NCBI GenBank assembly: GCA_965153455.1
Contig: OZ234493.1
Span: 13,692,213 to 13,756,212 of the forward strand
Reading direction: 5' to 3'
From: Sphagnum compactum
Lineage: Eukaryota
Length of the DNA: 64,000 bases
Numbering within the stretch: position 1 is the first letter of the stretch; every line of letters starts with the position of its first letter. A program made the translations under genes and the position numbers. The notes under the pieces were generated by a model, which saw nothing but the letters and a program-made list of their open reading frames with translations, was not told the origin of the DNA and ran no database searches. Of the stretch, positions 1 through 64,000 are shown piece by piece.

Positions 1-268
1 CTTTTGCGACACATAAATATTCAATGTTAAGCACTAAATTTTATGTTAATTTAAACTTTTTATTTACATTGTCATCATCAAGTGCCTCAATACATATTTC
101 AACATTATCATCATAATCATGAGCACTTTTATTGTAATGGGGATCTATCATGTTATTTTTTAACTTGATTTAATTTTGACATTCATATTTGCTTTGTTTC
201 ATCATTCTCTACATCTTTTGATTCTTTCCATTCATATAATATTGCAATGTTATTTATAGCACATTTAT

Positions 269-307
<39 letters not shown>

Positions 308-2050
308 GATACATGGCAATTAAAAATTTCCATCCATGCAGTATTTATTGAATGTTTTATATATTTGTAAATTCTCCAAGGCAAGAAAAAATTGCAAATA
401 AGATGTGCATAATTTTTGGGTTCACTTTTGGGCAAATCAATGGTATTTTATAACCTTGTATATTTGGGATGCAAGGGATACTATATTAATGTAGTGTATG
501 TGTGTGTTTTTGTGAATGGCTTTCTAAAAATCGATGATATTTTGTATTGTTAAATAAAAATATTTAGTAGCAAATTCATATGGGGAGATGTTTTGCAATT
601 CATGTGAACTATTTTGATAATTTATTCAAAAATTGAAAAATTATATATGTTGATGTATTTATATCTTATATATATTGAAAATTCATATGTGTTTTCATCT
701 TCACAAATTTCATCAAATGGGTTTTCTTGTTCAAGAACCCACATAGATAAACTATATCAAGGTATATTGGAGAAATAAACATTTTTTATATGATTGGACA
801 ATTTCATCAAATAACTAACAACTCTTGTTGTAAAAAATCTTGTTGAAAATCAATTGTATTTAATGAGCATATAATCAAATGATAATTTCTTTCTAAATGG
901 TCACTTGAAATGGTTTTAAGTCAATTTCTTCAATCTTTTAACGCCAATTTTCATTAATGAATACATATGTAATGTGTATGATGTTTTGGTAATGTGATCC
1001 ATTATATAATAAATTAATGCTTTGTCATAAATTTCCAAAAGAAATTATAATTTTAAGTCATTATTACAACCACAAGCATTCATAATCCCTGGATTAACAT
1101 TATTCAACCATGTATCGTTTGTTTTTATATGCAAAAGTCCATAACCATGTTCAAAATGTGTTTCTTGTATTAAAGTTTGGAGGAATCCATGATTACAAAT
1201 ATCCATTAAATTGTGAAATCCTTGTTCAAATTGACTATGGAAATTTATATCCTTCACATTAGGAGGCCTTGTTGTACATGGATGAATAGCTTGTTGATCC
1301 ATATATTGCTCAGTTTTAATTTGAGTTTGGTCAAAATTAAGAATATTTCAACTTATGATATTGTTCAAATGCTTTAATAGACCATTTCTAATTTTTTTCA
1401 TTTATCAAATTTTACACAAACTCATTTGGGTTTGGGGTATTTGCATTCCATAATAATACATGTATATGCAATGAACCATTCAAAGCCATTCATAACAACC
1501 ATACTAGGTTAGAATCTTCCCAAGAATTCCACAATTACTTTTTACAATCACTTGGGTGTTTTTATTAGCAAAGTAATGAATAAGTAGAAGTTGCATCCCC
1601 CAAAATATGAGCAAACATAGCTTGTGCCTTCAGACTCATAACTGCTAGTTTACTTCTTTCAAATTTATTTGACAATTTTTCATCATAGAATACATCAAGA
1701 TCTATAATTTTTCTCACTTAATAAACTAATAACTAGATTATGGACACATGCAAGATTCAATGTAAAAAATAATGTATGCATGCCAAAAACAATGTATCAT
1801 ATTGAAATCTTCTCTTTCCAAAGCTTGACTACTTCCAAAAGCTAGTAATGTTTGCTAAATGCTTTAATTGGACATAATAAACTTCTTGTGTTGGATTTAC
1901 TAAATATTGATTTTGGATTGTAAATGGCATCATTAAAATAAACTAATCGAATTGTATTCAAAAGAAGAAATTCTTTTTGAAAGGATGATCTTGATATGGT
2001 CAATTTTGCACCTAAACAAAATTGTCTGGGTTGCATGAGATTGAACATGA
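1..2050 (-). mobile_element. Degenerate Helitron Rep (rolling-circle initiator) coding relic
   Basis: Minus-strand fragments give the Rep motifs in order: YIVFGMHTLFFTLN (~1800-1760), HUH motif GSLHIHVLLW (~1478-1448), WLNNVNPGIMNACGCNNDLK (ORF 1045-1302) and ALIYYIMDHITK (~1020-985). Many stops and frameshifts; boundaries approximate. Confidence 0.8.
271..304. repeat. (AT)n microsatellite
   Basis: Perfect AT dinucleotide run of about 17 units. Confidence 0.95.
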
Positions 2051-2896
2051 GAAAGGGGAATGAGTGGTATGAATATGAAATGTCATTTTGTTCTTGGAGT
2101 TGAAAAGACGATGATTGGACCCTAACCCTAACTTAGGACCCTAACCTTACTTAACCCTATGACTTGGAACCTCATAAAATTGTTAAATAGGTTCTTGACT
2201 GGCTTCGAGTCCATGCAAATATGCCTAGTTTGGTTCTAAGGCCAAGTCCACGTAGACTCATTGGGTCCAGTCCTTTGTTGGGTTAGAGTCTATGTAAACC
2301 CATGGGGTCCAGTTCTTATACCAAAACTCACACCTAGCCAAGAACCTAGAACTAGCCAACATTGGTGTTAACATATTTGTGGAACACTATTTTGACTTGA
2401 AAATTTACATAGTTGGTCCCTAGAGAAATTATTATTATGTGTATTCCGGTCTTCATTTTGCGAGTTGTATGTGACTAAATCAATTCATTTATCTCATATG
2501 TTCTCATGTTGAATGAGAAGCATGCAAGGTGAACTTAGAAAACATGAAATTTTATCTTGAAATCCAATGAAAATAGTGCACATTGATGAAGCATTTTGAG
2601 AAAGTGTTGGTTGGAAACCTTTCCAAACACAACCTTTTTCACTCACTTTGAGAAAAACATTTGGCAATATGTATATGTTTATGATAGGAGCAAAACCTTC
2701 TCTATTCCATAGTGATTTACAAGACCTAGTGACTAAAAAATGTTGCACATTGCAAACACACAACTACTTATAGTGCGACAATACGTGTCTAATATCAAAA
2801 CAAATTAGGTCATAGTTGTCGTCTTTAATTGCCTTCAGTTCTGGGGTCCAATTCGGGCATGATGTTAAAAAAAATCTTAGGTAGGATTGATGGTGG

Positions 2897-2916
2897 TTTA
2901 GGGTTTAGGGTTTAGG
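2897..2916 (+). repeat. Short interstitial plant telomere-type repeat (TTTAGGG)x~3
   Basis: Sequence reads tttagggtttagggtttagg. Confidence 0.7.
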
Positions 2917-3576
2917 ACCCCAACTATTAAGGACCCCAAACTCGTCACCAAAAAAGAAAAACTCCAGCACAAATGCTGAAATCACTACCAATGTATAACA
3001 AATGGTGAAAATTAATTAACCCATTACCACCTTAAAAGAACGGTGGCTCACCCTATATATATAGGTCTTGCTGTTGTTTTCCGAGGTGGAAACGAGCCCT
3101 ACCATAGAGTCCATTACTCACTATCAATGTCATTTGGAATGGACAGAACCATTAACCATTCCACAGTTACATTAATTATTATCAATTAGTTTGTTCATTC
3201 GTTACGTGTCATTATACAACCACATCAAAGACATTCACATAGTCCTATTTAGTTAATGGATGGACTAGTTTGCCATTGACAATTTAAATGAACTAAAAAC
3301 AAAGTTACAACTGGAGTCAGTCAACAGTCCTAATAAGCAACTGGTCTCCCAGTTGACCAGTTGTGACAGCCAACCAGCCAGCCATGCACACACAACTGGT
3401 TTCGAACTTTTCCAACTCCCAGCCTCTCTGACAAGCTCTCAAGGCAATCAATCAGTAATCCCAGCAACAAAAGGTTCACATGTTTCATATGCAAAAGAAG
3501 GCATCACAAACACGCTGGCCTTGCCAAATAGATAAAGATGTTGTACCTTTACCTACTGTGTCCACAGTCCGAACAC

Positions 3577-3771
3577 CCAAAAAATCCGTTCCAATCTAAA
3601 CAGTCTAAACACTTTCACCAAAACAACCAGTTCATCTAATGTGAAACTGGTTTTAATAAGGTAAAATTTCCAAAAAAATCTGCTCCAATCTAAACAGTCT
3701 AAACACTTTCACCAAAAAAAACCAGTTCACCTAATGTGAAAACTGGTTTTAATAAGGTAAAATTTCCAAAA
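3577..3771. repeat. Tandem duplication, ~95 bp x2
   Basis: ccaatctaaacagtctaaacactttcaccaaaa...ctaatgtgaaactggttttaataaggtaaaatttccaaaa occurs twice head-to-tail. Confidence 0.9.
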
Positions 3772-5360
3772 GTTGGATCGAATGCGATAGTCCCTATCCC
3801 TGTGGGCGCAGGGCCCAACAAATTTCCATTTCCCCATAAGTTACATGCACTCTGTTTACTGTTTACAATTTTACGTCCGTCTGGGACCAGAGAGTCCACT
3901 CACTCACTCACTCGCTCACATGTCAAAAATGATGACCTTATTAGAGCATCTCCACCTCACACAGACAAACAACTCCTTTATTTTAGAATAGAATAACGTC
4001 TAATGATTACTGTCCCCACCCACAAACGTCATAGAAGGCTCCTTTAAACACTCAAAGACCATTTATGTCTTTACATCTGGACGAGTAATAGTCACTCTCC
4101 AAATCCATACTAGAAAAAAGCTTTTAAAGGGGTTAAAATGACCACTGCAAAATGGACCATCAATACCGGAGAGGAGCAGGATTTGTGCTATCCTGCTGCA
4201 AGATTTACTGAAAAGGGGTGTTTGACGGTGTGGGGGTGGAGTTGCTCTTACAACACTCAGTTGCACACTATCATGCAGCAAACCAACGTCATGCACTTGA
4301 ACATGTGTTAAACAAGCCATTTTTAATGCAAGAACATAATATTAACATGTGTTTCATGCAATAACATTTTTGAACAATATCATTGTATCATAAGATGCTT
4401 GGAGTAGCATTCATTCCCCCTTTTTGGGCTCTTAAGCTCCTTTTTCTTTTCCTTTCATTTTTTTTTCCCCCTTTGATTTGGGTCTCTAGATCTCTTACTT
4501 GTGTTGACACCATGAGGTAAACTAGAATTTTGAAAAATCACCCACCCCTTAACATTAAACTCTCCCCCACAACCCCCCCCAAATTGTGGTGGAATGTGTA
4601 TGGTCACCACAAATTTCTTCCCCTTCATATGTTGAACTACCCTAAGTTTTTTTTTTAATGTTTGGGGTTTAGATTACAAATAGAAAAGTTAGGAAATTAA
4701 AAGAAAAAGGTCTCCCATGAATGGGCCACAATTTTTAATAACTTAATAATAAATTGTATTTTTGGTAATGTCACACAAAGTGTAAATAGGGAAAATAGGT
4801 GAATTTCTAGTTGATTCTCCCATTGGTTAAAAATGAGTTGCTTAAACTAGGACTAGGGGGCTTTTTACTATTTTTAACATCAAAAATTTATCCAAATTTT
4901 CTCAAAATTAGAAAAATTAGCAAAACAATTACACTAGATTTTAAAAATCCCCCTTTTTTGGGGCCCAAAAAACCACAAAAAAATTTGTGGGAAAAAAAAT
5001 TACATTGGCCCTTAGGACCCCCTAAGGAAAAAGGTTTCTAAAAACGATGATTATTATTTCACTGTAATGTTTAACTGTCGATTATACGCAATTGGAACGA
5101 CATCCGAAATGACGCGCTAGTCGATTATATGCCATCTGGAACGTCGTCTGCAATCATGCGCGAGAAACAGCTGCTCGCGCAGATGTCGCCGCGTGCGCGC
5201 TTGCGTGCGTGCGTCTGTTTTTGTCTGCGAGAAGTACGTCTCGAGTGGCATTGTCGAGCGCGGGCGGGATTCTTCTCACGAGCTTCCACAACCAAATCCG
5301 TCAAACAATTTGGTCTTCAGTCATCTTCCGCTAGACTCTCCCATTCGACGTCCGCCCATG

Positions 5361-5367
5361 TATAAAA
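5361..5367 (+). promoter_or_regulatory. Probable TATA box of the peroxidase gene
   Basis: TATAAAA follows a CpG-rich stretch (5100-5360), about 330 bp upstream of the peroxidase ATG. Confidence 0.55.
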
Positions 5368-5688
5368 AGAGAACCCGAGCAGCTCCGTCTCATCAGCAAT
5401 TGTGCAACAACATCGAGCAAAGTTCACTTCTTCCTTGGAAGCCTGATCGATCTCCTGCTGTGTGCAGCAAACATATTCGTAAAACAGCTCGGCAATCGGA
5501 TGTGTAGTCGAGTACTCAGGAAATTGGGGAATGTATATTTAGGTGTGTAGTCAAGTACTTGCCAGAGCTTTCGAACAAGCGCAGGAGCTGCGGAATTGAG
5601 ATTTCGGTTTCAGCTTTGGTGTAGTGCGTACAGCAGCTAGCAGCTAGTGCAGCATTCCAGCGAGCAGTTATCTAGCAATAGAACAGAT

Positions 5689-7087
5689 ATGGAGGGAAGG
5701 AAGCTGTCAATGGGGATCATCGGCAGCCACCTGCAAGCCGCAGCTATTGTTGTAGTGGTGATGGTGATGGCGTTGATGACAGACGCAGCTAGCACTAGTA
5801 AAGTATCGCCATTGAAGGTGGGGTTCTACGCGACCTCGTGTCCATCAGCAGAGTCTTTGATACAGAGAGCGACGCAAGCGAAATTTAATGTCGACAAGAC
5901 CATCACCGCTGGTCTCCTTCGTATCTTCTTTCACGACTGCTTTGTTCAGGTACTAAGATTGCAGCAGCAGCTACACTTACTTTGGCATTGCCATTCACGA
6001 GTCTGAGGATTCACAATTAAGTACGCATAATTTGATGAACTGCAACTGCTGCATAGACTCGAGGTTCTTGCAGCACCGCGTGCAGCTCTGAATGACTGAT
6101 TAATCTTCTTGCCCGGATGCTATGATCATGTTTGTTGCAGGGGTGCGATGCATCGAATCTAATCAAGAGCACGGCAACCAACAAGGCGGAGTTGGATGCG
6201 GTACCCAACCTCACACTGCACGGAATGGATCTGATCGATACAGCCAAAGCCGCTGTCGAGGAAGCTTGCCCCGGAGTTGTCTCCTGCGCCGATATCATTG
6301 CCCTCGCCACTCGCGACGCCGTCGTCATTGTAAGTATTTCTAGATTCAATCTTTCCACCTTCTTGAATCCACGATCAGCTACCTTGCAGCAGTACGATGC
6401 CACGAGATGATATCACCGCAAGCTCGCAATTTTTTATCTCATGATCATCAGCTTTATACTGATCATACTCGCGGCCGTTGATCATGACTGTTGCAGGCCG
6501 GGGGAGAGACTTACGCAGTGCCGACAGGGAGAAGAGACAGCCGTGTGTCGCTAGCATCTTCAGTGAATTTACCAGGTCCCGGCTTCAGCGTGGCTTCTGC
6601 GGCTGCTGCATTCCGAGGACGCGGCCTCGACATCACGGACATGGTCACTCTCTTGGGAGCTCACACAGTGGGAGGCGCACACTGCGAATTCTTTTACAAC
6701 CGTCTCTACAATTTCAATGGGACCGATGGTCTCCAAGACCCCAGTATGGCAGAGACCTTGGCAGCATCCTTGAAAGCCGCATGCCCCATGAAATCCGTGA
6801 CTAGCAGGTATCTAGAGGGCAAGACTACAGTGGCGATCGACCAAGGTACCGAGTTCGTCTTCGACAAGAGCTACTATCATCAGCTACAACACAACCATGG
6901 CGTCTTGCAAATCGACCAGGAGCTCACTCACGATCCCACCACTTCACCCATTGTGAAGTCTCTCGCTAAGGGCTCAGCTACCCACTTCAGCAGCAGCTTC
7001 GGAAATGCAATCGTGAAAATGGGTAACATCGGGGTGCTCACCGGCTCACAAGGCGAAATCCGCAGAATCTGTTCCAAAATCAACTAG
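5689..7087 (+). CDS. PRX: Class III secretory plant peroxidase; exons 5689-5949, 6141-6329, 6497-7087 (346 aa)
   Basis: Hydrophobic signal peptide, then [14 protein letters not shown], distal-His motif [40 protein letters not shown], proximal-His [14 protein letters not shown] and [23 protein letters not shown]. Two phase-0 GT-AG introns join in frame. Confidence 0.96.
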
Positions 7088-8020
7088 AAACAACACAAAA
7101 CCCAACACCAAGTTCTTGGTGGTGATCAACTCTTGAAGAACCACCACCCTTCATCACTTCACCATAGACAAATTTGGGATTTTTTTGTAGAACAAGAATC
7201 CACAACCATTCTTTTGTACAGTCCACTAGACACACAACATCATTCTTTGGCAAAATCATGCCCCCCAAAAACATCTCTTGCACAAATTCTGAAGTCATAA
7301 CAATTCTGAGCATGAGATTCAGCTGCTGTCCATAGCTGCAGAATTGTGCACTAGAAAAGTAGCTTAATCTTTGGGGATCTTCGAATCCCCTGAACATGTG
7401 TATGAAAGTATTGGATCATCAAATCCCTTGTACATTTTACATTTCTAAGAAAACCCATTCCTTTACACATGCAAAGGGTCTGAATATAGATCCTTTCAAA
7501 TTTTCAGCTCCTCCACTCAAATTATCATTGGCCTCGTGACAAGAGCCTCAAATCTGGACGAGTCTATACTCAAACCCTCCTTGGTACAAAATGGTTATAA
7601 AGGAGGGAACATCACACTTTATTCATTTGATTATATTGACCCAATTTGATATCCTCCCACCATTCATCTATCCATCCATGGCAGTGCAAATTTTACTTTT
7701 GTTTAGGGGTCGAAATTTATGAAAATGTCAAATATTATGTAGTTGTCACTAGTGTTGGGTGGTTATGTAGATAGCGAGTAATAATCAACGATTTCGGTTC
7801 CAAATTTTGAATACCTTACCCTAACCTTGATCTCTATTTAAATACCTAGACAAGGACCTTACCCTAAGACCTGCCCCATCTTAGGATTCAAGTTCAACCT
7901 CGGAACTTGATGACCGTTGATTTCACAATATTTTTAAGACCTTGCACTAGTGGGTATCTTTAAAAATTTCAAGGTTTTGGTTTGTTTTTTCAACCTTAAG
8001 GTTTAGAGTTCTGTTTCCTT

Positions 8021-8908
8021 TTGCCACACATCGCATTCCATCCCTCCTTTCATGGTAAGCTTTTTTTTTGGTGTGATAATGACCCCCTCCTTCTTACTTT
8101 TTTCTTTCCTTTCTCCTCTTTGTTTATTCATTACAATGATTGGGGAATCATTCTTGTGACAGCAGTAGGAACACTGCTGGCTTTGGTTACAGGCATGTTA
8201 CCGCAGTGGCGTTTTGAAAAATGGGCATGTCGAAGGAAGACTGAAAAGGTGGTGATTCTCACTGGTGGGAATGGCACAAGGCATGTAATGGTCATTATTG
8301 GTGCTGGCAAAGGACTGGATCTTGAGGATCTGGGAGTTGGAGAAAGCCCAAGGATGAGGCAACGAACTGAGCACGGCAACCGGCTTGCAAGAAGGGAACA
8401 TGACAAGGATGGGAATGTTATGAAGGACTTAGAAGGCAAAGAAAAAAAGAAGATCTTGATGCTTTGTGGTGTGCCTGTCTCATTCTGGATAACCCAGGTT
8501 TCATGCTTGATACTAGCATTTCTGTGGATTGTGTTTCTCATCACAGTTGCAGGGCTGAAGCAGAACACATGGTACCTACTTGCAATTGGAGGACTTGGCA
8601 TGATCCAGAATGTAGTGGTTGCAGGGGCGAGTCGGGGACCAAGCACAATGGGCATTCACTTGAAGCCAATCAAGATAATTGAGCGACTCAAGGTCATGGA
8701 TGCATCGATGGATCTTGAATCATACCGGAGAGATTGTGGGAGGTCTTTGCTTCCTGAATTCTTCAATGGGAAGTTAAGACCTGCAGAAGAAAAATGGTGG
8801 GATGGTGACACAGAACAGTATGAGAGAGTCAGGCGTGAGCAAAGACCTACCAGCTTGCCAGAAGAGAATCTGCCTGTGTTACCTGCGGGAAATGACCAAC
8901 AAGTATGA
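8021..8908 (+). CDS. Fungal-type uncharacterised multi-pass membrane protein, probably N-terminally truncated (recognisable from ~8128; first in-frame ATG 8195)
   Basis: Intronless open frame with DWGIILVTAVGTLLALVTGMLPQWRFEKWACRR, LTGGNGTRHVMVIIGAGKGLDLEDLG, WIVFLITVAGLKQNTWYLLAIGGLGMIQNVVVAGA, KVMDASMDLE and GRSLLPEFFNGKLRPAEEKWW. I recognise these from a widespread fungal hypothetical protein family. The first ~36 codons look like non-coding pyrimidine-rich DNA. Confidence 0.75.
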   Translation: MPHIAFHPSFHGKLFFWCDNDPLLLTFFFPFSSLFIHYNDWGIILVTAVGTLLALVTGMLPQWRFEKWACRRKTEKVVILTGGNGTRHVMVIIGAGKGLDLEDLGVGESPRMRQRTEHGNRLARREHDKDGNVMKDLEGKEKKKILMLCGVPVSFWITQVSCLILAFLWIVFLITVAGLKQNTWYLLAIGGLGMIQNVVVAGASRGPSTMGIHLKPIKIIERLKVMDASMDLESYRRDCGRSLLPEFFNGKLRPAEEKWWDGDTEQYERVRREQRPTSLPEENLPVLPAGNDQQV

Positions 8909-9984
8909 GATATGATGGTCCTTCCACATCACTCTCATGTGGTATGACATGTGGCATTTGGATATGGTTTATACAGTTTTCCATATCATTGTGATTGTAA
9001 AGTCAGGCAGTTTTTTTGTATGCTACTTCAGACATTTCCATTTGTGTGCCATTTGGTTTCTATCTATTCTTGAAAGTCAGGTTAGTTCTTTTGTTAGTAG
9101 TGGACATTTGTATGCATGATCTTTTTGACAGTATACCTTGAGCTCAACTTGGTTAATTACTACTGTAATAGCTTTTCAGGCTCAGCATAATTATATTATT
9201 TTTGTAAATTCTGAATTTTTAAGAAATAATTTGGTTGAAACAGAAATTCAATGAAATAAATTATTACCAGACTACTCAACCACAATAGTGAAGTATGGGA
9301 ATAGGCCTATATTTTTTGACATAATACCAGCTGAAAATTTTGTAAAGTGTTTTTTCAACTGCTAAGTGGATTTTGAAAAATAAAATAATTATAGACATCA
9401 CAGATGGCATACACAGATGGTTCTAAATAAGTATTGGTTTTCATATGGCCTTCTCTGCCTCTTTTTAGTGGGATTACAACACACAATTGGCAGGCCTTCT
9501 TGGGTCCACCTGACATAACCATTGTTCAAAATCCACATGCTCATTGTGCAAATCATGAAAACTATTATGTTATGGAGCGTGCCTGCTGCATGCCATTGAG
9601 CTCATTTAGCTGCCAGTTGAGAAATTTTGGCAAGCTCAGAGGCACCTCACCAGGCACAATTGCCTGTACTTGGCATGATCCACAACACAAAATATTCAGG
9701 CCACCATTGTCGTAGTTTTTGTTGTTGTCTGATCTACAGCTCTTGCAGATTTCCCTGAAACCCTCATGATTGATTCTTAATAGGAAGGGACCATGTTGTG
9801 TGATGCATGCCTCAACGCATTCATATGCCTTGTGTGTATTTTAGTTGTGTTGTGGATTTTGCTTTAGGAGTCTTGACATGAGCAATGTCCCATATTTACA
9901 ACCAAGGTGCTTTGAGCCCTTTTTCTGACTTATGTGTACAGGCTTGTTTATCCCACAGGCTTAATTTTTCTTATTTGATACTAG

Positions 9985-11198
9985 ATGATGATCTGCAACG
10001 TTCTGCAGATAGTAGAGAGTTGGGAGACCAAGAAGTTCACTTTGTGACGTGCATTTGAATGGAACATCACCATGTGTGACAGGCTTTAAAACAAATGTTT
10101 GGTGACCTTACATGTCTTTGTGGGGCCCTCTGCAAATCACATTGATGTTTCTGAATTGTGCTCCAACATGCTTTCAATCATCCATAGGAGATGTTTTTTT
10201 TTCAATTTTGTAGTTTTGAAACTTTGGCAAATTCTTCCAGATTTTTGGCAAATTTTTTCAAGTTTACACTACAAAATAAAGTACAAAATTTTCCAATTCT
10301 TTTTGTAGCCACAGTGTGAAAATTCACCAAAAAAAACTATTATTTAGGAAAATGTACAAAAAGTGGCAATCATCATTAGGGGAATTTAGCCAAATGTGGC
10401 AATAAACAAAATGTAAAGCTCAAATCTTTAATCATCCTTCTATATTTCTGGCTACTTACTGGAAACCAAATCTAGAAATCTGGCAAGTTTTTACTGTTTT
10501 TTTCATTTCTGGCTACTGAAACCCTAAAACACACTTCATTTTCAAGTTTTAATTTCGAACTTTTGGCAACATTTTGCCAGTAAAAAAAGGATGATTCTGA
10601 TGCTATGGTGTACATGCGCTGTGCCATACAAATGGCTAATTGACTTGATTTGCACGTCTAGGCCTGAGTATAAGCGAGTTGAAGGTTTTCAATTTAAGTA
10701 TACACAGCAGGCCACATGTCTTGATGGGAAACTTTGAATCCAGGCCATGGGTTGCATTGCTGGCTGCAAAGGCAACAGGGACTGAACAGTTGAACAACTT
10801 TTGATGGATTGTGCAGCATCCAAAATTTGCTAAGGGTGAGGAGCATTCTGAGAAGGGGAGGGAGAATTTTCAACAACTGCAATGGCAATGCACAACAGTT
10901 TCAGTTTAGTTCAAGAGCTCAATTGAATAGCTAAAGATTATGACTGCTTAAAGAGGGTGAATGCATCCATTTACACAGATCATATGATTCGGCTTTGAGT
11001 TAGACATGCATGTCAGGGTAGTAGCCTTTTTCATATGTAAACGAAATTGTGGGAGGATTAGAGGATTGTTCAACAGGATTTCCACATGCAATGTGATTGC
11101 TTGTGGGGATGTCACGATTTCCTGACAATCTGGGATTTCCTGACAATCTGGGAAAGGGCAGAAGGCATTAGCAATATCACAAGATATCCAGCGGGAAG
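9985..11198 (+). pseudogene. Degenerate exons of an unknown gene, cut by the MULE insertion
   Basis: After acceptor ctag (10661), one frame runs 10663-11198 with 9 stops (6 TGA, 2 TAA, 1 TAG) and an in-frame 18-bp duplication. A short exon-like piece at 9985-10082 has two TGA stops. No homologue recognised. Confidence 0.4.
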
Positions 11199-11549
11199 GG
11201 CTGGAGTGAACCAGCAGCCACCAATGCACCAGTTCAGGATGAGGCCGTTCAAGCCGTTTTGGGGATGAATCAAAAACACATCCTCTTCCCCTGCCCAGGG
11301 ATTTTTCAGCCCCTTTTTCTGCCCCAAAATTTTCCCCTCCTACCTACTTCCCCCCCTCCTACCTCCCTCACCTCATTTCCTGTGCACTCCATCTCCTAAG
11401 CTTGGGAGAGCTCCCGAGCTTGAGTAGCACAAACCTTTGAAGAGATGTAGACACAAGGCTTGAGGAAGGTGGAGAGCTCAACGTTGAAGGAATGTGAAGA
11501 GGAGAAAGCAAGAGGAGCATTTCATCCCAAATGCAGAAGTGAGAGAAGA

Positions 11550-12290
11550 AAGGTAAGCTCCCTCCCTTCTCTGCATTTTTTTTTTCTGTGGTTTTTTTTT
11601 CTTCGTGTTTTTTTTTTTTTTCTTTTGTTTGAGAAGAAGAAGATGCCAAGAGAAAGCGCTTGAAATGAAAGGGCACAAGCAGGAGGGCAAAAGCAGGAGA
11701 GGGTAGAGCGGGAGCTTGAAGGTAAGCTCCCTCCCTTCTTTGCATTTTTTTTCTTCTTTATGGTTTTTTTTTTCTTTGTGTTTTTATTCTTTTCTTTTGC
11801 TTGAGAAGAAGAAAATGCAAGGAAAAAGCGCTTGAAACGGAAGTGCAAAAGCGAAAAGGCAGAAGTAGGAGCCAAAATGAGAGGGCAGAGCAGGAGCTTG
11901 AAAGTAAGCTCCCTCCCTTTTCTGCATATTTTTTCTTCTCCATGGTTCTTTTTTCTTTGTGTTTTTTTTTTTCCTTCTGTTTGAGAAGAAGAAGATGCCA
12001 GGAGAAAACACTTGAAATGGAAATGCAAAAGTGGAAGGGCAGAAGCGGGAACCAAAAGTGAGAGGGTAGAGCAAGAGCTTGAAGGTAAACTCCCTCCCTT
12101 CTCTGCATATTTTTTCTTCTCTATGGTTTTTTTTCTTTGTGTTTTTTTTTTCTTCTGCTTGAGAAGAAGAAGATGCCAAGAGAAAGCAATTGAAACGAAA
12201 GTGCAAAGGCGGGAGGGCAAAAGTGGGAGCCAAAAATGAGAGGGCAAAATGGGAGCTTGAATGTAAGCTCCCTCCTTTCTTTTGATTTTT
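11550..12290. repeat. ~170-180 bp tandem repeat array (about 4 units) inside the MULE
   Basis: Unit aggtaagctccctcccttctctgca-(T-rich)-ttgagaagaagaagatgccaag...gcttgaaa recurs near 11550, 11720, 11900, 12080 and partly at 12260. It explains the many spurious K/F-rich ORFs here. Confidence 0.9.
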
Positions 12291-15200
12291 TTTTTGTTGT
12301 TTTCTTGTGTGTTTTATTTTATTTGTGTTTGAAAAGAAGAAGACAACGACAATGTGCCATCATCTTCTTCTATGGTGGTGTTGTAGAAAAGAAGAAGACA
12401 ATGGCAATGTGCCGACGTCTTCTTCTATGGTGGTGTTCCAATGAAGAAGGCAATGGCAACTTGTTGCCATCGCTTTCTTCTTTGGTGGTGTTAAGGTTTA
12501 ATTTGGTGGTTTTTGGGTGTTTATAGGGTTTAAGGCACAACAAAAGAAGAGTTTGTTGCAAATGCAGTTCAGGTTGAAATGCAACATTACCATCTGTACA
12601 TTGCTCGTCATGCAGCAAGGGCTACAAATGCAGTAGCTTCTTACCAAGCTAAACACAAGATTGTAAATAATGATATGGTTTAGGGTTTCCAATTTATATA
12701 GTCAGCTAGGTTTTTTTAGCCCTTTCATTTTTTGGACTACCCAATTTTTGAACTTTGGTCCTTCGATATATTATAAAAAACATTTTTTCATTATGTTCTT
12801 TAGCATTTTTTGATCCACCCATATTTGTACATCTTTTATCAATATAATATTTTCCTCTAGTCACACTTGTTTGATGAGTATATGGTTAATTATATATGTC
12901 TTCTTTTTCATATTCTTCTTTAGTACTTTAGATGTAAGAATCAAAACTTAAATAGGCCCATATGAATATGTAACATTAATTTGTCTAAGGTTTACAAATA
13001 TCAAAATGAACATTGTGCAATACCTACATCCTTTCTATTATAATTTCCATAAGGCCATTTCAAATATGCAATACCCACATGTAAGTTTGTAAATAATTGT
13101 TGGTTTTTTTACATCCATTGCAATACCTGCATATAGTTCTTGTAAATAGTTGCTGGTTTTTTTTACATCCATTGTAATATTCGCATATAAGTCTAGTAGT
13201 TGATTTTTTTAACATCCATTATAGTACCCGCATATAGGTCCATAAATAGTTGTTGATTTTTAACATTTTTTGCCATACTTACATATAAGTTTCCATTGTA
13301 ATATTTATGGGACTCATATGACAAAATAATTTAGTCTAAGTATTAATAAATAATGTCATAATTAAGGAATTACTAAAAATTTATTTTAGATAATGTAAAT
13401 GATTGATTATCATATTTAAACAATCATTTATTTCTTAATCTTAATTAACTGATTATTTGGTTGAACCTTAATGATTCAGATAATTAAAATTTAGATCTAA
13501 AAATCAAATCAATAATTTGATATTTAATTTATTATCTTAATTAGTTTTTTATGTTGATAAGTTATTCAAATCATTATTTTAGACAATTATTCATGATAAT
13601 TAATTATCATAAAATTAACTTAGGTATATAAAGAGACATATTTTGGGTACCCAAACCACTTATTTTGAAGTGACTTTACATGTGGGTATTGCATTTAGGG
13701 TTGATTATTCTCCTAAGGTTGTCTAAATCACCTATGGATTATTTCAAAATGAACTTGCATGCAGGTATTGCATAAAGTTTTGGTTTTCATTGAAAGGCCA
13801 TCAAAACTACATACTAATTATTTCAAAATGACCCTACATGTGGGTACTACATTTAGGGTTGGGTCTATACCTCAGGTTTACCTAAATCACCTAAGGGTTA
13901 TATCGAAATGAACTTGAATATGGGTATTGCATTTAGGGAAACGTAAAAAAAAGGTATATATTTTACCATTTGGTAATATTTCCAAGTTAAGTTCTTTCAC
14001 TTTCTTTAAAAAAATATAAAATGACATTGCATTGTTTTACATATGTTTAAGCCCTAAAAATTCCCGCCCAAAATGCACCCTAGATTTATTTTAATTATTA
14101 TAGACTTGTAAAAAAAATGTTAATTAATTTATATGTTCTAAACTCCAAACCTAAACCATAGTTTTAACATTAAGTAGTAAATTTTCATTAAACCCTAACC
14201 CCTTGTATCATCAATGTGACCAATTTTGCATTATATTCATTTTTATATATGTTAAATCATATTATAAGGTGAATAAATAATTTTGAAAACATGAATTTCA
14301 TGATGTATTGGCGGGGAATCAAATATTTAGAAAATAATTTTATGTTTTATGGTTAATGAATTATCACAATATGATACGAGTATTGCATTTAAACAAAAGT
14401 GGGTTAAGAAATATTGAACTTTAACAACTATGGAACATATGGAAACAAAGGAAATTCATAATTATGTTATAGATATAAATAAGTGATAAAATAAAAAACC
14501 AATATAATGAACAAAGTTTACAATATAAACCTTAAGCCTTGATATATATGAACCAAATTCCTAAACATTAAATCATAAGGCATAACCCTAAAAATCTAAA
14601 TGATATTTTTCCATAAGCCTTATTACAACCCTAATTATACAAACCTTAACAAAAAATATCTTAATGATATATGCCCTAAACCTTAAAAAACTATACAAAG
14701 TATATAAATTATAATGCAAAACAAAAAAATTTAAAAAAACATAGGAAAAAAATTTTAAACCAAATTTTAAAGCTTTTAAACTACAAAGATTTACTAATCG
14801 AAAAAAAACCTTAATCTTAAAAAACAATCAAATAAATTTTGTAAAAAAACAAAAGAAAATATATGTCTCTTACCTTTGTGTGATCTCTCCAAACTAATTT
14901 TTTCCGTTCTCTTTGAAAAGGATATAAAATGAAATTGTATTATTTCACATATGTCTAAACCCTAAAATTTTTGCCTAGTTTAAGTTAATTACTATAAATT
15001 TGTGAAAAAATTGCTAACTAATTTATGTGCCCCAACCTTAAACCTAAACCGTAATCTGATAGTACAACTTATAATAATTACATAAAAAGATGTATTTTAA
15101 TGTCCATTCCATAAATAAATTAGGTAAAAAAATTTAGTAAAATATGAATTAACTAAACCCAAATTGTTGTAATTATGACATTGTTTCCACTATAAATTGT

Positions 15201-15299
15201 TTATAATACTTACATATGGGGACCTATGTTCATCATCCATGAACTAAGGTGAACCTTAATAAATTGATAGGTAGGATTGGGGGGCGGGGGTGGGAAAAG

Positions 15300-15980
15300 T
15301 GAATAGGTAATTAGTTAGGTATTTGGCTATGTAAAAAACATAAGTAGGTAGGTGAACATAGTGGTAGGTAGGAAGGTGGGTGCATAGGTAGGTAAGTAGG
15401 TATATAAGTACGTAGTTGGGTTAGTAGGCAAATTAATAAATAGAAAGGCAGTTCAAAGAACAAGGTAGATAGGTTACTAGAGTAGGTAGGTAAGTAGGTA
15501 TATAGGTAGGTAGTTGGGTTAGTAAGCAAGTTAGTAAGTAGAAAGGAAGTTCAAGGAACAAGGTAGATAGGTTACTAAAGTAGGTAGGCATGTAGGTAAG
15601 CAAAAGTTACTACGTAGGAAAAAAGTTACACTAACAAGGTAGCTAGGTAGATAGGCAAGTTAGTACATAAGAAACAAGTTACCTTATCAAGGTGACTAGG
15701 TTTGTAGAATATTTATGTCAATAGAATGGTTGTGTATATAGGGTTGCTAAATAGTAATGTAGCTAGGTCAATAGGGTAGGTAGTTAGTACAATGATTAGG
15801 TTAGTAGGGTATGTAGTTAACAGGGTAGCTAGGTTAGTAAAATAAATAGTTAGTATAGTAGTTAGGTCAGTAGGATAACTAGTTATTAAGGTAGCTATGT
15901 CATTAGAGGATAATTAGTAAGGTACCAAGGTTGGTACAATATTTATGAGGGTAGGAAGGTGAGCAAGGTAGCTATGTGTG
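15300..15980. repeat. Degenerate (TAGG)n-like low-complexity tract inside the MULE
   Basis: Repeated gtaggtag/gttagtag words, plus an internal duplication (gttcaa..gaacaaggtagataggttacta). Confidence 0.8.
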
Positions 15981-17766
15981 AGGTCAGGTCCAGGAAATAA
16001 CAACAAAGAACAAACCAAAAAAAAAAGTACAATGGTCAGCAACGAAAAGAAATGGACTGTGATGAACTCCATCTGACGCCGAATGAAAAAACGCAGCCCA
16101 TCCAGTGGACAGAACGGCCAACTGGTGCATTGGTGGCTGCTGGTTCACTCTGGCCAGCGGGAAGAGGTGAACCAAACACTCAAAATTTTGTGGGGACTTT
16201 TGTATGTATGTGTGCATTGTTATACTGTTCGACGTTGGCAGGTGTGTTCACGAACTGATTATTAATGTTCGTTTGAGTTGAAGGCATCAGCATTGTCTCT
16301 GAAAGAAAAATGTACATTTGTGTTGATGCTAGCTAGACTGGAGCTAGCAGCTACCCATGTGAGCTCCAGCTAATTTCCCTCAACTACCCTTAACAACCAA
16401 GGGTTTTTGACCCTTAACGACCCATCCATATATGAAGGAAGTTTTGTTTTTTTTGGGGTTATGGTGAGATCTCCCAAACCACAATGCTTTAGGCTGTGTT
16501 CTTGGTATCATTGGAAAGCTTTCATTGAGTATGGGTGCAACATTTTGGAACTTTAGCGCAAAAGTTATTAACTATTCAACCATTTTCTCACTACAAATTG
16601 TATGAGAATTTGAGGTGTTCTTGGTATTCCTGGAACTCCTTGAACGAATCAGATTTAATGGAATTTATTTCATAATTTTCAGGTTTAAGGTGTGGAAGAA
16701 ATTGAGTTTTTAGTGGATTTTGTTATATTGGAAATTCAAAAAATTACAAAAACTTGATTTGGAAGAAAAAATCAGTTGAGTGTGTTCACACTTGTGCCAA
16801 CGGCCCAGGCTACCCTAGTACATATAATAGGTATCAGTGAAGGTGCTAGCTAGTTCAGCCAATGCATAATTGTGTATTCTCATACAGGGTTCTCCAAGTT
16901 GCCAATGCAATATCTCACCAGGTCGTCCGTTTTACAAAATGCCCACCCCATTATTATCTTTTATAATGTACCCTCTACATACACTGTGAAATCTGGAGCA
17001 CTGCTTTATGGGGTATTCAACGTCTCGCTATACCAAGATGCTCATCATCACGGATTTTAGCTCGTACAAAACTTATTAGCATTTGTCTACTAGCCCCATC
17101 CAATGTTATTTTTGTCAGATTTGTAGCCAAAGTGGCAGTGATCCATGGGAAATTTTAGCCAAATTTGGCTGCAAGCTGAATATGAAAGAATTTTTTTACA
17201 ACATCCTTCTACATTTTTTTCTACCTACTTGAATCATGTGTAAAAATATGGCTTTTAAAAAGAAAATGTGGTCGAATTTCTGGCTATTGAAGATGGAAAA
17301 AAGCACTTGATTTTAGCACTTTTACTTTTTAGTATAGGTTTCTGGCTATATTTATAGCCAGCGAAAAAAGGTTGGGCCCCCATCACACTGTGCAGGAGCC
17401 GCAGCACTTTTCCTGACACCCCCGTGAAGTTCGATGGGGGTGTATAACGTCTTCCCTGTTCAGGCCAGCCTGTTTGTTGGATATCTTCCTGGTACTTAAA
17501 GCCTGTGGCATCGCACTTTCAAGCTGTATGCGTAGTGCAGCGTTTTTTTCGTGAAACCCTGGAAGCCTTTTTTTGGTTGCAGAAACGATGATGACTGGAT
17601 TGGTGGAATGGCTCAGCTTGCTTTGAGTACGTGTGGAAACAAATGTGGAACATGAAGGTTTAGATTTCCTGTCTGTTTCAATTTGATTAGCGGCCTGTGT
17701 GAACGGCAGAAACACTCACTCGTTTTTGCAAGCGTTGGACGGGGTCGAGGGGGACAAAAATTCCTG

Positions 17767-18139
17767 GTAAGTTCTAACTTTTCAGACAAAAAATGTCTGA
17801 AAATCGAGCTGTATCATTCATGCAGACTTTTACTTATGATTTTGTTGCAACACAATGTAGCTGGCGATGGGTGTGTATGTCTAGAGCTCTTGTATATTTT
17901 GAATCCCTCCTTGCACTTTAGTGGGCCTCAACTTCACTGAAATTTGGTTTTGTGTCATCAAGAAATGGAATGGAATCTAATAGCGTACCACCTGTTGTTG
18001 GAAATGAAATATCTGAGACATTCCTATTCTAACATTACCACATTTGCACCTTCAAAGAGATTTCCGATCAGTATGGATTTTTGTAGATTTTATAAGGGTT
18101 AGGATTTATAGCCTTTTGATTTGTTTGTGGGTGTTACAG
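17767..18139 (+). other. Putative 5'UTR intron of the HET-domain gene
   Basis: Strong donor ctg|GTAAGT at 17767 and acceptor gtgttaCAG| at 18139, about 160 nt before the ATG. Confidence 0.5.
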
Positions 18140-18301
18140 GTCCAACCAAGGAATGGGACAGAACTCAGAATCAGACAGTACAAGAATAAGGTTGCTGTAA
18201 AATAAGAGAGTGAAATCACCAAAAGGAAACAAAACTCATATCCAACAACCACAACTTGTATTTATTCTGACATCTATCTAGTATACTTGTTATTTTCCAA
18301 C

Positions 18302-20434
18302 ATGGTATCTCCACACGAGCCACCTTTGCCATCTTTGGACAATACCTTCATCTTCAAAGATGCTCCATGGTTGGGTGGAAAGCACGATGGATATCCTTTG
18401 TTATCATTCAAAGACTACATAAGAGCACGTCCCAAGATCTCTACTCTTTCAAGTCGTGAGCGTGCAGCAGAGTTGCAATGTGTGTTGACATTTGGCCTGT
18501 TGGAAGCAGTGATGGAAGTTAAAATCCTTGAAAGCACGCTACTACAACAAGGTGCTGACAACAACTGTAGTATTGGTGGTGACAGGAACAAGGTGTTCAT
18601 GACAAGCAAAAATTTCCCAGCACTGTTGAAGGATTGGCGGAACCGTGTCCTACAACTTGGAAATGGGGAGCCATGTCAGCAGTGGGCAAAACGCATTCAT
18701 ACTACACTCAAGCAGGCACATGGAATGCTCACGATGGATGTGTCATGTAGATTGTTTCAGGATGCAGGGTTGCAGTCGCATGAACTGGTAGATATCCTCT
18801 TCCAAATAGGGTCTATTGCTGAAGCTCTCGTGTCCTCAAGAGCAATTTTTCCACAAAACTTTGTACATCATGGGTTTGGTTCATGGTTGGTTATACTAAA
18901 CACTTGGCCATACATACAACTCAAAACAGACATGGTTGCGAATGGATGGTGTCCATTCACAATTGAGATTTTGTCAGAAAGTGTAAGCATGCTGGGATAC
19001 GCACGCACTTGCAAACATCCCCATATCAGAGAATTACCTGAGGCACATAGGAAATGCACCACACAATCATGTGTGATAAATACGATCGATACTACCAATT
19101 ATGTGCCAAAACATGTCATAGGAACTTGCAATTGCGACAGGTATAAGCCGTCATTAGAGAATATCATTAGTTCCCTGTCAGTTGGTAAGATACCAGTGAT
19201 CCAATGCCCTCTGCCCCATGAGGCGCTACTTTCCAGTGACTCTGTAAGGATGCCTTATGTAGCGATATCCCATGTGTGGGCTGATGGATTAGGGAGCACA
19301 ACTGAGGAAGGACTGCCAGCATGCCAAATCAGGCGGCTTGTGACATTGACCAGGCAGCTGACACAGGATGGGGCATTTTGGATTGATGCACTTTGCATCC
19401 CTGCTGTCAAAGATATGAGGAAACGGGCAATAGGGTTAATGGCCACGACCTACAATGAGGCAGAAGTTGTGCTGGTGATTGATTCCGGCATCCGAGCAAC
19501 TTCAGTTTCCTTACCACGTGAGGAGAAATTGTTACACTTGTTGTCTTCAGGATGGATGCAACGGCTCTGGACTCTCCAAGAAGGGATTTTGGCTCAGAAG
19601 CTTGTTTTCGAGTTTTCAGATGGGTTGGTAGCCTTGGAAGAGCTTTTGCCAATGGGAGAAGAGATGTTTAACCCTGTGCTTGTTGACCTTGCAGCGGAAC
19701 TTTTTCGGCTTAAAAAGCACCAAGTTAGGCCTGGTAGCTTTTACATCAATGATGCAGCATGCGCTCTCCGCTGGCGGACTACAAGCAGAGAAAGCGATGA
19801 GACGCTTGCAATCTCTGGGCTGTTGAACCTTGATGCCTTTGAACTAGCTAACCTTCCACCAGATCAACGCATGCAAACTTTCCTCCTCCGCATCCAAAAC
19901 TTGCACAGGGATATCATCTTCCTATCTGGTGTGAAATTGAACAAGGAAGGGTTTCGTTGGGCACCTAGAACACTAATGCGACATTTACCCACTAGCTTGG
20001 ATTTTGGTGAGTACAAAGCGCTCTGCACATCCACCGGCCTCATGGCAGAATACTATGCTATATATTTCCTTGAGACGGTCATTGATGGCGAACATGAATG
20101 GTGCATTCATGACTTATCTAAACAACGATTTTATAAAGTCATAGATCAATGGTTGGGGCCTGATGCTATGGAAGCTGGATATGCCACTTCTTATTCCTGC
20201 AGTGTTATATTGTTAAAGGAATTGCCAGAGGTGTCAAATATCACATCTTGTGCAGTGGTTCTAGTTCAGGGCCTGGTTCCAAGAGAAGGCTCTGAAGATG
20301 AAGGAGATAGAATGTTGTGTGAGTTCAAGAAACGATTGCTTCTACAAGACATCACCGAAACCCAGTTGAATAGCAGTAGGGCTTTGACAAGAGTGATTGC
20401 AAAGTCTGGGAGGATGAGAGTGAAGATTGTTTGA
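18302..20434 (+). CDS. Fungal-type HET (heterokaryon incompatibility, PF06985-like) domain protein, 710 aa, intronless CDS
   Basis: Uninterrupted ORF from ATG 18302. HET motifs PYVAISHVWADGLG, FWIDALCIP, AIGLMATTYNEAEVVLVID, WMQRLWTLQEG and RWRTTSRESDE. N-terminal LQCVLTFGLLE, GWCPF and HxxCTxxxC...YVPKH...CNC motifs are typical of long fungal HET proteins. Confidence 0.93.
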   Translation: MVSPHEPPLPSLDNTFIFKDAPWLGGKHDGYPLLSFKDYIRARPKISTLSSRERAAELQCVLTFGLLEAVMEVKILESTLLQQGADNNCSIGGDRNKVFMTSKNFPALLKDWRNRVLQLGNGEPCQQWAKRIHTTLKQAHGMLTMDVSCRLFQDAGLQSHELVDILFQIGSIAEALVSSRAIFPQNFVHHGFGSWLVILNTWPYIQLKTDMVANGWCPFTIEILSESVSMLGYARTCKHPHIRELPEAHRKCTTQSCVINTIDTTNYVPKHVIGTCNCDRYKPSLENIISSLSVGKIPVIQCPLPHEALLSSDSVRMPYVAISHVWADGLGSTTEEGLPACQIRRLVTLTRQLTQDGAFWIDALCIPAVKDMRKRAIGLMATTYNEAEVVLVIDSGIRATSVSLPREEKLLHLLSSGWMQRLWTLQEGILAQKLVFEFSDGLVALEELLPMGEEMFNPVLVDLAAELFRLKKHQVRPGSFYINDAACALRWRTTSRESDETLAISGLLNLDAFELANLPPDQRMQTFLLRIQNLHRDIIFLSGVKLNKEGFRWAPRTLMRHLPTSLDFGEYKALCTSTGLMAEYYAIYFLETVIDGEHEWCIHDLSKQRFYKVIDQWLGPDAMEAGYATSYSCSVILLKELPEVSNITSCAVVLVQGLVPREGSEDEGDRMLCEFKKRLLLQDITETQLNSSRALTRVIAKSGRMRVKIV

Positions 20435-20846
20435 AGCATGATCAAAGCAATTTAAGCAATTGTTCAACTTAATATCATATATATATTTATTGTTGTGCAA
20501 CTATGGGTCACCATCTAACTGGCGTGTTCCAAATATACATATATAGATATATGGAAACGATAGGTATGTACTATGACATGACACTTTAGCTATGACTTCT
20601 TGAATTCAATTTTTTTGTGAGAGAAGGAAAGGGGAGTAGATTATCTGTGCCTCTTTGAATAGTTAGTTCTGCTGGTGAGAATTTGTGCATCAGATCACAT
20701 GATTAATGGATCACTTGCGCTGCCAAAGCTACTTTTGGTAATCAGGCCTCTTTTTTAATATGACGCAGCTTTCTCATAAGATTGTTTCGGGTTTTTCTCA
20801 GTGCAATTCACAATCCCCATATGCGGATTGATCTCACACAACTGTG

Positions 20847-21156
20847 AATAGATTCAAGGATTTCATCACAGTATGTCTCATTGCTTTCACAGCCATGTAC
20901 CTTCTTATTGTAGAAAAAAATAGGTCATAGTTTATAGTTGCAAATATTGCATGTTCAGGTCACTAGCAACATGATGAGCATGCATGTTACAGAGCTTCAT
21001 TGCACTTCATGAACAGATTCTAGGATTTCAGCATCAGTATGTCTCATCAGCTTCTTACAGCCATGTACCTTCTTGTTGCTGAAAAAATTTGGCCATAGTT
21101 TCCTATTGCAAATATTGCATGTTCAGGTCACAGCAACATGGTGAGCATGTATGTTA
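20847..21156. repeat. Imperfect tandem duplication, ~165 bp x2, downstream of the HET gene
   Basis: agattc.aggatttca...cagtatgtctcat...acagccatgtaccttctt...ttgcaaatattgcatgttcaggtcac..gcaacatg.tgagcatg.atgtta occurs twice. Confidence 0.9.
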
Positions 21157-21459
21157 TGGATATTCATTGCATTTTGTGCATATGCTAGTTGCCAGATTTC
21201 CTATTTTATTTATTATTCCATGATTGATTATGCTGGTCATATGCCTTGTATGAATTGCAGAGAGGAAGAAATCAATCAGGAGGAAGCAAGGATGAAGCCT
21301 GCCTATGCTTGACAATCGAGTTGCTGTCAACAGCATAGGCCGTCCACACTCAATGAAACTTTGAAAAGTGTTTCAAGGTGTGCATTTTTCTTTCCTCCCT
21401 CCCCCTGTTCAAATTTTGCATTAAACCTTTTTGGTAACCAAGAGTAGACCTTTGATTTT

Positions 21460-23060
21460 AGATGGCAGAGTTTCTGCAGGCATCAACACTCCCATGATCT
21501 TCTCCATTAAGATCTGCTTGGATGGAACAGAACTCATAGGCATCAAAAGAGATGTATGATGCTAGACGGAGTGCACCACAAAATGGAAAGCAATATGCAG
21601 CTCTGCTTCAAAGCTCATGATGCACCTTCAACTCCCTCAAGGCGCACCAACTTCCTCACTTGCAATTGCAAAAGTGAAGACATCAAAGATGAGTGGACAT
21701 GTTTTTATTCACTATTGCTTCTCTTTAAGGACTGTGTAACTCATCAATTTTGAGTACAAAGAAGCCAATAACAATCTCGTGAAGACCCCTAGCAAAGAGC
21801 TAACATTTCCCACCTTGACATCAAGCAACTCATGACCTGTTTTTTTATCTTGGCAGATCTTCCAAGACCAGGCCCTGTCATGAGAGGGACCTAGTAGCTT
21901 TAGCAGATGAATCCTAATTGGTCATCTACTATATTGCAGCCAAACCATGTAAGTTACTGCCAAATCATACTAAATGCTACTTTGACCTACACTGTGCCAC
22001 TACTTAATAAAGTGACAAAATTGGAGGTCAGATAACAGTTCTTTTGTTTGCTTGCTCGTTCTTTTGTTTCTTTTGATACTCTTTCATTTGTAGCAATATA
22101 GAGGCTGGGCATGTGATGTGGTAATATTCTTCTTGCACTAGGGGGAATGCTAGTTGGTTCAAAAAAACCAGAAATTTCTTATTCACTCTTCTTGTTGAGA
22201 TCAGGACCTGCAGGACCACTTTAGACAAACATCAAAGTTGTAAGCCTCTAACAAAATTGTGACCCACAAAGGTTAGAATCATGCAGGTGGTTGAATTGTT
22301 GATTTTCAAGGGGCAAATGTCTCTACAGTGAATAGGTGAAATTTTGAGTCCTGATTCTGTCTCTCTGCTGCTGCTGCTGCTGGGCTAAAATGCCAATTGC
22401 TGAGTTTTTAGAAGAGTTGCATGTATTTAAAGGTTTGTATATGAAGCTGTGAACTGTGGAACAAACCATTTGTGTCAAGATAAGTTCCACTACTGCATTG
22501 AGCCTGCATGAAAGTAATTGGCCTCTATTCTGCCACCTTCCCGATTTCACAACATCCCTCTTGTCTCCTCCACCCTTTGCCTGTTCAACCCACTTACTCT
22601 CCAACTTTTTTTTCACTGCTTAAACTGGGTTTATATACTCACAAGGTTTTTGCAACAATAAACTTATTAGAATTTGAAATGTGAAACACACTACTCTTGC
22701 AGAACAACACCCTGTATGCATGTGTCTTTCCAATACCTCCTTTCTGAGGCTTCTCAGGGTTATAGTGCATAATCATCTTATCCTTGTTAGTATGCATTAA
22801 ACTTGGACATTCTGGATTTACAATTCTGCAGATTGAACTACTGAAATCCCTTGGACCAGTTTCTTTCATTTCCAATACGAGGTATGCCTCTTACAAGTGC
22901 CTGACCCAACAGTGACTGTATGGGAAAAAAGTTGCAGAAGCACATGATTTGCTCCACAATTCCTTGAGGCTTTTTATGTAATTCAATTGGCCTTTTTGGT
23001 ATTCCATAGGTGTCTTCTTCTTTGTGGAGCTGCTGGACCTTCTTGCACTTCATTTGCATC
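21460..23060 (-). pseudogene. Possible degenerate multi-exon gene or TE ORF of unknown family
   Basis: Protein-like minus-strand frames with scattered stops, e.g. after ctgcag| at ~22207 PDLNKKSE*EISGFFEPTSIPPSARRILPHHMPSLYIATNERV..., and MKETGPRDFSSSICRIVNPECP... ending at donor-like GTGAGT. A CT-rich leader-like tract lies at 23190-23230. No family recognised. Confidence 0.3.
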
Positions 23061-25804
23061 TCGGGGGCGGGGGGGAATCAGCAGTAGAGAGGAGATGACA
23101 AATGCACGAAGGAGAGGAGAATGATGCATCTCTTCTGAAGTCTATAGCAATTTCAGGGATGTAAACATAAACAGTAAGGTGTGGGAGGACGGGGGCAGGA
23201 GCAGAGAGAGGGGGTGAGAGTAGAGAGAGTGTGCGGTGTGTAGGCCTTTTTGGGTTCTGCTTGTGCTTTGTCTCTTCTTAGGGTTTGATGTGTTGTATCG
23301 ATTAAGGAAGAAGAGCAGGAGACGAAGCAGAAGAAGAAGAGGAGTACCGAGATGTGAGAATGGAAAAACAGGAGAGGGTTTGCTGTCCCATCGTCGGACT
23401 AAGGCAGACCTTAATCAAGATCTCAGAATAATGGTGAAACCTGAGCATAGACAGCTCAGCTTCAACCACCCTTCCCTCTTCTCTGGGAGGGAATGACCCA
23501 AATGTGAAAGAGGCAGTGCTAGGGTCTCATAGCTGGAACCTCAAGATCTCTCTAGAATGGCCAGGACCCTTTTATAAGTCTCAGTAGCCCTTTGATTCTC
23601 ATCTAGGTCAGTGTATGTGGTAGCTTGCCCCATCAGAGTCTTGGCTAACAAGGGGCTGTTTTGCCTTGTCAAAACAAAAAAGCAAACATTAATAGCCAGA
23701 TGCAAATATCAAACTCTTTTACCCACTACTTTGAGGCCTCAACATCGTCACACCCTGCAGGCACAAATGGAAAACACAATTCTGCAAAACCCATAACTCA
23801 GAATACACCCAAGAAGTAATTTCCAGAATTGACAGAAAAGGACTCAGCCATGATATTGGCTAGCAGTTTCTCAAAGACCTCTTGTTCATCTGCCATTCTG
23901 CAAAGACAAAAAAGAAGGGGTGGAAAAAGAATGACAATCCGCTGTATGCCAGGCAACATCCTAGAGCCCGCCCAGCAACAACAACAATAGCAGTAGTCAA
24001 AGAAGGTAAGGCAGGGGTAAAAACAAAACAAAACAAAACCAAAACCAAAACCAAAACTGTCTAAGTTAGCACAGAGTTTGCAACACTTACATTACTGCCT
24101 TTCCAGATGCAATTACATTATCAAGGTTTTTCTTGTATCACCATTGTCAAGTTTTTTATTGTATCATTGTTTTCCTTGTGATCATCATCATGGTGTTCAT
24201 CTAAGCTTTCATCACAATGGTCATCATGCGTTGTAGGTACATGCTTCCTTTCATACCCACCCTGTACTTGTTTTTTTCCTCTATTGGACCCTTATGTCCC
24301 TAGTAGGTTTCCTTTTCCTTCTCCAATTCTTTGTCATTGATGTTAACCTTTGTTGTGTCTATCTAGACTATGTTTCTTTTTGTTTACCTACAATGGTTTT
24401 TTTTCCCATTGAAAGGTGTGATGATCAAAACAATGAATGGACAAACAAATAGATGGATATTTGGGTTTTTTACCACATTGTCTACACAGTTTGTGGTCAA
24501 AGTGAGTAAAATTTGACAAGAATAAAGGAAGCATGTCTTCACAACCAAATGTGTGATGGATGCTTCAACAATTTGGGTGTGTGAAGGAGTCATAGATTAT
24601 TCAAGTTTTATATCCACAAATTCCCTTGTGTAGCAACATCTTTTTCAATTATTACCATTCTTGGGTCCAAAAGTTTGAATAACTCTTTTAATTATGATGA
24701 AATTACACACAAATTCAACAACAATTCAACAACAATGGTCTAAGAAATTTTTTTCGAAAGTAGACGTAGGAGATCATAGTAGTGTTAAAAGATTTGTTTG
24801 GTGTTTTTTCCCATGCTCTGGACAAATTGTGTTTTGTTTAAAAATTATTGGTATACAAAGCAAGGGATTGGTGATGTTTATGAATGAATCTAGTCATGTG
24901 TTTCCATGCATTATTCATACAACCTTGTTAAGGGTAGAAATTTCTATGTTAATTAATGTCATGGGCATCCTAGTAATTAAAGGGTTACCTAATGGTAGTA
25001 ACTTACCATCTTTTACTAAAGGATGAAGTTAATGGGATTAGTTAAATGAATGGTTGATGGTAACCTATCAATCATGTGTGGATTTTTAAGAATGATAAGG
25101 ATTGGTATCCGATCAACTAATGGGATGTGTGGAAGGATTAGTATAAGGATAAAGAAGGCTTATTTCATGGAAAGCATGTGGACCTTGTGTGGTATGGGAG
25201 AAGGGGGATTAGGAGGAGGATAAAAAGGGATTGTGGATCAATCCTTTGGATTTGAAAGATTATGATTCTAAATTAGATGTGACTAGGAGAGTTCTTTTGA
25301 GGAAGAAGTGTGTGTGACGTTGAAGAAAGAGGAGGAAAGTATGGAAGCAAGTTGTATTTTCATTATTTTAGTGGAAAATGATTGATGAATTCTCATGGCT
25401 GTTTGTTGGTGTTTGGTTTTACTTAGAATACAAAAAGAGATATGAAATGTGATATCAAAGAAGGACCTCTTTGTGACAAATAAATGATCCACGATCTTAG
25501 GCATAATTTGTATAGTGAAACAAGTGGTTTTTTTGTCTGAAGAACAAGTTTTTGTTAGAAAGTTGACCAAATTGCAACTAATTTTGCAACTAAATGAACA
25601 TAAAAGTTTATTGCTGGATGAAAAATCCAAGAAGCTAGTCAATATGGAAGGACTTGTAATTTAATAATTGCACCATAGTTGCAAAAATAGTCATAAATTT
25701 TAAAAGATGATGACTAGCTGTAAAAATGATGAAACAAAGTTGCAAATGATAAGTAGTCGCATGTGGTCGCATTGTAGTTGCAAATTGAATGGTTACATAT
25801 TACA

Positions 25805-27240
25805 AGATTTCTTTAAGTGCACCCATATGATAATTGAAATTTTTGAAATACATAACATTATAGGTGTAGCCATGGCAAACCAAGTAAAAACTTTGCTAGA
25901 TTCTTTTGGTTTATGTGATCAAGTAATTGCATATGTCAAAGATGAAGGTTCTAATTTGAACATTTTGACTTCTATTTTGATTTTTATGGTTTCTTGTTTT
26001 GCCTTGTAGCTAGCATGTCCATTTGTATGGTCATGTTTTGGGCACACCATGTCAAAGGTGGCCTAATATGCTACTAGTTATAATAAAGTCTATGTTGGAT
26101 TTTCATAAGTTAGCTTCAAAGAAATTCAATCATCATTGCAAAAGACCATTACTTGGACAAAAAAATCTAGGAAGGGAAAGAAGGAATGGAAAGAATCTTG
26201 TATTATAACAAGGTTGCTTGCTAAGATGTTGATAACTCCAATGAAAGCATAGTTTGCTTGTCAAGTCATCTTATTCTAAGAAACATTAGAATATTGAAAT
26301 TTTATGTCCATTTGTTATGGATGGCAACAAGCTATTCATTTTCTTTTAGAATGTCAATGCTTTAGACTTGGGCTATTGTTCAAGCTATTACATATATGTT
26401 ATTCTGGGGGTTATTTTGAAACTTTGTGTTATGAACCAAAGTGTAGCCTATTGGTTATTGTCAAATGCATTATCGTGAAAGTTGATATGGTTGAGGTTCA
26501 AGCTTTAAATCAACCATTAATTCATGGCAATTTTAATTTAAAATTATAGGAATTCAAGTTGAAGATGAAAACACAAATCATCAATATTCTTGGCATTTGT
26601 TTTTGTTTATAATCTCAAACCAAATTTAAACCCATAACATGTTGGTTGTTACAAATACATGAATTTATACATGATTTTGTGAGGAATGGATATGCCATTC
26701 AAATTGTGATAGATTAAGATGTTGATATTGTGTGTACCCTTTTCTTACATGTGTTTTTTCATTTGCACCATGGTAGGGCAACAATATATCAACTTGTTCT
26801 CGTTGAAGGTGATGATATTTTATTGGGCAATTTGTATCAAGTGATGATGCAATCATGTCCACCTTGAAAAATGAGTTGCAAATATATAGATAGTTGTTAA
26901 TGCAACGAATAAAGATTGAAAACTATTTAATTTGGTGGGAAAATACATTGTGTAGTTTCCTTGTGTCTTTTTCCTTGCTCATCTTAGAATGGATATTTTG
27001 TGTTACAGGTGTCATCACTAATTTGAGACAATCTAGGCTTGGGATCGAGAATTTGGATAAGCTCATCCTCATCATAAAAAAATGGCCAAGTGACATATGT
27101 TTTGGGTGCAATGGACCTTTGAAGCCTGAAGCCATGGTCAAATTTTTGGAAAGGGATTGTGCTATAATTGAAGAATACAACAAATTGATTAAGGAACAAG
27201 GCCTTTTTGAAAAAGATTCAAGCTTTGATTTTATTTGATT
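25805..27240 (+). mobile_element. hAT-family transposase relic
   Basis: Fragments LLDSFGLCDQVIAYVKDEGSNL, CFGHTMSKVA (CxxH), TWTKKS..G, and a C-terminal dimerisation-like segment IFCVTGVITNLRQSRLGIENLDKLILIIKKWP. Multiple stops and frameshifts. Confidence 0.8.
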
Positions 27241-29687
27241 TCAAGTTCAAGTCTTTTCTTCATCCTCAATTTGTTTCTTTTGTTAACATTTCTTTCATGC
27301 ACAAGTATTTTGATCGTGTTATTTTCTTAGTGCATGCATTTGTAATATTGGAGTTCAAGATTGAAAGCCCGCTTTGCATTGCAATGTAGGGTATTTCTTT
27401 ATCTCATATTTGCAACAATTTCCTATGAGGAAATGGGCTCATCCTATGAATGGCCTTATGTTCTTCAATGTGGGTTCAATTAGGGTTATGAACTGCGAGG
27501 TCCTTTGTCAATTTGATTAGTCTTGTTTTGGAATCATATGTATTTTGTTGAAATCTTTTGTAAAGTATGTCATTCATATGTTGCAACTGTTGTCCTTTGA
27601 ATTTTTTTGTCATGTGCAAGGCTTTAAGAGGTCAATGTTGTTTTGTTTTGCAAGTCATATATCGTTGGAATCACATGTTGCTTTGAATTTTTTGTTTTGA
27701 AGGTTTGTCAACTCCATTTTGTTATCATTTTTCATGTGCATTTGAGGACTGTTGTCATTGGTAATTTGTAATGTTGGAATCGTATGGTTGGTCAATCAAA
27801 CCAATCATTTGTTTGATGATTTATTCCATATCAAATGTCCAAAAGCTCAATTCTAAAGAAACATATTATTCCATATGTGAGCAAGCATGAAACACATAAT
27901 CGTTGCAAAGTTAGATGTAGTCTCATTGGTTTCAAAAAGAAACAAACTTGAAAACAATAAATCTTGCCTTGTAATTGCAATGTTCAAATTGTTTTTGCAA
28001 GTACTTGCCTTTGTAATTGCAATATAAATTTATTTATTTATTTATTTTGACAATCTAATCCCTAAAACTTAACTGTATGCTGGACCAGCCCCTTGTCGGA
28101 AAAAACTTAAACCCTAATACCCAAAAAGCCTTTTAAAAAAAAAATTAAACCACCCAACACTAGTTGTCACCTCACAAACTACAATAATTGGCTTTGTACA
28201 CCCACATGGCATGGTCACATAGGGCAATTTGCGTACCAGATTCCAGACTCCGGATCCTTCCATAGAACCACCATCTTCACCACCTTCCCTTTCAAAGGGG
28301 TGCCCTCCTCCCCAAGGAAAGCAAAATAGATGTATGAAATACGTCATAACACAAGGTCAATCTCATGATCAGTGTTTTTGTTTTGTTGGCATTGCCTACC
28401 AAGGCAAGGATATTGTGTTTAGATTCATTATAGAGTATAGTATCTTAAGGGATTTGGGCCCCTATGTACATAATAGGTCTATTTTTGTAGGAGGATTTGT
28501 AATGCTACCACCCCTAAGCTTACTCATCATAAAGCACAAGGAAAACTATACAAGCGGAACTTAAAACATCCGTGGCCAACCGGACAACATAGGAGGGGGA
28601 GGGATCTTACACCTACTTAGAAGTAGATGCTAGTTCATCGAGGGCACCTCTCGGATGAGGGCATTAACCAAAACAAGGACCTATTTTGGTGATTTTGCCA
28701 AGCCTTAGGTGAACAAGCACCCATGTTTGGTTAGTAACTCAGTAACAATTCCCAAAATCAATTTAAATTTTTATTTTCTAAATATTACAAATATCCCCAT
28801 GCCTTAGACTCCCTAAATGAGGGTCTCCGAGTTCAAATCTCCTAAGCTTTAATAGGACCCAAGTGAATGCCTAGTCTTTGCCCTAAGGGTAGCAGGGCCA
28901 AGTAAAAAATAGTAAATACTTTTTCCTTTGTTTTGAATTTTTATTTATTTTTGGTAAATTCTAAAACCAGAAGAAAGCTCCAAAAAACGAGTGGAAGTAA
29001 CCTACCTATCTACCTACCTAGGTACCTAGGTACCTAGTTGGACATTTCCAGAATGTTCCAAACAAGCGCGTTCCACTCCGTATTTTACCCCCCGCCCCCC
29101 GCCTCAACCGCTTCCACTTCATTTCCGTTCAAACTGCTCTCGCTGCTGCGCACTCTCTTCTGTCTCCCTTCCCTCGCTCGCCATCTCTCTCTCGCTCTCG
29201 CCTCCACTGCTCGATCTCCGACTGCTGCTGCTTTCCAACTCCAAAAGCATTGGTAAATACGTTCTGAAGCTCTGCATTTTTGTGGTTATGGCTCTCGACT
29301 CTTGTGTGTTTGTGTGTATATTGTTTTTCTTTTAGTTTTTAGTTTTTTTAGTTTTTTTTTGTTAAGCTCTGTTTTTTGAGCTTCATTGTCCATGATCAGT
29401 CTCAGGTTTTTTGCGCTTCTGTGATATTTGCGTGATATTTCTGTGCTTGAGATTTTATTTTATTTTCACATTTTGCGCTCTGCATTAAGTTCATCGATTG
29501 AGCCCAGATTGGAAGCATAGCCAGGAACTTGGGCTTTTTTAGTAGCAGAAATTGCAGTGGATTCTTCTTCAAGAGTATTATTGTGTAGCTCGATCTAAGC
29601 TGCCATTTCTTTCTGCATTTAGCGCAGCAGTGAAGTGCCCCTGCATCGGTGCCCTGTGAGACGGAGGTGCATTGCCTTTTGAACTGA

Positions 29688-32338
29688 ATGGAACAGGTTT
29701 GATTTCCTCACACTGTCCATCTGTTTTTTTGTCTCTCTTCTACTTGGTTTTTGTGCAGTGTGTTTTGTATGTGGCAATCGATCAGGGTACTTGTTTTACC
29801 CCCATCTTTGAAATGTGTTGTGCAATCGGGATTCACTGTCTTGTTCCCCTTGTCATATCATTCTTAATCTCAAATCGTATACAGGTGAAGAAGTTCATTA
29901 GCAAATTGATGATACCACGCATGATGCTTAAGAAGAGCATGAGGAACCTCTCGTCTTCTTTGTCAATTTTGCAACCCTAGTCTGACTCAAGTATGCTAGA
30001 TCTGAAGGAATCTATATGTATGTCTTGCTTTTGGTCTTTCTGGGAGGAAAGCACCTGCCAATTGAATCTGACCAAAAGAGTTCAGAGAGGAGAGTATTAG
30101 GTTCCAACAGCAGCCATGCCCTCTTTTGGATCCTGCTTTGCTTTCACTAAGTTGTTAAGTGTGGATGTGTTTGTCAATGTATCAGGAAGGAACAAAGGTT
30201 GAACTCTACATCTATGACCTAAGCCAAGGGTTGGCACGCCAGCTTTCAGTTCAATTTTTGGGAAAGGCATTAGATGGAATTTGGTAAGTCCTTGTAGAGA
30301 GCAGCACTTATGCTCATAGTGTGCCACTTTTCTATATGTTAACATTTTTGTAAGCCGTTATAGTGGATCATATTGTGTAGATTTTATCTTCAATGATTCA
30401 TCAGGCATTGCAGGAGAAACTGGAAACTCAGTTGGTTTGTGATGTCTGTGTCACATGCATGGTGTACAATGACTTCTTATTCTTCTTGTGCTTTGTTTCT
30501 GATCAGGCACACTGCTGTAGGAGTTTATGGAAAGGAGTACTATTTTGGGGGAGGCCTTCAGAATAACCCAATTGGACAGAGTTCATATGGCAATCCAGTG
30601 CAAGTAATGCTTCTCGGTCATACTCAGATCCCACAAGATGTTTTCGAGGAATATCTTCAGGAGATACAGCCTCAATACACTCAGGAGACCTACAGTCTTA
30701 TGCACCACAACTGCAACAACTTTTCAGAGGAGGTTTCACAGTTCCTTTTAGGGACTGGCATACCAGAGTACATTCTTCGACTGCCTGAGGAAGTCTTGAG
30801 CAGTCCTATGGGAGTTATGCTGAGTGAGTGCCTCTCTTTGCATTTCCTGTATTACAAATTTCTTGCAGATTTATCACTCTAAATTCATCATGAGTTGCAG
30901 TTTCTACCTGTCATTCATTCATGTGCAGCAAAGACATAATAGGAGGACACTTGTGCTCAGTTGTGAATTTGCTAAGATAAATGGCTGTCCAAATTATGTG
31001 TTTGTTTTTCTACCTCCTTTCTTTATGAGGGCATTTCTTCCAATGAGCATTTTTCTCACTCCCAGCTCTTTGGTTGACATCCACTGGGAATGGATGCTAT
31101 CACATATTCTGAATGTGCTGAGATTTCTCAATTCTCTGTATGTGCTGAACACTGTGCAATCTGCCTTTCCCAACTTGTTCAGAAGTACCTGGAATATGGT
31201 AGTCAACAACCAGGAGGAGGTTCATTGGGTGAACTTCTCTAATTTTCAGGTTAAGCAGAAGGGATTCAGCAATAGGACAGTGTCAACCAGTCTGCCCATA
31301 TTGATAATGTTTTTTTTCTGCTTTGCAGTGCCAATGATTGAAAATCTGGATGCCACATTGCGACAGGGACAAGTCCCAATGCCTCAGCAAATCACATCAC
31401 CTCAACCCATGCCTAACTTCTCCAACATTGAGTTGCCATCCTCAGTCAACTTGCCATCTGTTACGTCCAAAGAAGCCAGTGCAGTGCAACTCACGTCTGC
31501 TGGCTCAATTCACTCAGTGAATGCTTCTGAAAAACCCCATGTTGTTCCTCCAGTATCAATCTCATCAGCTCCAACAACCCTCAGTAAGTTTTTAACTTCT
31601 CTCTCAACCTTCCATCTCAATCCTCATTTCTGTGTGCTCTTTGGGTATCTAGGACTGCAATGAGTCAACAATTCCCTCTTCTGCAGCATGGACGAATGGT
31701 GAAAGAAACATGTTGAAAGGAATCACTGTGGTACAAGGTAACCTTCCAGTCAAAGTTGAAACTGTTCTGATAACTTTTATGTAGGCTAGAACCTTGTCTG
31801 GATTTCTTCCTGAGGGGGCATGTCATCAAGTCAACAGCTGCACACACAGAGAAGCTGTCTTGATATGCAAAGAAAATTCCATAATACCAACTGATTTACA
31901 ACATTCTTCTATAATAATGATGCCATGTTGCACGCTTGATTTTCCCAGCATGAGAGGAGTTTTTCCTGAAGTTTTTTTAATGTGAGAAAGAAGGCATGTC
32001 TTAGGTGAAGTGGCTAAAAGTTTCTACTGTTAAGCAATGTCAGTTTCTTCTCATGTGACAAATGAGTTAATGCTCCAAATCAGTGTTTTCCAGCTTTGGC
32101 AGTCAGCAATTCAAACCCAGAGGAAAAGCAGCAAACAGGTGCAACTAGCCCAAGCTTGCAACAGTCAGCAAAGGACTCTTTGGGAAATGCCCGTGCTCAA
32201 GTTCAAGAAGAGATAACCCGTGAATTTGCTCAGATAATGGCTTCAGGGAGTTTGAAAGCCAGTGAAGCAGCAGCTCTTGCTGCTCGGCGTGTGTTACAGA
32301 GACATGGAATGGCTGCAAGCACAGTCCCTTCTTTCTAA
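29688..32338 (+). CDS. DESI1: PPPDE-domain desumoylating isopeptidase (DeSI1-like); exons 29688-29696, 30186-30283, 30507-30823, 31329-31583, (31687-31737), 32094-32338
   Basis: Spliced product [52 protein letters not shown]...[21 protein letters not shown]...[17 protein letters not shown]...[43 protein letters not shown]. Catalytic His (WHT) and Cys (NCN) are present and all GT-AG phases fit. The first micro-exon is less certain; an alternative in-frame ATG lies at 30177. Confidence 0.93.
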
Positions 32339-33119
32339 GGTTCTAAAGTCATTTCCCCCTGGATGCAGGCTTGATGTTTCTCAACCTCAGTTTATGCTTT
32401 AGAAACCAGAGTTGAGTGAGAACAAGTTGTGCACAAATTGCTACTCATTTTTTTGTCTCTTTCTTTGTTTATTTAGAGACTAAACACAGTCTCAATCCAA
32501 GAGGTTTAGACAAAGCCTTTGCATCTATGGACAAAAAAAGAACTTTCCAATTTTATTCATGCACCAAATTTGTGTGCATTTTTCTCATGGAAAATCTCAA
32601 AAGACACATTGTTTCTCTGCAGCACTACACCTTTTGAATTGGAAAATAACAATATTATTTGCTAATTAGGATGACAGGTAGGAAATTATGTATGCAATGA
32701 AGAGATTTTCAATTGACCCATTGTGGTTTTAGGGAGGCATATGATTTGATACTTCATTTATTTTAATGATGTAGTTAATTTCTTATTCCATTTTATTTCC
32801 TTGTGCAATCTTTGGTGTATTTACAATATTTGTTGTTTTGTTAAGTAAAATGAACTTTTAAATACATTATAAATAATTAAATCTGAATTGTAACAATAAC
32901 TAAGATTTAAAAAATTTAAACTGGAAATATCAGGACATGTCCTTGTGTAATTTACACTTTTATTTTGATTGTTGTGATTATGTGAAGTTAGATATTATTG
33001 GATATTGTTGTTTGCTGCTAAATTATTTTTTTCTTTGTTTTTTGGGTGCAACAAAATAAAGGCCAACAATTCATACATTGAATCTTTTGGAGGAAATAAT
33101 AGCAAAAACACCAAGTAAA

Positions 33120-33460
33120 ACATATTTCAACCATTTTTCATGTAATTTGCATAAGTTTTCAACAAAAAGTTAAATTTGACACCAAATTCAACAAGTTGGG
33201 GAACAAAACCGATCTAGTGGCCACCAAATAGGACGTGCTTCAACCAAAATTTCATGTAATTACATAAATTTTCAACAGAACTTCAATTTGACACTAAATT
33301 CAACAGGCTAAGAAATAAAACCCATCTAGTGGTCACCAAATAAAATGTATTTCAACCAAGTTTTCATGGAACTACATTAATTTTTTGGAGGAAAATAAAT
33401 TTGACATCAAATTCAACATGGTGCAAATGTTGAAATCGATCTAATAGCCACCACATGGGA
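33120..33460. repeat. ~115 bp imperfect tandem repeats (about 3 units), probably subterminal TE repeats
   Basis: ttcaacca..ttttcatgtaatt.cataa.ttttcaaca...aatttgacac.aaattcaaca...atctagtggccaccaaata recurs. Confidence 0.7.
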
Positions 33461-36400
33461 GGAATTACCACCATGCCAACATGCACTTTCATAATTTTCA
33501 TAAAAAATTTGAAATTCCATTCAAATTCAATATGATTGTGACTTCTAAATTTATTGGAATTTCAAGCATATTTTAATTAATTTTCATAAAATTTGCACAA
33601 GACCGTGTAAATTCAAACATGTTTTATGTCCACACAAACTTGTAAACTCAAGTTGAACCAATGTGATGCTCACCAATTTTCAAGTAATTATTTTCGTCCT
33701 CCTATTGTCAATTGCAACCAATATCTTCAAATTAAAATTATTTGCATTCAATATAAACTGAACCGGTTGGCTGAAATGAAGGTTAGACCTTGCCGACAAC
33801 AAATCATAAACTTAAATACATGAATGTAACTTTTTTTTCGTATTTATCACTAATGCCACCAAACGTCAACAAAAATTTCATCCACCCATGACATTAAAAA
33901 GGAAATTTCCATTCATCACCTCTATAGTAATTTTTCATGCACACTTGAAATGACAATTTAAAACAAGCAATGTCCATATTGACAGAGGTCAGCACATTGG
34001 AATGTTTATAAAGAGGATAAACATTAATATTTTCCTCAATGAACGCCCACAAGCAAATTGAATATATTCTAGAATATTAAAATCCCATTTGAAAAATAGA
34101 GTAAACCTACTATAGCGATAATAAAATAGCACCAACATTTCTACTTAATGTTCATAAAAAATTCAACCTGCAACTACAATGCACAAGAGTTATTATCAAC
34201 AACATCAAGATTAGTTTTTGCTTTAGATGCATGGGTCACATTAATACTTATCATGGAATGAATTGTTATATTGCTTCTAGCCAAAAAAGAAAACATGACA
34301 CAAGAGATTTTGACCTATTGTTTTGGGTCTTCATGATTACTCTTCCACTTGCTTAACCAACAATTATGATACAATTCCTCATCATTATTGGCTCCCTTTC
34401 TCACAAGAACCCACCATTGAACATAGACCTTCCTATAATTCCCTTTTTCTAATCTCTTACAACATCACTTTCAACCTTTCCCATCCACACAAGATAGACT
34501 TTAGGGTCTGCAAGCCACACAAGAACAAAATTACCAACAAACAAATCACGTTAAGGCATGTATGCAACAATGCTCAAAAAAGGGCACATGCTTCTAAGGC
34601 CACAATATGGAGGGATGACAAGATCTTCATGGTCAACATCTACAACAGTAGGAATGGATGCATACTCATAATAAACTTTCCAATTGCTAAAAGGCCAAAA
34701 ACCTTCCAATATAATAGAATTTTATCATGGGATAGGTCTTGATAACAGCTCCAAAATGTTCTCCCAACATTTCACATAAAGTCCCATAATTTTACAATAT
34801 GAATCATCTTTCAACATCCCAAGCTTCCAAAACTCAATATACTTCAAAATTCCGCTACTAATGAAGCTTTCCTTCTCACATGCCCTCAATTCATCTATTC
34901 CCCATATCGGGTGAAATGGAAAAGGATTTGGAACCCCCATTGGCAATTTTGGCCGTCAAGTGCCATCCTCCTTCCACAATCATATGCCCAGGTCATCTTT
35001 AGGGCTCCACAAAACATTAATAAGAAACACTTTCTATTGCATCACCGGCCACTTACCTTGTCCACAAAAAACTGAAACAAATGCATCTCCATATGACCAA
35101 CAAGGACATCCAAGCCATTGTTCAAATATCCATTAACCCAAGATTTGAAATCAGGGATTTCTTGAATGAGTTGTGGAATGAATGGACAATCTTGGGAAAG
35201 CACGAATGCTTTCATCAAATCAGACATGACATAATTCTTTTTCTTTTTCAATTTCTTCGAAAAATATCCAAAACTTCCATCAATATCTTCATGTATGTGG
35301 CCTAACTACAAGAAACCCCAACTGAGCTTCTTCGAAAACTTCATGGGTAGTTAACAAGGAAAAAAACGTTAGCAAGGACGGTTTTTGTTATCTTTCACAC
35401 AATTGTCCATTTGAAGAAGCAACTTCCTTTGCAATGGCTTCACACCCACAATTTTATCCACAAGCTTCAATGCATTCAAACTACAAGAACTTCCTTACAA
35501 AATTTGTTGGAAGAATGCATTTTGGGGTTCAAACTCAATCAAAACCCGTGACTCCGTAACTAACTTTTTTTCAAGGCTACGAAACAAGCACAGAAGCCTC
35601 CCAACCGTGAAATTAGGATCATTGGGCCAAAACTCATTAGAATATTGAATGAAAGCTTCATCCCCATGTCCATGAACAATCATTCCAGTCAATGTCACTA
35701 ACAACCGCACCAACCCAAACACCATTTTGTTCTTCACTTGAAACCGAGGCAAAGCTATTTTAGAATGGTTCATCTTATCATGAATTACACATAAGAAATA
35801 TGCTTTAAATTGCACAGATTCAGTTCTCCAGGTGTGATATAGATGCCAACAAGATTTTTGGTGAATGTTATGTTTTTTCAATTTAATTTCATGTTCCCTC
35901 ACACAAAGGTTTTTTTTCTAACTTTTGATATCAAATCCTTCAAGGATTCACAAACGCTACACTTGACAAAAACAGATCCTCTCATTCACACATCCACGTT
36001 CAAATGTTTTTCTTTCCCAACTGGCTCATAATAGACTGCAAGATACTTCCTTCTTGTAACTCCTTGCTAATCTACAAGCATGAAGAAAAACTAAATATCA
36101 AAATGCTAAACAAAAACATTAAATATCTATTACACTTCAATTAAGGCCATATTATTTTGTAGACCCAGTGGCCACTAGGTCGAAAAATAGTCAAAACATT
36201 ACAAGATTATAAACTCCATTAAAAATCAACTTGTAAACAATGCTTAAACAAGACAATATTAAGCACATCATTACTTGATCTAATGGCCACCAAATGAAGC
36301 TTTAATTGAAAAACATAACAATCTTCATACAATACAATGGAAATGAATCATTCCATGTTTACTTGGTCATTACACTCGCGCATTGTCCTCCAAGTAACTG

Positions 36401-37274
36401 GAAGAAGGAGATAAACATCTTGTCTCCCATCTCTGATTCCCTTCATTTGATGCAGCATTACATCAGCACATTGTTTAATCAAGGTTTGATTCGGCATGTA
36501 TCATTAGGGCTCGTTGCTTTTGATTCCCTTTATTTCGATGTGGTAGAATCGTACACCCTCTTTTATTTTCCTACTTATAATTCATGTAAGTTGACATAGA
36601 AATCCCCATGATTTTGTACCAAGCAATTTTGCAAACATCCTTCTCTTGAAACGTCACAAATTTTGCACGGTTGCAATCTTTTCTTCAATGTAACCTTCTT
36701 GGAATATCTAATGTGTGGTTGAATTTCCCCTCAAATGATTTGTTCCCGAATTGGTGTTTAAGAATTCCTGTCATTTGGCGAAGGAAATGTTGACGACAAC
36801 TTAAGGAACAACACATCAATGCCTTTACTCCACAACAAGATTCCTCACTTAGCACCTTTTCTATTTTTGAGACCAGATTTACGAACACGATCTCCTTCCA
36901 TTTTCTCTTACTGAAGCTACAATTTTTTTCTTCACACCAATCATTACTTCCACATCCATTTCAAGTACATAGCTTTCATCATATGAAAGCAAGAGCTCTT
37001 TCAATGAGAAGCCCTCCATAGTTGTCTGAACTAACGACCATTTTGAAATAGTCATTACTACTAAAATGTCTCCAAGACAATAGAAAATGGTCAAGCCAAC
37101 ATGATCATGACCAAGAATGTCATCCATAAATGCTTCCCTCGGGTCAGATGTTGTCACACGACCTTTCACAAGGAACACACCTTCAGGATCTAGAAGATTG
37201 CATTCATTTCTGCACCAACTGCTACGTCTTATTGGCAAAGCTTCTCTTCGACGCATGTCCTTTAAATTAAGTGA

Positions 37275-39941
37275 CACTACTAGGAAATGCGTCTTAGTTC
37301 ACTATGGGTTTCACTAGATTTTTGAGTGAATTTGGACATTTTTACCTAGTGAAATTGTTTAACCCCATAGTGAACGGGGACCAATTGTTACGGACAATGA
37401 CTTGTTTCACTAGTACCTAGTGAAACAAGGTTACTCTCAAATGAAATACAAATTTACCAAACCATTCACTTGTTAGTTAATTAACTAACCAGTATGGAAT
37501 TAAATTAAATTTTAATTATTTAATATATAATATTATCAAGTAGGCCACGTAATCAACCTAAGCACCTAATCTAAGAATTCGATAGAAGAATATTCGGTCA
37601 ACATACCATTGTTGACCACACACAACACCACCCATGAGGTTTAATCCCTTAACCTTTGGAATGGGGGCAAACACCTTTACCATCAAACCACCCCACTTGT
37701 TGTGATAATATGTTACATTACATTTTATTTATCAAATACTTTATTTTAAACATTACAAAAACATAAACTTTAAAAATTCATATCTTATTGAGATTTTGTT
37801 CAAATGAAATGATTCGAGTTTACTTTTTTAAAAATTTCAATAATGTACATAATTACATTTATTTTCTTTTGAAAGTTTAAAATCATTTGAACAAAAGAAA
37901 AGTTGAATATCATTATTCAATAACGTTTCAATGACCATTTTTTTGAAAAAAAAAGTTTAGCAAATGGATTTTTTTTGTTAATATAATAACACTACCTATG
38001 TTAAACTATTTTCAATTATTATATGACTATTTTTCATTAATTTAAATTATTTCACCCTACATTATTTACGACTATTTATGGCTGTTTTCAATTACTTTTG
38101 GTTATTTTTAGTTATTTCACCTTAAGCTACTTTTGGTTATTTTAAGTTATTTTTGGTTATTTTAACTTATTTCACCTTAGGCTATTTTCAGTTATTGTAA
38201 GTTTTTTTGGCTATTTTATGTTATTTTTGGCTATTATAAATTATTTCAATTTAGACTACTTGCAGTTATTATAAATTACTTTTGGCTATTTTAACTTATT
38301 TCACCTTAGGCTATTTTCAGCTATTGTAAGTTTTTTTGCCTATTCTATGTTATTTTTGGCTATTGTAAATTATTTCACTTTAGACTACTTGTAGCTATTA
38401 TAAGTTATTTTTGGCTATTGAAAATTATTTCACCTTAAGTTATTTTCGTTTATTATAAATTATTTCACCTTAGATTATTTTTGGCAATCCTAAACAATTA
38501 TAATATATGGTTATTGGTTGTTCTTTTATTAGTGCTATTGGTGGTTATTAATGGCTATTGGTACCTATTCTATTTGTGGTTACTAATATTTTTTAGTGGT
38601 TATTCTATTAATAGTTATTGGTGATTATTCTATTAATGGCCATTAGTAGTTATTCTATTAGTGGTTATTCGTGGTTATTCTATTGGTGGTTATTATATGA
38701 ATGGTTACTGGTGGCTATTATATTAATGGCTACTGGTGGCTATTATATTAATGGCTACTAGTGGCTATTATATTAATGGCTACTCGTGGCTATTATATTA
38801 ATGGCTACTGGTGGCTATTATATTAATGGCTACTAGTGGCTATTATATTAATGGTTATTGGTGGTTATTCTATTAATGACTACTAGTGGCTATTCTATGA
38901 ATGGATATTGGTGGTTATTCTATTAATGGCTATTCATGATTAATCTATTAATGGTTATTGGTGGCTATTTTATTAATGGTTATTCGTGATTAATCTGTTA
39001 ATGGATATTGGTGGCTATTCTATTAATGGCTATTGGTGGCTATTCTATTAATGGCTATTGGTGGCTATTCTATTAATGGCTATTGGTGATTATTCTATTA
39101 ATGGCTATTAGTGATTATTCTGTTGTAAGCCATAAGTGGTTATTTTATTAATGGTTATTGATGGCTATTTTATTAATGGTTATTAATGGTTATTGTATTA
39201 TAAGTTATTGTTGGTTATTATATGTTATATCACAACTATTGGTGATTATTGTATTATAAATTATTGTTTGATATTCTATGTTATAATATCATATGCTATT
39301 GGTAGTTATTGTATTGTAGGGTATTTAAAATTATTTTTCATAGGTTATTATTTTCTATTCTAACTTATTTTTACCTTAGGTCATTATATTTTGTTTTAGA
39401 TTATTTTAAAGTTATTATGCTTAGGATAAAATAATTTATAATAACATTAAGTAGAATGACCTTGAATAATTTAAAGTATAACTTGAAATAATATATATTA
39501 ATTTAAAATAAATTAACCTAAGGTATAGCCTAAAGTTAGTTGAATAATTTAGTTTTAAATAATTTAAAAGCTTATAATAAACTAATTAAGATACTTAAAG
39601 GTAAAATAACATATAATAATTTAGGGTACAATAATTTATAATAGCCTATAATAACATAAAATATAAGTTAGAATAACTAAAGTAGCTTAAAATAATATAG
39701 GGTATATCATAAAGTAACATAGATAGAATATTTTAAAAAACATAGAAATAAACCTATTTGCTTATAGTAAATTGTAATAGTGAATTACGTTAACTAGAAA
39801 TGAAACATGATGTCTACATAGTGATATTATAATGAAATAACTTTCACTAGGTGAAATCAGTAAAATGCAATGAAGTTATTTCACTTTTAAGGTCCCATAG
39901 TGATTTAAGCTAGTAAATTACACCCCACTTTGGTAGTAGTG
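37275..39941. mobile_element. Non-autonomous CACTA (En/Spm) element, 2667 bp
   Basis: Starts CACTACTAGGAAA and ends TTTGGTAGTAGTG. 3-bp TSD TGA at 37272-37274 and 39942-39944. Subterminal ttcactag/ctagtgaaa words at both ends. Confidence 0.9.
38560..39200. repeat. 25-bp minisatellite inside the CACTA element
   Basis: Unit tactggtggctattatattaatggc / tattggtggctattctattaatggc, more than 20 degenerate copies. A second array (ttatttcaccttag.cta) lies at ~38050-38480. Confidence 0.93.
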
Positions 39942-40679
39942 TGAGCTTGCCACATTGTCTCCATTAGCACTAAGAGACTCACTGCTTTCACTGTACTCAC
40001 CCCCCAAAAAATGCAAGGAGCCCTTCGGTAGAAACTTGATCACTTTGGTGTTCTCCAAATGTGCTAACATTTTGGATCGCACTCATACAAACCACCCTCT
40101 TCGTAATAAGATTGTTGATACTTTCATCTCCAATATGCTCCAATTTAGCTCACTTCCCTTACTAGCTAGAAACAACTTTTTCCTAAAGTTGATCTGTAAT
40201 TCCATAATGTTGGAGTCAGGTTAAAGAGTGTCTGTTCTTGGTACAAAAGGAATGCAGTCTCCCGTGAGACAATGATGCACTCCTCCAATCCCTGGGCCCC
40301 GTACATAGAAAGAGTAAACATATTTAAACAAACACCATTTATGTGAAGTTTTTTAGGATTGTCCCTTCACTCCGCATAAATCAATTGGATCTCCAAAATT
40401 CAAAATTTCCATGGGAGCTATCAATCCTGAAATAAAATGATTTTATTCAACCAAGAGCTTAAGATACAAGAATCAACCGATTGTCTTTAATTAATGAAAT
40501 TAATTTAGATGTTATCATTTGTCATTCAACAATATTCTAGAAAGCTATAAAGTACTAGTTATTTCAATCGATGAAAAAAAAATTTGAAATATTTTTCTTT
40601 AATTACATTTATCATTCCTTAAAATATCTGATATATTAGAAAATGAATACTTGTGAGGGTAGAGAGAAAAGACCTGGCA

Positions 40680-40940
40680 ATTGCTAAGTCATTTTCTTGC
40701 AGGGTTAATGAGAGGATAATCAAATGACCGCTAGGCCGTTTTCTCATGGGGCTAATGAGAGGATAATCGAGCAACCACTAGGTTGTTTTCTTGTGAGGTT
40801 AGCGAAAGGACGACCCGATAGCCCCTAGGTCATTTTCTCGCAAAGCTAGCGTAAGGATGACCCAACAACCGCTAGGTCGTCCTCTCGCAAGAGTAGCTAG
40901 ACAAAGACCTAGTGGCGCCAGGTCGTTTTTTCACAAGGGC
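40680..40940. repeat. ~45 bp imperfect tandem repeats
   Basis: ccgctaggtc.ttttctc....gggctaatgagagga recurs about 5-6 times. Confidence 0.7.
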
Positions 40941-43900
40941 AACGAAACACCGACTAGTAAACACCAAGTCATTTTTTCGATTTGTTTTAATATCACGATT
41001 TGGTGTCCACCAGATCACCAAGACGAAACCTTTGTGGGAAAACGATCTAGCGGCTGCCAAATCGTGTCTTCAAATTGTTTCGAGATGATAGTATGGCGAT
41101 CGCTAGATCGATTTTTCACAAAAAATTTGTCTTTGCGATGTAGTGAGATGGACGATCTAATGGCTACCATATCATCTTCTAGGATGGAATTGGAAAGTTG
41201 CCTTCTACTTAAGTGTCGACTTGGCAGCCACTAGATCATTCGATTTTGTACCATCCTAGGGTCATCCATTAGCCATGTAATGGTCAGGTTATGAAGATTT
41301 CAGTTTGTGGATTTGCATGTCATGCTATTGAATTGACTACAGCATTTGAAATGATGACAAAAAAATTAATTAACTAGACTAATGATAAAATACAAACAAG
41401 GTCTAAAGAAAACAGGTTTCATGGAGAATATTTGAAATGGAAGAAAATCCATGGGGTGAAATTGAACCAGCCGGTTTTCTTGTTGTTTAATGACTTCTAA
41501 TAACTTGGTATTAAAATTCCACTTTCTACTACTCAATTGGATGAATGACTAAGGGCTCTAAATGCACACTATGCATCGAGGAAATCAAAATGAAAAATCA
41601 TATAATGATTAACACGTCATTATGTTTATTCAATGATGACTCGAGAAACGTGGTGTTACCTAATTTCTCTCTAGAAGGTGGGCAAAAATTAGAAAATATA
41701 TAAAAAGAAAGATGGCATGGGAGGAGAAGCATTGAGAGGTTGGAAATATTGACATGACCATGTTTCACAAGAAGGATGGGAAGCTGTGATTGTTCTGTTT
41801 TCAATGTAAAGGTGAAATCCAAATGAAAAACTTGTTGATTATTATGTTTTGAAGAAAATTGAAAAGAAATGAAATGTGCAAAAAACACTCACAGTAGCTT
41901 TGTTTGATTTTGTAGCCTTCAGATGCCGTATATCATTATTTCCTTGTGCAAATTTTGGACCCCATGTAGCCTTGTGAGCTTTTACACCTTTTGGACGCTC
42001 CAATTGTGGAAGGCCGCGTTCAGAGTTCTTGAAATTGGAAGAAAGAAAGGGATGACAATGATACAAATAAGAAGAAATGAAAAAGCTTGGTGTCATGAAT
42101 GAAAAGGAATAACTTGGGAAAAGATAACATGGAAATAAACAAAACTATGGCTGGGGAGGAATTACTTAAAAGGAGTAAACAAGGAGAGAGCTGAACACAT
42201 TGACATTAGAGGAAAGAAAGACCTCTAAAAACCCTAACTTACAACTTCCATAAGTTGGAGACTTCCTTCTAAGAGAAAAACGCCCAAGAACCCTAAATCA
42301 TGACTTTCACAAGTTGAAATGTTCCCTCTCACCTTTTTTCCAAATTGGACTACCAAGATGATATATGGATAAAAAAGTTTTTACCATGTTTCATCCATTT
42401 AAGTTTCAAACATTTAAATTCAAGGCTTGGTCGATTTATAAGATCTATATGCAATAACCGGTCAACATTGTTGTTAATTGTCAACTTCAATAAACATTTC
42501 ATAGCATAGTTTCAATATTGGTTGTTAATTAGTTTGATGTATTATTTAGGTGCATATTAATTTTATTCATTGGAATAAGTTTTTTCTCACAATAATTTCC
42601 CTAGTATTAAGAATCAATTATATGGACGTGGACCTCTATAATTAGTAAAAAGTTGTTAATATTCTTATTTGCAAATTTGGGTAGAAATTTTAGAATATTA
42701 TTTTTTGATCGACAACATTTAAACATCAAGTGAAAAAAACACTTTACAAATAAAAGTTCTCATGCAATGTAAGGTTAACTAATAATATTTCTTTGTAAAA
42801 TTGTGAATTGCTTTTGAGGTAAAAGAGGTATTGAAATGAAATTTTGGATGGCCATGATCTTTTGAAATTTATCAAAATTATTTGAATAAATCATCATGCA
42901 AATCAACACATTGATGAATTGTTACAACATTACATATAAATGGAGTTTAATATATGGAAACATATATTAAGTTGGGATTCAAATATTAGAGTTCAACTTC
43001 ATTTCCATGGTCCTTCTTTATTTTCATAATTATATAATTATGAATTAATTTTAAATTTTAATATATATACTTTTTTTTTGGAAATGGGTTAAAATGTTGA
43101 GTTTGACAAAGTTGAACATTTGTTTTATAAGTGATTCACAATTAATTTATTAGTATAATTTCCCAATTTATCGCTAAGTGGAAATAGGAAAAAAAATCAA
43201 ATCTCAATGTTACAAGAATAATATTAATATTCTACAATGATCATTGTCTTGTATTCATTGGGATAATCACGACATTTATGGATTATAACAATTTTCAAGT
43301 TCATTATATGTAAAGTAATTAAATATTATTTTTCCATTTTAATTGTACATTAATGTATTTCACTTGACTGATTTACTTTATGTTTTGCTTTTAACTACAT
43401 TGGGTTCCACATTGCCAAATTGGCCCTGGAATATTATTTCACCAATCACATTGTGGTGTGAAGAAGTCTTCTACCAAATTTGAAGATTTGTTTCAAGATG
43501 ATATTATACTCGACACAATTTGAATTGTTTTTCTAATACAATTGTTGCATGATGTTTTTGTATTTAAACTTGACATCATTTATGTATGCAATTATAAGTC
43601 TAAACACAAAACATATTAATTTCAAAATTCATGGATTTTATTTGTCACTCTATGCTTCATCAATTTAAAACCAATATATTAATTCGATCTTGAATGTAAA
43701 AATATACATGTGTGAGTGCATATATAATACACATATAAAATTGACAATGTGTGAGTATTTTTAATTCATTGCATATATAATAACTTTCATCTTTGAACTT
43801 AGTTTTATTTTATTTTCATTGAGGTTTATGATTGAGATTTTGGAGATTTGTAAATAATTTTAACAAATGATTTCTTGACTCGCCAATTTTCAATGCTTAA

Positions 43901-45649
43901 AATTTGTTCAATCGTAAGCATGATCTTAATAATGCACCTCAATTTATCTAATTTTCTTTTTTTATTTATAAAAAAATTCATTGCAAGACGATTCATTATT
44001 CAATAACTCATGCACTATATGTTTAAACCTTAAAAATTATGAAACTACTATTCATGGTTTGGAAGATGCTAGGGTGACAAACAAACTTCCTTCTTTAATA
44101 TATTGGTGTGTATGCTTGCAAAAATGTATGTCCAAATTCAATGATGCACTTTTCAAAGCTAAATTACTCTTATGGTGAGTAGAGGGGTACGATATGTGCA
44201 AGGTAGACTAGGACCACAACATCATGGCACAACAAGCATCCAATAATGAAATGTGGGTCATTAAAAAATCAAACATTGGCCCCCCAAGTAAACCCATAAT
44301 GGTATTTAAACCTTTTTGAATGGGACTTCTCATTGTCTATATTTAGCCTAAAAATGTCAAATATAGACCCAGAGACCTTAATTCAATCTTGGGACGAGGT
44401 CTAGATCAATCTTCAATGGTTTTCAAAATGAAGGACAAATACCCAATGGCTATCAATTGGGTATATACCCACTTACTCATTGGTTTCAATATTTCTCCAA
44501 TAACCAATTTTGATGCAATAACCATGATTTTTGAAATAAAAAAAAAATCAAAGAACTTTCCAAAGTTTTGTTAGTTTTTTTGGTCAATTTTTTCATGAAA
44601 ATCATTTATTCTTTGAAGCTTTTGAAATAGTAACCAAAACCAATGGTTCTTTGATTTTGAATTTTTTTCACAAAACTAGAACCTATGAATCTTGATTTAA
44701 AAATATTTAAAGAATTGGAACTGCCATTTCTTAAAAATTTGAAAGAACTGCACAATAGTAATCCATATATTGTTTACAAGCAACTATTTAAGAAATGGGC
44801 CTAGGGTTTTACCATGGTACAACCTTGAGTTTACCCAATTTCTAAGACATGGTCATAATAAACTAATGATTACACAAACACAATGTTCACATGGATATTA
44901 GAAGTTGGTAGAGAAATTTTGATTAAGAAAAGTTTATAGTAAAAGTTGCCAAGTATGGACTATGGTCAGCTGTAGACTTGAACTTCAAACTTTGGATGGG
45001 TGTGTTTAGACATTCCTTCCTATGTGCATATTTGCTTTTCATGAGTGTTTGCCATTCCCTCACCCTAAAAAAGGGAAAAATACACACATTAAAACCCTGT
45101 GGCTAAGAAAAAGGTTTGGATTAATCCAAGGTTATATAGTGTCAATTCAAAGATTTTATAATTAAATATAATTATATCTTATAATTTATAGATTGTAAAA
45201 AAATAAAAACCAAAAAAAAAAAAAATTATTCTTAAACATCTACAATGGTAGAGAACGTATTCCTATCCTTGCTACCAACCCCCACGATAAGGTGCGAAAA
45301 GTTTCCAAAAAAGTTATGAACTAAAACCTCATTGGTTTGTCCAATGATCCTTCACAACAAGGGGTTTCTAAATTCTCTTTTTAAACTCCCTTGTTATAGG
45401 AATATTCAAATCTATATCTCTCCAATCCCCCTCCTACCCCTTTCCTCTTTCCCTCTCATTTCTCATCACTTGTGTATATATAACAAAAACCAAACTCCTT
45501 TGGATCACAACTAGTTGGACTAAATAACCTTGTTGATGGGGGTGATGGACCCCAAACCAACTGGCAAGAACAAAAAAGTGAACTGGTGGGGTTGGACTAA
45601 TAGGAAACCTTCACAAAAAACTATGGTGGGGTTGGATAGGCCATCATTA

Positions 45650-47750
45650 AGGAATTCCAAAAAGGCCCTGTATGTAAGAAGATTAAAAATGTTGGTTCCA
45701 ACCCAAGGACAAATCATGAAACATTCCTTTGGTTGGGTACCTTTGACATGAAAGATACCATGTCAAGCTCTTGTCTTGGGCCCCATATTATTTTGTTTGG
45801 CCCTTAGTTACCTAGGGTCTTTGGGAACACATAATGGGAACAAGCTTATAATTTTAATCCATATTTTTTATATGAGCGTATTTGACATTCAAAAAGATCA
45901 TATGTGAAGGCACGATAACATTATGAATTTTGGCTTAAGCTTGGGGTAGGTAGTAGAATAATTTTGTGGCTTGGAGTCCGGGGACATGTTCGATACCTTG
46001 GGCATGTTTTACAATGGGCATTATGCCACCATGTCCAAGCCCCCAAGTAGTCAAGGGTCATTTGGTTTTAGCCCCATGCCACCCATGGCTATAATGTCCT
46101 AGACCCTGTGCTATCGCATCCCAATCCCTAGCAACCTAGGATCATTCTATCATAAGCCCCCATGTTGTTGTGTCCTAAATCCTGGGCCACCTTATCCTAG
46201 CCCCTACATAACTTAGGGTCCATTCCATTTTGTCATGGGCCCATGTTGTGTAGTGACCTAGAGCCCAAACCAGCTTGTCCTAGCCGTCAAAAGGTCTAAA
46301 ATCATTTTTCATAGATGGTAGGCCATTTGTCCTAGGCCCCAAGCAAGCTAAGGGGGCCTCAAGGCACCCATTTTTGGGCCTAGGCAACGAAGGGTCTATT
46401 TTTATCATGGCCCTAGGGCATCTTGTCTTGGCCCCCAAGGCACTTGTCAATGGTGTGGAACTTGTACTACGATGGAATGCACCTAGGAAAGCCCATTCCA
46501 CCCAGAACAATAATGGGTCTACAACTATGATTTTGCCATTATAAAGACAAAGCATGGATGTGGGTTCCGAGTGTATTCAAGAGTAGTCGATGAAGTTTGT
46601 CCAAATCATATATTGGAATGAATACAAGTAAAATGTCAATGCAAAATCACATTAATTAATCAACATAATTTATACATTCATCATACACCAAACACATTTG
46701 CAATGTGCAAATACTTATATGTAGAAGGATGGTTTCAAAAAATAGCCTTTTTATTATGCCCACCTCAAAATAATTATTCTTCCCCAAAGTAAGAATAAAT
46801 CTTCTAGATATACCTCCCATGGTTTTTTTTTTTCAATTTTTGTCAAGTACGTGCACTAGCAATCACCCACAAGAAGAACGACCCAAATTTGGCTAGATGT
46901 CAGCAAGCAAAGTAAAAAATAATTTGAATCCCACCTTCAAATAGCACAGGGACCATGACAAGTGGCTTGGGGGCCAAGACAAGGTGCCCTAGAGCCATGA
47001 CAAAACTAGACCCTTGGTTGCACGGGCCCAAGAATGGATGCCTTGAGCCCCCCCTAGTTTGCTTGGGGCCTAGGACAAGTAGCCTACCGTCTATGAAAAA
47101 TGATTTTAGACCTTTTGACAACTTTAGGACAAGATGGTTTGGGCTTTAGGACACTTCACAACATGGGCCCATGACAAAATGGAATGAACCCTAGATTATT
47201 TAGGGGCTAGGAGAAGGTGGCCCAGGGTTTAGGACACTACAACATAGGGCCTAAGATAGAATGATCCTAGTTTGCTAGGGGTTGGGATGTGATAGGAGGG
47301 GTTTAGGACATTATGGTCATGGGTGGCATGGGGCTAAGACCAAATGACCCTTTACTACTTGGGGGCTTGGACATGGTGGTATAGTGCCCATCATAGGACA
47401 TGCTTGATGTATCGAACATGTCCCTAGACTCCAAGCCACCAAGCCACAAAAATATTCTACTACCTACCCCAAGCCTAAGCCAAAATTCATAATGTTACCA
47501 TGCTTTCACGGATGATCTTTTTGAATCTCAAAAACGTTCATATAAAAAATATGGATAAAAATTACAAGCTTGTTCCCATAATGTGTTCCCAAAGGCCCTA
47601 GGTAGCTAGGGGCTCAAGACAAAAGATTAACAAAATATCTTTCATGTCAAGGGACCCAACCAAGAGAATCTTTCATGATTTGCCCTTGGGCTAGAGCCAA
47701 GACTCTCATTTTTAAAATCTTCTTACATACATGGTCTTTTTGGAATTTCA
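45650..47750. mobile_element. Foldback / long inverted-repeat element (~800-bp arms, ~500-bp spacer)
   Basis: 45650-46455 is the diverged reverse complement of 46952-47750. For example, cttgtcttggcccccaaggcacttgtca pairs with tgacaagtggcttgggggccaagacaag, and ORFs 46280-46555(-) and 46955-47149(+) give near-identical peptides. Confidence 0.9.
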
Positions 47751-47835
47751 TACATCATTCGATGAAAATCTTCAAATGGTTTGTTTGATTCACCAACTTC
47801 CTTTGGGTCAGGACTGGGGAACTTGCCCTACACTA

Positions 47836-48624
47836 TCTATTATATTAATTCATTACGTCTGTGCGTGCGTCTGTCTGACACGACAATTCTGTTGTAGAAT
47901 CGGCCTCTGCATTTTTTATAGCAGAACCGGGTCGTGGTGGCGGAGAGACACACGCCAGCCATCGATCGCGTCGTCACCACCGACACTCTGAGCAAAGCGA
48001 GAGCCTGACTGAGACTGAGGATCTCGATTTGGGATCTCATTCGGGACGCGGATCGTGAAGAAGACGAGCGGAAAAGCCGTGCCCGTGAGGACAGAGTGCT
48101 GCACTCGCGCTTGCTCGATCGTTGCAGCAGCAGCAACAGCTCCTTGTGCGCTTGCACACAGAGGAGATTTGCACTCCTCTCTCGCTTACTCTCAGCTGCA
48201 GTAACGGCCTTTCGAGGTTCTTGCAGGTGTGGGTTACAAACAAACGCACTCTCCGTCACCTGCTCTCTTGACCTATGCTTTTTTGTCCCAAAGGATATCG
48301 GAGAAAGCTGTGTGCAATAGTTGTTTTCTACGATTTCCACGAGGGTTTTTGAGTTCGCCATCGCTGTTTCTCTGCTATAGGGCGAAGAGGAATGTATAAT
48401 TCTTACTGCTACAAAGAAAATTAGGGATTTTTTCGAAGCTTTGGATGTCGTGGTTTTTTATTTTTTGCTCATTTTTGCATTTTTCTGCTCTCTAGAAGCT
48501 GGAGATGACGCTTTGTGGATCATTCATTTCTTTTTTCTTTTGGGTTTGTTGGAGCTTTCTGAGCTAGAGCTTGAGTGATGGATTTATTTACACACCTGTG
48601 CATTAGGCACGGGGTTCAGACTAG
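47836..48624 (+). mobile_element. Non-autonomous Helitron, 789 bp, with GC-rich internal cargo
   Basis: 5' end A|TCTATTATATTAATT...GTCTGTGCGTGCGTCTGTCTG. 3' end has hairpin CCTGTGC-ATTAG-GCACGGG then CTAG|T. Inserted in an A|T site with no TSD. Confidence 0.85.
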
Positions 48625-49545
48625 TTACTAGTATGGAGAAAAACTTATAGGTAGGGAAAACAAGGCCATCCTTCCCACAGAATATGAGATTAGGCGAGAT
48701 GCTAAACTCCCCCTAACAAGCTTTGTTCAGCACTGGTTTCACTTGCCTTTTCGCACACCTTTTTCGGCCTCAGTACATATGTATGTGAAACCAAGTTCTA
48801 GTGGAAACTTTTTGTGACTGAAGTTGGAGTGGAAGGTGTTGTGGACCTTATTCCTTTACTTTCTCTCTTGCAAGTGTTTCAATTCTCCAATCCTCCTGAC
48901 TCTATGCACCAGCTTTCCCACTCCTAATACAGTTGTACCTAGGCAACTTCAATATGAATTATATAACTTTCAGAATTGTTGAGATTGTCAAACCATATTT
49001 ATTCAAAGAAAAAAAATTATGAAGGAAAATAATAGTGTTTTAATAAGTACAAGAATTTTTTTTACATGAAATCTTCAGAATAAAATAATTATTGGACATC
49101 AAGATGTTGAACTTGCCTGATACATAGTGTTTTTATTTTTCAAGTTTTTGTTGGAGTGTTAATACCAGCTTGTGAACATCCCAAAGAAAAGAATAACAAT
49201 AAATGATGACTTGTTATTAAAACCTTTCAAAAATAAAACAAATAGTCTATCTATTTACAACAACCAAAAATAAACATGATTACCCAAAATATCTCTTTTC
49301 TGATGATTTTTTTTCAAAAAACTAGAAAATTTCTCAAGGATGAATTGCATTACAAATTGGCCCAATTCCAAAAAGTGGATGAAAGCTTTGAAGGAGTTAT
49401 TAGGATACATAAGTCAACTGGTAACAGTAACCCAGCACAACAGAAGGTACAACATTTTTCAATTTCCAAATATCGATATCATAAATGTGGTGAAAGAAGG
49501 TGACATATATGAAGATAGAAGGCCCCTATGTATAGGGATAAACAT

Positions 49546-49670
49546 CAAATGTCATATGTAAGGATCTGACAAATGTCATATGTAAGCATCTGAAATATGT
49601 CATATGTAAGGATCTGACAAATGTCATATGTAAGCATCTGACAAATGTCATATGTAAGGATCTGACAAAT
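49546..49670. repeat. 24-bp tandem repeat x5
   Basis: Unit caaatgtcatatgtaag(g/c)atctga. The G/C variant alternates, giving a 48-bp higher-order unit. Confidence 0.95.
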
Positions 49671-49692
49671 TATGATTTGTGCTAGCACTCAC

Positions 49693-49917
49693 AGTTTGAA
49701 TTGGCTTTCCTTTTTCTTTGCCTGTGATGATGGCAGTAGAGGGAGGTCTTTTTCCAACGGGAAGGGGTGGAGTTGGTCCAGGACTTGTAAAGGGTTTAGT
49801 ATTTGGTGGATTACATGTGCTACTACTAAAGTGTTACTCATCATTAGCTCACCAAAAAGTGGTAGAAAGGGTCAGTAACACTAATAGCAGGGTCTTGAAC
49901 AGCTTGGAGGTCACCAT
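49693..49917 (-). pseudogene. Possible relic of a small secreted Pro-rich peptide gene
   Basis: Reads MVTSKLFKTLLLVLLTLSTTFW*ANDE*HFSSSTCNPPNTKPFTSPGPTPPLPVGKRPPSTAIITGKEKGKPIQT|GTGAGT, with a signal-peptide-like start, two stops, and TATA-like TTAAATA about 115 bp upstream. Confidence 0.3.
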
Positions 49918-52456
49918 CTTATGGTGGCCCAATTGGTGACTCCTCATCAACTCCTTAGTGGGATGCAATATGTCAGTTTGATTAATATGAGTAACCAAGC
50001 TTTTCCCTCACATGGATCTCTACATCCCTATTTAAGGGTATTTGTCTACATGTCTGGGTTGTCACATGCGACTTGTGCACTGCAAAGTGCATTCTATATT
50101 CCCCATACTTACTGCTATTAGCATATGAGTTTCCCAACTACATTGCAACACAAAAATACCCAGCTAATCATAAACTCTACTGACATCAAATTTGATTTGC
50201 TTCTCTTTAGTTATTTTCTCATTCCACCACACATCCCAATTGCTTCTATTATTTTGTTACTCTTGAAACAGACCCAATTTCTTCTCTTATTCTTTTACTC
50301 AAAAGAAATGGATCCAATTTACTGCTCACTCCTTCGTTTACTTACTCACTGTCGGATCTGATTATTATTTTTAGTTTCTTAATCACAATAGATCTAATCA
50401 TTTGCTTGTTGGCTTCACTTACTCATAGCAGATCTAATTGCCTTATACGTACCAAATGATTGGAGGGGTCCAGACTCCAAACATCTAGACTCTTTTCCCT
50501 CTGCCAACTTAGTCTATTTGTTATAACATATCAATTTTTTTCTAGAAAATTCTTCTTGCAAAGTTTTTTTTTCAGATTTTTTGTAATAAGGGGATTTTTT
50601 AACTGTAGAATATTAAGCATTGTCCAGAATCTCCACACAAATCTAGTTCACTAATGTTAGCACCATACCAGCTATTATAGTCTGGCATAATAATTATTCC
50701 TCAAATGGTGTGCAAGAAAAGAGGGGAAAAAAGAAGAAGGAGAAAACAAGGGGAAAAGCTTCTCCAACTTCCCTTTCCTTTGCAATTAGGACATTGTCAT
50801 AATGAATTTTTTAAATAATCACATTCCAAGGCTCTTAAGGTTTTGGTCTACAAATTAACATGTTTCCGCTTTTCTAAGTCGTTTTTTTAATTTTTATTTT
50901 ATACTATAAATATCATGATATCTTAAAACACCATCCAAGAAGAGGTTTTTCTCTTTGCAATTGTAGTATATCACAAGGAATTATTATGATAATTATAACT
51001 CTTTGACCAAGGAAAAAAACTTTGGATTGATCTAAGGTTATGTAATTTAGTTGCACTTGTGATCATAATATTAATATGTTTAAATGATTAATGTATTGTG
51101 TGGTTAATAATATTTCCATTTCCATTTCCATTTCCACTAGTTTCAATAATTTAGTTTAAAATTGTAATTATAATGAAATATTGTATCAATTTACATATTA
51201 AAGTGTCAAAGATGTGAGAATGCGACATGGTTCAAATATAATAAATATAAAAATGACATTCATGTATAATAATTATGGAAAAAAAAGATGAACTATTTTT
51301 AATATTCTAATAGGTGATAGGTCATATTTGCATGAAGGATAAAAATTATCAAATTAAAAAGACATACAAACCATTTGATTTCATCAATTAATTGTGTTTG
51401 TTCTATAACAATATTTTCATCTTTTATCATTTTTCACAATGTCCATAATAATTTTAAGAAATTCAATAAGTTACAAATATATTTAAATTCATACATACAC
51501 CTTGCAAAACAATGGTCATATGTTGAATTCACTTTATTTTGTAACGGGTTCACACTCAAAACAACATATGATTGAAGAGATATTGAATTTTAAATGATTT
51601 TTGTCACTAAAGTTGAACAAAAACTTAAAAATATGAAAAAAATTAGCTTTTCAAAGTTTGTCACATTAAAAGATCTCGAAACTGTAAGGTTTTGAATTAC
51701 ACACTTGGTATTCTTGGAAAGCTCTCAATGCATAGAGGTGCACACATTGGTTTTGTGACATTTCATTAGAAGAAAAATTGTCATTTGCAACCAATTTTTG
51801 CAACTAAAAATTATCATTTGCAACTATATTGACAATTTATAGTTGCAAACATTGGTTACATTTACAACAATTTTTCTTCTGGTGTTTAGAACCATGTTAC
51901 ACAAGTTATTGAATATTGAGATTTTTTTTCAATGAAAATTGAATTAAATCAAAATGAAAAAAATTAGTAGAATCTAGGTGCATTTTTGGTACTATTGGAA
52001 AAATCTTGAATGAGTAGGATTTAATGGAAATTTTTTCATAATTTTTAGACCTAAAGTGCATGAAATATTGATTATTGAATTTTTTTGTCATTGAAATGTC
52101 AAATAAATTCTAAAAATTAGGTTTTGGTAAAAAAAAATCAATTCAACAATGTGTTCACACTTAGAGAAAACATGTTTACCATGCAATTCAAATAAGATTT
52201 CCTTTCATATTTGGATCTTCAAAAATTGAATATATACCTTCCATAATAATGTTCATATGTTGAGTTCACCCTATATTTATGTAATGGGTTCACACTTGGA
52301 CCAATCATGCATGCCACACTATTTACCTTGCAAAACAATGTTTATATGTTGAGTTCACACCATGTTGGGCAAATATCACATTTTAAAAATACCTATTGGG
52401 TCTAGTTTTCCAAATAGGTTTTGAAAATTGAACTAGTTATTTAGTATTTTTTAAAA

Positions 52457-52833
52457 CAAATGTATTCAAAAAATATTTCACTAGTTTTTGAAAATGTCAA
52501 GTATATAATCAAACAATATCTATCAGATATTCAAATTAGTTTTCATAATCCAAATTAAATTTTTTCAAACCTAATTAAAAGCTTTCAAAAACTTAGGATA
52601 CTTCATCTACGTACCTTTAAACTATTTAGATCAAACGTATTTAGATTCAAAATTTGAAATCTAGGTACATTTAAAGGTACGTAGATCAAGTACCTAAGTT
52701 TTTGAAAGCTTTTAATTAGGTTTGAAAAAAGTTAATTCAGATTATGCAAACTAATTTGAATATCTAATAGATATTGTTTGAATATATATTTGACATTCAC
52801 AAAAATTGGTGAAATATTTTTAAAATGCATTTG
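52457..52833. repeat. Inverted repeat / hairpin (~165-bp arms, ~48-nt loop), MITE-like
   Basis: 52457-52621 is the reverse complement of 52670-52833, e.g. ttcaaacctaattaaaagctttcaaaaacttagg versus cctaagtttttgaaagcttttaattaggtttgaa. Confidence 0.9.
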
Positions 52834-54099
52834 ATTAGCTAAAAAGCTTATGTATTTAGATTTCAAAAACTTACGATACTTAATCAAACATACCTTTCAA
52901 ACCTTTCATTTTTTAGCCCTATTAACCACCCTACACCTTATACCCTATACCTTATCCAAAACCTTTTCCCTTACCCCAACACCTACTTGATATTTAGATC
53001 TAAGTAAGATTATGATACTCTATGTAGGTAGGATTATGATATCCTACTCAGATTTCAAAATTTGAAATCTAAATTTTACACCAGATATTACAAGACCATA
53101 ACCTTGAAATATTTCATCAAATATGATATCTTTAAACTATTGCCTTGTCCTAGGTCCCTTATTTCGAAAATTTCCACCCTAGGGTTATACTTTACACATA
53201 GTTCTAAATCAATTGAACCCACAAATAATTGTATGTAGTTGACAAAATTAATTTTATTTCCCAAAAGGATCAATTTTCAAAATAATCCTCTTTTTTATTT
53301 TGTTAACAAATTAGTCATATTATTAACCAATCATATATTTACTCCATGTAAAATGAATCCCAACAAAACAAACCCCCCATAATGGCCTTATTTCCAAAAA
53401 TAATCAACCCCTAAATTCTTTTTATTCCCCAAAAGGATTTATTTTCAAAATAATCTCATTTTTTAGAAAACTTTAACCCCAAATTAATCTTATTCCCAAA
53501 AGGATTAACCCTTGAATTAATTTCCACTAGTCAAAATAAATTTTATGAACACAAAATAAATTTCAAGTTGAAAGAAAGAGGGGCTACACATGAGAAAGTA
53601 ATAGATTGGGTGGAAAAGAAAAAGAAACTCAGCAAGAGACCAAGGGAAAAAGGAAAAAAAAAACAAATTAGGTCTCAAGATCTCAAATTAGTAAGAGTTA
53701 GGTGGTTTTGTAAATCATAAGCGAATTTAACATCGAAACTATGTATGTTTATTACATAGCTATGGAAATTTATGTTCTTATTTGCACAAATATTTTCTCA
53801 CCTTTTTATTTTCTATGTATAATTAACATGCCACACCATTCTCCTACCATGGATTTCACACACACAAATTATGTCGAACCTTTCAAAAATAAAATCTCAA
53901 TGCCTTTCATAATTTCATTCCATAAAATTTTGCACTCATACAACTTATTTTCATCAAGTGAAGGTGTTTCCAAAGGTCACAAACACCCACTTATATACTA
54001 ACCAAAAGAAAATTAAACAAGAAATTTCCTAAAGTCTACACATCACATGTTTCCCCATGGCTCCCAATGCGATTTCACATGCATAATAAAATGACAAAT

Positions 54100-54360
54100 T
54101 TTTTTTCACATGAATTATCATATGTGAATTAATGTACACTAATGTGTTAAAGACTTTTCACATGACTTTTCACATAAATTATCATGTGTGAATCAATGCA
54201 CAGTAATGTTTCAAAAACTTTTCACATAAATTATCATGTGTGAATCAATGCACACTATGTGTCAAAGACTTTTCACATGAATTATCATGTGTGAGTCAAT
54301 GCACATTAATGTGTCAAAAACTTTTCACATAATTTTTCAAATGAATTATCATGTGAAAAT
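54100..54360. repeat. ~50-60 bp tandem repeat (about 4-5 units)
   Basis: ttttcacatgaattatcatgtgtgaatcaatgcaca.taatgtgtcaaagac recurs. Confidence 0.9.
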
Positions 54361-54889
54361 CAAGCACATTAAATGAAATCACCAAACCATTAAATAATTA
54401 CATAAGTAATAACTTAATTACATCAAGTTACAGCTTCCCTAATGTCCAAAATTTCTTGCAAGCGATGTAAGCCTTATGCTCAAACATTGGTCACTAATTT
54501 TTGACGGGTCACTGATTCATCAATTTTTAATATGGATTATGTCCGTAATGGGCTAGGTACCCAACAATTCCCTAACTAATGATGGTGGTTAGTTCAGTGC
54601 TTTTTTGACTACCTACTAACAACCCACTTGTGGGTTGTTAGTAGGTAAATAATAAAATTAGCCTTTACCTATGTGTAAACCATCTATTTACCTAGTAGTT
54701 ACCTATTTTCCTACTTATCTACCTATATATGAAACCTACTTATTATAGAATTGGTTACCAAGGTGAAACCAAATATTAACCCAGCTGAAGTTCATCCAAA
54801 ACTGAGTGATAATGGGCATCCAGTGGATGGTGCGGTGATGGGTGCTGGTTCACTGTGGCCAGTCGATTAGGAGAAATGTTAATATAGAC

Positions 54890-55600
54890 ACAAGGTAAGT
54901 TCCAAGTTCTTTGTTTTTTTTTTTTTTTTTTTTTTGGGCTGTCAAGCCAATTTGATTGGCCCATTGCTCCCAAAAAAATGAAACTATGGAGGCTCCTCAA
55001 AATAGAAGGTTCTGTTTTTATGTATATAGTTCCTCCCCTTGGGCCCACCTATATAGGTGAAAGGAGAACAACATTTGCCAAAGCATATGGGCTAAAAGTG
55101 AGGTGCTTATATGGAGAACATGTTGAGGAACACATTGTGAACTTGAGGAACATTTCAGGAACCCATTAGGAACTTAGAGGGAACACGGTGGGAACACATT
55201 AGGAAACAGGGAAAACTGAAAAAAAAAAATCTTCCCTCCCCCCCCCCCCCCCCCTAACTTAAAAGGAATAAAAGCCCTGCACCTTGGCCCTTCCTATTGG
55301 CTGAAAGGAAAAAAAATCCTCCCCCCTCTCCCTCGCCGCCCCTAATAAAACTTGCATGGAAAGTCCAGTTCCAAGTGGACACTGGACAGTCCACTCTCCA
55401 CACCAAATATAGCTTGAAAAAAAAAGCCTCCCCTCCAAACTCCAACCTCCCAACCCTAAACCCAAAACTTAAAAGGAAAAAAACCAAGGCACCCTGAGAG
55501 CATGATTGCACTTCCCATTGGCTGGATGAAATTTCTCTCCTCAAAAGGGTTCGTCACAATTTTTCGCCTGGCCTAATAATACCCATCGCACCGAACACCC
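54890..55600 (+). repeat. Dispersed repeat family copy (second copy at 59822-60300)
   Basis: aatttgattggcc...aaactatggag...caaaatagaagg...gttcctccc.ttgg.cccacctatataggtgaaaggag...cttcccattggctg.atgaaatttctct is present at both loci. Confidence 0.85.
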
Positions 55601-55937
55601 CACATATATAGGTGAGAAGGGGAGGATTTTGGGCAAAACATACGAGTTTGAAATCAGGTGCTATTGGGAACATCCTTGGGGAACACATTGAGAACTTGGG
55701 AACAACTTGGAGAAATGGTAGGAACACATCAGCAACTCATGACAAAAAAAACCTCTCCCCCCTCCCCCCTCCCCCCCAAAACCCAAATTAGAAAGCTGGG
55801 ACCCCTGAGTGGTTGCTGCACCTTCTCATTGGCTGGATGCAATTTCTATTTCCAAAACTGTTAGTCACCATTTTTGGCCTAGGCTAATGGCAGGGAAATA
55901 AATTTGGGGGACATGGTCACCTCTCCTATTAATTAGA

Positions 55938-58900
55938 CTAGTTTGAACCCCGTGCCTAATGCACAGGTGTGTTATTTCAACAATGTTTGGTTCATGTTTT
56001 AGTTTTTTTTTAAAACTTTTATCTTTTTTATTTTTTATTTTTATGGGTTTTCTGTTTTTCTTATTATTTTGTATAATAAAAATAAAGTGTTTCTTTTTCA
56101 CTTTTGTATTTTGTTTATTTGGATGCAAGTTTGAAGTTTGGAGAAAGAAGACACACCTCATTCTTTTTCAAGTAGGGTTTTTCTTCATTATTATAAGTTT
56201 TATTTTTTCTTATTTTCTACTCTTTATTTGGTTTCTTCTTTTTTGTAATTTTTTTTCTTTTAAACTGATTTTACTGTATTTCCCTTTCCTTGTTTCATTT
56301 GTTTCCATTCCTTTTTTATAGTTTTTGTGTTTTTACTTTTTTTTGTTTATGTTTGTTTCATGTTTTAATGTTTTCTATTCTTATTTTTGGCGCCCCGATC
56401 TTAGATGTAGGTTGACTAACCGTCACTGGTGGCAGCTGCGAAGCCAGCGTTCAACCGGCGCACTCGCAGGCAATCAGCTACTCCCCAACGCCTCGCTGGA
56501 GCGCGACGGAAAGGCACTGATTGATTTGCTAGATGGTCTGTCCTCGGGGTCGGTTGTGTTTATCAGCGTGACGGATGGCGATCTTACGGATCATGATGCG
56601 CGTCTCGGGGGTGGAGCCGCCGAACGTCTCCCAGGCCATGGCGATCAAACGCAGGCCATTGCGGCAACACTTTTCGTCGTCAGAGTGCTTCTTGGCGGTG
56701 GCGGCCTTGGCAGCGACCAGACTCTTTCCCGCCGCACGATCGATGAAGGTGGGCTGCAGTCGGTGTGTAATCACAGAGTCCAGGCAGGCGTCCTGGCCGA
56801 CGCAGAACATCGGGAGCAGGACGTCAGCGGGAGGATCCTTGCGGTCGGTAATTAGGCCGGTCTTCTCGAGGCGGGACTTGAGACTCGCCTCATTGGCGAT
56901 GATGTTCTGCACGTACGGCATGCGGTCGTGGCGACAAATGGTGTGCGACCCGTGCCTGCAAGTCACAGCGTGGTCGTCGTACGGGTCCATCACGTGCAGA
57001 CGGCACTTTGGGCAGTGGACAGCTGGGCATGTCTTCAAGCCCAGCCGGAACTGGACGACACGCTGGAAGTGGCGCGGTGGCAGGGTGAGGCCGAGATAGG
57101 GCAGCGGCAGGGCGGTGAGGTACCCCGACGCCTAGCCAACGTGCAAAGACTGGAGGCGCCCCTTGTTGCACACGTTGCGGTCGTACTTGGCGACGAGGTT
57201 GCCCGGGTTGACGCAGGCGCTCAAACTCGGCGCTCAGGTTGTCGATCAGGTCCGCGTCGGCATCGTTGTGGCCGAGCAGTTTGTTGACTAGGCCGGCGGT
57301 GCCCAGGCACGAGCTGACGTAGGCGGCATCGGGGTGGTCCTCGACAATGCCAATGGCCAACCCGGCCTTGCCGATCAACAGGTGGGCCTGCTTCCATGCG
57401 AGCAGGTCGTCGATTTGGGCGGAGAATATGGCCTCGATTGCCATCTGCCAATTCTGGTCGGCGGTCTTCAGCTCGTTGCAAATACAGTCGCGACGCACGG
57501 TGCGGAGCAGGTGGTTGATCTTGGACGAATTGGCGCTGCCGCGCAAGATGATCATCTCAGTCTGCGGTCGAGGATCGACTGGATGTTGTCGATCTTGGCC
57601 TTGATGAAGTCCTGCAGGTACAGGTCGCGGCCGATCGGGCAGCCGAGCGTCTTCTGGCCGTCCTCGAATGTCTTGAACTTAATCGACGCCGGGAACAGGC
57701 ACCGCAGGTCGATTGCGTCGGCGTCGCTGGTGATCGATGACTTGTGCAGCTGCAGGTGGAGGCCGTGCTCAAGTCCGTCGTCGACGAACAGCTGGACGGC
57801 TCGACTCGTGTCATTGAGCGTGCCGACGATCTTGCCATCATCGAGGTACCACGCGTTCAGCTGTAGGTCGGGGATGATGTTGCGCACCTTGAGGAGGAAG
57901 GCGTGTGCAGGGTCAGCGAGAACAAGAGGCCGACCAGCGGGTCGCCCTGGTCGACGCCGGATGTTAGCGAGAACACGTGATCCTTGTAATACAGGGGGCC
58001 CGCCTGTGTGTAGACGGTGGCGACGAACCACGCCATGCTCGGCAGCTTGTCGACGACCAAATCAATGGCGGTTTGGCGTAGGCAGCGCCCGTAGGCGTTC
58101 TGCAGGTCCAGGTCGACCTCGGCATGCGTTTCGTGGTCGATGGTGTCACGCAACATGTTGGTAGGGAGCACGATCGCCTCGGCCCCGTCGGCGACACCGG
58201 CGCGAAGCTGGAATGGGTTCAGCAACTCGGCGATTGCGACGCACTCCTTGTCCAGTAGGCACTTGCCGACGATGCGTCGGTCCAGCAGCATCAGGTTCAG
58301 CTGGCGGATGTCGTACTCGGTCGGGTCGGCGCGTAGCGCCTCCTGGGACGCTTCCTTGATGAGTAGGATGGCCCGCCCGACGCTAAAGCACGGGCCGATG
58401 GCCTCCGGCCAGGCACCCTACGCCAGCACGTTGACAAAGCGGCTGTACGCCCGCTAACAAGCGTCCGCCGCGTTGGCTGAGGGAGCAACGGCGTAGTACT
58501 TATAAAACTCGGCACGGTTGCCGTCCATGCCCAACGCGGTTCCCTTCAGGATGCTGTTGACGATGTGCATGATCTGGCCCTTCTTGAAGTTGTGGCCGGC
58601 CGGCAGGTCGGCCAGCGGTTGCATCTCGGGCAGGTCGGCTTGTTGTAGCTTGGACAGCAGCTTGCCGAACGTGCGCTCGCTCGACTTCGCCATGCCGCAC
58701 GACATCAAGGCACGCGCGGCGCAGCCTACCCTGCCACATTGCACCAGCTTCTTTGCGCGCTTGGCATTTTGGATGATCAGTTCGTCGCCCTCGAAGCGGT
58801 ACGACGGGGCGGAGATGCAGGCCAGGCGGACTTTGACCATCGCCGACGCCCATTGGGCGCTTGACCACCAAGCTACAACCATTGGACGCAACGGTGGACG

Positions 58901-59821
58901 ATTTGCGTGGCGAACGACGTCGCGAGCTGGGTGCCACCGCGGATGGGCGTGCGCAGGATGGTCTTGGTGAACATGAAGTGCGATAGCCAGCGCTCCAGGT
59001 TGGTCGGCTGGTCGCATAGCTTGTTAAGGATGGTCGTCCAGAGTTGAGTGGCGGCGTTGATCGCGTCCTTGGGTATGTAGTCGGACGTGGGTAGAGTAAC
59101 AGTTAGGATCTATTCTATGCTGGGCAGGTTGAGGTTCTGCGCCAGCCCTTGCGCGCCCTACGAGGAGTTGTTGCCGAGACGACCGGCGTCGACTTGAATG
59201 GGATCGACATCATCTCGGCACTCCTCTAGGAGACGTGTTAGGTTGGTGTTAGATTGCTGCAGGTTCTTGAAGATGCGACGATGATCACGGCAGCGCTCCG
59301 CGTCACCGGTGCATCTTCATCTCTATTCTTATTTTGTCTATCTTCATTTTTTTTCTATTTTCATGCGTTTATTTATTTATTTAGTTTCTATTTTCTTTTC
59401 CAAAAAACTCCTAGTTTTTCTAATATGTTTTATAATAAAAATAATTTTTAAAAAAAATTATTTTTGTTTGATTAGTTGCAGGTTTGAAGTTTGGAAAAAG
59501 AAGACAAACCTCAATTTTTTTTCAAGTATGGTTTTTTTTCTCTTTCTTTTGCTCTCTGTTTTGTTTCTTATTTTTTGTCATCTATTTTTTAATTTTCTTT
59601 TAAGATTATTTTACTGTATTTACCTTTTTTGTTTCATGTTTAAGTGTTTACAAAAAGTTTCTAATTGTTAAAGTGTTTTTCTGTTTTTTTTTTTTTTCTA
59701 GTTTTTTCCCTTTTTAAAATATATATTTGTTCTGTTTGGATGGATGACGGGACCGATGACGGGATGGATGGATGGATGAAAAGCTTCATTTCATCCCGAC
59801 GTCCTTTACTATATGTAATGA
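55938..59821 (-). mobile_element. Non-autonomous Helitron carrying a non-LTR retrotransposon segment
   Basis: Minus-strand 3' end cacacctgtgcattaggcacggggttcaaaCTAG|T differs by 1 base from the end at 48591-48624. Minus-strand 5' end TCATTACATATAGTAAAGG...(catc)n; its 5' flanking base is C rather than the canonical A. Confidence 0.7.
56390..59310 (-). mobile_element. GC-rich, frameshifted non-LTR retrotransposon of CRE-like type (RT + Zn knuckle + restriction-like endonuclease)
   Basis: RT motifs FQLRAGVADGAEAIV, DLQNAY, SGVDQGDPLVGLLF, AWYLDDG, GLHLQLHKS and LGCPIG, then KINHLLRT and WKQAHL...GL. C-terminal CPKC..MDPYDDHAVTC...RHD, PADV...ACLD and AWETFGG (RLE). Spread over several frames. 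Confidence 0.9.
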
Positions 59822-61820
59822 GGTGCCTCCCAAGTTCTTTACTTTTCTTTTGTTTTGGCGACGTGCTAATTTGATTGGCCTGTCACTCCAAAAAAAGAAA
59901 CTATGGAGACTCCCCAAAATAGAAGGCTGTATTTTGAAGTATACAGTTCCTCCCCTTTGGCCCACCTATATAGGTGAAAGGAGGACACCATTTTCCAAGG
60001 CATATGGGATAAAAGTGAGGTGGTATGGAGAACATGTTGGGGAAAATATTGGGAACCCATTGGGAACTTGAAGGGAACATAGTGCAAACACATTGGGAAG
60101 CCGGGAAAAATGAAAAAAAATCTCTCCCCCCCCCCTCCCCGAAACATGAAAGGAAAAAAAGCAAGGCACCTTGGGTGCATGCTTGGGCCTTCCCATTGGC
60201 TGCATGAAATTTCTCTTCCCAAAAGACTTCGTCACCAGTTTTGGCATGGGCTAACGGCCCTTGCAAAGAATAGCCTACCTATTCAGTGTTGGGGCACATT
60301 TGATTTTTAAAAATAATTGTCCGGCTTTTCAAACATTTCAGATCCAGAGAACTGTTTTGTAAGTGTTTCAGAATTCAGGCATTCCAGATGACAAAAGTTG
60401 GGATGGTAGCGTTGGTGAACGGGTAGAGTCAACATGGCTAAATAGCTCAGCAAATTGTATTCCATTATTTTATTGGCCTTGCCTACCGAGGTCAGGATAT
60501 TGTGTTTAGATTCATTATAGAGTATAGTAACTTAAAGGATTTAAAAGTATTAACCCTCAAAGTAATCTTATTTCTCAAAAAGATTTAACCCCAGATTAAT
60601 CTTATTTCCCACTAGTAAAAACAAAATTTATGAACAGTAAACTTTGGCACTTGGAGCACAAAGAGATTTCAAGTCGAGAGAGAGAGAGACAAAGGCTACG
60701 CACGAGAAAGTAACAGACTGGGTGGAAGAGAGAAAGAGACTCAGCAAGAGAGCTAGCGAAAGAGAGAGAGAGAGAGAGAGAGAAGAACAAATCAGGTCTC
60801 AAATCTCAAATTGGCAGGAGTGATGTGGCCTCACTAGCTCTGTCCAGCGCTTGTTTTTCTTGTCACATGTCTTTAGGCCATGCATGGTTCTGCATAGAAC
60901 CAGACAGCATGGTTCTCCGCGTTTTTTTTTCCATGAGGCAAAACAACTTAGGTAAATGTTCTTTTATTTCACGATCTTTTTTTATTTTTTGCAGCAGCAG
61001 CCCAGCGAAATCGAATTCTGAACTTTATAGGTATAATAGACCACTGGGATAGATTCAGGCGCTGAAAGAAGGATGCTTTCTTTTTTATTTGATTAACTTT
61101 CACAGGCAAAAAGTCAGACTCTGCGGCCGAGCCACACGGTTCTCCGCACGGCTGCACTGTCAGGACCAGAAAGGGCGCCGGCCAGTGCTAGATGGGGGGG
61201 GGGGGGGGTGGGGTATTTAGCCTCTCGCCTCCTCAAACACTGGTCACTAACTTTTGACCGGGTCACTAATAACTCACTATTTTTAATCTGGACTGCGTCA
61301 GTAATGGGTTGGGTAGCAGTTGATTCCCAGTAACTTCGTACAGGTGGAAAATGCCTTGCGTGCTGTGCCCACCAACGCCTGCTTTTTCAACACATCCACT
61401 AATTTCTCTTTCGTAAAGATGTGAGGCCCAGGAAGCGCTCATTATTTCATTGCCCCCAGCGTGTCACTCGTGCCTACCGATATCAGCGTCAGGGGCAAAT
61501 TTGACTTTGTCAAATATCTGCCTGGTTTTTCAAGACAAATAAGAAAGAGTTGTGAGAAGAAGAGTTTATGAAGAAAGGGGAGGAAAGGAGTAAGAGAAGA
61601 GTGTGGAAATTTCAGGGGATTGCGAAGAGGAAAGGCATCATATGTCCCCAGAGCTATAGGAAAGATCAGGTTCTGTGAATCTGTGTTGTGATGAAGACAC
61701 TTTAAAACATGTATGCTTTTTGAGAGGGTAAAAGACTTCTGGCAGGTTTTAGGAGAGCAGAAAGGGAAGAGAAAACATATACGAGAGGAGTTAATGAATG
61801 CAGTTTGAGTGGTGGGAGGT

Positions 61821-64000
61821 ATGGAAAATTCATTCTCTCACTGTAAGAGAAAAGATGATGTTTCACAAGGACCACCAAAAAAAAGAAAAGGAGATGTTAT
61901 GCAGATCCATGATGTGATCGACACACCTCCAGTCATGGGTGAAAATACACCTTCAAGCTCTAGACAAGGCACCCATGTGGTGCGTCCTCTTGATTTTATG
62001 ATTGACTTGTTTTGCACATCTCTCTTTCTTGGGTTTTTTGAAGTTACATGTTGAAATTTGATATTAGTTTATGAGCTTCCTTGCTGAATACGAATAATTT
62101 TGCTTGTTTTTTTGTTGCATCATTTAAATCAACCAATATGGAATGAAATGATATCAAAACAAACTCTTACATTTGGGATTCATTTTGCTATAACAAGTAA
62201 AATTAGTGGAAGGAAAATTTGTCAATTGGCATTGACTATGTTCATATATAAAATTTGTAAGGATTGCAACTTTCAATGTAGATTGTGAGTAACTCCAAAG
62301 TGGTTTAAATCCAACAACATAATTATTAAAGAATTCTCTTGGACATAATTCTTGTGATTGTGTCCGAATTTTTTAAGAATTGAAACCCTTGCTGGCCATA
62401 ATTTGTGGAAAAAGTAGTGAAATGAAAATGAATTAGATTAATTAGGTGGTTTAATTAAAGAACCCAAAATTTGAAGATTTCAATTTTTAACATCACTCCT
62501 TGAATTTATTGGCTAATATTCCATCATACCATTATGTTATGATATTCAATTATAGAATTATATTTTGAAACTTACTTTGCATGTAAATGATCTTCTTTTG
62601 TGATTCAGTTGACTTTTTGAAAGAAAATTAACAACCCTAAAAAAATTGCAAATATGGGAATGGAATCAAAATTTAAATTTAAATGATGTTGCAAAATGAA
62701 TATAGTATTGTTTAATTCATAGATTATTGTCTTGTTCCACTTTACATTTTCAATGAACTATATGTATTTTGTCAAATATTGTGATCGTACACTTCAGGAG
62801 TTTTGCATTTCTTTGATTTTATGTAGAATCAAATTATTTTCAAGACTTATTTGATGAATCTTGTTGACATTTATTTTTTTGTCTTTTGCAGAAATATCCG
62901 GTGCATGATTTAAGTCCTAATTGCACTTCAAAGAACCTGAATTTGACCATCATTTTTTTCCATGGGATTGTTAAAGGGATTGATGATGATTGGAAGCAAA
63001 CATGGACAACACACCCCATCAATGGTAAAGAAGAATGCATATGTTGGCCACAAATTTGGATCCCAAAGGACTTGAATGACAATGTCAAAATTTTGTTGCT
63101 ATCATATGATTCTAATGTTGTGGCAAGTGTCCATAATGATGTGACTGAAATTGGTCGAAACCTCATTCAAAGCTTGGTTACAAATTCAAGGTGTGACAAT
63201 TTCCTTATGTATTGGCACTTTATTTTTCATTGTGTGTTTCAATTAAAGATAATTGACTGAGTTTTGACATCTTTCAATAAATTGTTCATGTGGAACATTA
63301 TTGTGGTACATTATCTTGAACAATTTGGAACTTTCAAATCCATTGAAGAGAACATGAAATGGGGCTTTGGTGTTAATTCTCATGTTGAGATGAATTCTTA
63401 ACAAAGTTTATGTTCACATTATCAAGTTGTGGGAATCCAATTTGGTTGTAGTGACAATTTGTTACGAAAGTTTTTGAAGTTTCATCTTTGGCACTCGAAC
63501 TAAATTTAATTACCTATATAATTTATTGAATTTGAATCCAATTTGTACCTATATTTAATCTCATATATATATATATATATATCTTACTTCCAATTTCCTA
63601 CATTCTATTATTTGAGTTAAATTGTCAATGTAACACATAAAAACTTATCTATACATTAACACTTGGAAGTGAATGCCTACATGCTTTTGCATAATAACTT
63701 ATTTACCCACATGTGATTCAAACATTTTATATGTAAATTTTTGAAAGAAAATGTAAAATGAAAAATAACTTGCAAACAAATATGTTATGGACTTATGGCT
63801 TAGGTTGTTGTGGTAATTGACAATTTGCACCAAATACAATATATGATTTTGTGACTATTTATACATGTACAGTACCATTAAAAATGTTTTGATGCATTTT
63901 TGGTGCATTTTGAAATATTTTGTAGGTATGAAACGCTTTGGGACAAACCAATAGCAATGGTCGCTTATAGTTTCGGAGGTCTTGTCCTCAAGAGCTTGGT
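61821..64000 (+). CDS. 5' part of a gene with an N-terminal alpha/beta-hydrolase (SERAC1/SesB-like) domain, probably a hydrolase-type NLR; exons 61821-61979, 62892-63190, 63926->end
   Basis: In-frame splice gives MENSF...PPKKRK...THV|KYPVHDL...TIIFFHGI...WKQTWT...CWPQIWIPKDL.DNVKILLLSYDS...IGRNLIQSLVTNSR|YETLWDKPIAMVAYSFGGLVLKSLV, containing the HG oxyanion strand and an SxGG nucleophile elbow. Any NB-ARC/LRR part would lie beyond the window and is not seen. Confidence 0.82.

Follow-up and report, generated by a model that had tools for sequence, protein, structure and literature searches.

How two genes of fungal appearance came to lie on one strand among the genes of a moss, and what has become of them there, is the question raised by the 64,000-nucleotide stretch of Sphagnum compactum DNA analysed here (the window; GCA_965153455.1, contig OZ234493.1, positions 13,692,213 to 13,756,212). 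The initial annotation described a pair, a HET cell-death gene and a membrane-protein gene, transferred together from a fungus. The best explanation as a whole, which we consider probable, is that the window is Sphagnum-type moss chromosome and that a block of two genes, acquired long ago from a fungus, is present in it as one copy, the block having later been duplicated and partly decayed within Sphagnum. What had been observed is thus partly confirmed, in that the HET gene, the neighbouring genes and the mobile element hold and the membrane-protein gene as a whole gene does not; of the interpretation, the fungal families, their linkage and the integration stand, and a working pair at this locus does not.

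The long HET gene has an intact coding sequence of 710 codons at 18302..20434 on the + strand, supported by an ATG-to-stop ORF, a Pfam match, homologues, an AlphaFold2 model and RNA reads. The HET domain proposed for it is recovered by Pfam PF06985 (E 3.2e-11, 44.2 bits against a gathering cut-off of 22.5), matching residues 319-400 (19256-19501) over profile positions 1-92 of 146, and the same family is precomputed on 119 of the 120 HET homologues listed. The protein carries YVAISHVWADG, FWIDALCIP and SGWMQRLWTLQEG, which we take to be the three conserved HET-domain blocks, whose positions are invariant or nearly so across 84 family members, and it keeps family residues including S323, H324, W326, D328, W360, D362 and C365 as well as R421, W423, T424, Q426 and E427. 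The AlphaFold2 model of the 710-aa protein (pLDDT 89.0, pTM 0.89) predicts an N-terminal helical bundle (residues ~25-235), a conserved Cys/His stretch (~240-290), the HET alpha/beta domain (~295-480) followed by a helical linker, and a C-terminal beta-sandwich (~573-709). When the whole-protein model was searched, no TIR chain appeared among the best 50 Foldseek/VIA-align rows listed, all of which were taken up by hits on the helical N-domain. The closest matches listed are clusters, part of them named Sphagnum, at 82-95% identity, then Ceratodon at 52%, and the fungal matches from Aspergillus and Armillaria lie at about 50%.

The block might be a relic, the remains of an old transfer that are decaying and have no present function in the moss, its HET ORF not yet broken and its transcripts noise; we regard this as unlikely, and the HET gene supplies much of the evidence against it. 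Between the window and a moss-like metagenome contig (L001, below) there are 58 non-synonymous and 32 synonymous differences, giving a dN/dS of 0.51 (0.33 within the HET domain), with a synonymous excess at a binomial p = 0.0029, and neither an indel nor a stop codon occurs in 2,130 bp at 4.2% divergence, whereas the flanks do have indels. The HET gene is, judged from these substitutions, under purifying selection. Expression points the same way: poly(A) RNA from a run of the same species label (X22; ~12% of the run read, >=97% identity) yielded 27 reads, which in the HET region are confined to 18128-20085; in every one the first mate maps to the minus strand, in most stranded libraries the mark of plus-strand RNA. 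Three reads join 17766 to 18140, their loose ends at 18139 matching 17736-17765 with 2 mismatches in 30, defining a 373-nt spliceosomal intron in the 5' UTR (17767..18139, + strand, GTAAGT...TTACAG) behind a first exon at 17595..17766 (+), which is supported by a metatranscriptome contig on 17595-17744 and by read ends and whose 5' end is not mapped. The ORFs had been called intronless, which is true of the HET coding sequence and not of the HET gene. Sense-strand-only RNA with a spliced 5' UTR suggests that the gene acquired plant-style expression signals. On the side of a relic, RNA depth is low; 23 of the 27 reads match the window at no more than 95-99% identity and may therefore derive from another strain or a close paralogue.

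The second gene belongs to a fungal-type family of proteins with about six membrane helices; it is large, nameless and outside Pfam, and clustering at 50% identity leaves 1,510 representatives of it. No Pfam family matched the ORF. The same-strand open frame (8000..8908, +; 302 aa from stop to stop, first ATG at 8195) and its fungal homologues agree with what had been proposed, but the window holds a 5'-truncated fragment, at 8132..8908 on the + strand with its stop codon at 8906-8908. By tblastn it corresponds to residues 204-463, the 3' 56%, of a 463-aa Sphagnum homologue (P0001) at 89% identity, and residues 1-203 of that protein have no match anywhere in the 64-kb window, so that the copy is without its first three to four membrane helices. 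DNA homology to eight moss-like contigs begins abruptly at 8132, which is why we consider the copy truncated and why 8021, the start proposed earlier, is not the start of a gene. Because the first 203 residues are lacking, the working two-component unit that had been envisaged at the window locus is not there as a complete pair. Among the partner matches listed, the closest come from Sphagnum balticum and S. jensenii (78-89%), followed by fungi at <=55%, the homologues listed being Sphagnum and fungal hypothetical proteins.

This truncation is what a relic would predict, and decay is indeed common among the moss copies: the partner is frameshifted in three of the contigs (L005-L007), in one of which (L005) the HET gene is also fragmented, at 45-76% identity, and the HET genes of S. 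magellanicum and S. jensenii are annotated as two pieces. Pairwise dN/dS in the 3' half of the partner is 0.68-2.3 between distinct moss copies, about 1 or more, and purifying selection on the partner is therefore not supported. However, all six of the six distinct partner 3' halves remain in frame, with every indel a multiple of three (3, 6, 24 and 42 nt), and intact copies are present in several Sphagnum species.

By blastn the block is collinear with L001 over 8132..23366 (+), at 87-96% nucleotide identity once two insertions on either side, in the window and in L001, are set apart. Its positions 1184-3636 correspond to 8132-10574 of the window, 4465-5075 to 10569-11198, 5072-6452 to 16161-17561, 7238-11165 to 17563-21494 and 11163-11957 to 22570-23366. 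L001 carries an intact partner ORF (689..1966, 425 aa) and an intact HET ORF (7979..10111, 710 aa) on one strand, 6 kb apart. In S. magellanicum a partner gene (CY35_19G000700) adjoins the HET genes 19G000900 and 19G001000. Linkage of the two genes is thereby seen in three or more moss settings, among them the window, L001 and L005. One of the window insertions (21495..22570, 1,076 bp, seen as a gap in the collinearity) has neither a terminal inverted repeat nor a second copy in the window.

The initial annotation held that this membrane-protein family often neighbours long HET genes in fungi, and we find that it does. We collected 79 metagenome loci with a partner gene, dereplicated into 62 groups, and called HET-like genes by tblastn with 109 long-HET queries (E <= 1e-8). 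A HET-like gene lies near the partner in 27 of the 62 loci, all of them chosen for carrying a partner gene. The share is 25 of 40 where the total flank reaches >=3 kb and 21 of 28 where it reaches >=6 kb, the HET-like gene usually lying less than 2.5 kb off; among loci with 10 kb on both sides it is present in 9 of 12, always within 2.5 kb. The nearest such gene is within 3.3 kb in 25 of the 27 loci, at 325-3,212 bp in the 25 fungal-type loci. Among named genomes, Armillaria ostoyae has ARMOST_12085 (HET) near ARMOST_12087 (partner), and seven further species or contigs coincide between the partner and HET match lists. No third gene family was found to recur beside the pair. The HET genes that adjoin the partner in the metagenome loci share just 24-33% identity with that of the window. 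By gene order, then, HET gene and partner are a conserved neighbour pair in fungi.

Homology searches and trees place both ORFs in families that are otherwise fungal, as had been supposed. In the partner tree the five moss rows group as a single clade nested among the fungi (SH-aLRT 99), in the Agaricomycete-bearing part of the tree, a 50-row half (SH-aLRT 98) that holds all 21 of the 21 Basidiomycota-named rows. The seven moss rows of the HET tree (Sphagnum and Ceratodon) likewise form one clade inside fungal diversity (SH-aLRT 99), which adjoins Eurotiales and Morchella with weak support (SH-aLRT 88-91, quick search). An exclusive clade of moss and Armillaria HET sequences was rejected (p-AU 0.0011, for a group chosen after the tree had been seen). 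The two trees do not point to a single donor. Because Sphagnum and Ceratodon HET sequences form one clade, the tree is consistent with a gene acquired long ago and since then inherited vertically and duplicated, and not with a recent event.

These trees bear on a second alternative, that HET entered the moss ancestor, the partner came separately into Sphagnum and the two became neighbours only afterwards. Among the best 120 of 131 matches to the partner, none is a named homologue from Ceratodon or Physcomitrium, so that the partner was either lost outside Sphagnum or arrived separately; Ceratodon does have the HET gene, and the moss clades adjoin different fungal groups in the two trees. Against this, the HET backbone is weak, the families are immediate neighbours in fungi, the moss linkage recurs across contexts, and two transfers landing <=6 kb apart are far less likely than one transfer and one loss. 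We consider separate arrivals improbable. Since the genes are linked in both kingdoms, HET and partner probably entered mosses together long ago; the proposed co-transfer as a unit thus gains from the linkage, and the trees, naming no single donor, withhold their support.

The fungal pair combines the partner with a long HET protein, in which helical N-domain, Cys/His stretch, HET (TIR-like) death domain and beta-sandwich follow one another. The membrane protein may be the sensed or regulating component, whose state would be detected by those parts of the HET protein that lie outside its HET domain; that domain would then set off cell death or immune signalling, probably by NAD+ consumption as in TIR. 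At the window locus a rearrangement with its breakpoint at 8132 probably removed the 5' 44% of the partner, and a Mutator-like element was inserted between the genes afterwards. Intact partner copies exist at other loci, paralogous or orthologous, L001 being one. The window HET protein could work alone or with a partner from another locus. We tentatively raise the possibility that an undescribed, widespread two-gene fungal sensing-and-death cassette crossed into an early moss as a unit and became in Sphagnum a multi-copy, birth-and-death, immune-type module, with a diversifying partner (dN/dS of at least 1, frame kept) and a conserved HET effector, in which truncated partners may be decoys or regulators and not dead genes.

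Two-gene HET incompatibility loci with a linked partner are known from Neurospora (het-c/pin-c and un-24/het-6) and Podospora (het-B). PIN-c, HET-6 and HET-B are among the HET-domain proteins named in a 2025 review (PMC12881547). As at those loci, a HET protein is tightly linked to a non-HET partner, the HET domain would be the death-inducing part, and the partner changes fast among copies while preserving its frame; unlike them, the window partner is from a different, nameless multi-pass membrane family, and the host is a plant. A further likeness is to the Podospora HNWD proteins (HET-NACHT-WD40: het-e, het-d, het-r), in which a HET/TIR-like domain is the presumed effector (PMC12881547), although the window protein has neither NACHT nor repeats and is instead predicted to have a helical bundle, Cys/His stretch and beta-sandwich. 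The same review calls HET/TIR-like domains the commonest death domains in fungal non-self recognition, with activity, structure and triggers not yet determined, and gives HET-domain biochemical activity as 'not determined'. A partner that accompanies one HET subfamily in Ascomycota, in Basidiomycota and in a lineage of plants is a concrete candidate for what such a HET protein senses.

That fungus-derived HET regions have been reported in Physcomitrium, as the initial annotation stated, is published: the Fungal Regions FR1 and FR2 of Physcomitrium patens (Sun et al. 2020, New Phytol 228:1169), as outlined in review PMC7911284, are nuclear regions in which fungus-specific genes, including HET, are mixed with mobile elements, contain the gene families HET, HopQ1-like and CF (conserved fungal), and were proposed to be relevant to moss-fungus antagonism. 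The window resembles them in having genes with otherwise fungal relatives together with mobile elements in a moss chromosome. It differs in its host, Sphagnum being of a different moss class, in a full-length HET protein of 710 aa against a P. patens HET termed 'truncated' in PMC11228847, and in a neighbouring gene for a membrane protein of about six helices; no HopQ1-like gene was seen among window ORFs >=130 aa. What is new is therefore the conserved pairing with the partner, fungus-derived moss HET regions being already published. The Physcomitrium case is extended to Sphagnum, a keystone peat-forming genus, with an intact, spliced and selected HET gene, and there are signs that what crossed over was a functional pair and not genes one by one. 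Were the pair still at work in moss, it would represent an immune-type module taken over complete from organisms that it may now target.

The block lies between host genes. Upstream, as had been annotated, is the last exon of a class III peroxidase (6488..7087, +; PF00141, E 8e-25), and because the match covers only profile positions 141-236 of 237, further exons lie upstream. The exon is followed by a unique junction (7088..8131), to which blastn matched neither the rest of the window nor any of the 79 loci, the homology of L001-L008 beginning only beyond it. Downstream is an exon of a PPPDE/DeSI-type peptidase (30442..30882, +; PF05903, E 1.4e-31), at 10 kb and not 9 kb. A misassembled fungal contaminant contig is very unlikely: both ORFs look fungal and the junction is taken from the assembly, but the block recurs on other, independent contigs that contain moss repeats (L001, 20 kb; L005, 71 kb), five named Sphagnum species have its homologues on contigs of 16-22 Mb, its G+C (0.44) is similar to that of its surroundings, the poly(A) RNA contains a GT..AG intron, and a plant-type element with a target duplication sits inside it. 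For these reasons, together with the flanking plant genes, the integration into the moss chromosome is genuine, as was argued initially. The element is a 4,955-bp Mutator-like (MULE) insertion (11199..16153, no strand assigned) with a perfect 31-bp terminal inverted repeat (11204-11234/16120-16150), an 11-bp target-site duplication, CCAGCGGGAAG (11188-11198/16154-16164), and an empty site in L001, and its removal leaves the ORFs about 4.4 kb apart, as first estimated. Target duplications of 9-11 bp are typical of the Mutator superfamily, which is the basis of the assignment. No MuDR-type transposase was found inside 11199-16153, where ORFs >=130 aa are of low complexity only, and the element appears at most non-autonomous. 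Its interior contains tandem repeats of 178-181 bp, and pieces of it recur inverted in L006 and L007.

We found that an uninterrupted frame of 710 codons from ATG to stop occupies window positions 18302..20434 on the plus strand, and that its product matches the Pfam HET domain (PF06985) at residues 319-400 (E 3.2e-11, 44.2 bits vs a cut-off of 22.5). This gene truly belongs to the moss genome. Our best reading is that it is part of a fungal pair, a HET gene plus a membrane-protein partner, which was acquired long ago and of which the window carries one partly decayed copy, and we regard this descriptive account of the locus as probable. The G+C content of the HET region is 0.44, compared with 0.40-0.45 in the surroundings. 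The best cluster representative for the protein, P0124, aligns with 66% of the window sequence at 95% identity, and no letter-for-letter copy was present in the protein collection searched. In the AlphaFold2 model (pLDDT 89.0, pTM 0.89) a helical bundle (residues ~25-235) is followed by a conserved His/Cys stretch, an alpha/beta HET domain (~295-480), a helical linker and a beta-sandwich (~573-709). The residues of the His/Cys stretch (H249, C252, C257, H271 and C278), directly N-terminal of the HET domain, are near-invariant in the long-HET family, together with C217 and C341, and residues 249-278 could form a metal-binding site. Searches of the whole-protein model against solved folds gave no convincing match (best Foldseek E 0.15), the best VIA-align hit (Z 7.4, rmsd 3.3, 123 aligned) covering the helical N-domain only, and no match below E 0.027 was obtained for the HET or partner sequence profiles against the PDB.

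Next, we examined the surroundings of the gene. Host genes flank the block, with a class III peroxidase exon ending at 7087 (PF00141, E 8e-25, C-terminal half of the profile only) and a PPPDE/DeSI exon at 30442-30882 (PF05903, E 1.4e-31). From 8132 to at least 23366 the window is collinear, at 87-96% nucleotide identity, with the moss-like metagenome locus L001, in which intact partner (689..1966, 425 aa) and HET (7979..10111, 710 codons) ORFs lie 6 kb apart on one strand. Relative to L001 the window carries two extra pieces, 11199-16153 and 21495-22570. The first has terminal inverted repeats of 31 bp that match perfectly, and it is flanked by a target-site duplication of 11 bp (CCAGCGGGAAG), features that bear out the MULE named in the initial annotation; its interior contains tandem repeats and only low-complexity ORFs, which fits a non-autonomous Mutator-like element, and two further moss-like loci (L006 and L007) hold inverted pieces of it. 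Its ends were located by direct comparison only, a repeat-tool scan of 7000-22000 having found no inverted repeats of at least 40 nt. Without this element the partner and HET ORFs are ~4.4 kb apart. The second piece, 1,076 bp relative to L001, is unclassified, has no terminal inverted repeat and has no second copy in the window.

Upon closer examination of the partner, we observe an open frame at 8000..8908 on the plus strand (302 codons, first ATG at 8195), which matches no Pfam family even at E 10. A homology search returned 131 matches at E <= 0.001, and the 120 listed are headed by Sphagnum balticum and S. jensenii entries labelled 'unnamed protein product' (78-89% identity), followed by unnamed metagenome proteins (60-64%), Agaricomycetes such as Dendrothele and Armillaria (~50-55%) and Ascomycota (35-43%). 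Partner homologues typically measure 400-490 aa. By tblastn, the window partner covers residues 204-463 of the 463-aa Sphagnum homologue P0001, and residues 1-203 have no coding match elsewhere in the 64-kb window. All eight moss-like loci (L001-L008) start matching window DNA at exactly 8132, and the 1,044 bp from the peroxidase stop to that point match nothing elsewhere in the window or in the loci; therefore the 5' 44% was lost at a rearrangement breakpoint. What had been described as a membrane-protein gene is thus a fragment. The AlphaFold2 model of P0001 (pLDDT 85.1, pTM 0.79) has ~six membrane helices, and three or four of these, counted from the N-terminus, are missing from the window copy.

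The partner family is large, with 1,510 cluster representatives (50% identity) at E <= 0.001 and 610 at E <= 1e-30. The ESM Atlas returned only unnamed fungal 'hypothetical protein' clusters for the partner; the fold search with the partner model gave a best Foldseek PDB E-value of 1.2, and a wide VIA-align comparison reached at best Z 5.6 (rmsd 4.1, 123 aligned), all hits being generic helical bundles. Among ten longer family members no Pfam domain was found except one SAP. A metagenome contig (L037:1690-3891, plus strand) carries an uninterrupted 734-codon frame for a partner-family protein with a six-repeat WD40 propeller (Pfam WD40, E 8.5e-76) inserted into the loop that connects membrane helices 4 and 5; in Sphagnum partner copies this loop is a variable, charged, low-confidence stretch. 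Six longer gene models (P0241-P0246) carry a partner-like portion together with other domains, namely a HET domain in P0241 (1,067 aa), TPR proteins in three Fusarium models, a NACHT-ankyrin protein in Botrytis tulipae, and a glucokinase in Aureobasidium. The glucokinase case looks like a merged gene model and shows that such mergers occur, so no fused form is counted as evidence; the others hint that partner genes sit in neighbourhoods rich in NLR-type genes.

When metagenome contigs were scanned with the partner alignment, the best 80 of 157 confirmed loci were kept, giving 79 loci that form 62 groups at >= 97% identity of the partner gene, and HET-like genes were detected in them by tblastn (E <= 1e-8), the queries being the window protein and 108 long-HET proteins. 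Within this set (best 80 of 157), a HET-like gene is present in 27 of 62 groups, in 25/40 with at least 3 kb of total flank, 21/28 with at least 6 kb, 13/20 with at least 10 kb and 9/13 with at least 15 kb. The nearest HET-like gene lies at 325-3,212 bp in 25 fungal-type groups and at 5.7-5.9 kb in two moss-type groups of the same loci, and within 1.1 kb in 17 of the 27. Among these best 80 of 157, groups with 10 kb on both sides contain a HET-like gene in 9 of 12 cases, all within 2.5 kb; closeness of this kind is very unlikely under uniform placement and therefore serves as an internal control, the comparison being internal to these loci. The HET-like gene is upstream on the opposite strand in 12 groups, downstream on the same strand in 6, upstream on the same strand in 6 and downstream on the opposite strand in 3 (again best 80 of 157). 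About a dozen alignments span the N-terminal domain and thus indicate the same HET architecture, at only 24-33% identity between the HET of fungal-type loci and that of the window. No third recurrent gene family was found in the partner loci, and the rest of the window bears no resemblance to ORFs of the fungal loci. For the closer (~50%) fungal relatives the evidence of linkage is indirect, coming from the neighbouring locus tags ARMOST_12085 (HET) and ARMOST_12087 (partner) of Armillaria ostoyae and from longest contigs of equal size for the two families in A. gallica, A. borealis, A. novae-zelandiae (two contigs), A. luteobubalina, A. nabsnona and Dendrothele bispora. HET and partner are a conserved gene pair in fungi. 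When the full-length HET protein was modelled as a complex with residues 204-463 of the partner, the prediction gave no verdict (score 0.00, without controls) and speaks neither for nor against binding.

We also investigated expression by mapping reads of a poly(A) RNA run (X22, ~12% of the run read) on 16170-21490 only. At >= 97% identity 27 reads were recovered, and those in the HET region are confined to bins 18128 to 20085, at low depth. In all of them the first mate maps to the minus strand, which in most stranded libraries denotes plus-strand RNA; by this convention the RNA matches the sense strand of HET. Three reads have a loose 5' end at 18139 whose consensus corresponds to 17736-17765 (2 mismatches/30), and since the boundaries read GTAAGT...TTACAG, these reads define a 373-nt intron (17767-18139) in the HET 5' UTR. 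Identity to the window is only 95-99% for 23 of the 27 reads, and a DNA run of the same species label shows their recurrent differences too, so the reads may derive from another strain or a very close copy. The RNA contig runs X15-X20 contained 21-25% of HET words; the X16 contigs mapped to the window may contain DNA and are therefore not counted as HET expression. A few X22 reads also map at 16526-16881. Within the window, 87 nt at 16670-16758 are skipped by both the RNA run (4 reads) and the DNA run (8 reads), with shared loose ends at 16780; an intron is ruled out by the identical skip in DNA, and the skip is a structural or strain difference from the window, or a repeat copy.

Comparing the HET coding sequence of the window with that of L001, we observe 58 non-synonymous and 32 synonymous differences (dN/dS 0.51; N-domain 0.59, HET domain 0.33, C-domain 0.53), with no indel and no stop in 2,130 bp, while the flanks are 94.9-95.0% identical with indels present. 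The synonymous excess is significant (binomial p = 0.0029), and HET is under purifying selection in moss. For the partner 3' half, pairwise dN/dS between six distinct moss copies ranges over 0.68-2.3; none of the six contains a stop and all indels are multiples of three (3, 6, 24, 42 nt), a fast, frame-preserving change that fits either relaxed or diversifying selection. The moss partner copies follow a birth-and-death pattern: those of L002/8, L003 and L004 keep one frame over residues 4/13-463, that of L001 has an intact core, that of L005/6/7 is frameshifted near residues 82-84, and that of the window is 5'-truncated. On the 71-kb moss-like contig L005, a HET pseudogene (2022-4320, minus strand, six pieces at 45-76% amino acid identity) lies inverted 5.7 kb upstream of the frameshifted partner (10001-11376, plus strand), and the stretch separating the two contains intergenic pieces of the window block in inverted form, marking an older, decayed and differently arranged copy of the block. 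Upon extending the comparison to other species, cluster members were found in five Sphagnum species (S. balticum, S. jensenii, S. troendelagicum, S. fallax and S. magellanicum), where the contigs bearing them measure 16-22 Mb. The window is accordingly Sphagnum-type moss DNA, with several paralogous clusters of the family per genome. In S. magellanicum the partner is CY35_19G000700 and HET is annotated in two pieces (CY35_19G000900 and CY35_19G001000); the Sphagnum genes already have database entries as hypothetical proteins.

Phylogenetic trees of both families were used to examine the origin of the pair. The partner tree (quick IQ-TREE) comprised 86 rows, the window and 85 listed matches with a length of 380 aa or more. 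Four rows named as Sphagnum group with one unnamed row (SH-aLRT 99). Their clade falls within a half of 50 rows (98) to which all 21 rows named as Basidiomycota belong, but none of the 15 named as Ascomycota. The P0005 cluster includes a protein from a metagenome-assembled genome of the lichen ascomycete Lasallia pustulata, so this half is not purely basidiomycete. For the HET tree 65 rows were selected to limit run time (the window, L001, 50 named and 13 unnamed rows). Here the Sphagnum-type rows group at SH-aLRT 100 within a 7-row moss clade that includes Ceratodon purpureus and two unnamed rows (99). Its neighbours are a Eurotiales clade together with a long Lenzites branch (91, unresolved) and, next, a Morchella group (88). 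When moss and five Armillaria HET rows, a group chosen after seeing the tree, were required to form an exclusive clade, that arrangement was rejected (lnL difference 62, p-AU 0.0011). From both trees it follows that both genes nest in fungal diversity, and the HET genes of mosses resemble a single ancient acquisition. The 120 listed of the 131 matches include no partner homologue named for Ceratodon or Physcomitrium.

The two trees disagree on the donor. The earlier proposal that the genes were co-transferred as a unit is favoured by the linkage of the pair in both fungi and moss. Separate arrival of HET and partner in moss would need the two to land within a few kb of each other, and we consider it improbable. 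The simplest account is one transfer of the linked pair into an early moss, followed by partner loss outside Sphagnum and by duplication and decay within it. Contamination or a chimeric assembly is very unlikely because the block recurs on independent contigs, contains a plant transposon complete with target duplication and has a spliceosomal intron in its HET gene; these observations, with the flanking plant genes, uphold the genuine chromosomal integration initially proposed.

Fungus-derived HET genes in mosses are on record (Yue et al. 2012, cited in the preprint 10.1101/2020.10.29.361329, which also reports two Physcomitrium HET genes induced by Botrytis), and the regions FR1 and FR2 of Sun et al. 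2020, with HET, HopQ1-like and 'CF' genes, are summarised in PMC7911284, in line with the fungal HET regions in Physcomitrium mentioned in the initial annotation; the core claim, that a moss chromosome bears a HET gene of fungal origin, is therefore no novelty. The 'CF' family might be the partner family, which is the main risk to novelty, and the HGT lists of PMC12513842 may already include both families. Searches of the literature on Sphagnum HET transfer and on two-gene systems of HET and transmembrane proteins found no description of the pair, and the systematic occurrence across fungi of this long-HET subfamily beside a membrane-protein family that has no name, the pair in Sphagnum and the anatomy of this locus appear to be new as far as the literature was searched. 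The horizontal transfer itself is known, but its conserved partner makes what HET proteins sense more tangible to study. According to the review PMC12881547, the HET domain is TIR-related and the effector of several incompatibility systems, its overexpression suffices for cell death in Podospora, and its biochemistry is listed as not determined. The membrane protein would be the sensed or regulating partner, its state might be read by the non-HET domains of the HET protein, and the HET domain would then set off death or signalling, perhaps via NAD+ breakdown; this specific mechanism is a tentative proposal that we think more doubtful than probable. The pair may have been retained in moss for defence.

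At the far end of the window, positions 56300-59100 have 50-54% G+C and many overlapping ORFs of 140-290 aa on both strands; in contrast to the AT-rich DNA around it, this stretch resembles a retroelement or another kind of foreign insert. Finally, the named Sphagnum partner and HET genes have very low numbers on their chromosomes (19G000700-19G001000 in S. magellanicum, 13G000500 in S. fallax), which suggests positions near chromosome ends, and Pp3c13_910, the one Physcomitrium gene named for FR1/FR2 in the summary of PMC7911284, is also low-numbered.

Follow-up and report, generated by a model that had tools for sequence, protein, structure and literature searches.

The window analysed here, the whole 64-kb stretch of DNA, is Sphagnum nuclear DNA, and its most prominent coding feature is an intronless frame on the + strand for a 710-residue protein with a HET (Pfam PF06985) domain (Table 1). 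This frame, which the preliminary description had reported as intact, is the longest of the window by a wide margin. From stop to stop (18206–20434) it has 742 codons and the runner-up has 302 (the window has 19 frames of at least 150 aa). By simple arithmetic, the chance of an open frame of 742 codons is about 1e-16 per frame start; a chance ORF was considered and rejected. An in-frame TAA at 18203–18205 rules out an N-terminal extension, and a transcript contig from X3, spanning 18140–20764, covers the whole coding sequence with 103 differing letters and no gaps. The public annotation has a model at the locus, P0151, of 611 aa that has 100% identity over residues 100–710. Residues 1–99, absent from it, carry the nearly invariant W23, L24, H28, Y39, Q59 and G65, and the public model seems to be without 99 conserved N-terminal residues.

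Table 1. Features of the HET locus and of the fragment upstream of it, in window coordinates
Feature	Position	Strand	Basis or remark
302-codon open frame; fungal-type multi-pass membrane protein, C-terminal 260 residues at 8132–8905	8000–8905	+	
Breakpoint of a ~785-nt deletion relative to L002, L005 and L007	17561–17563	.	window 17561 = L002 1474; window 17563 = L002 2260
5′UTR exon (second exon in relatives)	17583–17766	+	strand-specific coverage; loose read ends before 17581
5′UTR intron, GT..AG, 373 nt	17767–18139	+	spliced reads and contigs from related Sphagnum
Last 5′UTR part, on the coding exon	18140–18301	+	frame and coverage
Coding sequence, 710 codons and stop, intronless; ATG at 18302	18302–20434	+	ORF scan, translation, X3 transcript contig
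N-terminal helical domain, residues ~25–240	18374–19021	+	AlphaFold2 model, pLDDT 89.1, pTM 0.89
Cys/His cluster C217, H249, C252, C257, H271, C276, C278; putative structural metal site	18950–19135	+	conservation
HET core, alpha/beta fold, residues ~295–560	19184–19981	+	Pfam; domain model pLDDT 93.7
WTLQE, residues 423–427, with family-conserved Glu E427	19568–19582	+	translation, family alignment
C-terminal all-beta domain, residues ~573–710	20018–20431	+	model strands 573–709
3′UTR as in relatives' transcripts	20435–20764	+	X24 depth ~0 past 20640; X3 contig end 20764

In a Pfam scan of the 710-aa protein the HET family is recognised at residues 319–400 (E 3.2e-11; 44.2 bits, Pfam's gathering cut-off being 22.5), and no other family, TIR included, appears at E≤1. 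That all the HET core motifs are kept, among them the Glu of WTLQEG, is correct. The three blocks stand in the translation as YVAISHVW (319–326), FWIDALCI (359–366) and WMQRLWTLQEG (418–428), each with residues at least 90% conserved in 84 aligned family sequences; W423, T424, Q426 and E427 are all kept at that level. The Cys/His cluster noticed ahead of the domain is also a real feature. In 92 non-Sphagnum homologues six of its residues (C217, H249, C252, C257, H271 and C278) are kept in 96–100% and C276 in 80%, and H271 and C278 are invariant in the 84 sequences. The cluster is an inherited trait of the whole fungal family and no moss addition. The N-terminus had been suggested to bind metal; the conserved Cys/His pattern favours this, and the metal would probably be zinc.

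The resemblance of the HET core to TIR domains, also suggested earlier, is present as a weak likeness of fold. With the VIA-align search, residues ~315–475 weakly match the folds of deoxyribosyltransferases and TIR domains, with Z up to 4.9, and values below 5 lie under the tool's own level for trust. The SARM1 TIR aligns over 101 aa at 4.0 Å (Z 4.9); thirteen of the 50 matches listed are TIR by title, all at Z<5. Nucleoside 2-deoxyribosyltransferases, though different in size and context, tie for the best match (6evs, Z 4.9, 100 aa, 3.8 Å) and account for six of the 50 listed. These enzymes and TIR domains have a common flavodoxin-like fold and N-glycosidic chemistry. Such fold matches of the HET core are common also to the Rossmann halves of glycosyltransferases. 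Against this part of the earlier suggestion, Foldseek with the full and the HET-core model gave nothing in the PDB at E≤0.001, and the Pfam scan has no TIR match. A profile search of PDB sequences returned five chance-level rows (E≥0.19), with no relation to TIR or deoxyribosyltransferase. The HET-core model has an alpha/beta core with parallel strands in common with TIR NADases (SARM1, plant TIRs, bacterial ThsB), but differs from them in that its ~265 residues include a long helical extension. For residues 25–240, a wide VIA-align search with the full AlphaFold2 model matched nothing but generic helical bundles at Z≤7.0, which is uninformative.

The transcripts come from other plants than the one sequenced. 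An intron in the 5′UTR had been predicted from the letters, to be checked by RNA-seq, and its exact junction, 17766/18140, was found in reads from related Sphagnum, not of the window genotype: in six polyA reads of run X24, which have five starts between them, and in an X3 and an X4 contig, whose shorter sides are 26 and 189 nt respectively. The junction was mapped as 17765>18139, skipping 373 nt, and has GT..AG borders after the cut is moved by +1. Unspliced contigs are also present (X1 record 1, X3 record 11). The intron-spanning reads are 90–99% alike to the window and are therefore from relatives. Every mapped run is from another genotype; only four of the 139 X24 reads mapped are at least 99% alike to the window. 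The depth of the 139 over the gene is all in one direction, that of the + strand. The expressed copy in the relatives agrees with the orthologous L002 and L005 types at 31 and 30, respectively, of 39 variant sites. Orthologues in related Sphagnum are thus transcribed from the + strand, and their 5′UTR intron is spliced.

The 5′UTR exon preceding this intron has an upstream ORF of 12 codons (17588–17626), and the acceptor in front of the exon (ttgcag, ending at 17582) is the same in L002. In the relatives a further exon precedes this one. Letters at the loose ends of X24 reads correspond to L002 1862–1893 and were also found, by fuzzy search, in L005 and L007; in the window these upstream-exon letters have no match with up to three mismatches. 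The ~785-nt deletion, common to the window and its sister sequence L001, has taken the end of the relatives' first 5′ exon and its GT donor (aatggaag/gtaagc in L002). The deleted segment is also present in the paralogue L008.

The earlier description of the neighbouring relics as full of stops holds approximately, but genuine plant genes also lie close by, one for a class III peroxidase and another for a PPPDE peptidase. The flanks of the gene are collinear with other Sphagnum contigs, and the locus with its flanks occurs in several of these at 95–97% identity. The host-like CpG depletion claimed for the ORF is borne out: its observed/expected ratio is 0.43, that of the whole window 0.46 and those of neighbouring host exons 0.13 to 1.08. 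Integration in the host genome is supported, because of the collinear plant flanks, the host-like CpG depletion and the 5′UTR intron spliced in relatives.

Of 8000 sequences scored, 602 are homologues at E≤0.001. The closest named proteins are from Sphagnum, with those of five species in the same clusters; outside the mosses the nearest homologues come from fungi, at ~50% identity. Alignment to the fungal proteins is full-length, at 36–57% identity and with query coverage of 90–100% for most full-length matches. Being collinear from end to end, with conserved residues retained, it places the protein in a subfamily of fungal and moss HET proteins of ~700 aa, known from Aspergillus, Penicillium, Armillaria and others. 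No published name for this subfamily (N-terminal helical domain, Cys/His cluster, HET domain, C-terminal beta domain) was found and, as far as seen, even its fungal members are uncharacterised. In the tree, four Sphagnum rows, Ceratodon, Physcomitrium and six unnamed rows form a clade of 12 (UFBoot 100, SH-aLRT 98) in which there is no named fungus and in which the branching agrees with moss phylogeny. Its sister (100/99) is a clade of Aspergillus and Penicillium (Eurotiales). The acquisition is therefore old, as had been proposed, and the tree supports gain of the HET family by mosses from a fungus before the divergence of Sphagnum and Bryopsida.

The same proposal had the gene under purifying selection, and here the outcome is divided. 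Mean ω over the five intact Sphagnum copies is 0.62–0.83, not different from 1 (LRT 1.92, p=0.17). Pairwise values are 0.34–0.87 by NG86 and 0.51–1.27 by ML, significantly below 1 in one of ten pairs, and no single domain has ω significantly below 1. Within Sphagnum, variation is greatest in the C-terminal domain, whose ω of 1.30 does not differ significantly from 1. Yet all five intact sequences stayed stop-free in none of 2000 neutral simulations. At the family-conserved columns, defined by conservation of at least 90% across 92 non-Sphagnum members, the window keeps 95 of 96 residues and the dead copy L008 71 of 89; live L004 and dead L008 likewise differ there (Fisher p=2e-5). In the window lineage such columns have no new changes where 5.7 would be expected (P=0.003). 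Purifying selection thus acts in this lineage on the core residues that the family conserves, and the remaining protein changes almost at silent-site speed. Copies are also born and lost. At least one relative has a dead orthologue: L005 is a pseudogene, with a +2 frameshift and with codons 398 and 452 turned into stops (the gene models of S. magellanicum are split at the same two places). Among paralogues, L003 and L008 are broken and L011 and L013 are without an ORF of at least 100 aa.

Positive selection in the Sphagnum copies is suggestive only. Model M2a is significantly better than M1a (LRT 27.4 with the five intact sequences, 59.2 with eight), the site model placing 6–7% of codons at ω ~7, and the clade-B branch has ω 2.5. 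The M2a signal is gone (LRT 0) once the 50 of 710 codons with at least two differences in any pair are masked. Since the mask also strips almost any truly fast codon, the signal is indistinguishable from multi-nucleotide mutation or gene conversion between paralogues; at codon 487, for instance, L002 and L004 share CAT.

A HET superfamily of fungal origin was reported in Physcomitrella (Yue et al. 2012), and according to papers citing Sun et al. (2020) the HET genes of P. patens lie in ‘fungi-derived genomic regions’, FR1 and FR2. The available text of the literature that pairs ‘Sphagnum’ with ‘heterokaryon incompatibility’ (PMC7911284 included) does not mention Sphagnum copies, though Sun et al. 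(2020) or its supplements may list them. The P. patens protein P0314 is in the same moss clade as the present one, and the event is of the same type, transfer from fungus to moss. FR1 and FR2, as described in those citing papers, share with the Sphagnum locus the presence of HET genes beside other fungus-specific genes and mobile elements. The P. patens form, in the descriptions available, is truncated (P0314 has 544 aa), whereas those of Sphagnum and Ceratodon have the full length (707–721 aa). The gene agrees with the transfer already published and is a well-preserved new member, of no new kind; its main value is therefore as a clean, well-documented case. What the locus adds is a full-length, intact, intron-bearing Sphagnum member with expressed orthologues, and the persistence of the whole ~700-aa fungal architecture, Cys/His cluster included, since the split of Sphagnum and Bryopsida.

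[quoted passage not shown] Unlike theirs, the Sphagnum gene is in a plant genome, CpG-depleted and with a plant-type 5′UTR intron. Its protein is no NLR, being without NACHT or WD40, and a role in allorecognition cannot be assumed. According to the parts of reviews available, the HET domain is by itself enough to cause cell death in fungi, and it is related to TIR, with a conserved Glu proposed to be equivalent to the TIR catalytic Glu. TIR-like NADase activity is, in the same sources, a hypothesis published for HET domains in general, and a 2025 review gives their enzymatic activity as ‘not determined’.

On balance the locus is a nuclear Sphagnum gene of the fungus-derived moss HET family, with the full-length ~700-aa fungal architecture, whose product would probably be an effector of the cell-death or immune type. 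By analogy with fungal HET-domain proteins it would act conditionally. From the fold model, a TIR- or deoxyribosyltransferase-like core might use E427 on a nucleotide substrate, for example NAD+, and the fast-changing N- and C-terminal domains may serve recognition or control. A fungal contaminant or a very recent transfer, with no resident moss gene, is scarcely credible. Its one attraction is the fungal origin of the closest homologues outside the mosses, at the ~50% identity given above; contamination was rejected on the plant genes around it in the window, the same locus and flanks in several Sphagnum-type contigs, a CpG depletion like that of the surroundings and a spliceosomal 5′UTR intron common to relatives. 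The shared clusters with named proteins of five Sphagnum species, and a moss clade free of named fungi, argue the same way.

The state of this particular copy deserves more weight. It is unlikely, but to be taken seriously, that the family was once functional in mosses and that this copy has lost its promoter and first exon, drifts neutrally and is yet to acquire a stop. The segment with the relatives' first exon is indeed gone in the window and L001; ω between these two is 0.68 by NG86 or 0.95 by ML (p=0.86 against 1); the window's terminal branch, with 6 synonymous and 11 nonsynonymous changes, stayed stop-free by chance in 534 of 2000 neutral simulations; ω is alike on live (0.88) and dead terminal (0.76) branches; the orthologue L005 is already dead and the transcripts are all from other genotypes. 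Such decay is at odds with the absence of new changes in 95 conserved codons of the window lineage, a path that in part predates the deletion. The window and L001, which both descend from the deletion, moreover remain open. The copy also keeps an intact second exon and acceptor and an intact GT..AG in the intron, and the public annotation has its model P0151 here. Another reading grants function to the gene and denies it a TIR-like enzyme, the HET core being a non-catalytic module for interaction or oligomerisation, or the role in moss being a developmental, non-immune one. This is doubtful. The table of the 2025 review, as available, records no activity or structure for a HET domain, the fold matches, which are weak, extend to glycosyltransferase halves too, and KP4, another fungus-derived moss gene, is cited as affecting cell development. 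Preservation of E427 with the whole WTLQE block in at least 90% of the 84 family members fits an active site instead, and the best-ranked small-domain fold matches, among the 50 listed, are enzymes of N-glycosidic bonds (deoxyribosyltransferases and the SARM1 TIR). The mode of evolution is like that of immune gene families: the core is frozen, the surfaces are near-neutral or diversifying, and genes often die.

About 10 kb upstream of the HET gene is the membrane-protein fragment of Table 1, which matches only residues 204–463 of P0165; the N-terminal 203 residues of that protein have no match anywhere in the 64-kb window. The fragment has no Pfam family above cut-off, and among named rows its homologues are Sphagnum proteins and then fungi only. 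In Armillaria and Dendrothele the HET and membrane-protein families share contigs, in A. ostoyae two locus tags apart. The fragment is a 5′-truncated copy of the gene found alongside HET genes in fungi and other Sphagnum. A more ambitious reading, and quite an improbable one, is that the two genes derive from a linked fungal module, reached the moss ancestor together in a single block, were block-duplicated in Sphagnum and now constitute a plant cell-death or immune module, in which a zinc-stabilised HET enzyme would be TIR-like and the N- and C-terminal surfaces would be diversifying. The diversification is posited there because of the fast codons and the clade-B branch mentioned above. If the link with the membrane-protein gene is real, mosses could be a tractable system for the biochemistry of HET domains.

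Apart from these genes, an ORF in a GC-rich block fell, in the ESM Atlas, with unnamed eukaryotic clusters (0.92), and zf-RVT was a weak lead (0.86).

[quoted passage not shown] Its start is placed at 18302 because of an in-frame TAA at 18203-18205. YVAISHVW (319-326), FWIDALCI (359-366) and WMQRLWTLQEG (418-428) are present in the translation, the Glu of WTLQE being E427; the intact frame with HET core motifs of the preliminary description is confirmed exactly. The public model at this locus (P0151, 611 aa, NCBI-sourced) is 100% identical to residues 100-710 and starts at Met100. The 99 residues that it leaves out are conserved across the family and contain the nearly invariant positions W23, L24, H28, Y39, Q59 and G65; because of this conservation, and of an S. 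balticum orthologue that also has 710 aa (93% identity), the longer reading is the better one. CpG depletion as in host DNA had been noted, and the frame does lie inside the host range (the whole window has a CpG o/e of 0.46), but nearby host exons vary so widely, from 0.13 to 1.08, that 'host-like' is not a sharp label.

Features of the window and of the HET protein (nucleotide positions in the window; residue ranges from the AlphaFold2 model)
Feature	Position	Strand	Detail
Class III peroxidase	6126-7084		exons CpG o/e 0.78-1.08
Membrane-protein open frame	8000-8905	+	C-terminal 260 residues
Upstream ORF in 5'UTR exon	17588-17626	+	12 codons (ATGATG...TGA)
5'UTR intron	17767-18139		GT..AG
HET frame, stop to stop	18206-20434	+	742 codons
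HET ORF, ATG to stop end	18302-20434	+	710 aa; CpG o/e 0.43
HET codons left out of P0151	18302-18598		99 residues
Two adjoining copies, ~165 nt each	20845-21007, 21010-21174		directly downstream of 3'UTR
Abundantly transcribed stretch	21448-21519	-	72 nt
PPPDE peptidase exon	30397-30879	+	CpG o/e 0.13
PPPDE exon with following open frame	30397-31660	+	open frame 279 codons; CpG o/e 0.08
GC-rich block	56300-59100		GC 0.60; CpG o/e 1.14 (0.2-0.5 around)
Helical N-terminal domain	residues about 25-240
Cys/His stretch	C217 to C278
HET core, alpha/beta, then helices	residues about 295-560
All-beta C-terminal domain	residues 573-710

Beyond Sphagnum, where the best homologues are 82-95% identical (clusters including S. 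magellanicum, S. balticum, S. jensenii, S. fallax and S. troendelagicum proteins), identity falls to about 50%, and the matches are fungal (Aspergillus, Penicillium, Armillaria, Heterobasidion, Morchella) save one from the moss Ceratodon purpureus (52%). A query with the latter brought in a 544-aa HET protein of Physcomitrium patens. A careful ML analysis of 45 rows places the window protein in a 12-row clade (UFBoot 100, SH-aLRT 98) of four Sphagnum rows, Ceratodon, Physcomitrium and six metagenome or Logan rows of no stated species, with no named fungus inside it and an Aspergillus/Penicillium clade as its sister (100/99). Within the clade Sphagnum stands opposite a metagenome or Logan row joined to Ceratodon, which in turn pairs with Physcomitrium and the other five such rows; the order of the three genera agrees with moss phylogeny. 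The branching suggests a single origin of the moss HET genes, the weak point being the six rows of no stated species. The old acquisition proposed earlier is borne out: it is ancient, and the gene is host-integrated. The result agrees with fungus-to-moss HET genes in print, among them the 'HET superfamily (20)' of fungal origin listed for Physcomitrella (Yue et al. 2012) and the fungi-derived regions described by Sun et al. 2020, in which HET, HopQ1-like and conserved-fungal genes occur; the window gene is a new Sphagnum member of this known class.

The second-longest open frame of the window encodes part of a multi-pass membrane protein in which Pfam finds no family. Sphagnum proteins come first among its homologues, and the named rows after them are all fungal. 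This copy is truncated, as nothing in the window matches the N-terminal 203 residues. Going by record length, the Sphagnum homologues share chromosome records with the HET orthologue or paralogues (lengths 16,499,247, 22,391,646 and 22,001,507). Judged by record length, 10 named fungal homologues from seven species (Armillaria ostoyae, A. gallica, A. novae-zelandiae, A. borealis, A. nabsnona, A. luteobubalina and Dendrothele bispora) likewise share a contig with a HET homologue, some of these contigs being as short as 114,830 and 129,038 bp, and the tags of the A. ostoyae genes differ by two (ARMOST_12085 for HET, ARMOST_12087 for the membrane protein). This suggests that the two genes form a linked pair and were transferred together, in one block; the membrane-protein gene may be the one that Sun et al. 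call 'conserved fungal'.

For transcription, a stranded polyA run of raw reads (X24) and three RNA contig sets (X1, X3, X4) were aligned to window 16800-21800; all are of genotypes other than that of the window. Since only 4 of the 139 X24 reads reach at least 99% likeness (61 are at 95-99% and 74 at 90-95%), they come from a relative. From 17468 to 20640 their first mate is on the minus strand throughout, which in most stranded libraries means plus-strand RNA. The candidate 5'UTR intron is confirmed by an exact joint in these relatives (17765>18139, the cut being moved by one), seen in six X24 reads (5 starts), one X3 contig and one X4 contig (shorter side 189 nt); unspliced contigs are also present (X1 record 1, X3 record 11). 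A gapless X3 contig spans 18140-20764 with 103 other letters, so that the full coding sequence is transcribed and open in the X3 relative. The copy expressed in X24 matches the orthologous type of metagenome loci L002 and L005 at 31/39 and 30/39 variant sites, and the HET orthologues are expressed. The short upstream ORF has a start conserved in L002. At the ~165-nt copies, whose mutual likeness is 81-85% across loci, X1 and X3 contigs have a joint that 'goes back 64'. The 72-nt stretch is covered in all four runs; its transcripts run on at either side into letters that the window lacks, so the stretch probably represents a fragment or a copy of some gene sited elsewhere.

The X24 reads extend upstream of 17581 into letters that are absent from the window and are found in L002, L005 and L007, directly before a gtaagc donor (L002 1862-1893). 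They fall within a segment of ~785 nt (L002 1475-2259), flanked by the positions that correspond to window 17561 and 17563, which is present in these three loci and in the paralogue L008 and is absent from the window and from its sister L001, collinear with the window across the breakpoint. Its presence in a paralogue as well makes the segment ancestral. As it holds the relatives' first exon and donor, the ancestral first exon is gone in the window, which retains the last 20 nt of their first intron including the acceptor ttgcag; the ancestral promoter is probably gone too. The segment also holds a repeat ~72% like window 10384-10601. L001 is without window 17687-18205, and so without the 5'UTR intron, and carries ~1.9 kb of additional sequence at 17451/17485.

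Among the 16 metagenome loci retrieved for DNA comparison, collinear flanks mark L001 (97.1% CDS identity), L002 and L005 (95.8% each) as orthologues, the CDS of L007 being identical to that of L002; L003 (93.0%), L004 and L006 (about 90%) and L008 (87.3%) are paralogues. L001, L002/L007, L004 and L006 are intact. Disruption in close relatives, set beforehand as an observation refuting domestication, does occur: L005 has 2 nt added after CDS base 229 and stops at codons 398 and 452, L003 has stops at codons 601 and 609, and in L008 there are 8 stops and 3 indels that shift the frame. In S. magellanicum, residues 100-397 and 455-710 are represented by the models CY35_19G000900 and 001000, split where L005 has stops and with the WTLQE stretch missing. 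The S. jensenii model ends at residue 608 (1-608 only). L011-L014 match only window 17670-19521, at about 80%, and the two of them examined (L011, L013) have no ORF of at least 100 aa. The family is in birth-and-death turnover.

Whether purifying selection holds the gene depends on the measure. Mean dN/dS, for which a value near 1 had likewise been set beforehand as refuting, gives no signal of it on the Sphagnum time scale: NG86 pairwise values are 0.34-0.87 (35 informative pairs), ML pairwise omega (GY94, F3x4) is 0.51-1.27 and significantly below 1 in one of 10 pairs (the window copy with L005, p=0.003), and codon models for the five intact sequences in IQ-TREE give 0.77-0.83 (GY variants) or 0.62 (MG), with a separate tree likelihood in agreement (lnL -4446.65, omega 0.835) and omega=1 not rejected (LRT 1.92, p=0.17). 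None of five regions differs from 1 (N-terminal 0.73, Cys/His 0.63, HET core 0.64, residues 451-570 0.92, C-terminal 1.30), and live branches (0.88) are close to the dead terminals L005 and L008 (0.76). Against this stand the open frames and the conserved positions. About 4% of neutral substitutions in the CDS would make a stop, and none of 2000 neutral simulations on the DNA tree left the five intact sequences all without a stop; the window copy's own intactness is weak proof, as its terminal branch alone stayed stop-free in 534/2000. The window keeps 95 of the 96 columns that agree at >=90% in 92 non-Sphagnum homologues (the exception, P535H, is common to most Sphagnum copies); dead L008 keeps 71/89. 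At conserved codons the window lineage has 0 changes against 5.7 expected (P=0.003, with neutral branch lengths from the branch model), and live L004 has one against 20.2 (L004 vs L008, Fisher p=2e-5). Roughly a seventh of the residues thus form a frozen core under constraint, the remainder, most of the protein, being near-neutral or diversifying and changing about as fast as silent sites. With family turnover and the loss of the ancestral first exon, this makes 'domesticated under purifying selection' too simple.

Positive selection at fast codons is suggestive only. Site models place 6-7% of codons at omega about 7 (M2a vs M1a LRT 27.4 with five sequences, 59.2 with eight), the candidates (15, 149, 153, 200, 304, 462, 467, 481, 487, 622, 639, 646, 647, 689) being mostly outside the conserved HET blocks. 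The signal is gone once 50 multi-hit codons are masked, and some variable-site patterns resemble gene conversion. The L003 branch has an omega of 2.5 (against 1, LRT 8.96, p=0.003). This branch, of paralogue clade B, carries 5 synonymous and 50 nonsynonymous unique changes and 2 stops; the excess could reflect adaptation following duplication, or be an artefact of the single metagenome contig.

The AlphaFold2 full model (84-sequence alignment) has a pLDDT of 89.1 and a pTM of 0.89. The Cys/His cluster, noted earlier together with a possible metal-binding regulatory N-terminus, is present and, being conserved across the 92 non-Sphagnum homologues (C217, H249, C252, C257, H271 and C278 at 96-100%, C276 at 80%), is a feature of the fungal subfamily; the pattern of residues is that of what is probably a structural metal site. 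The NAD-consuming, TIR-like effector proposed earlier was approached by fold. Foldseek returned nothing at E<=0.001 with the full model or a core model (pLDDT 93.7), an exhaustive VIA-align search with the core gave no Z >=5, and a PDB sequence profile search found no solved relative. Among the 50 VIA-align matches listed, 13 are TIR entries (best SARM1 TIR, 9hq0: Z 4.9, 101 aa, 4.0 A), 6 are nucleoside deoxyribosyltransferases (best 6evs: Z 4.9, 100 aa, 3.8 A) and the others are mostly glycosyltransferase Rossmann halves; the matches span core-model residues about 31-190 (protein 315-475). The TIR matches, weak and below the tool's own proof level, fit a proposal in the literature by which HET is remotely related to TIR and carries an equivalent Glu, and a TIR-like enzyme may reasonably be inferred; a 2025 review gives HET biochemistry and structure as not determined.

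Elsewhere in the window, the CpG o/e of the open frame after the PPPDE exon is extremely low, as in that exon. In the GC-rich block open frames overlap on both strands; Pfam on four frames gave no match, and the ESM Atlas gave eukaryotic clusters without names and a weak zf-RVT lead. The block may be a young, unmethylated retroelement fragment.
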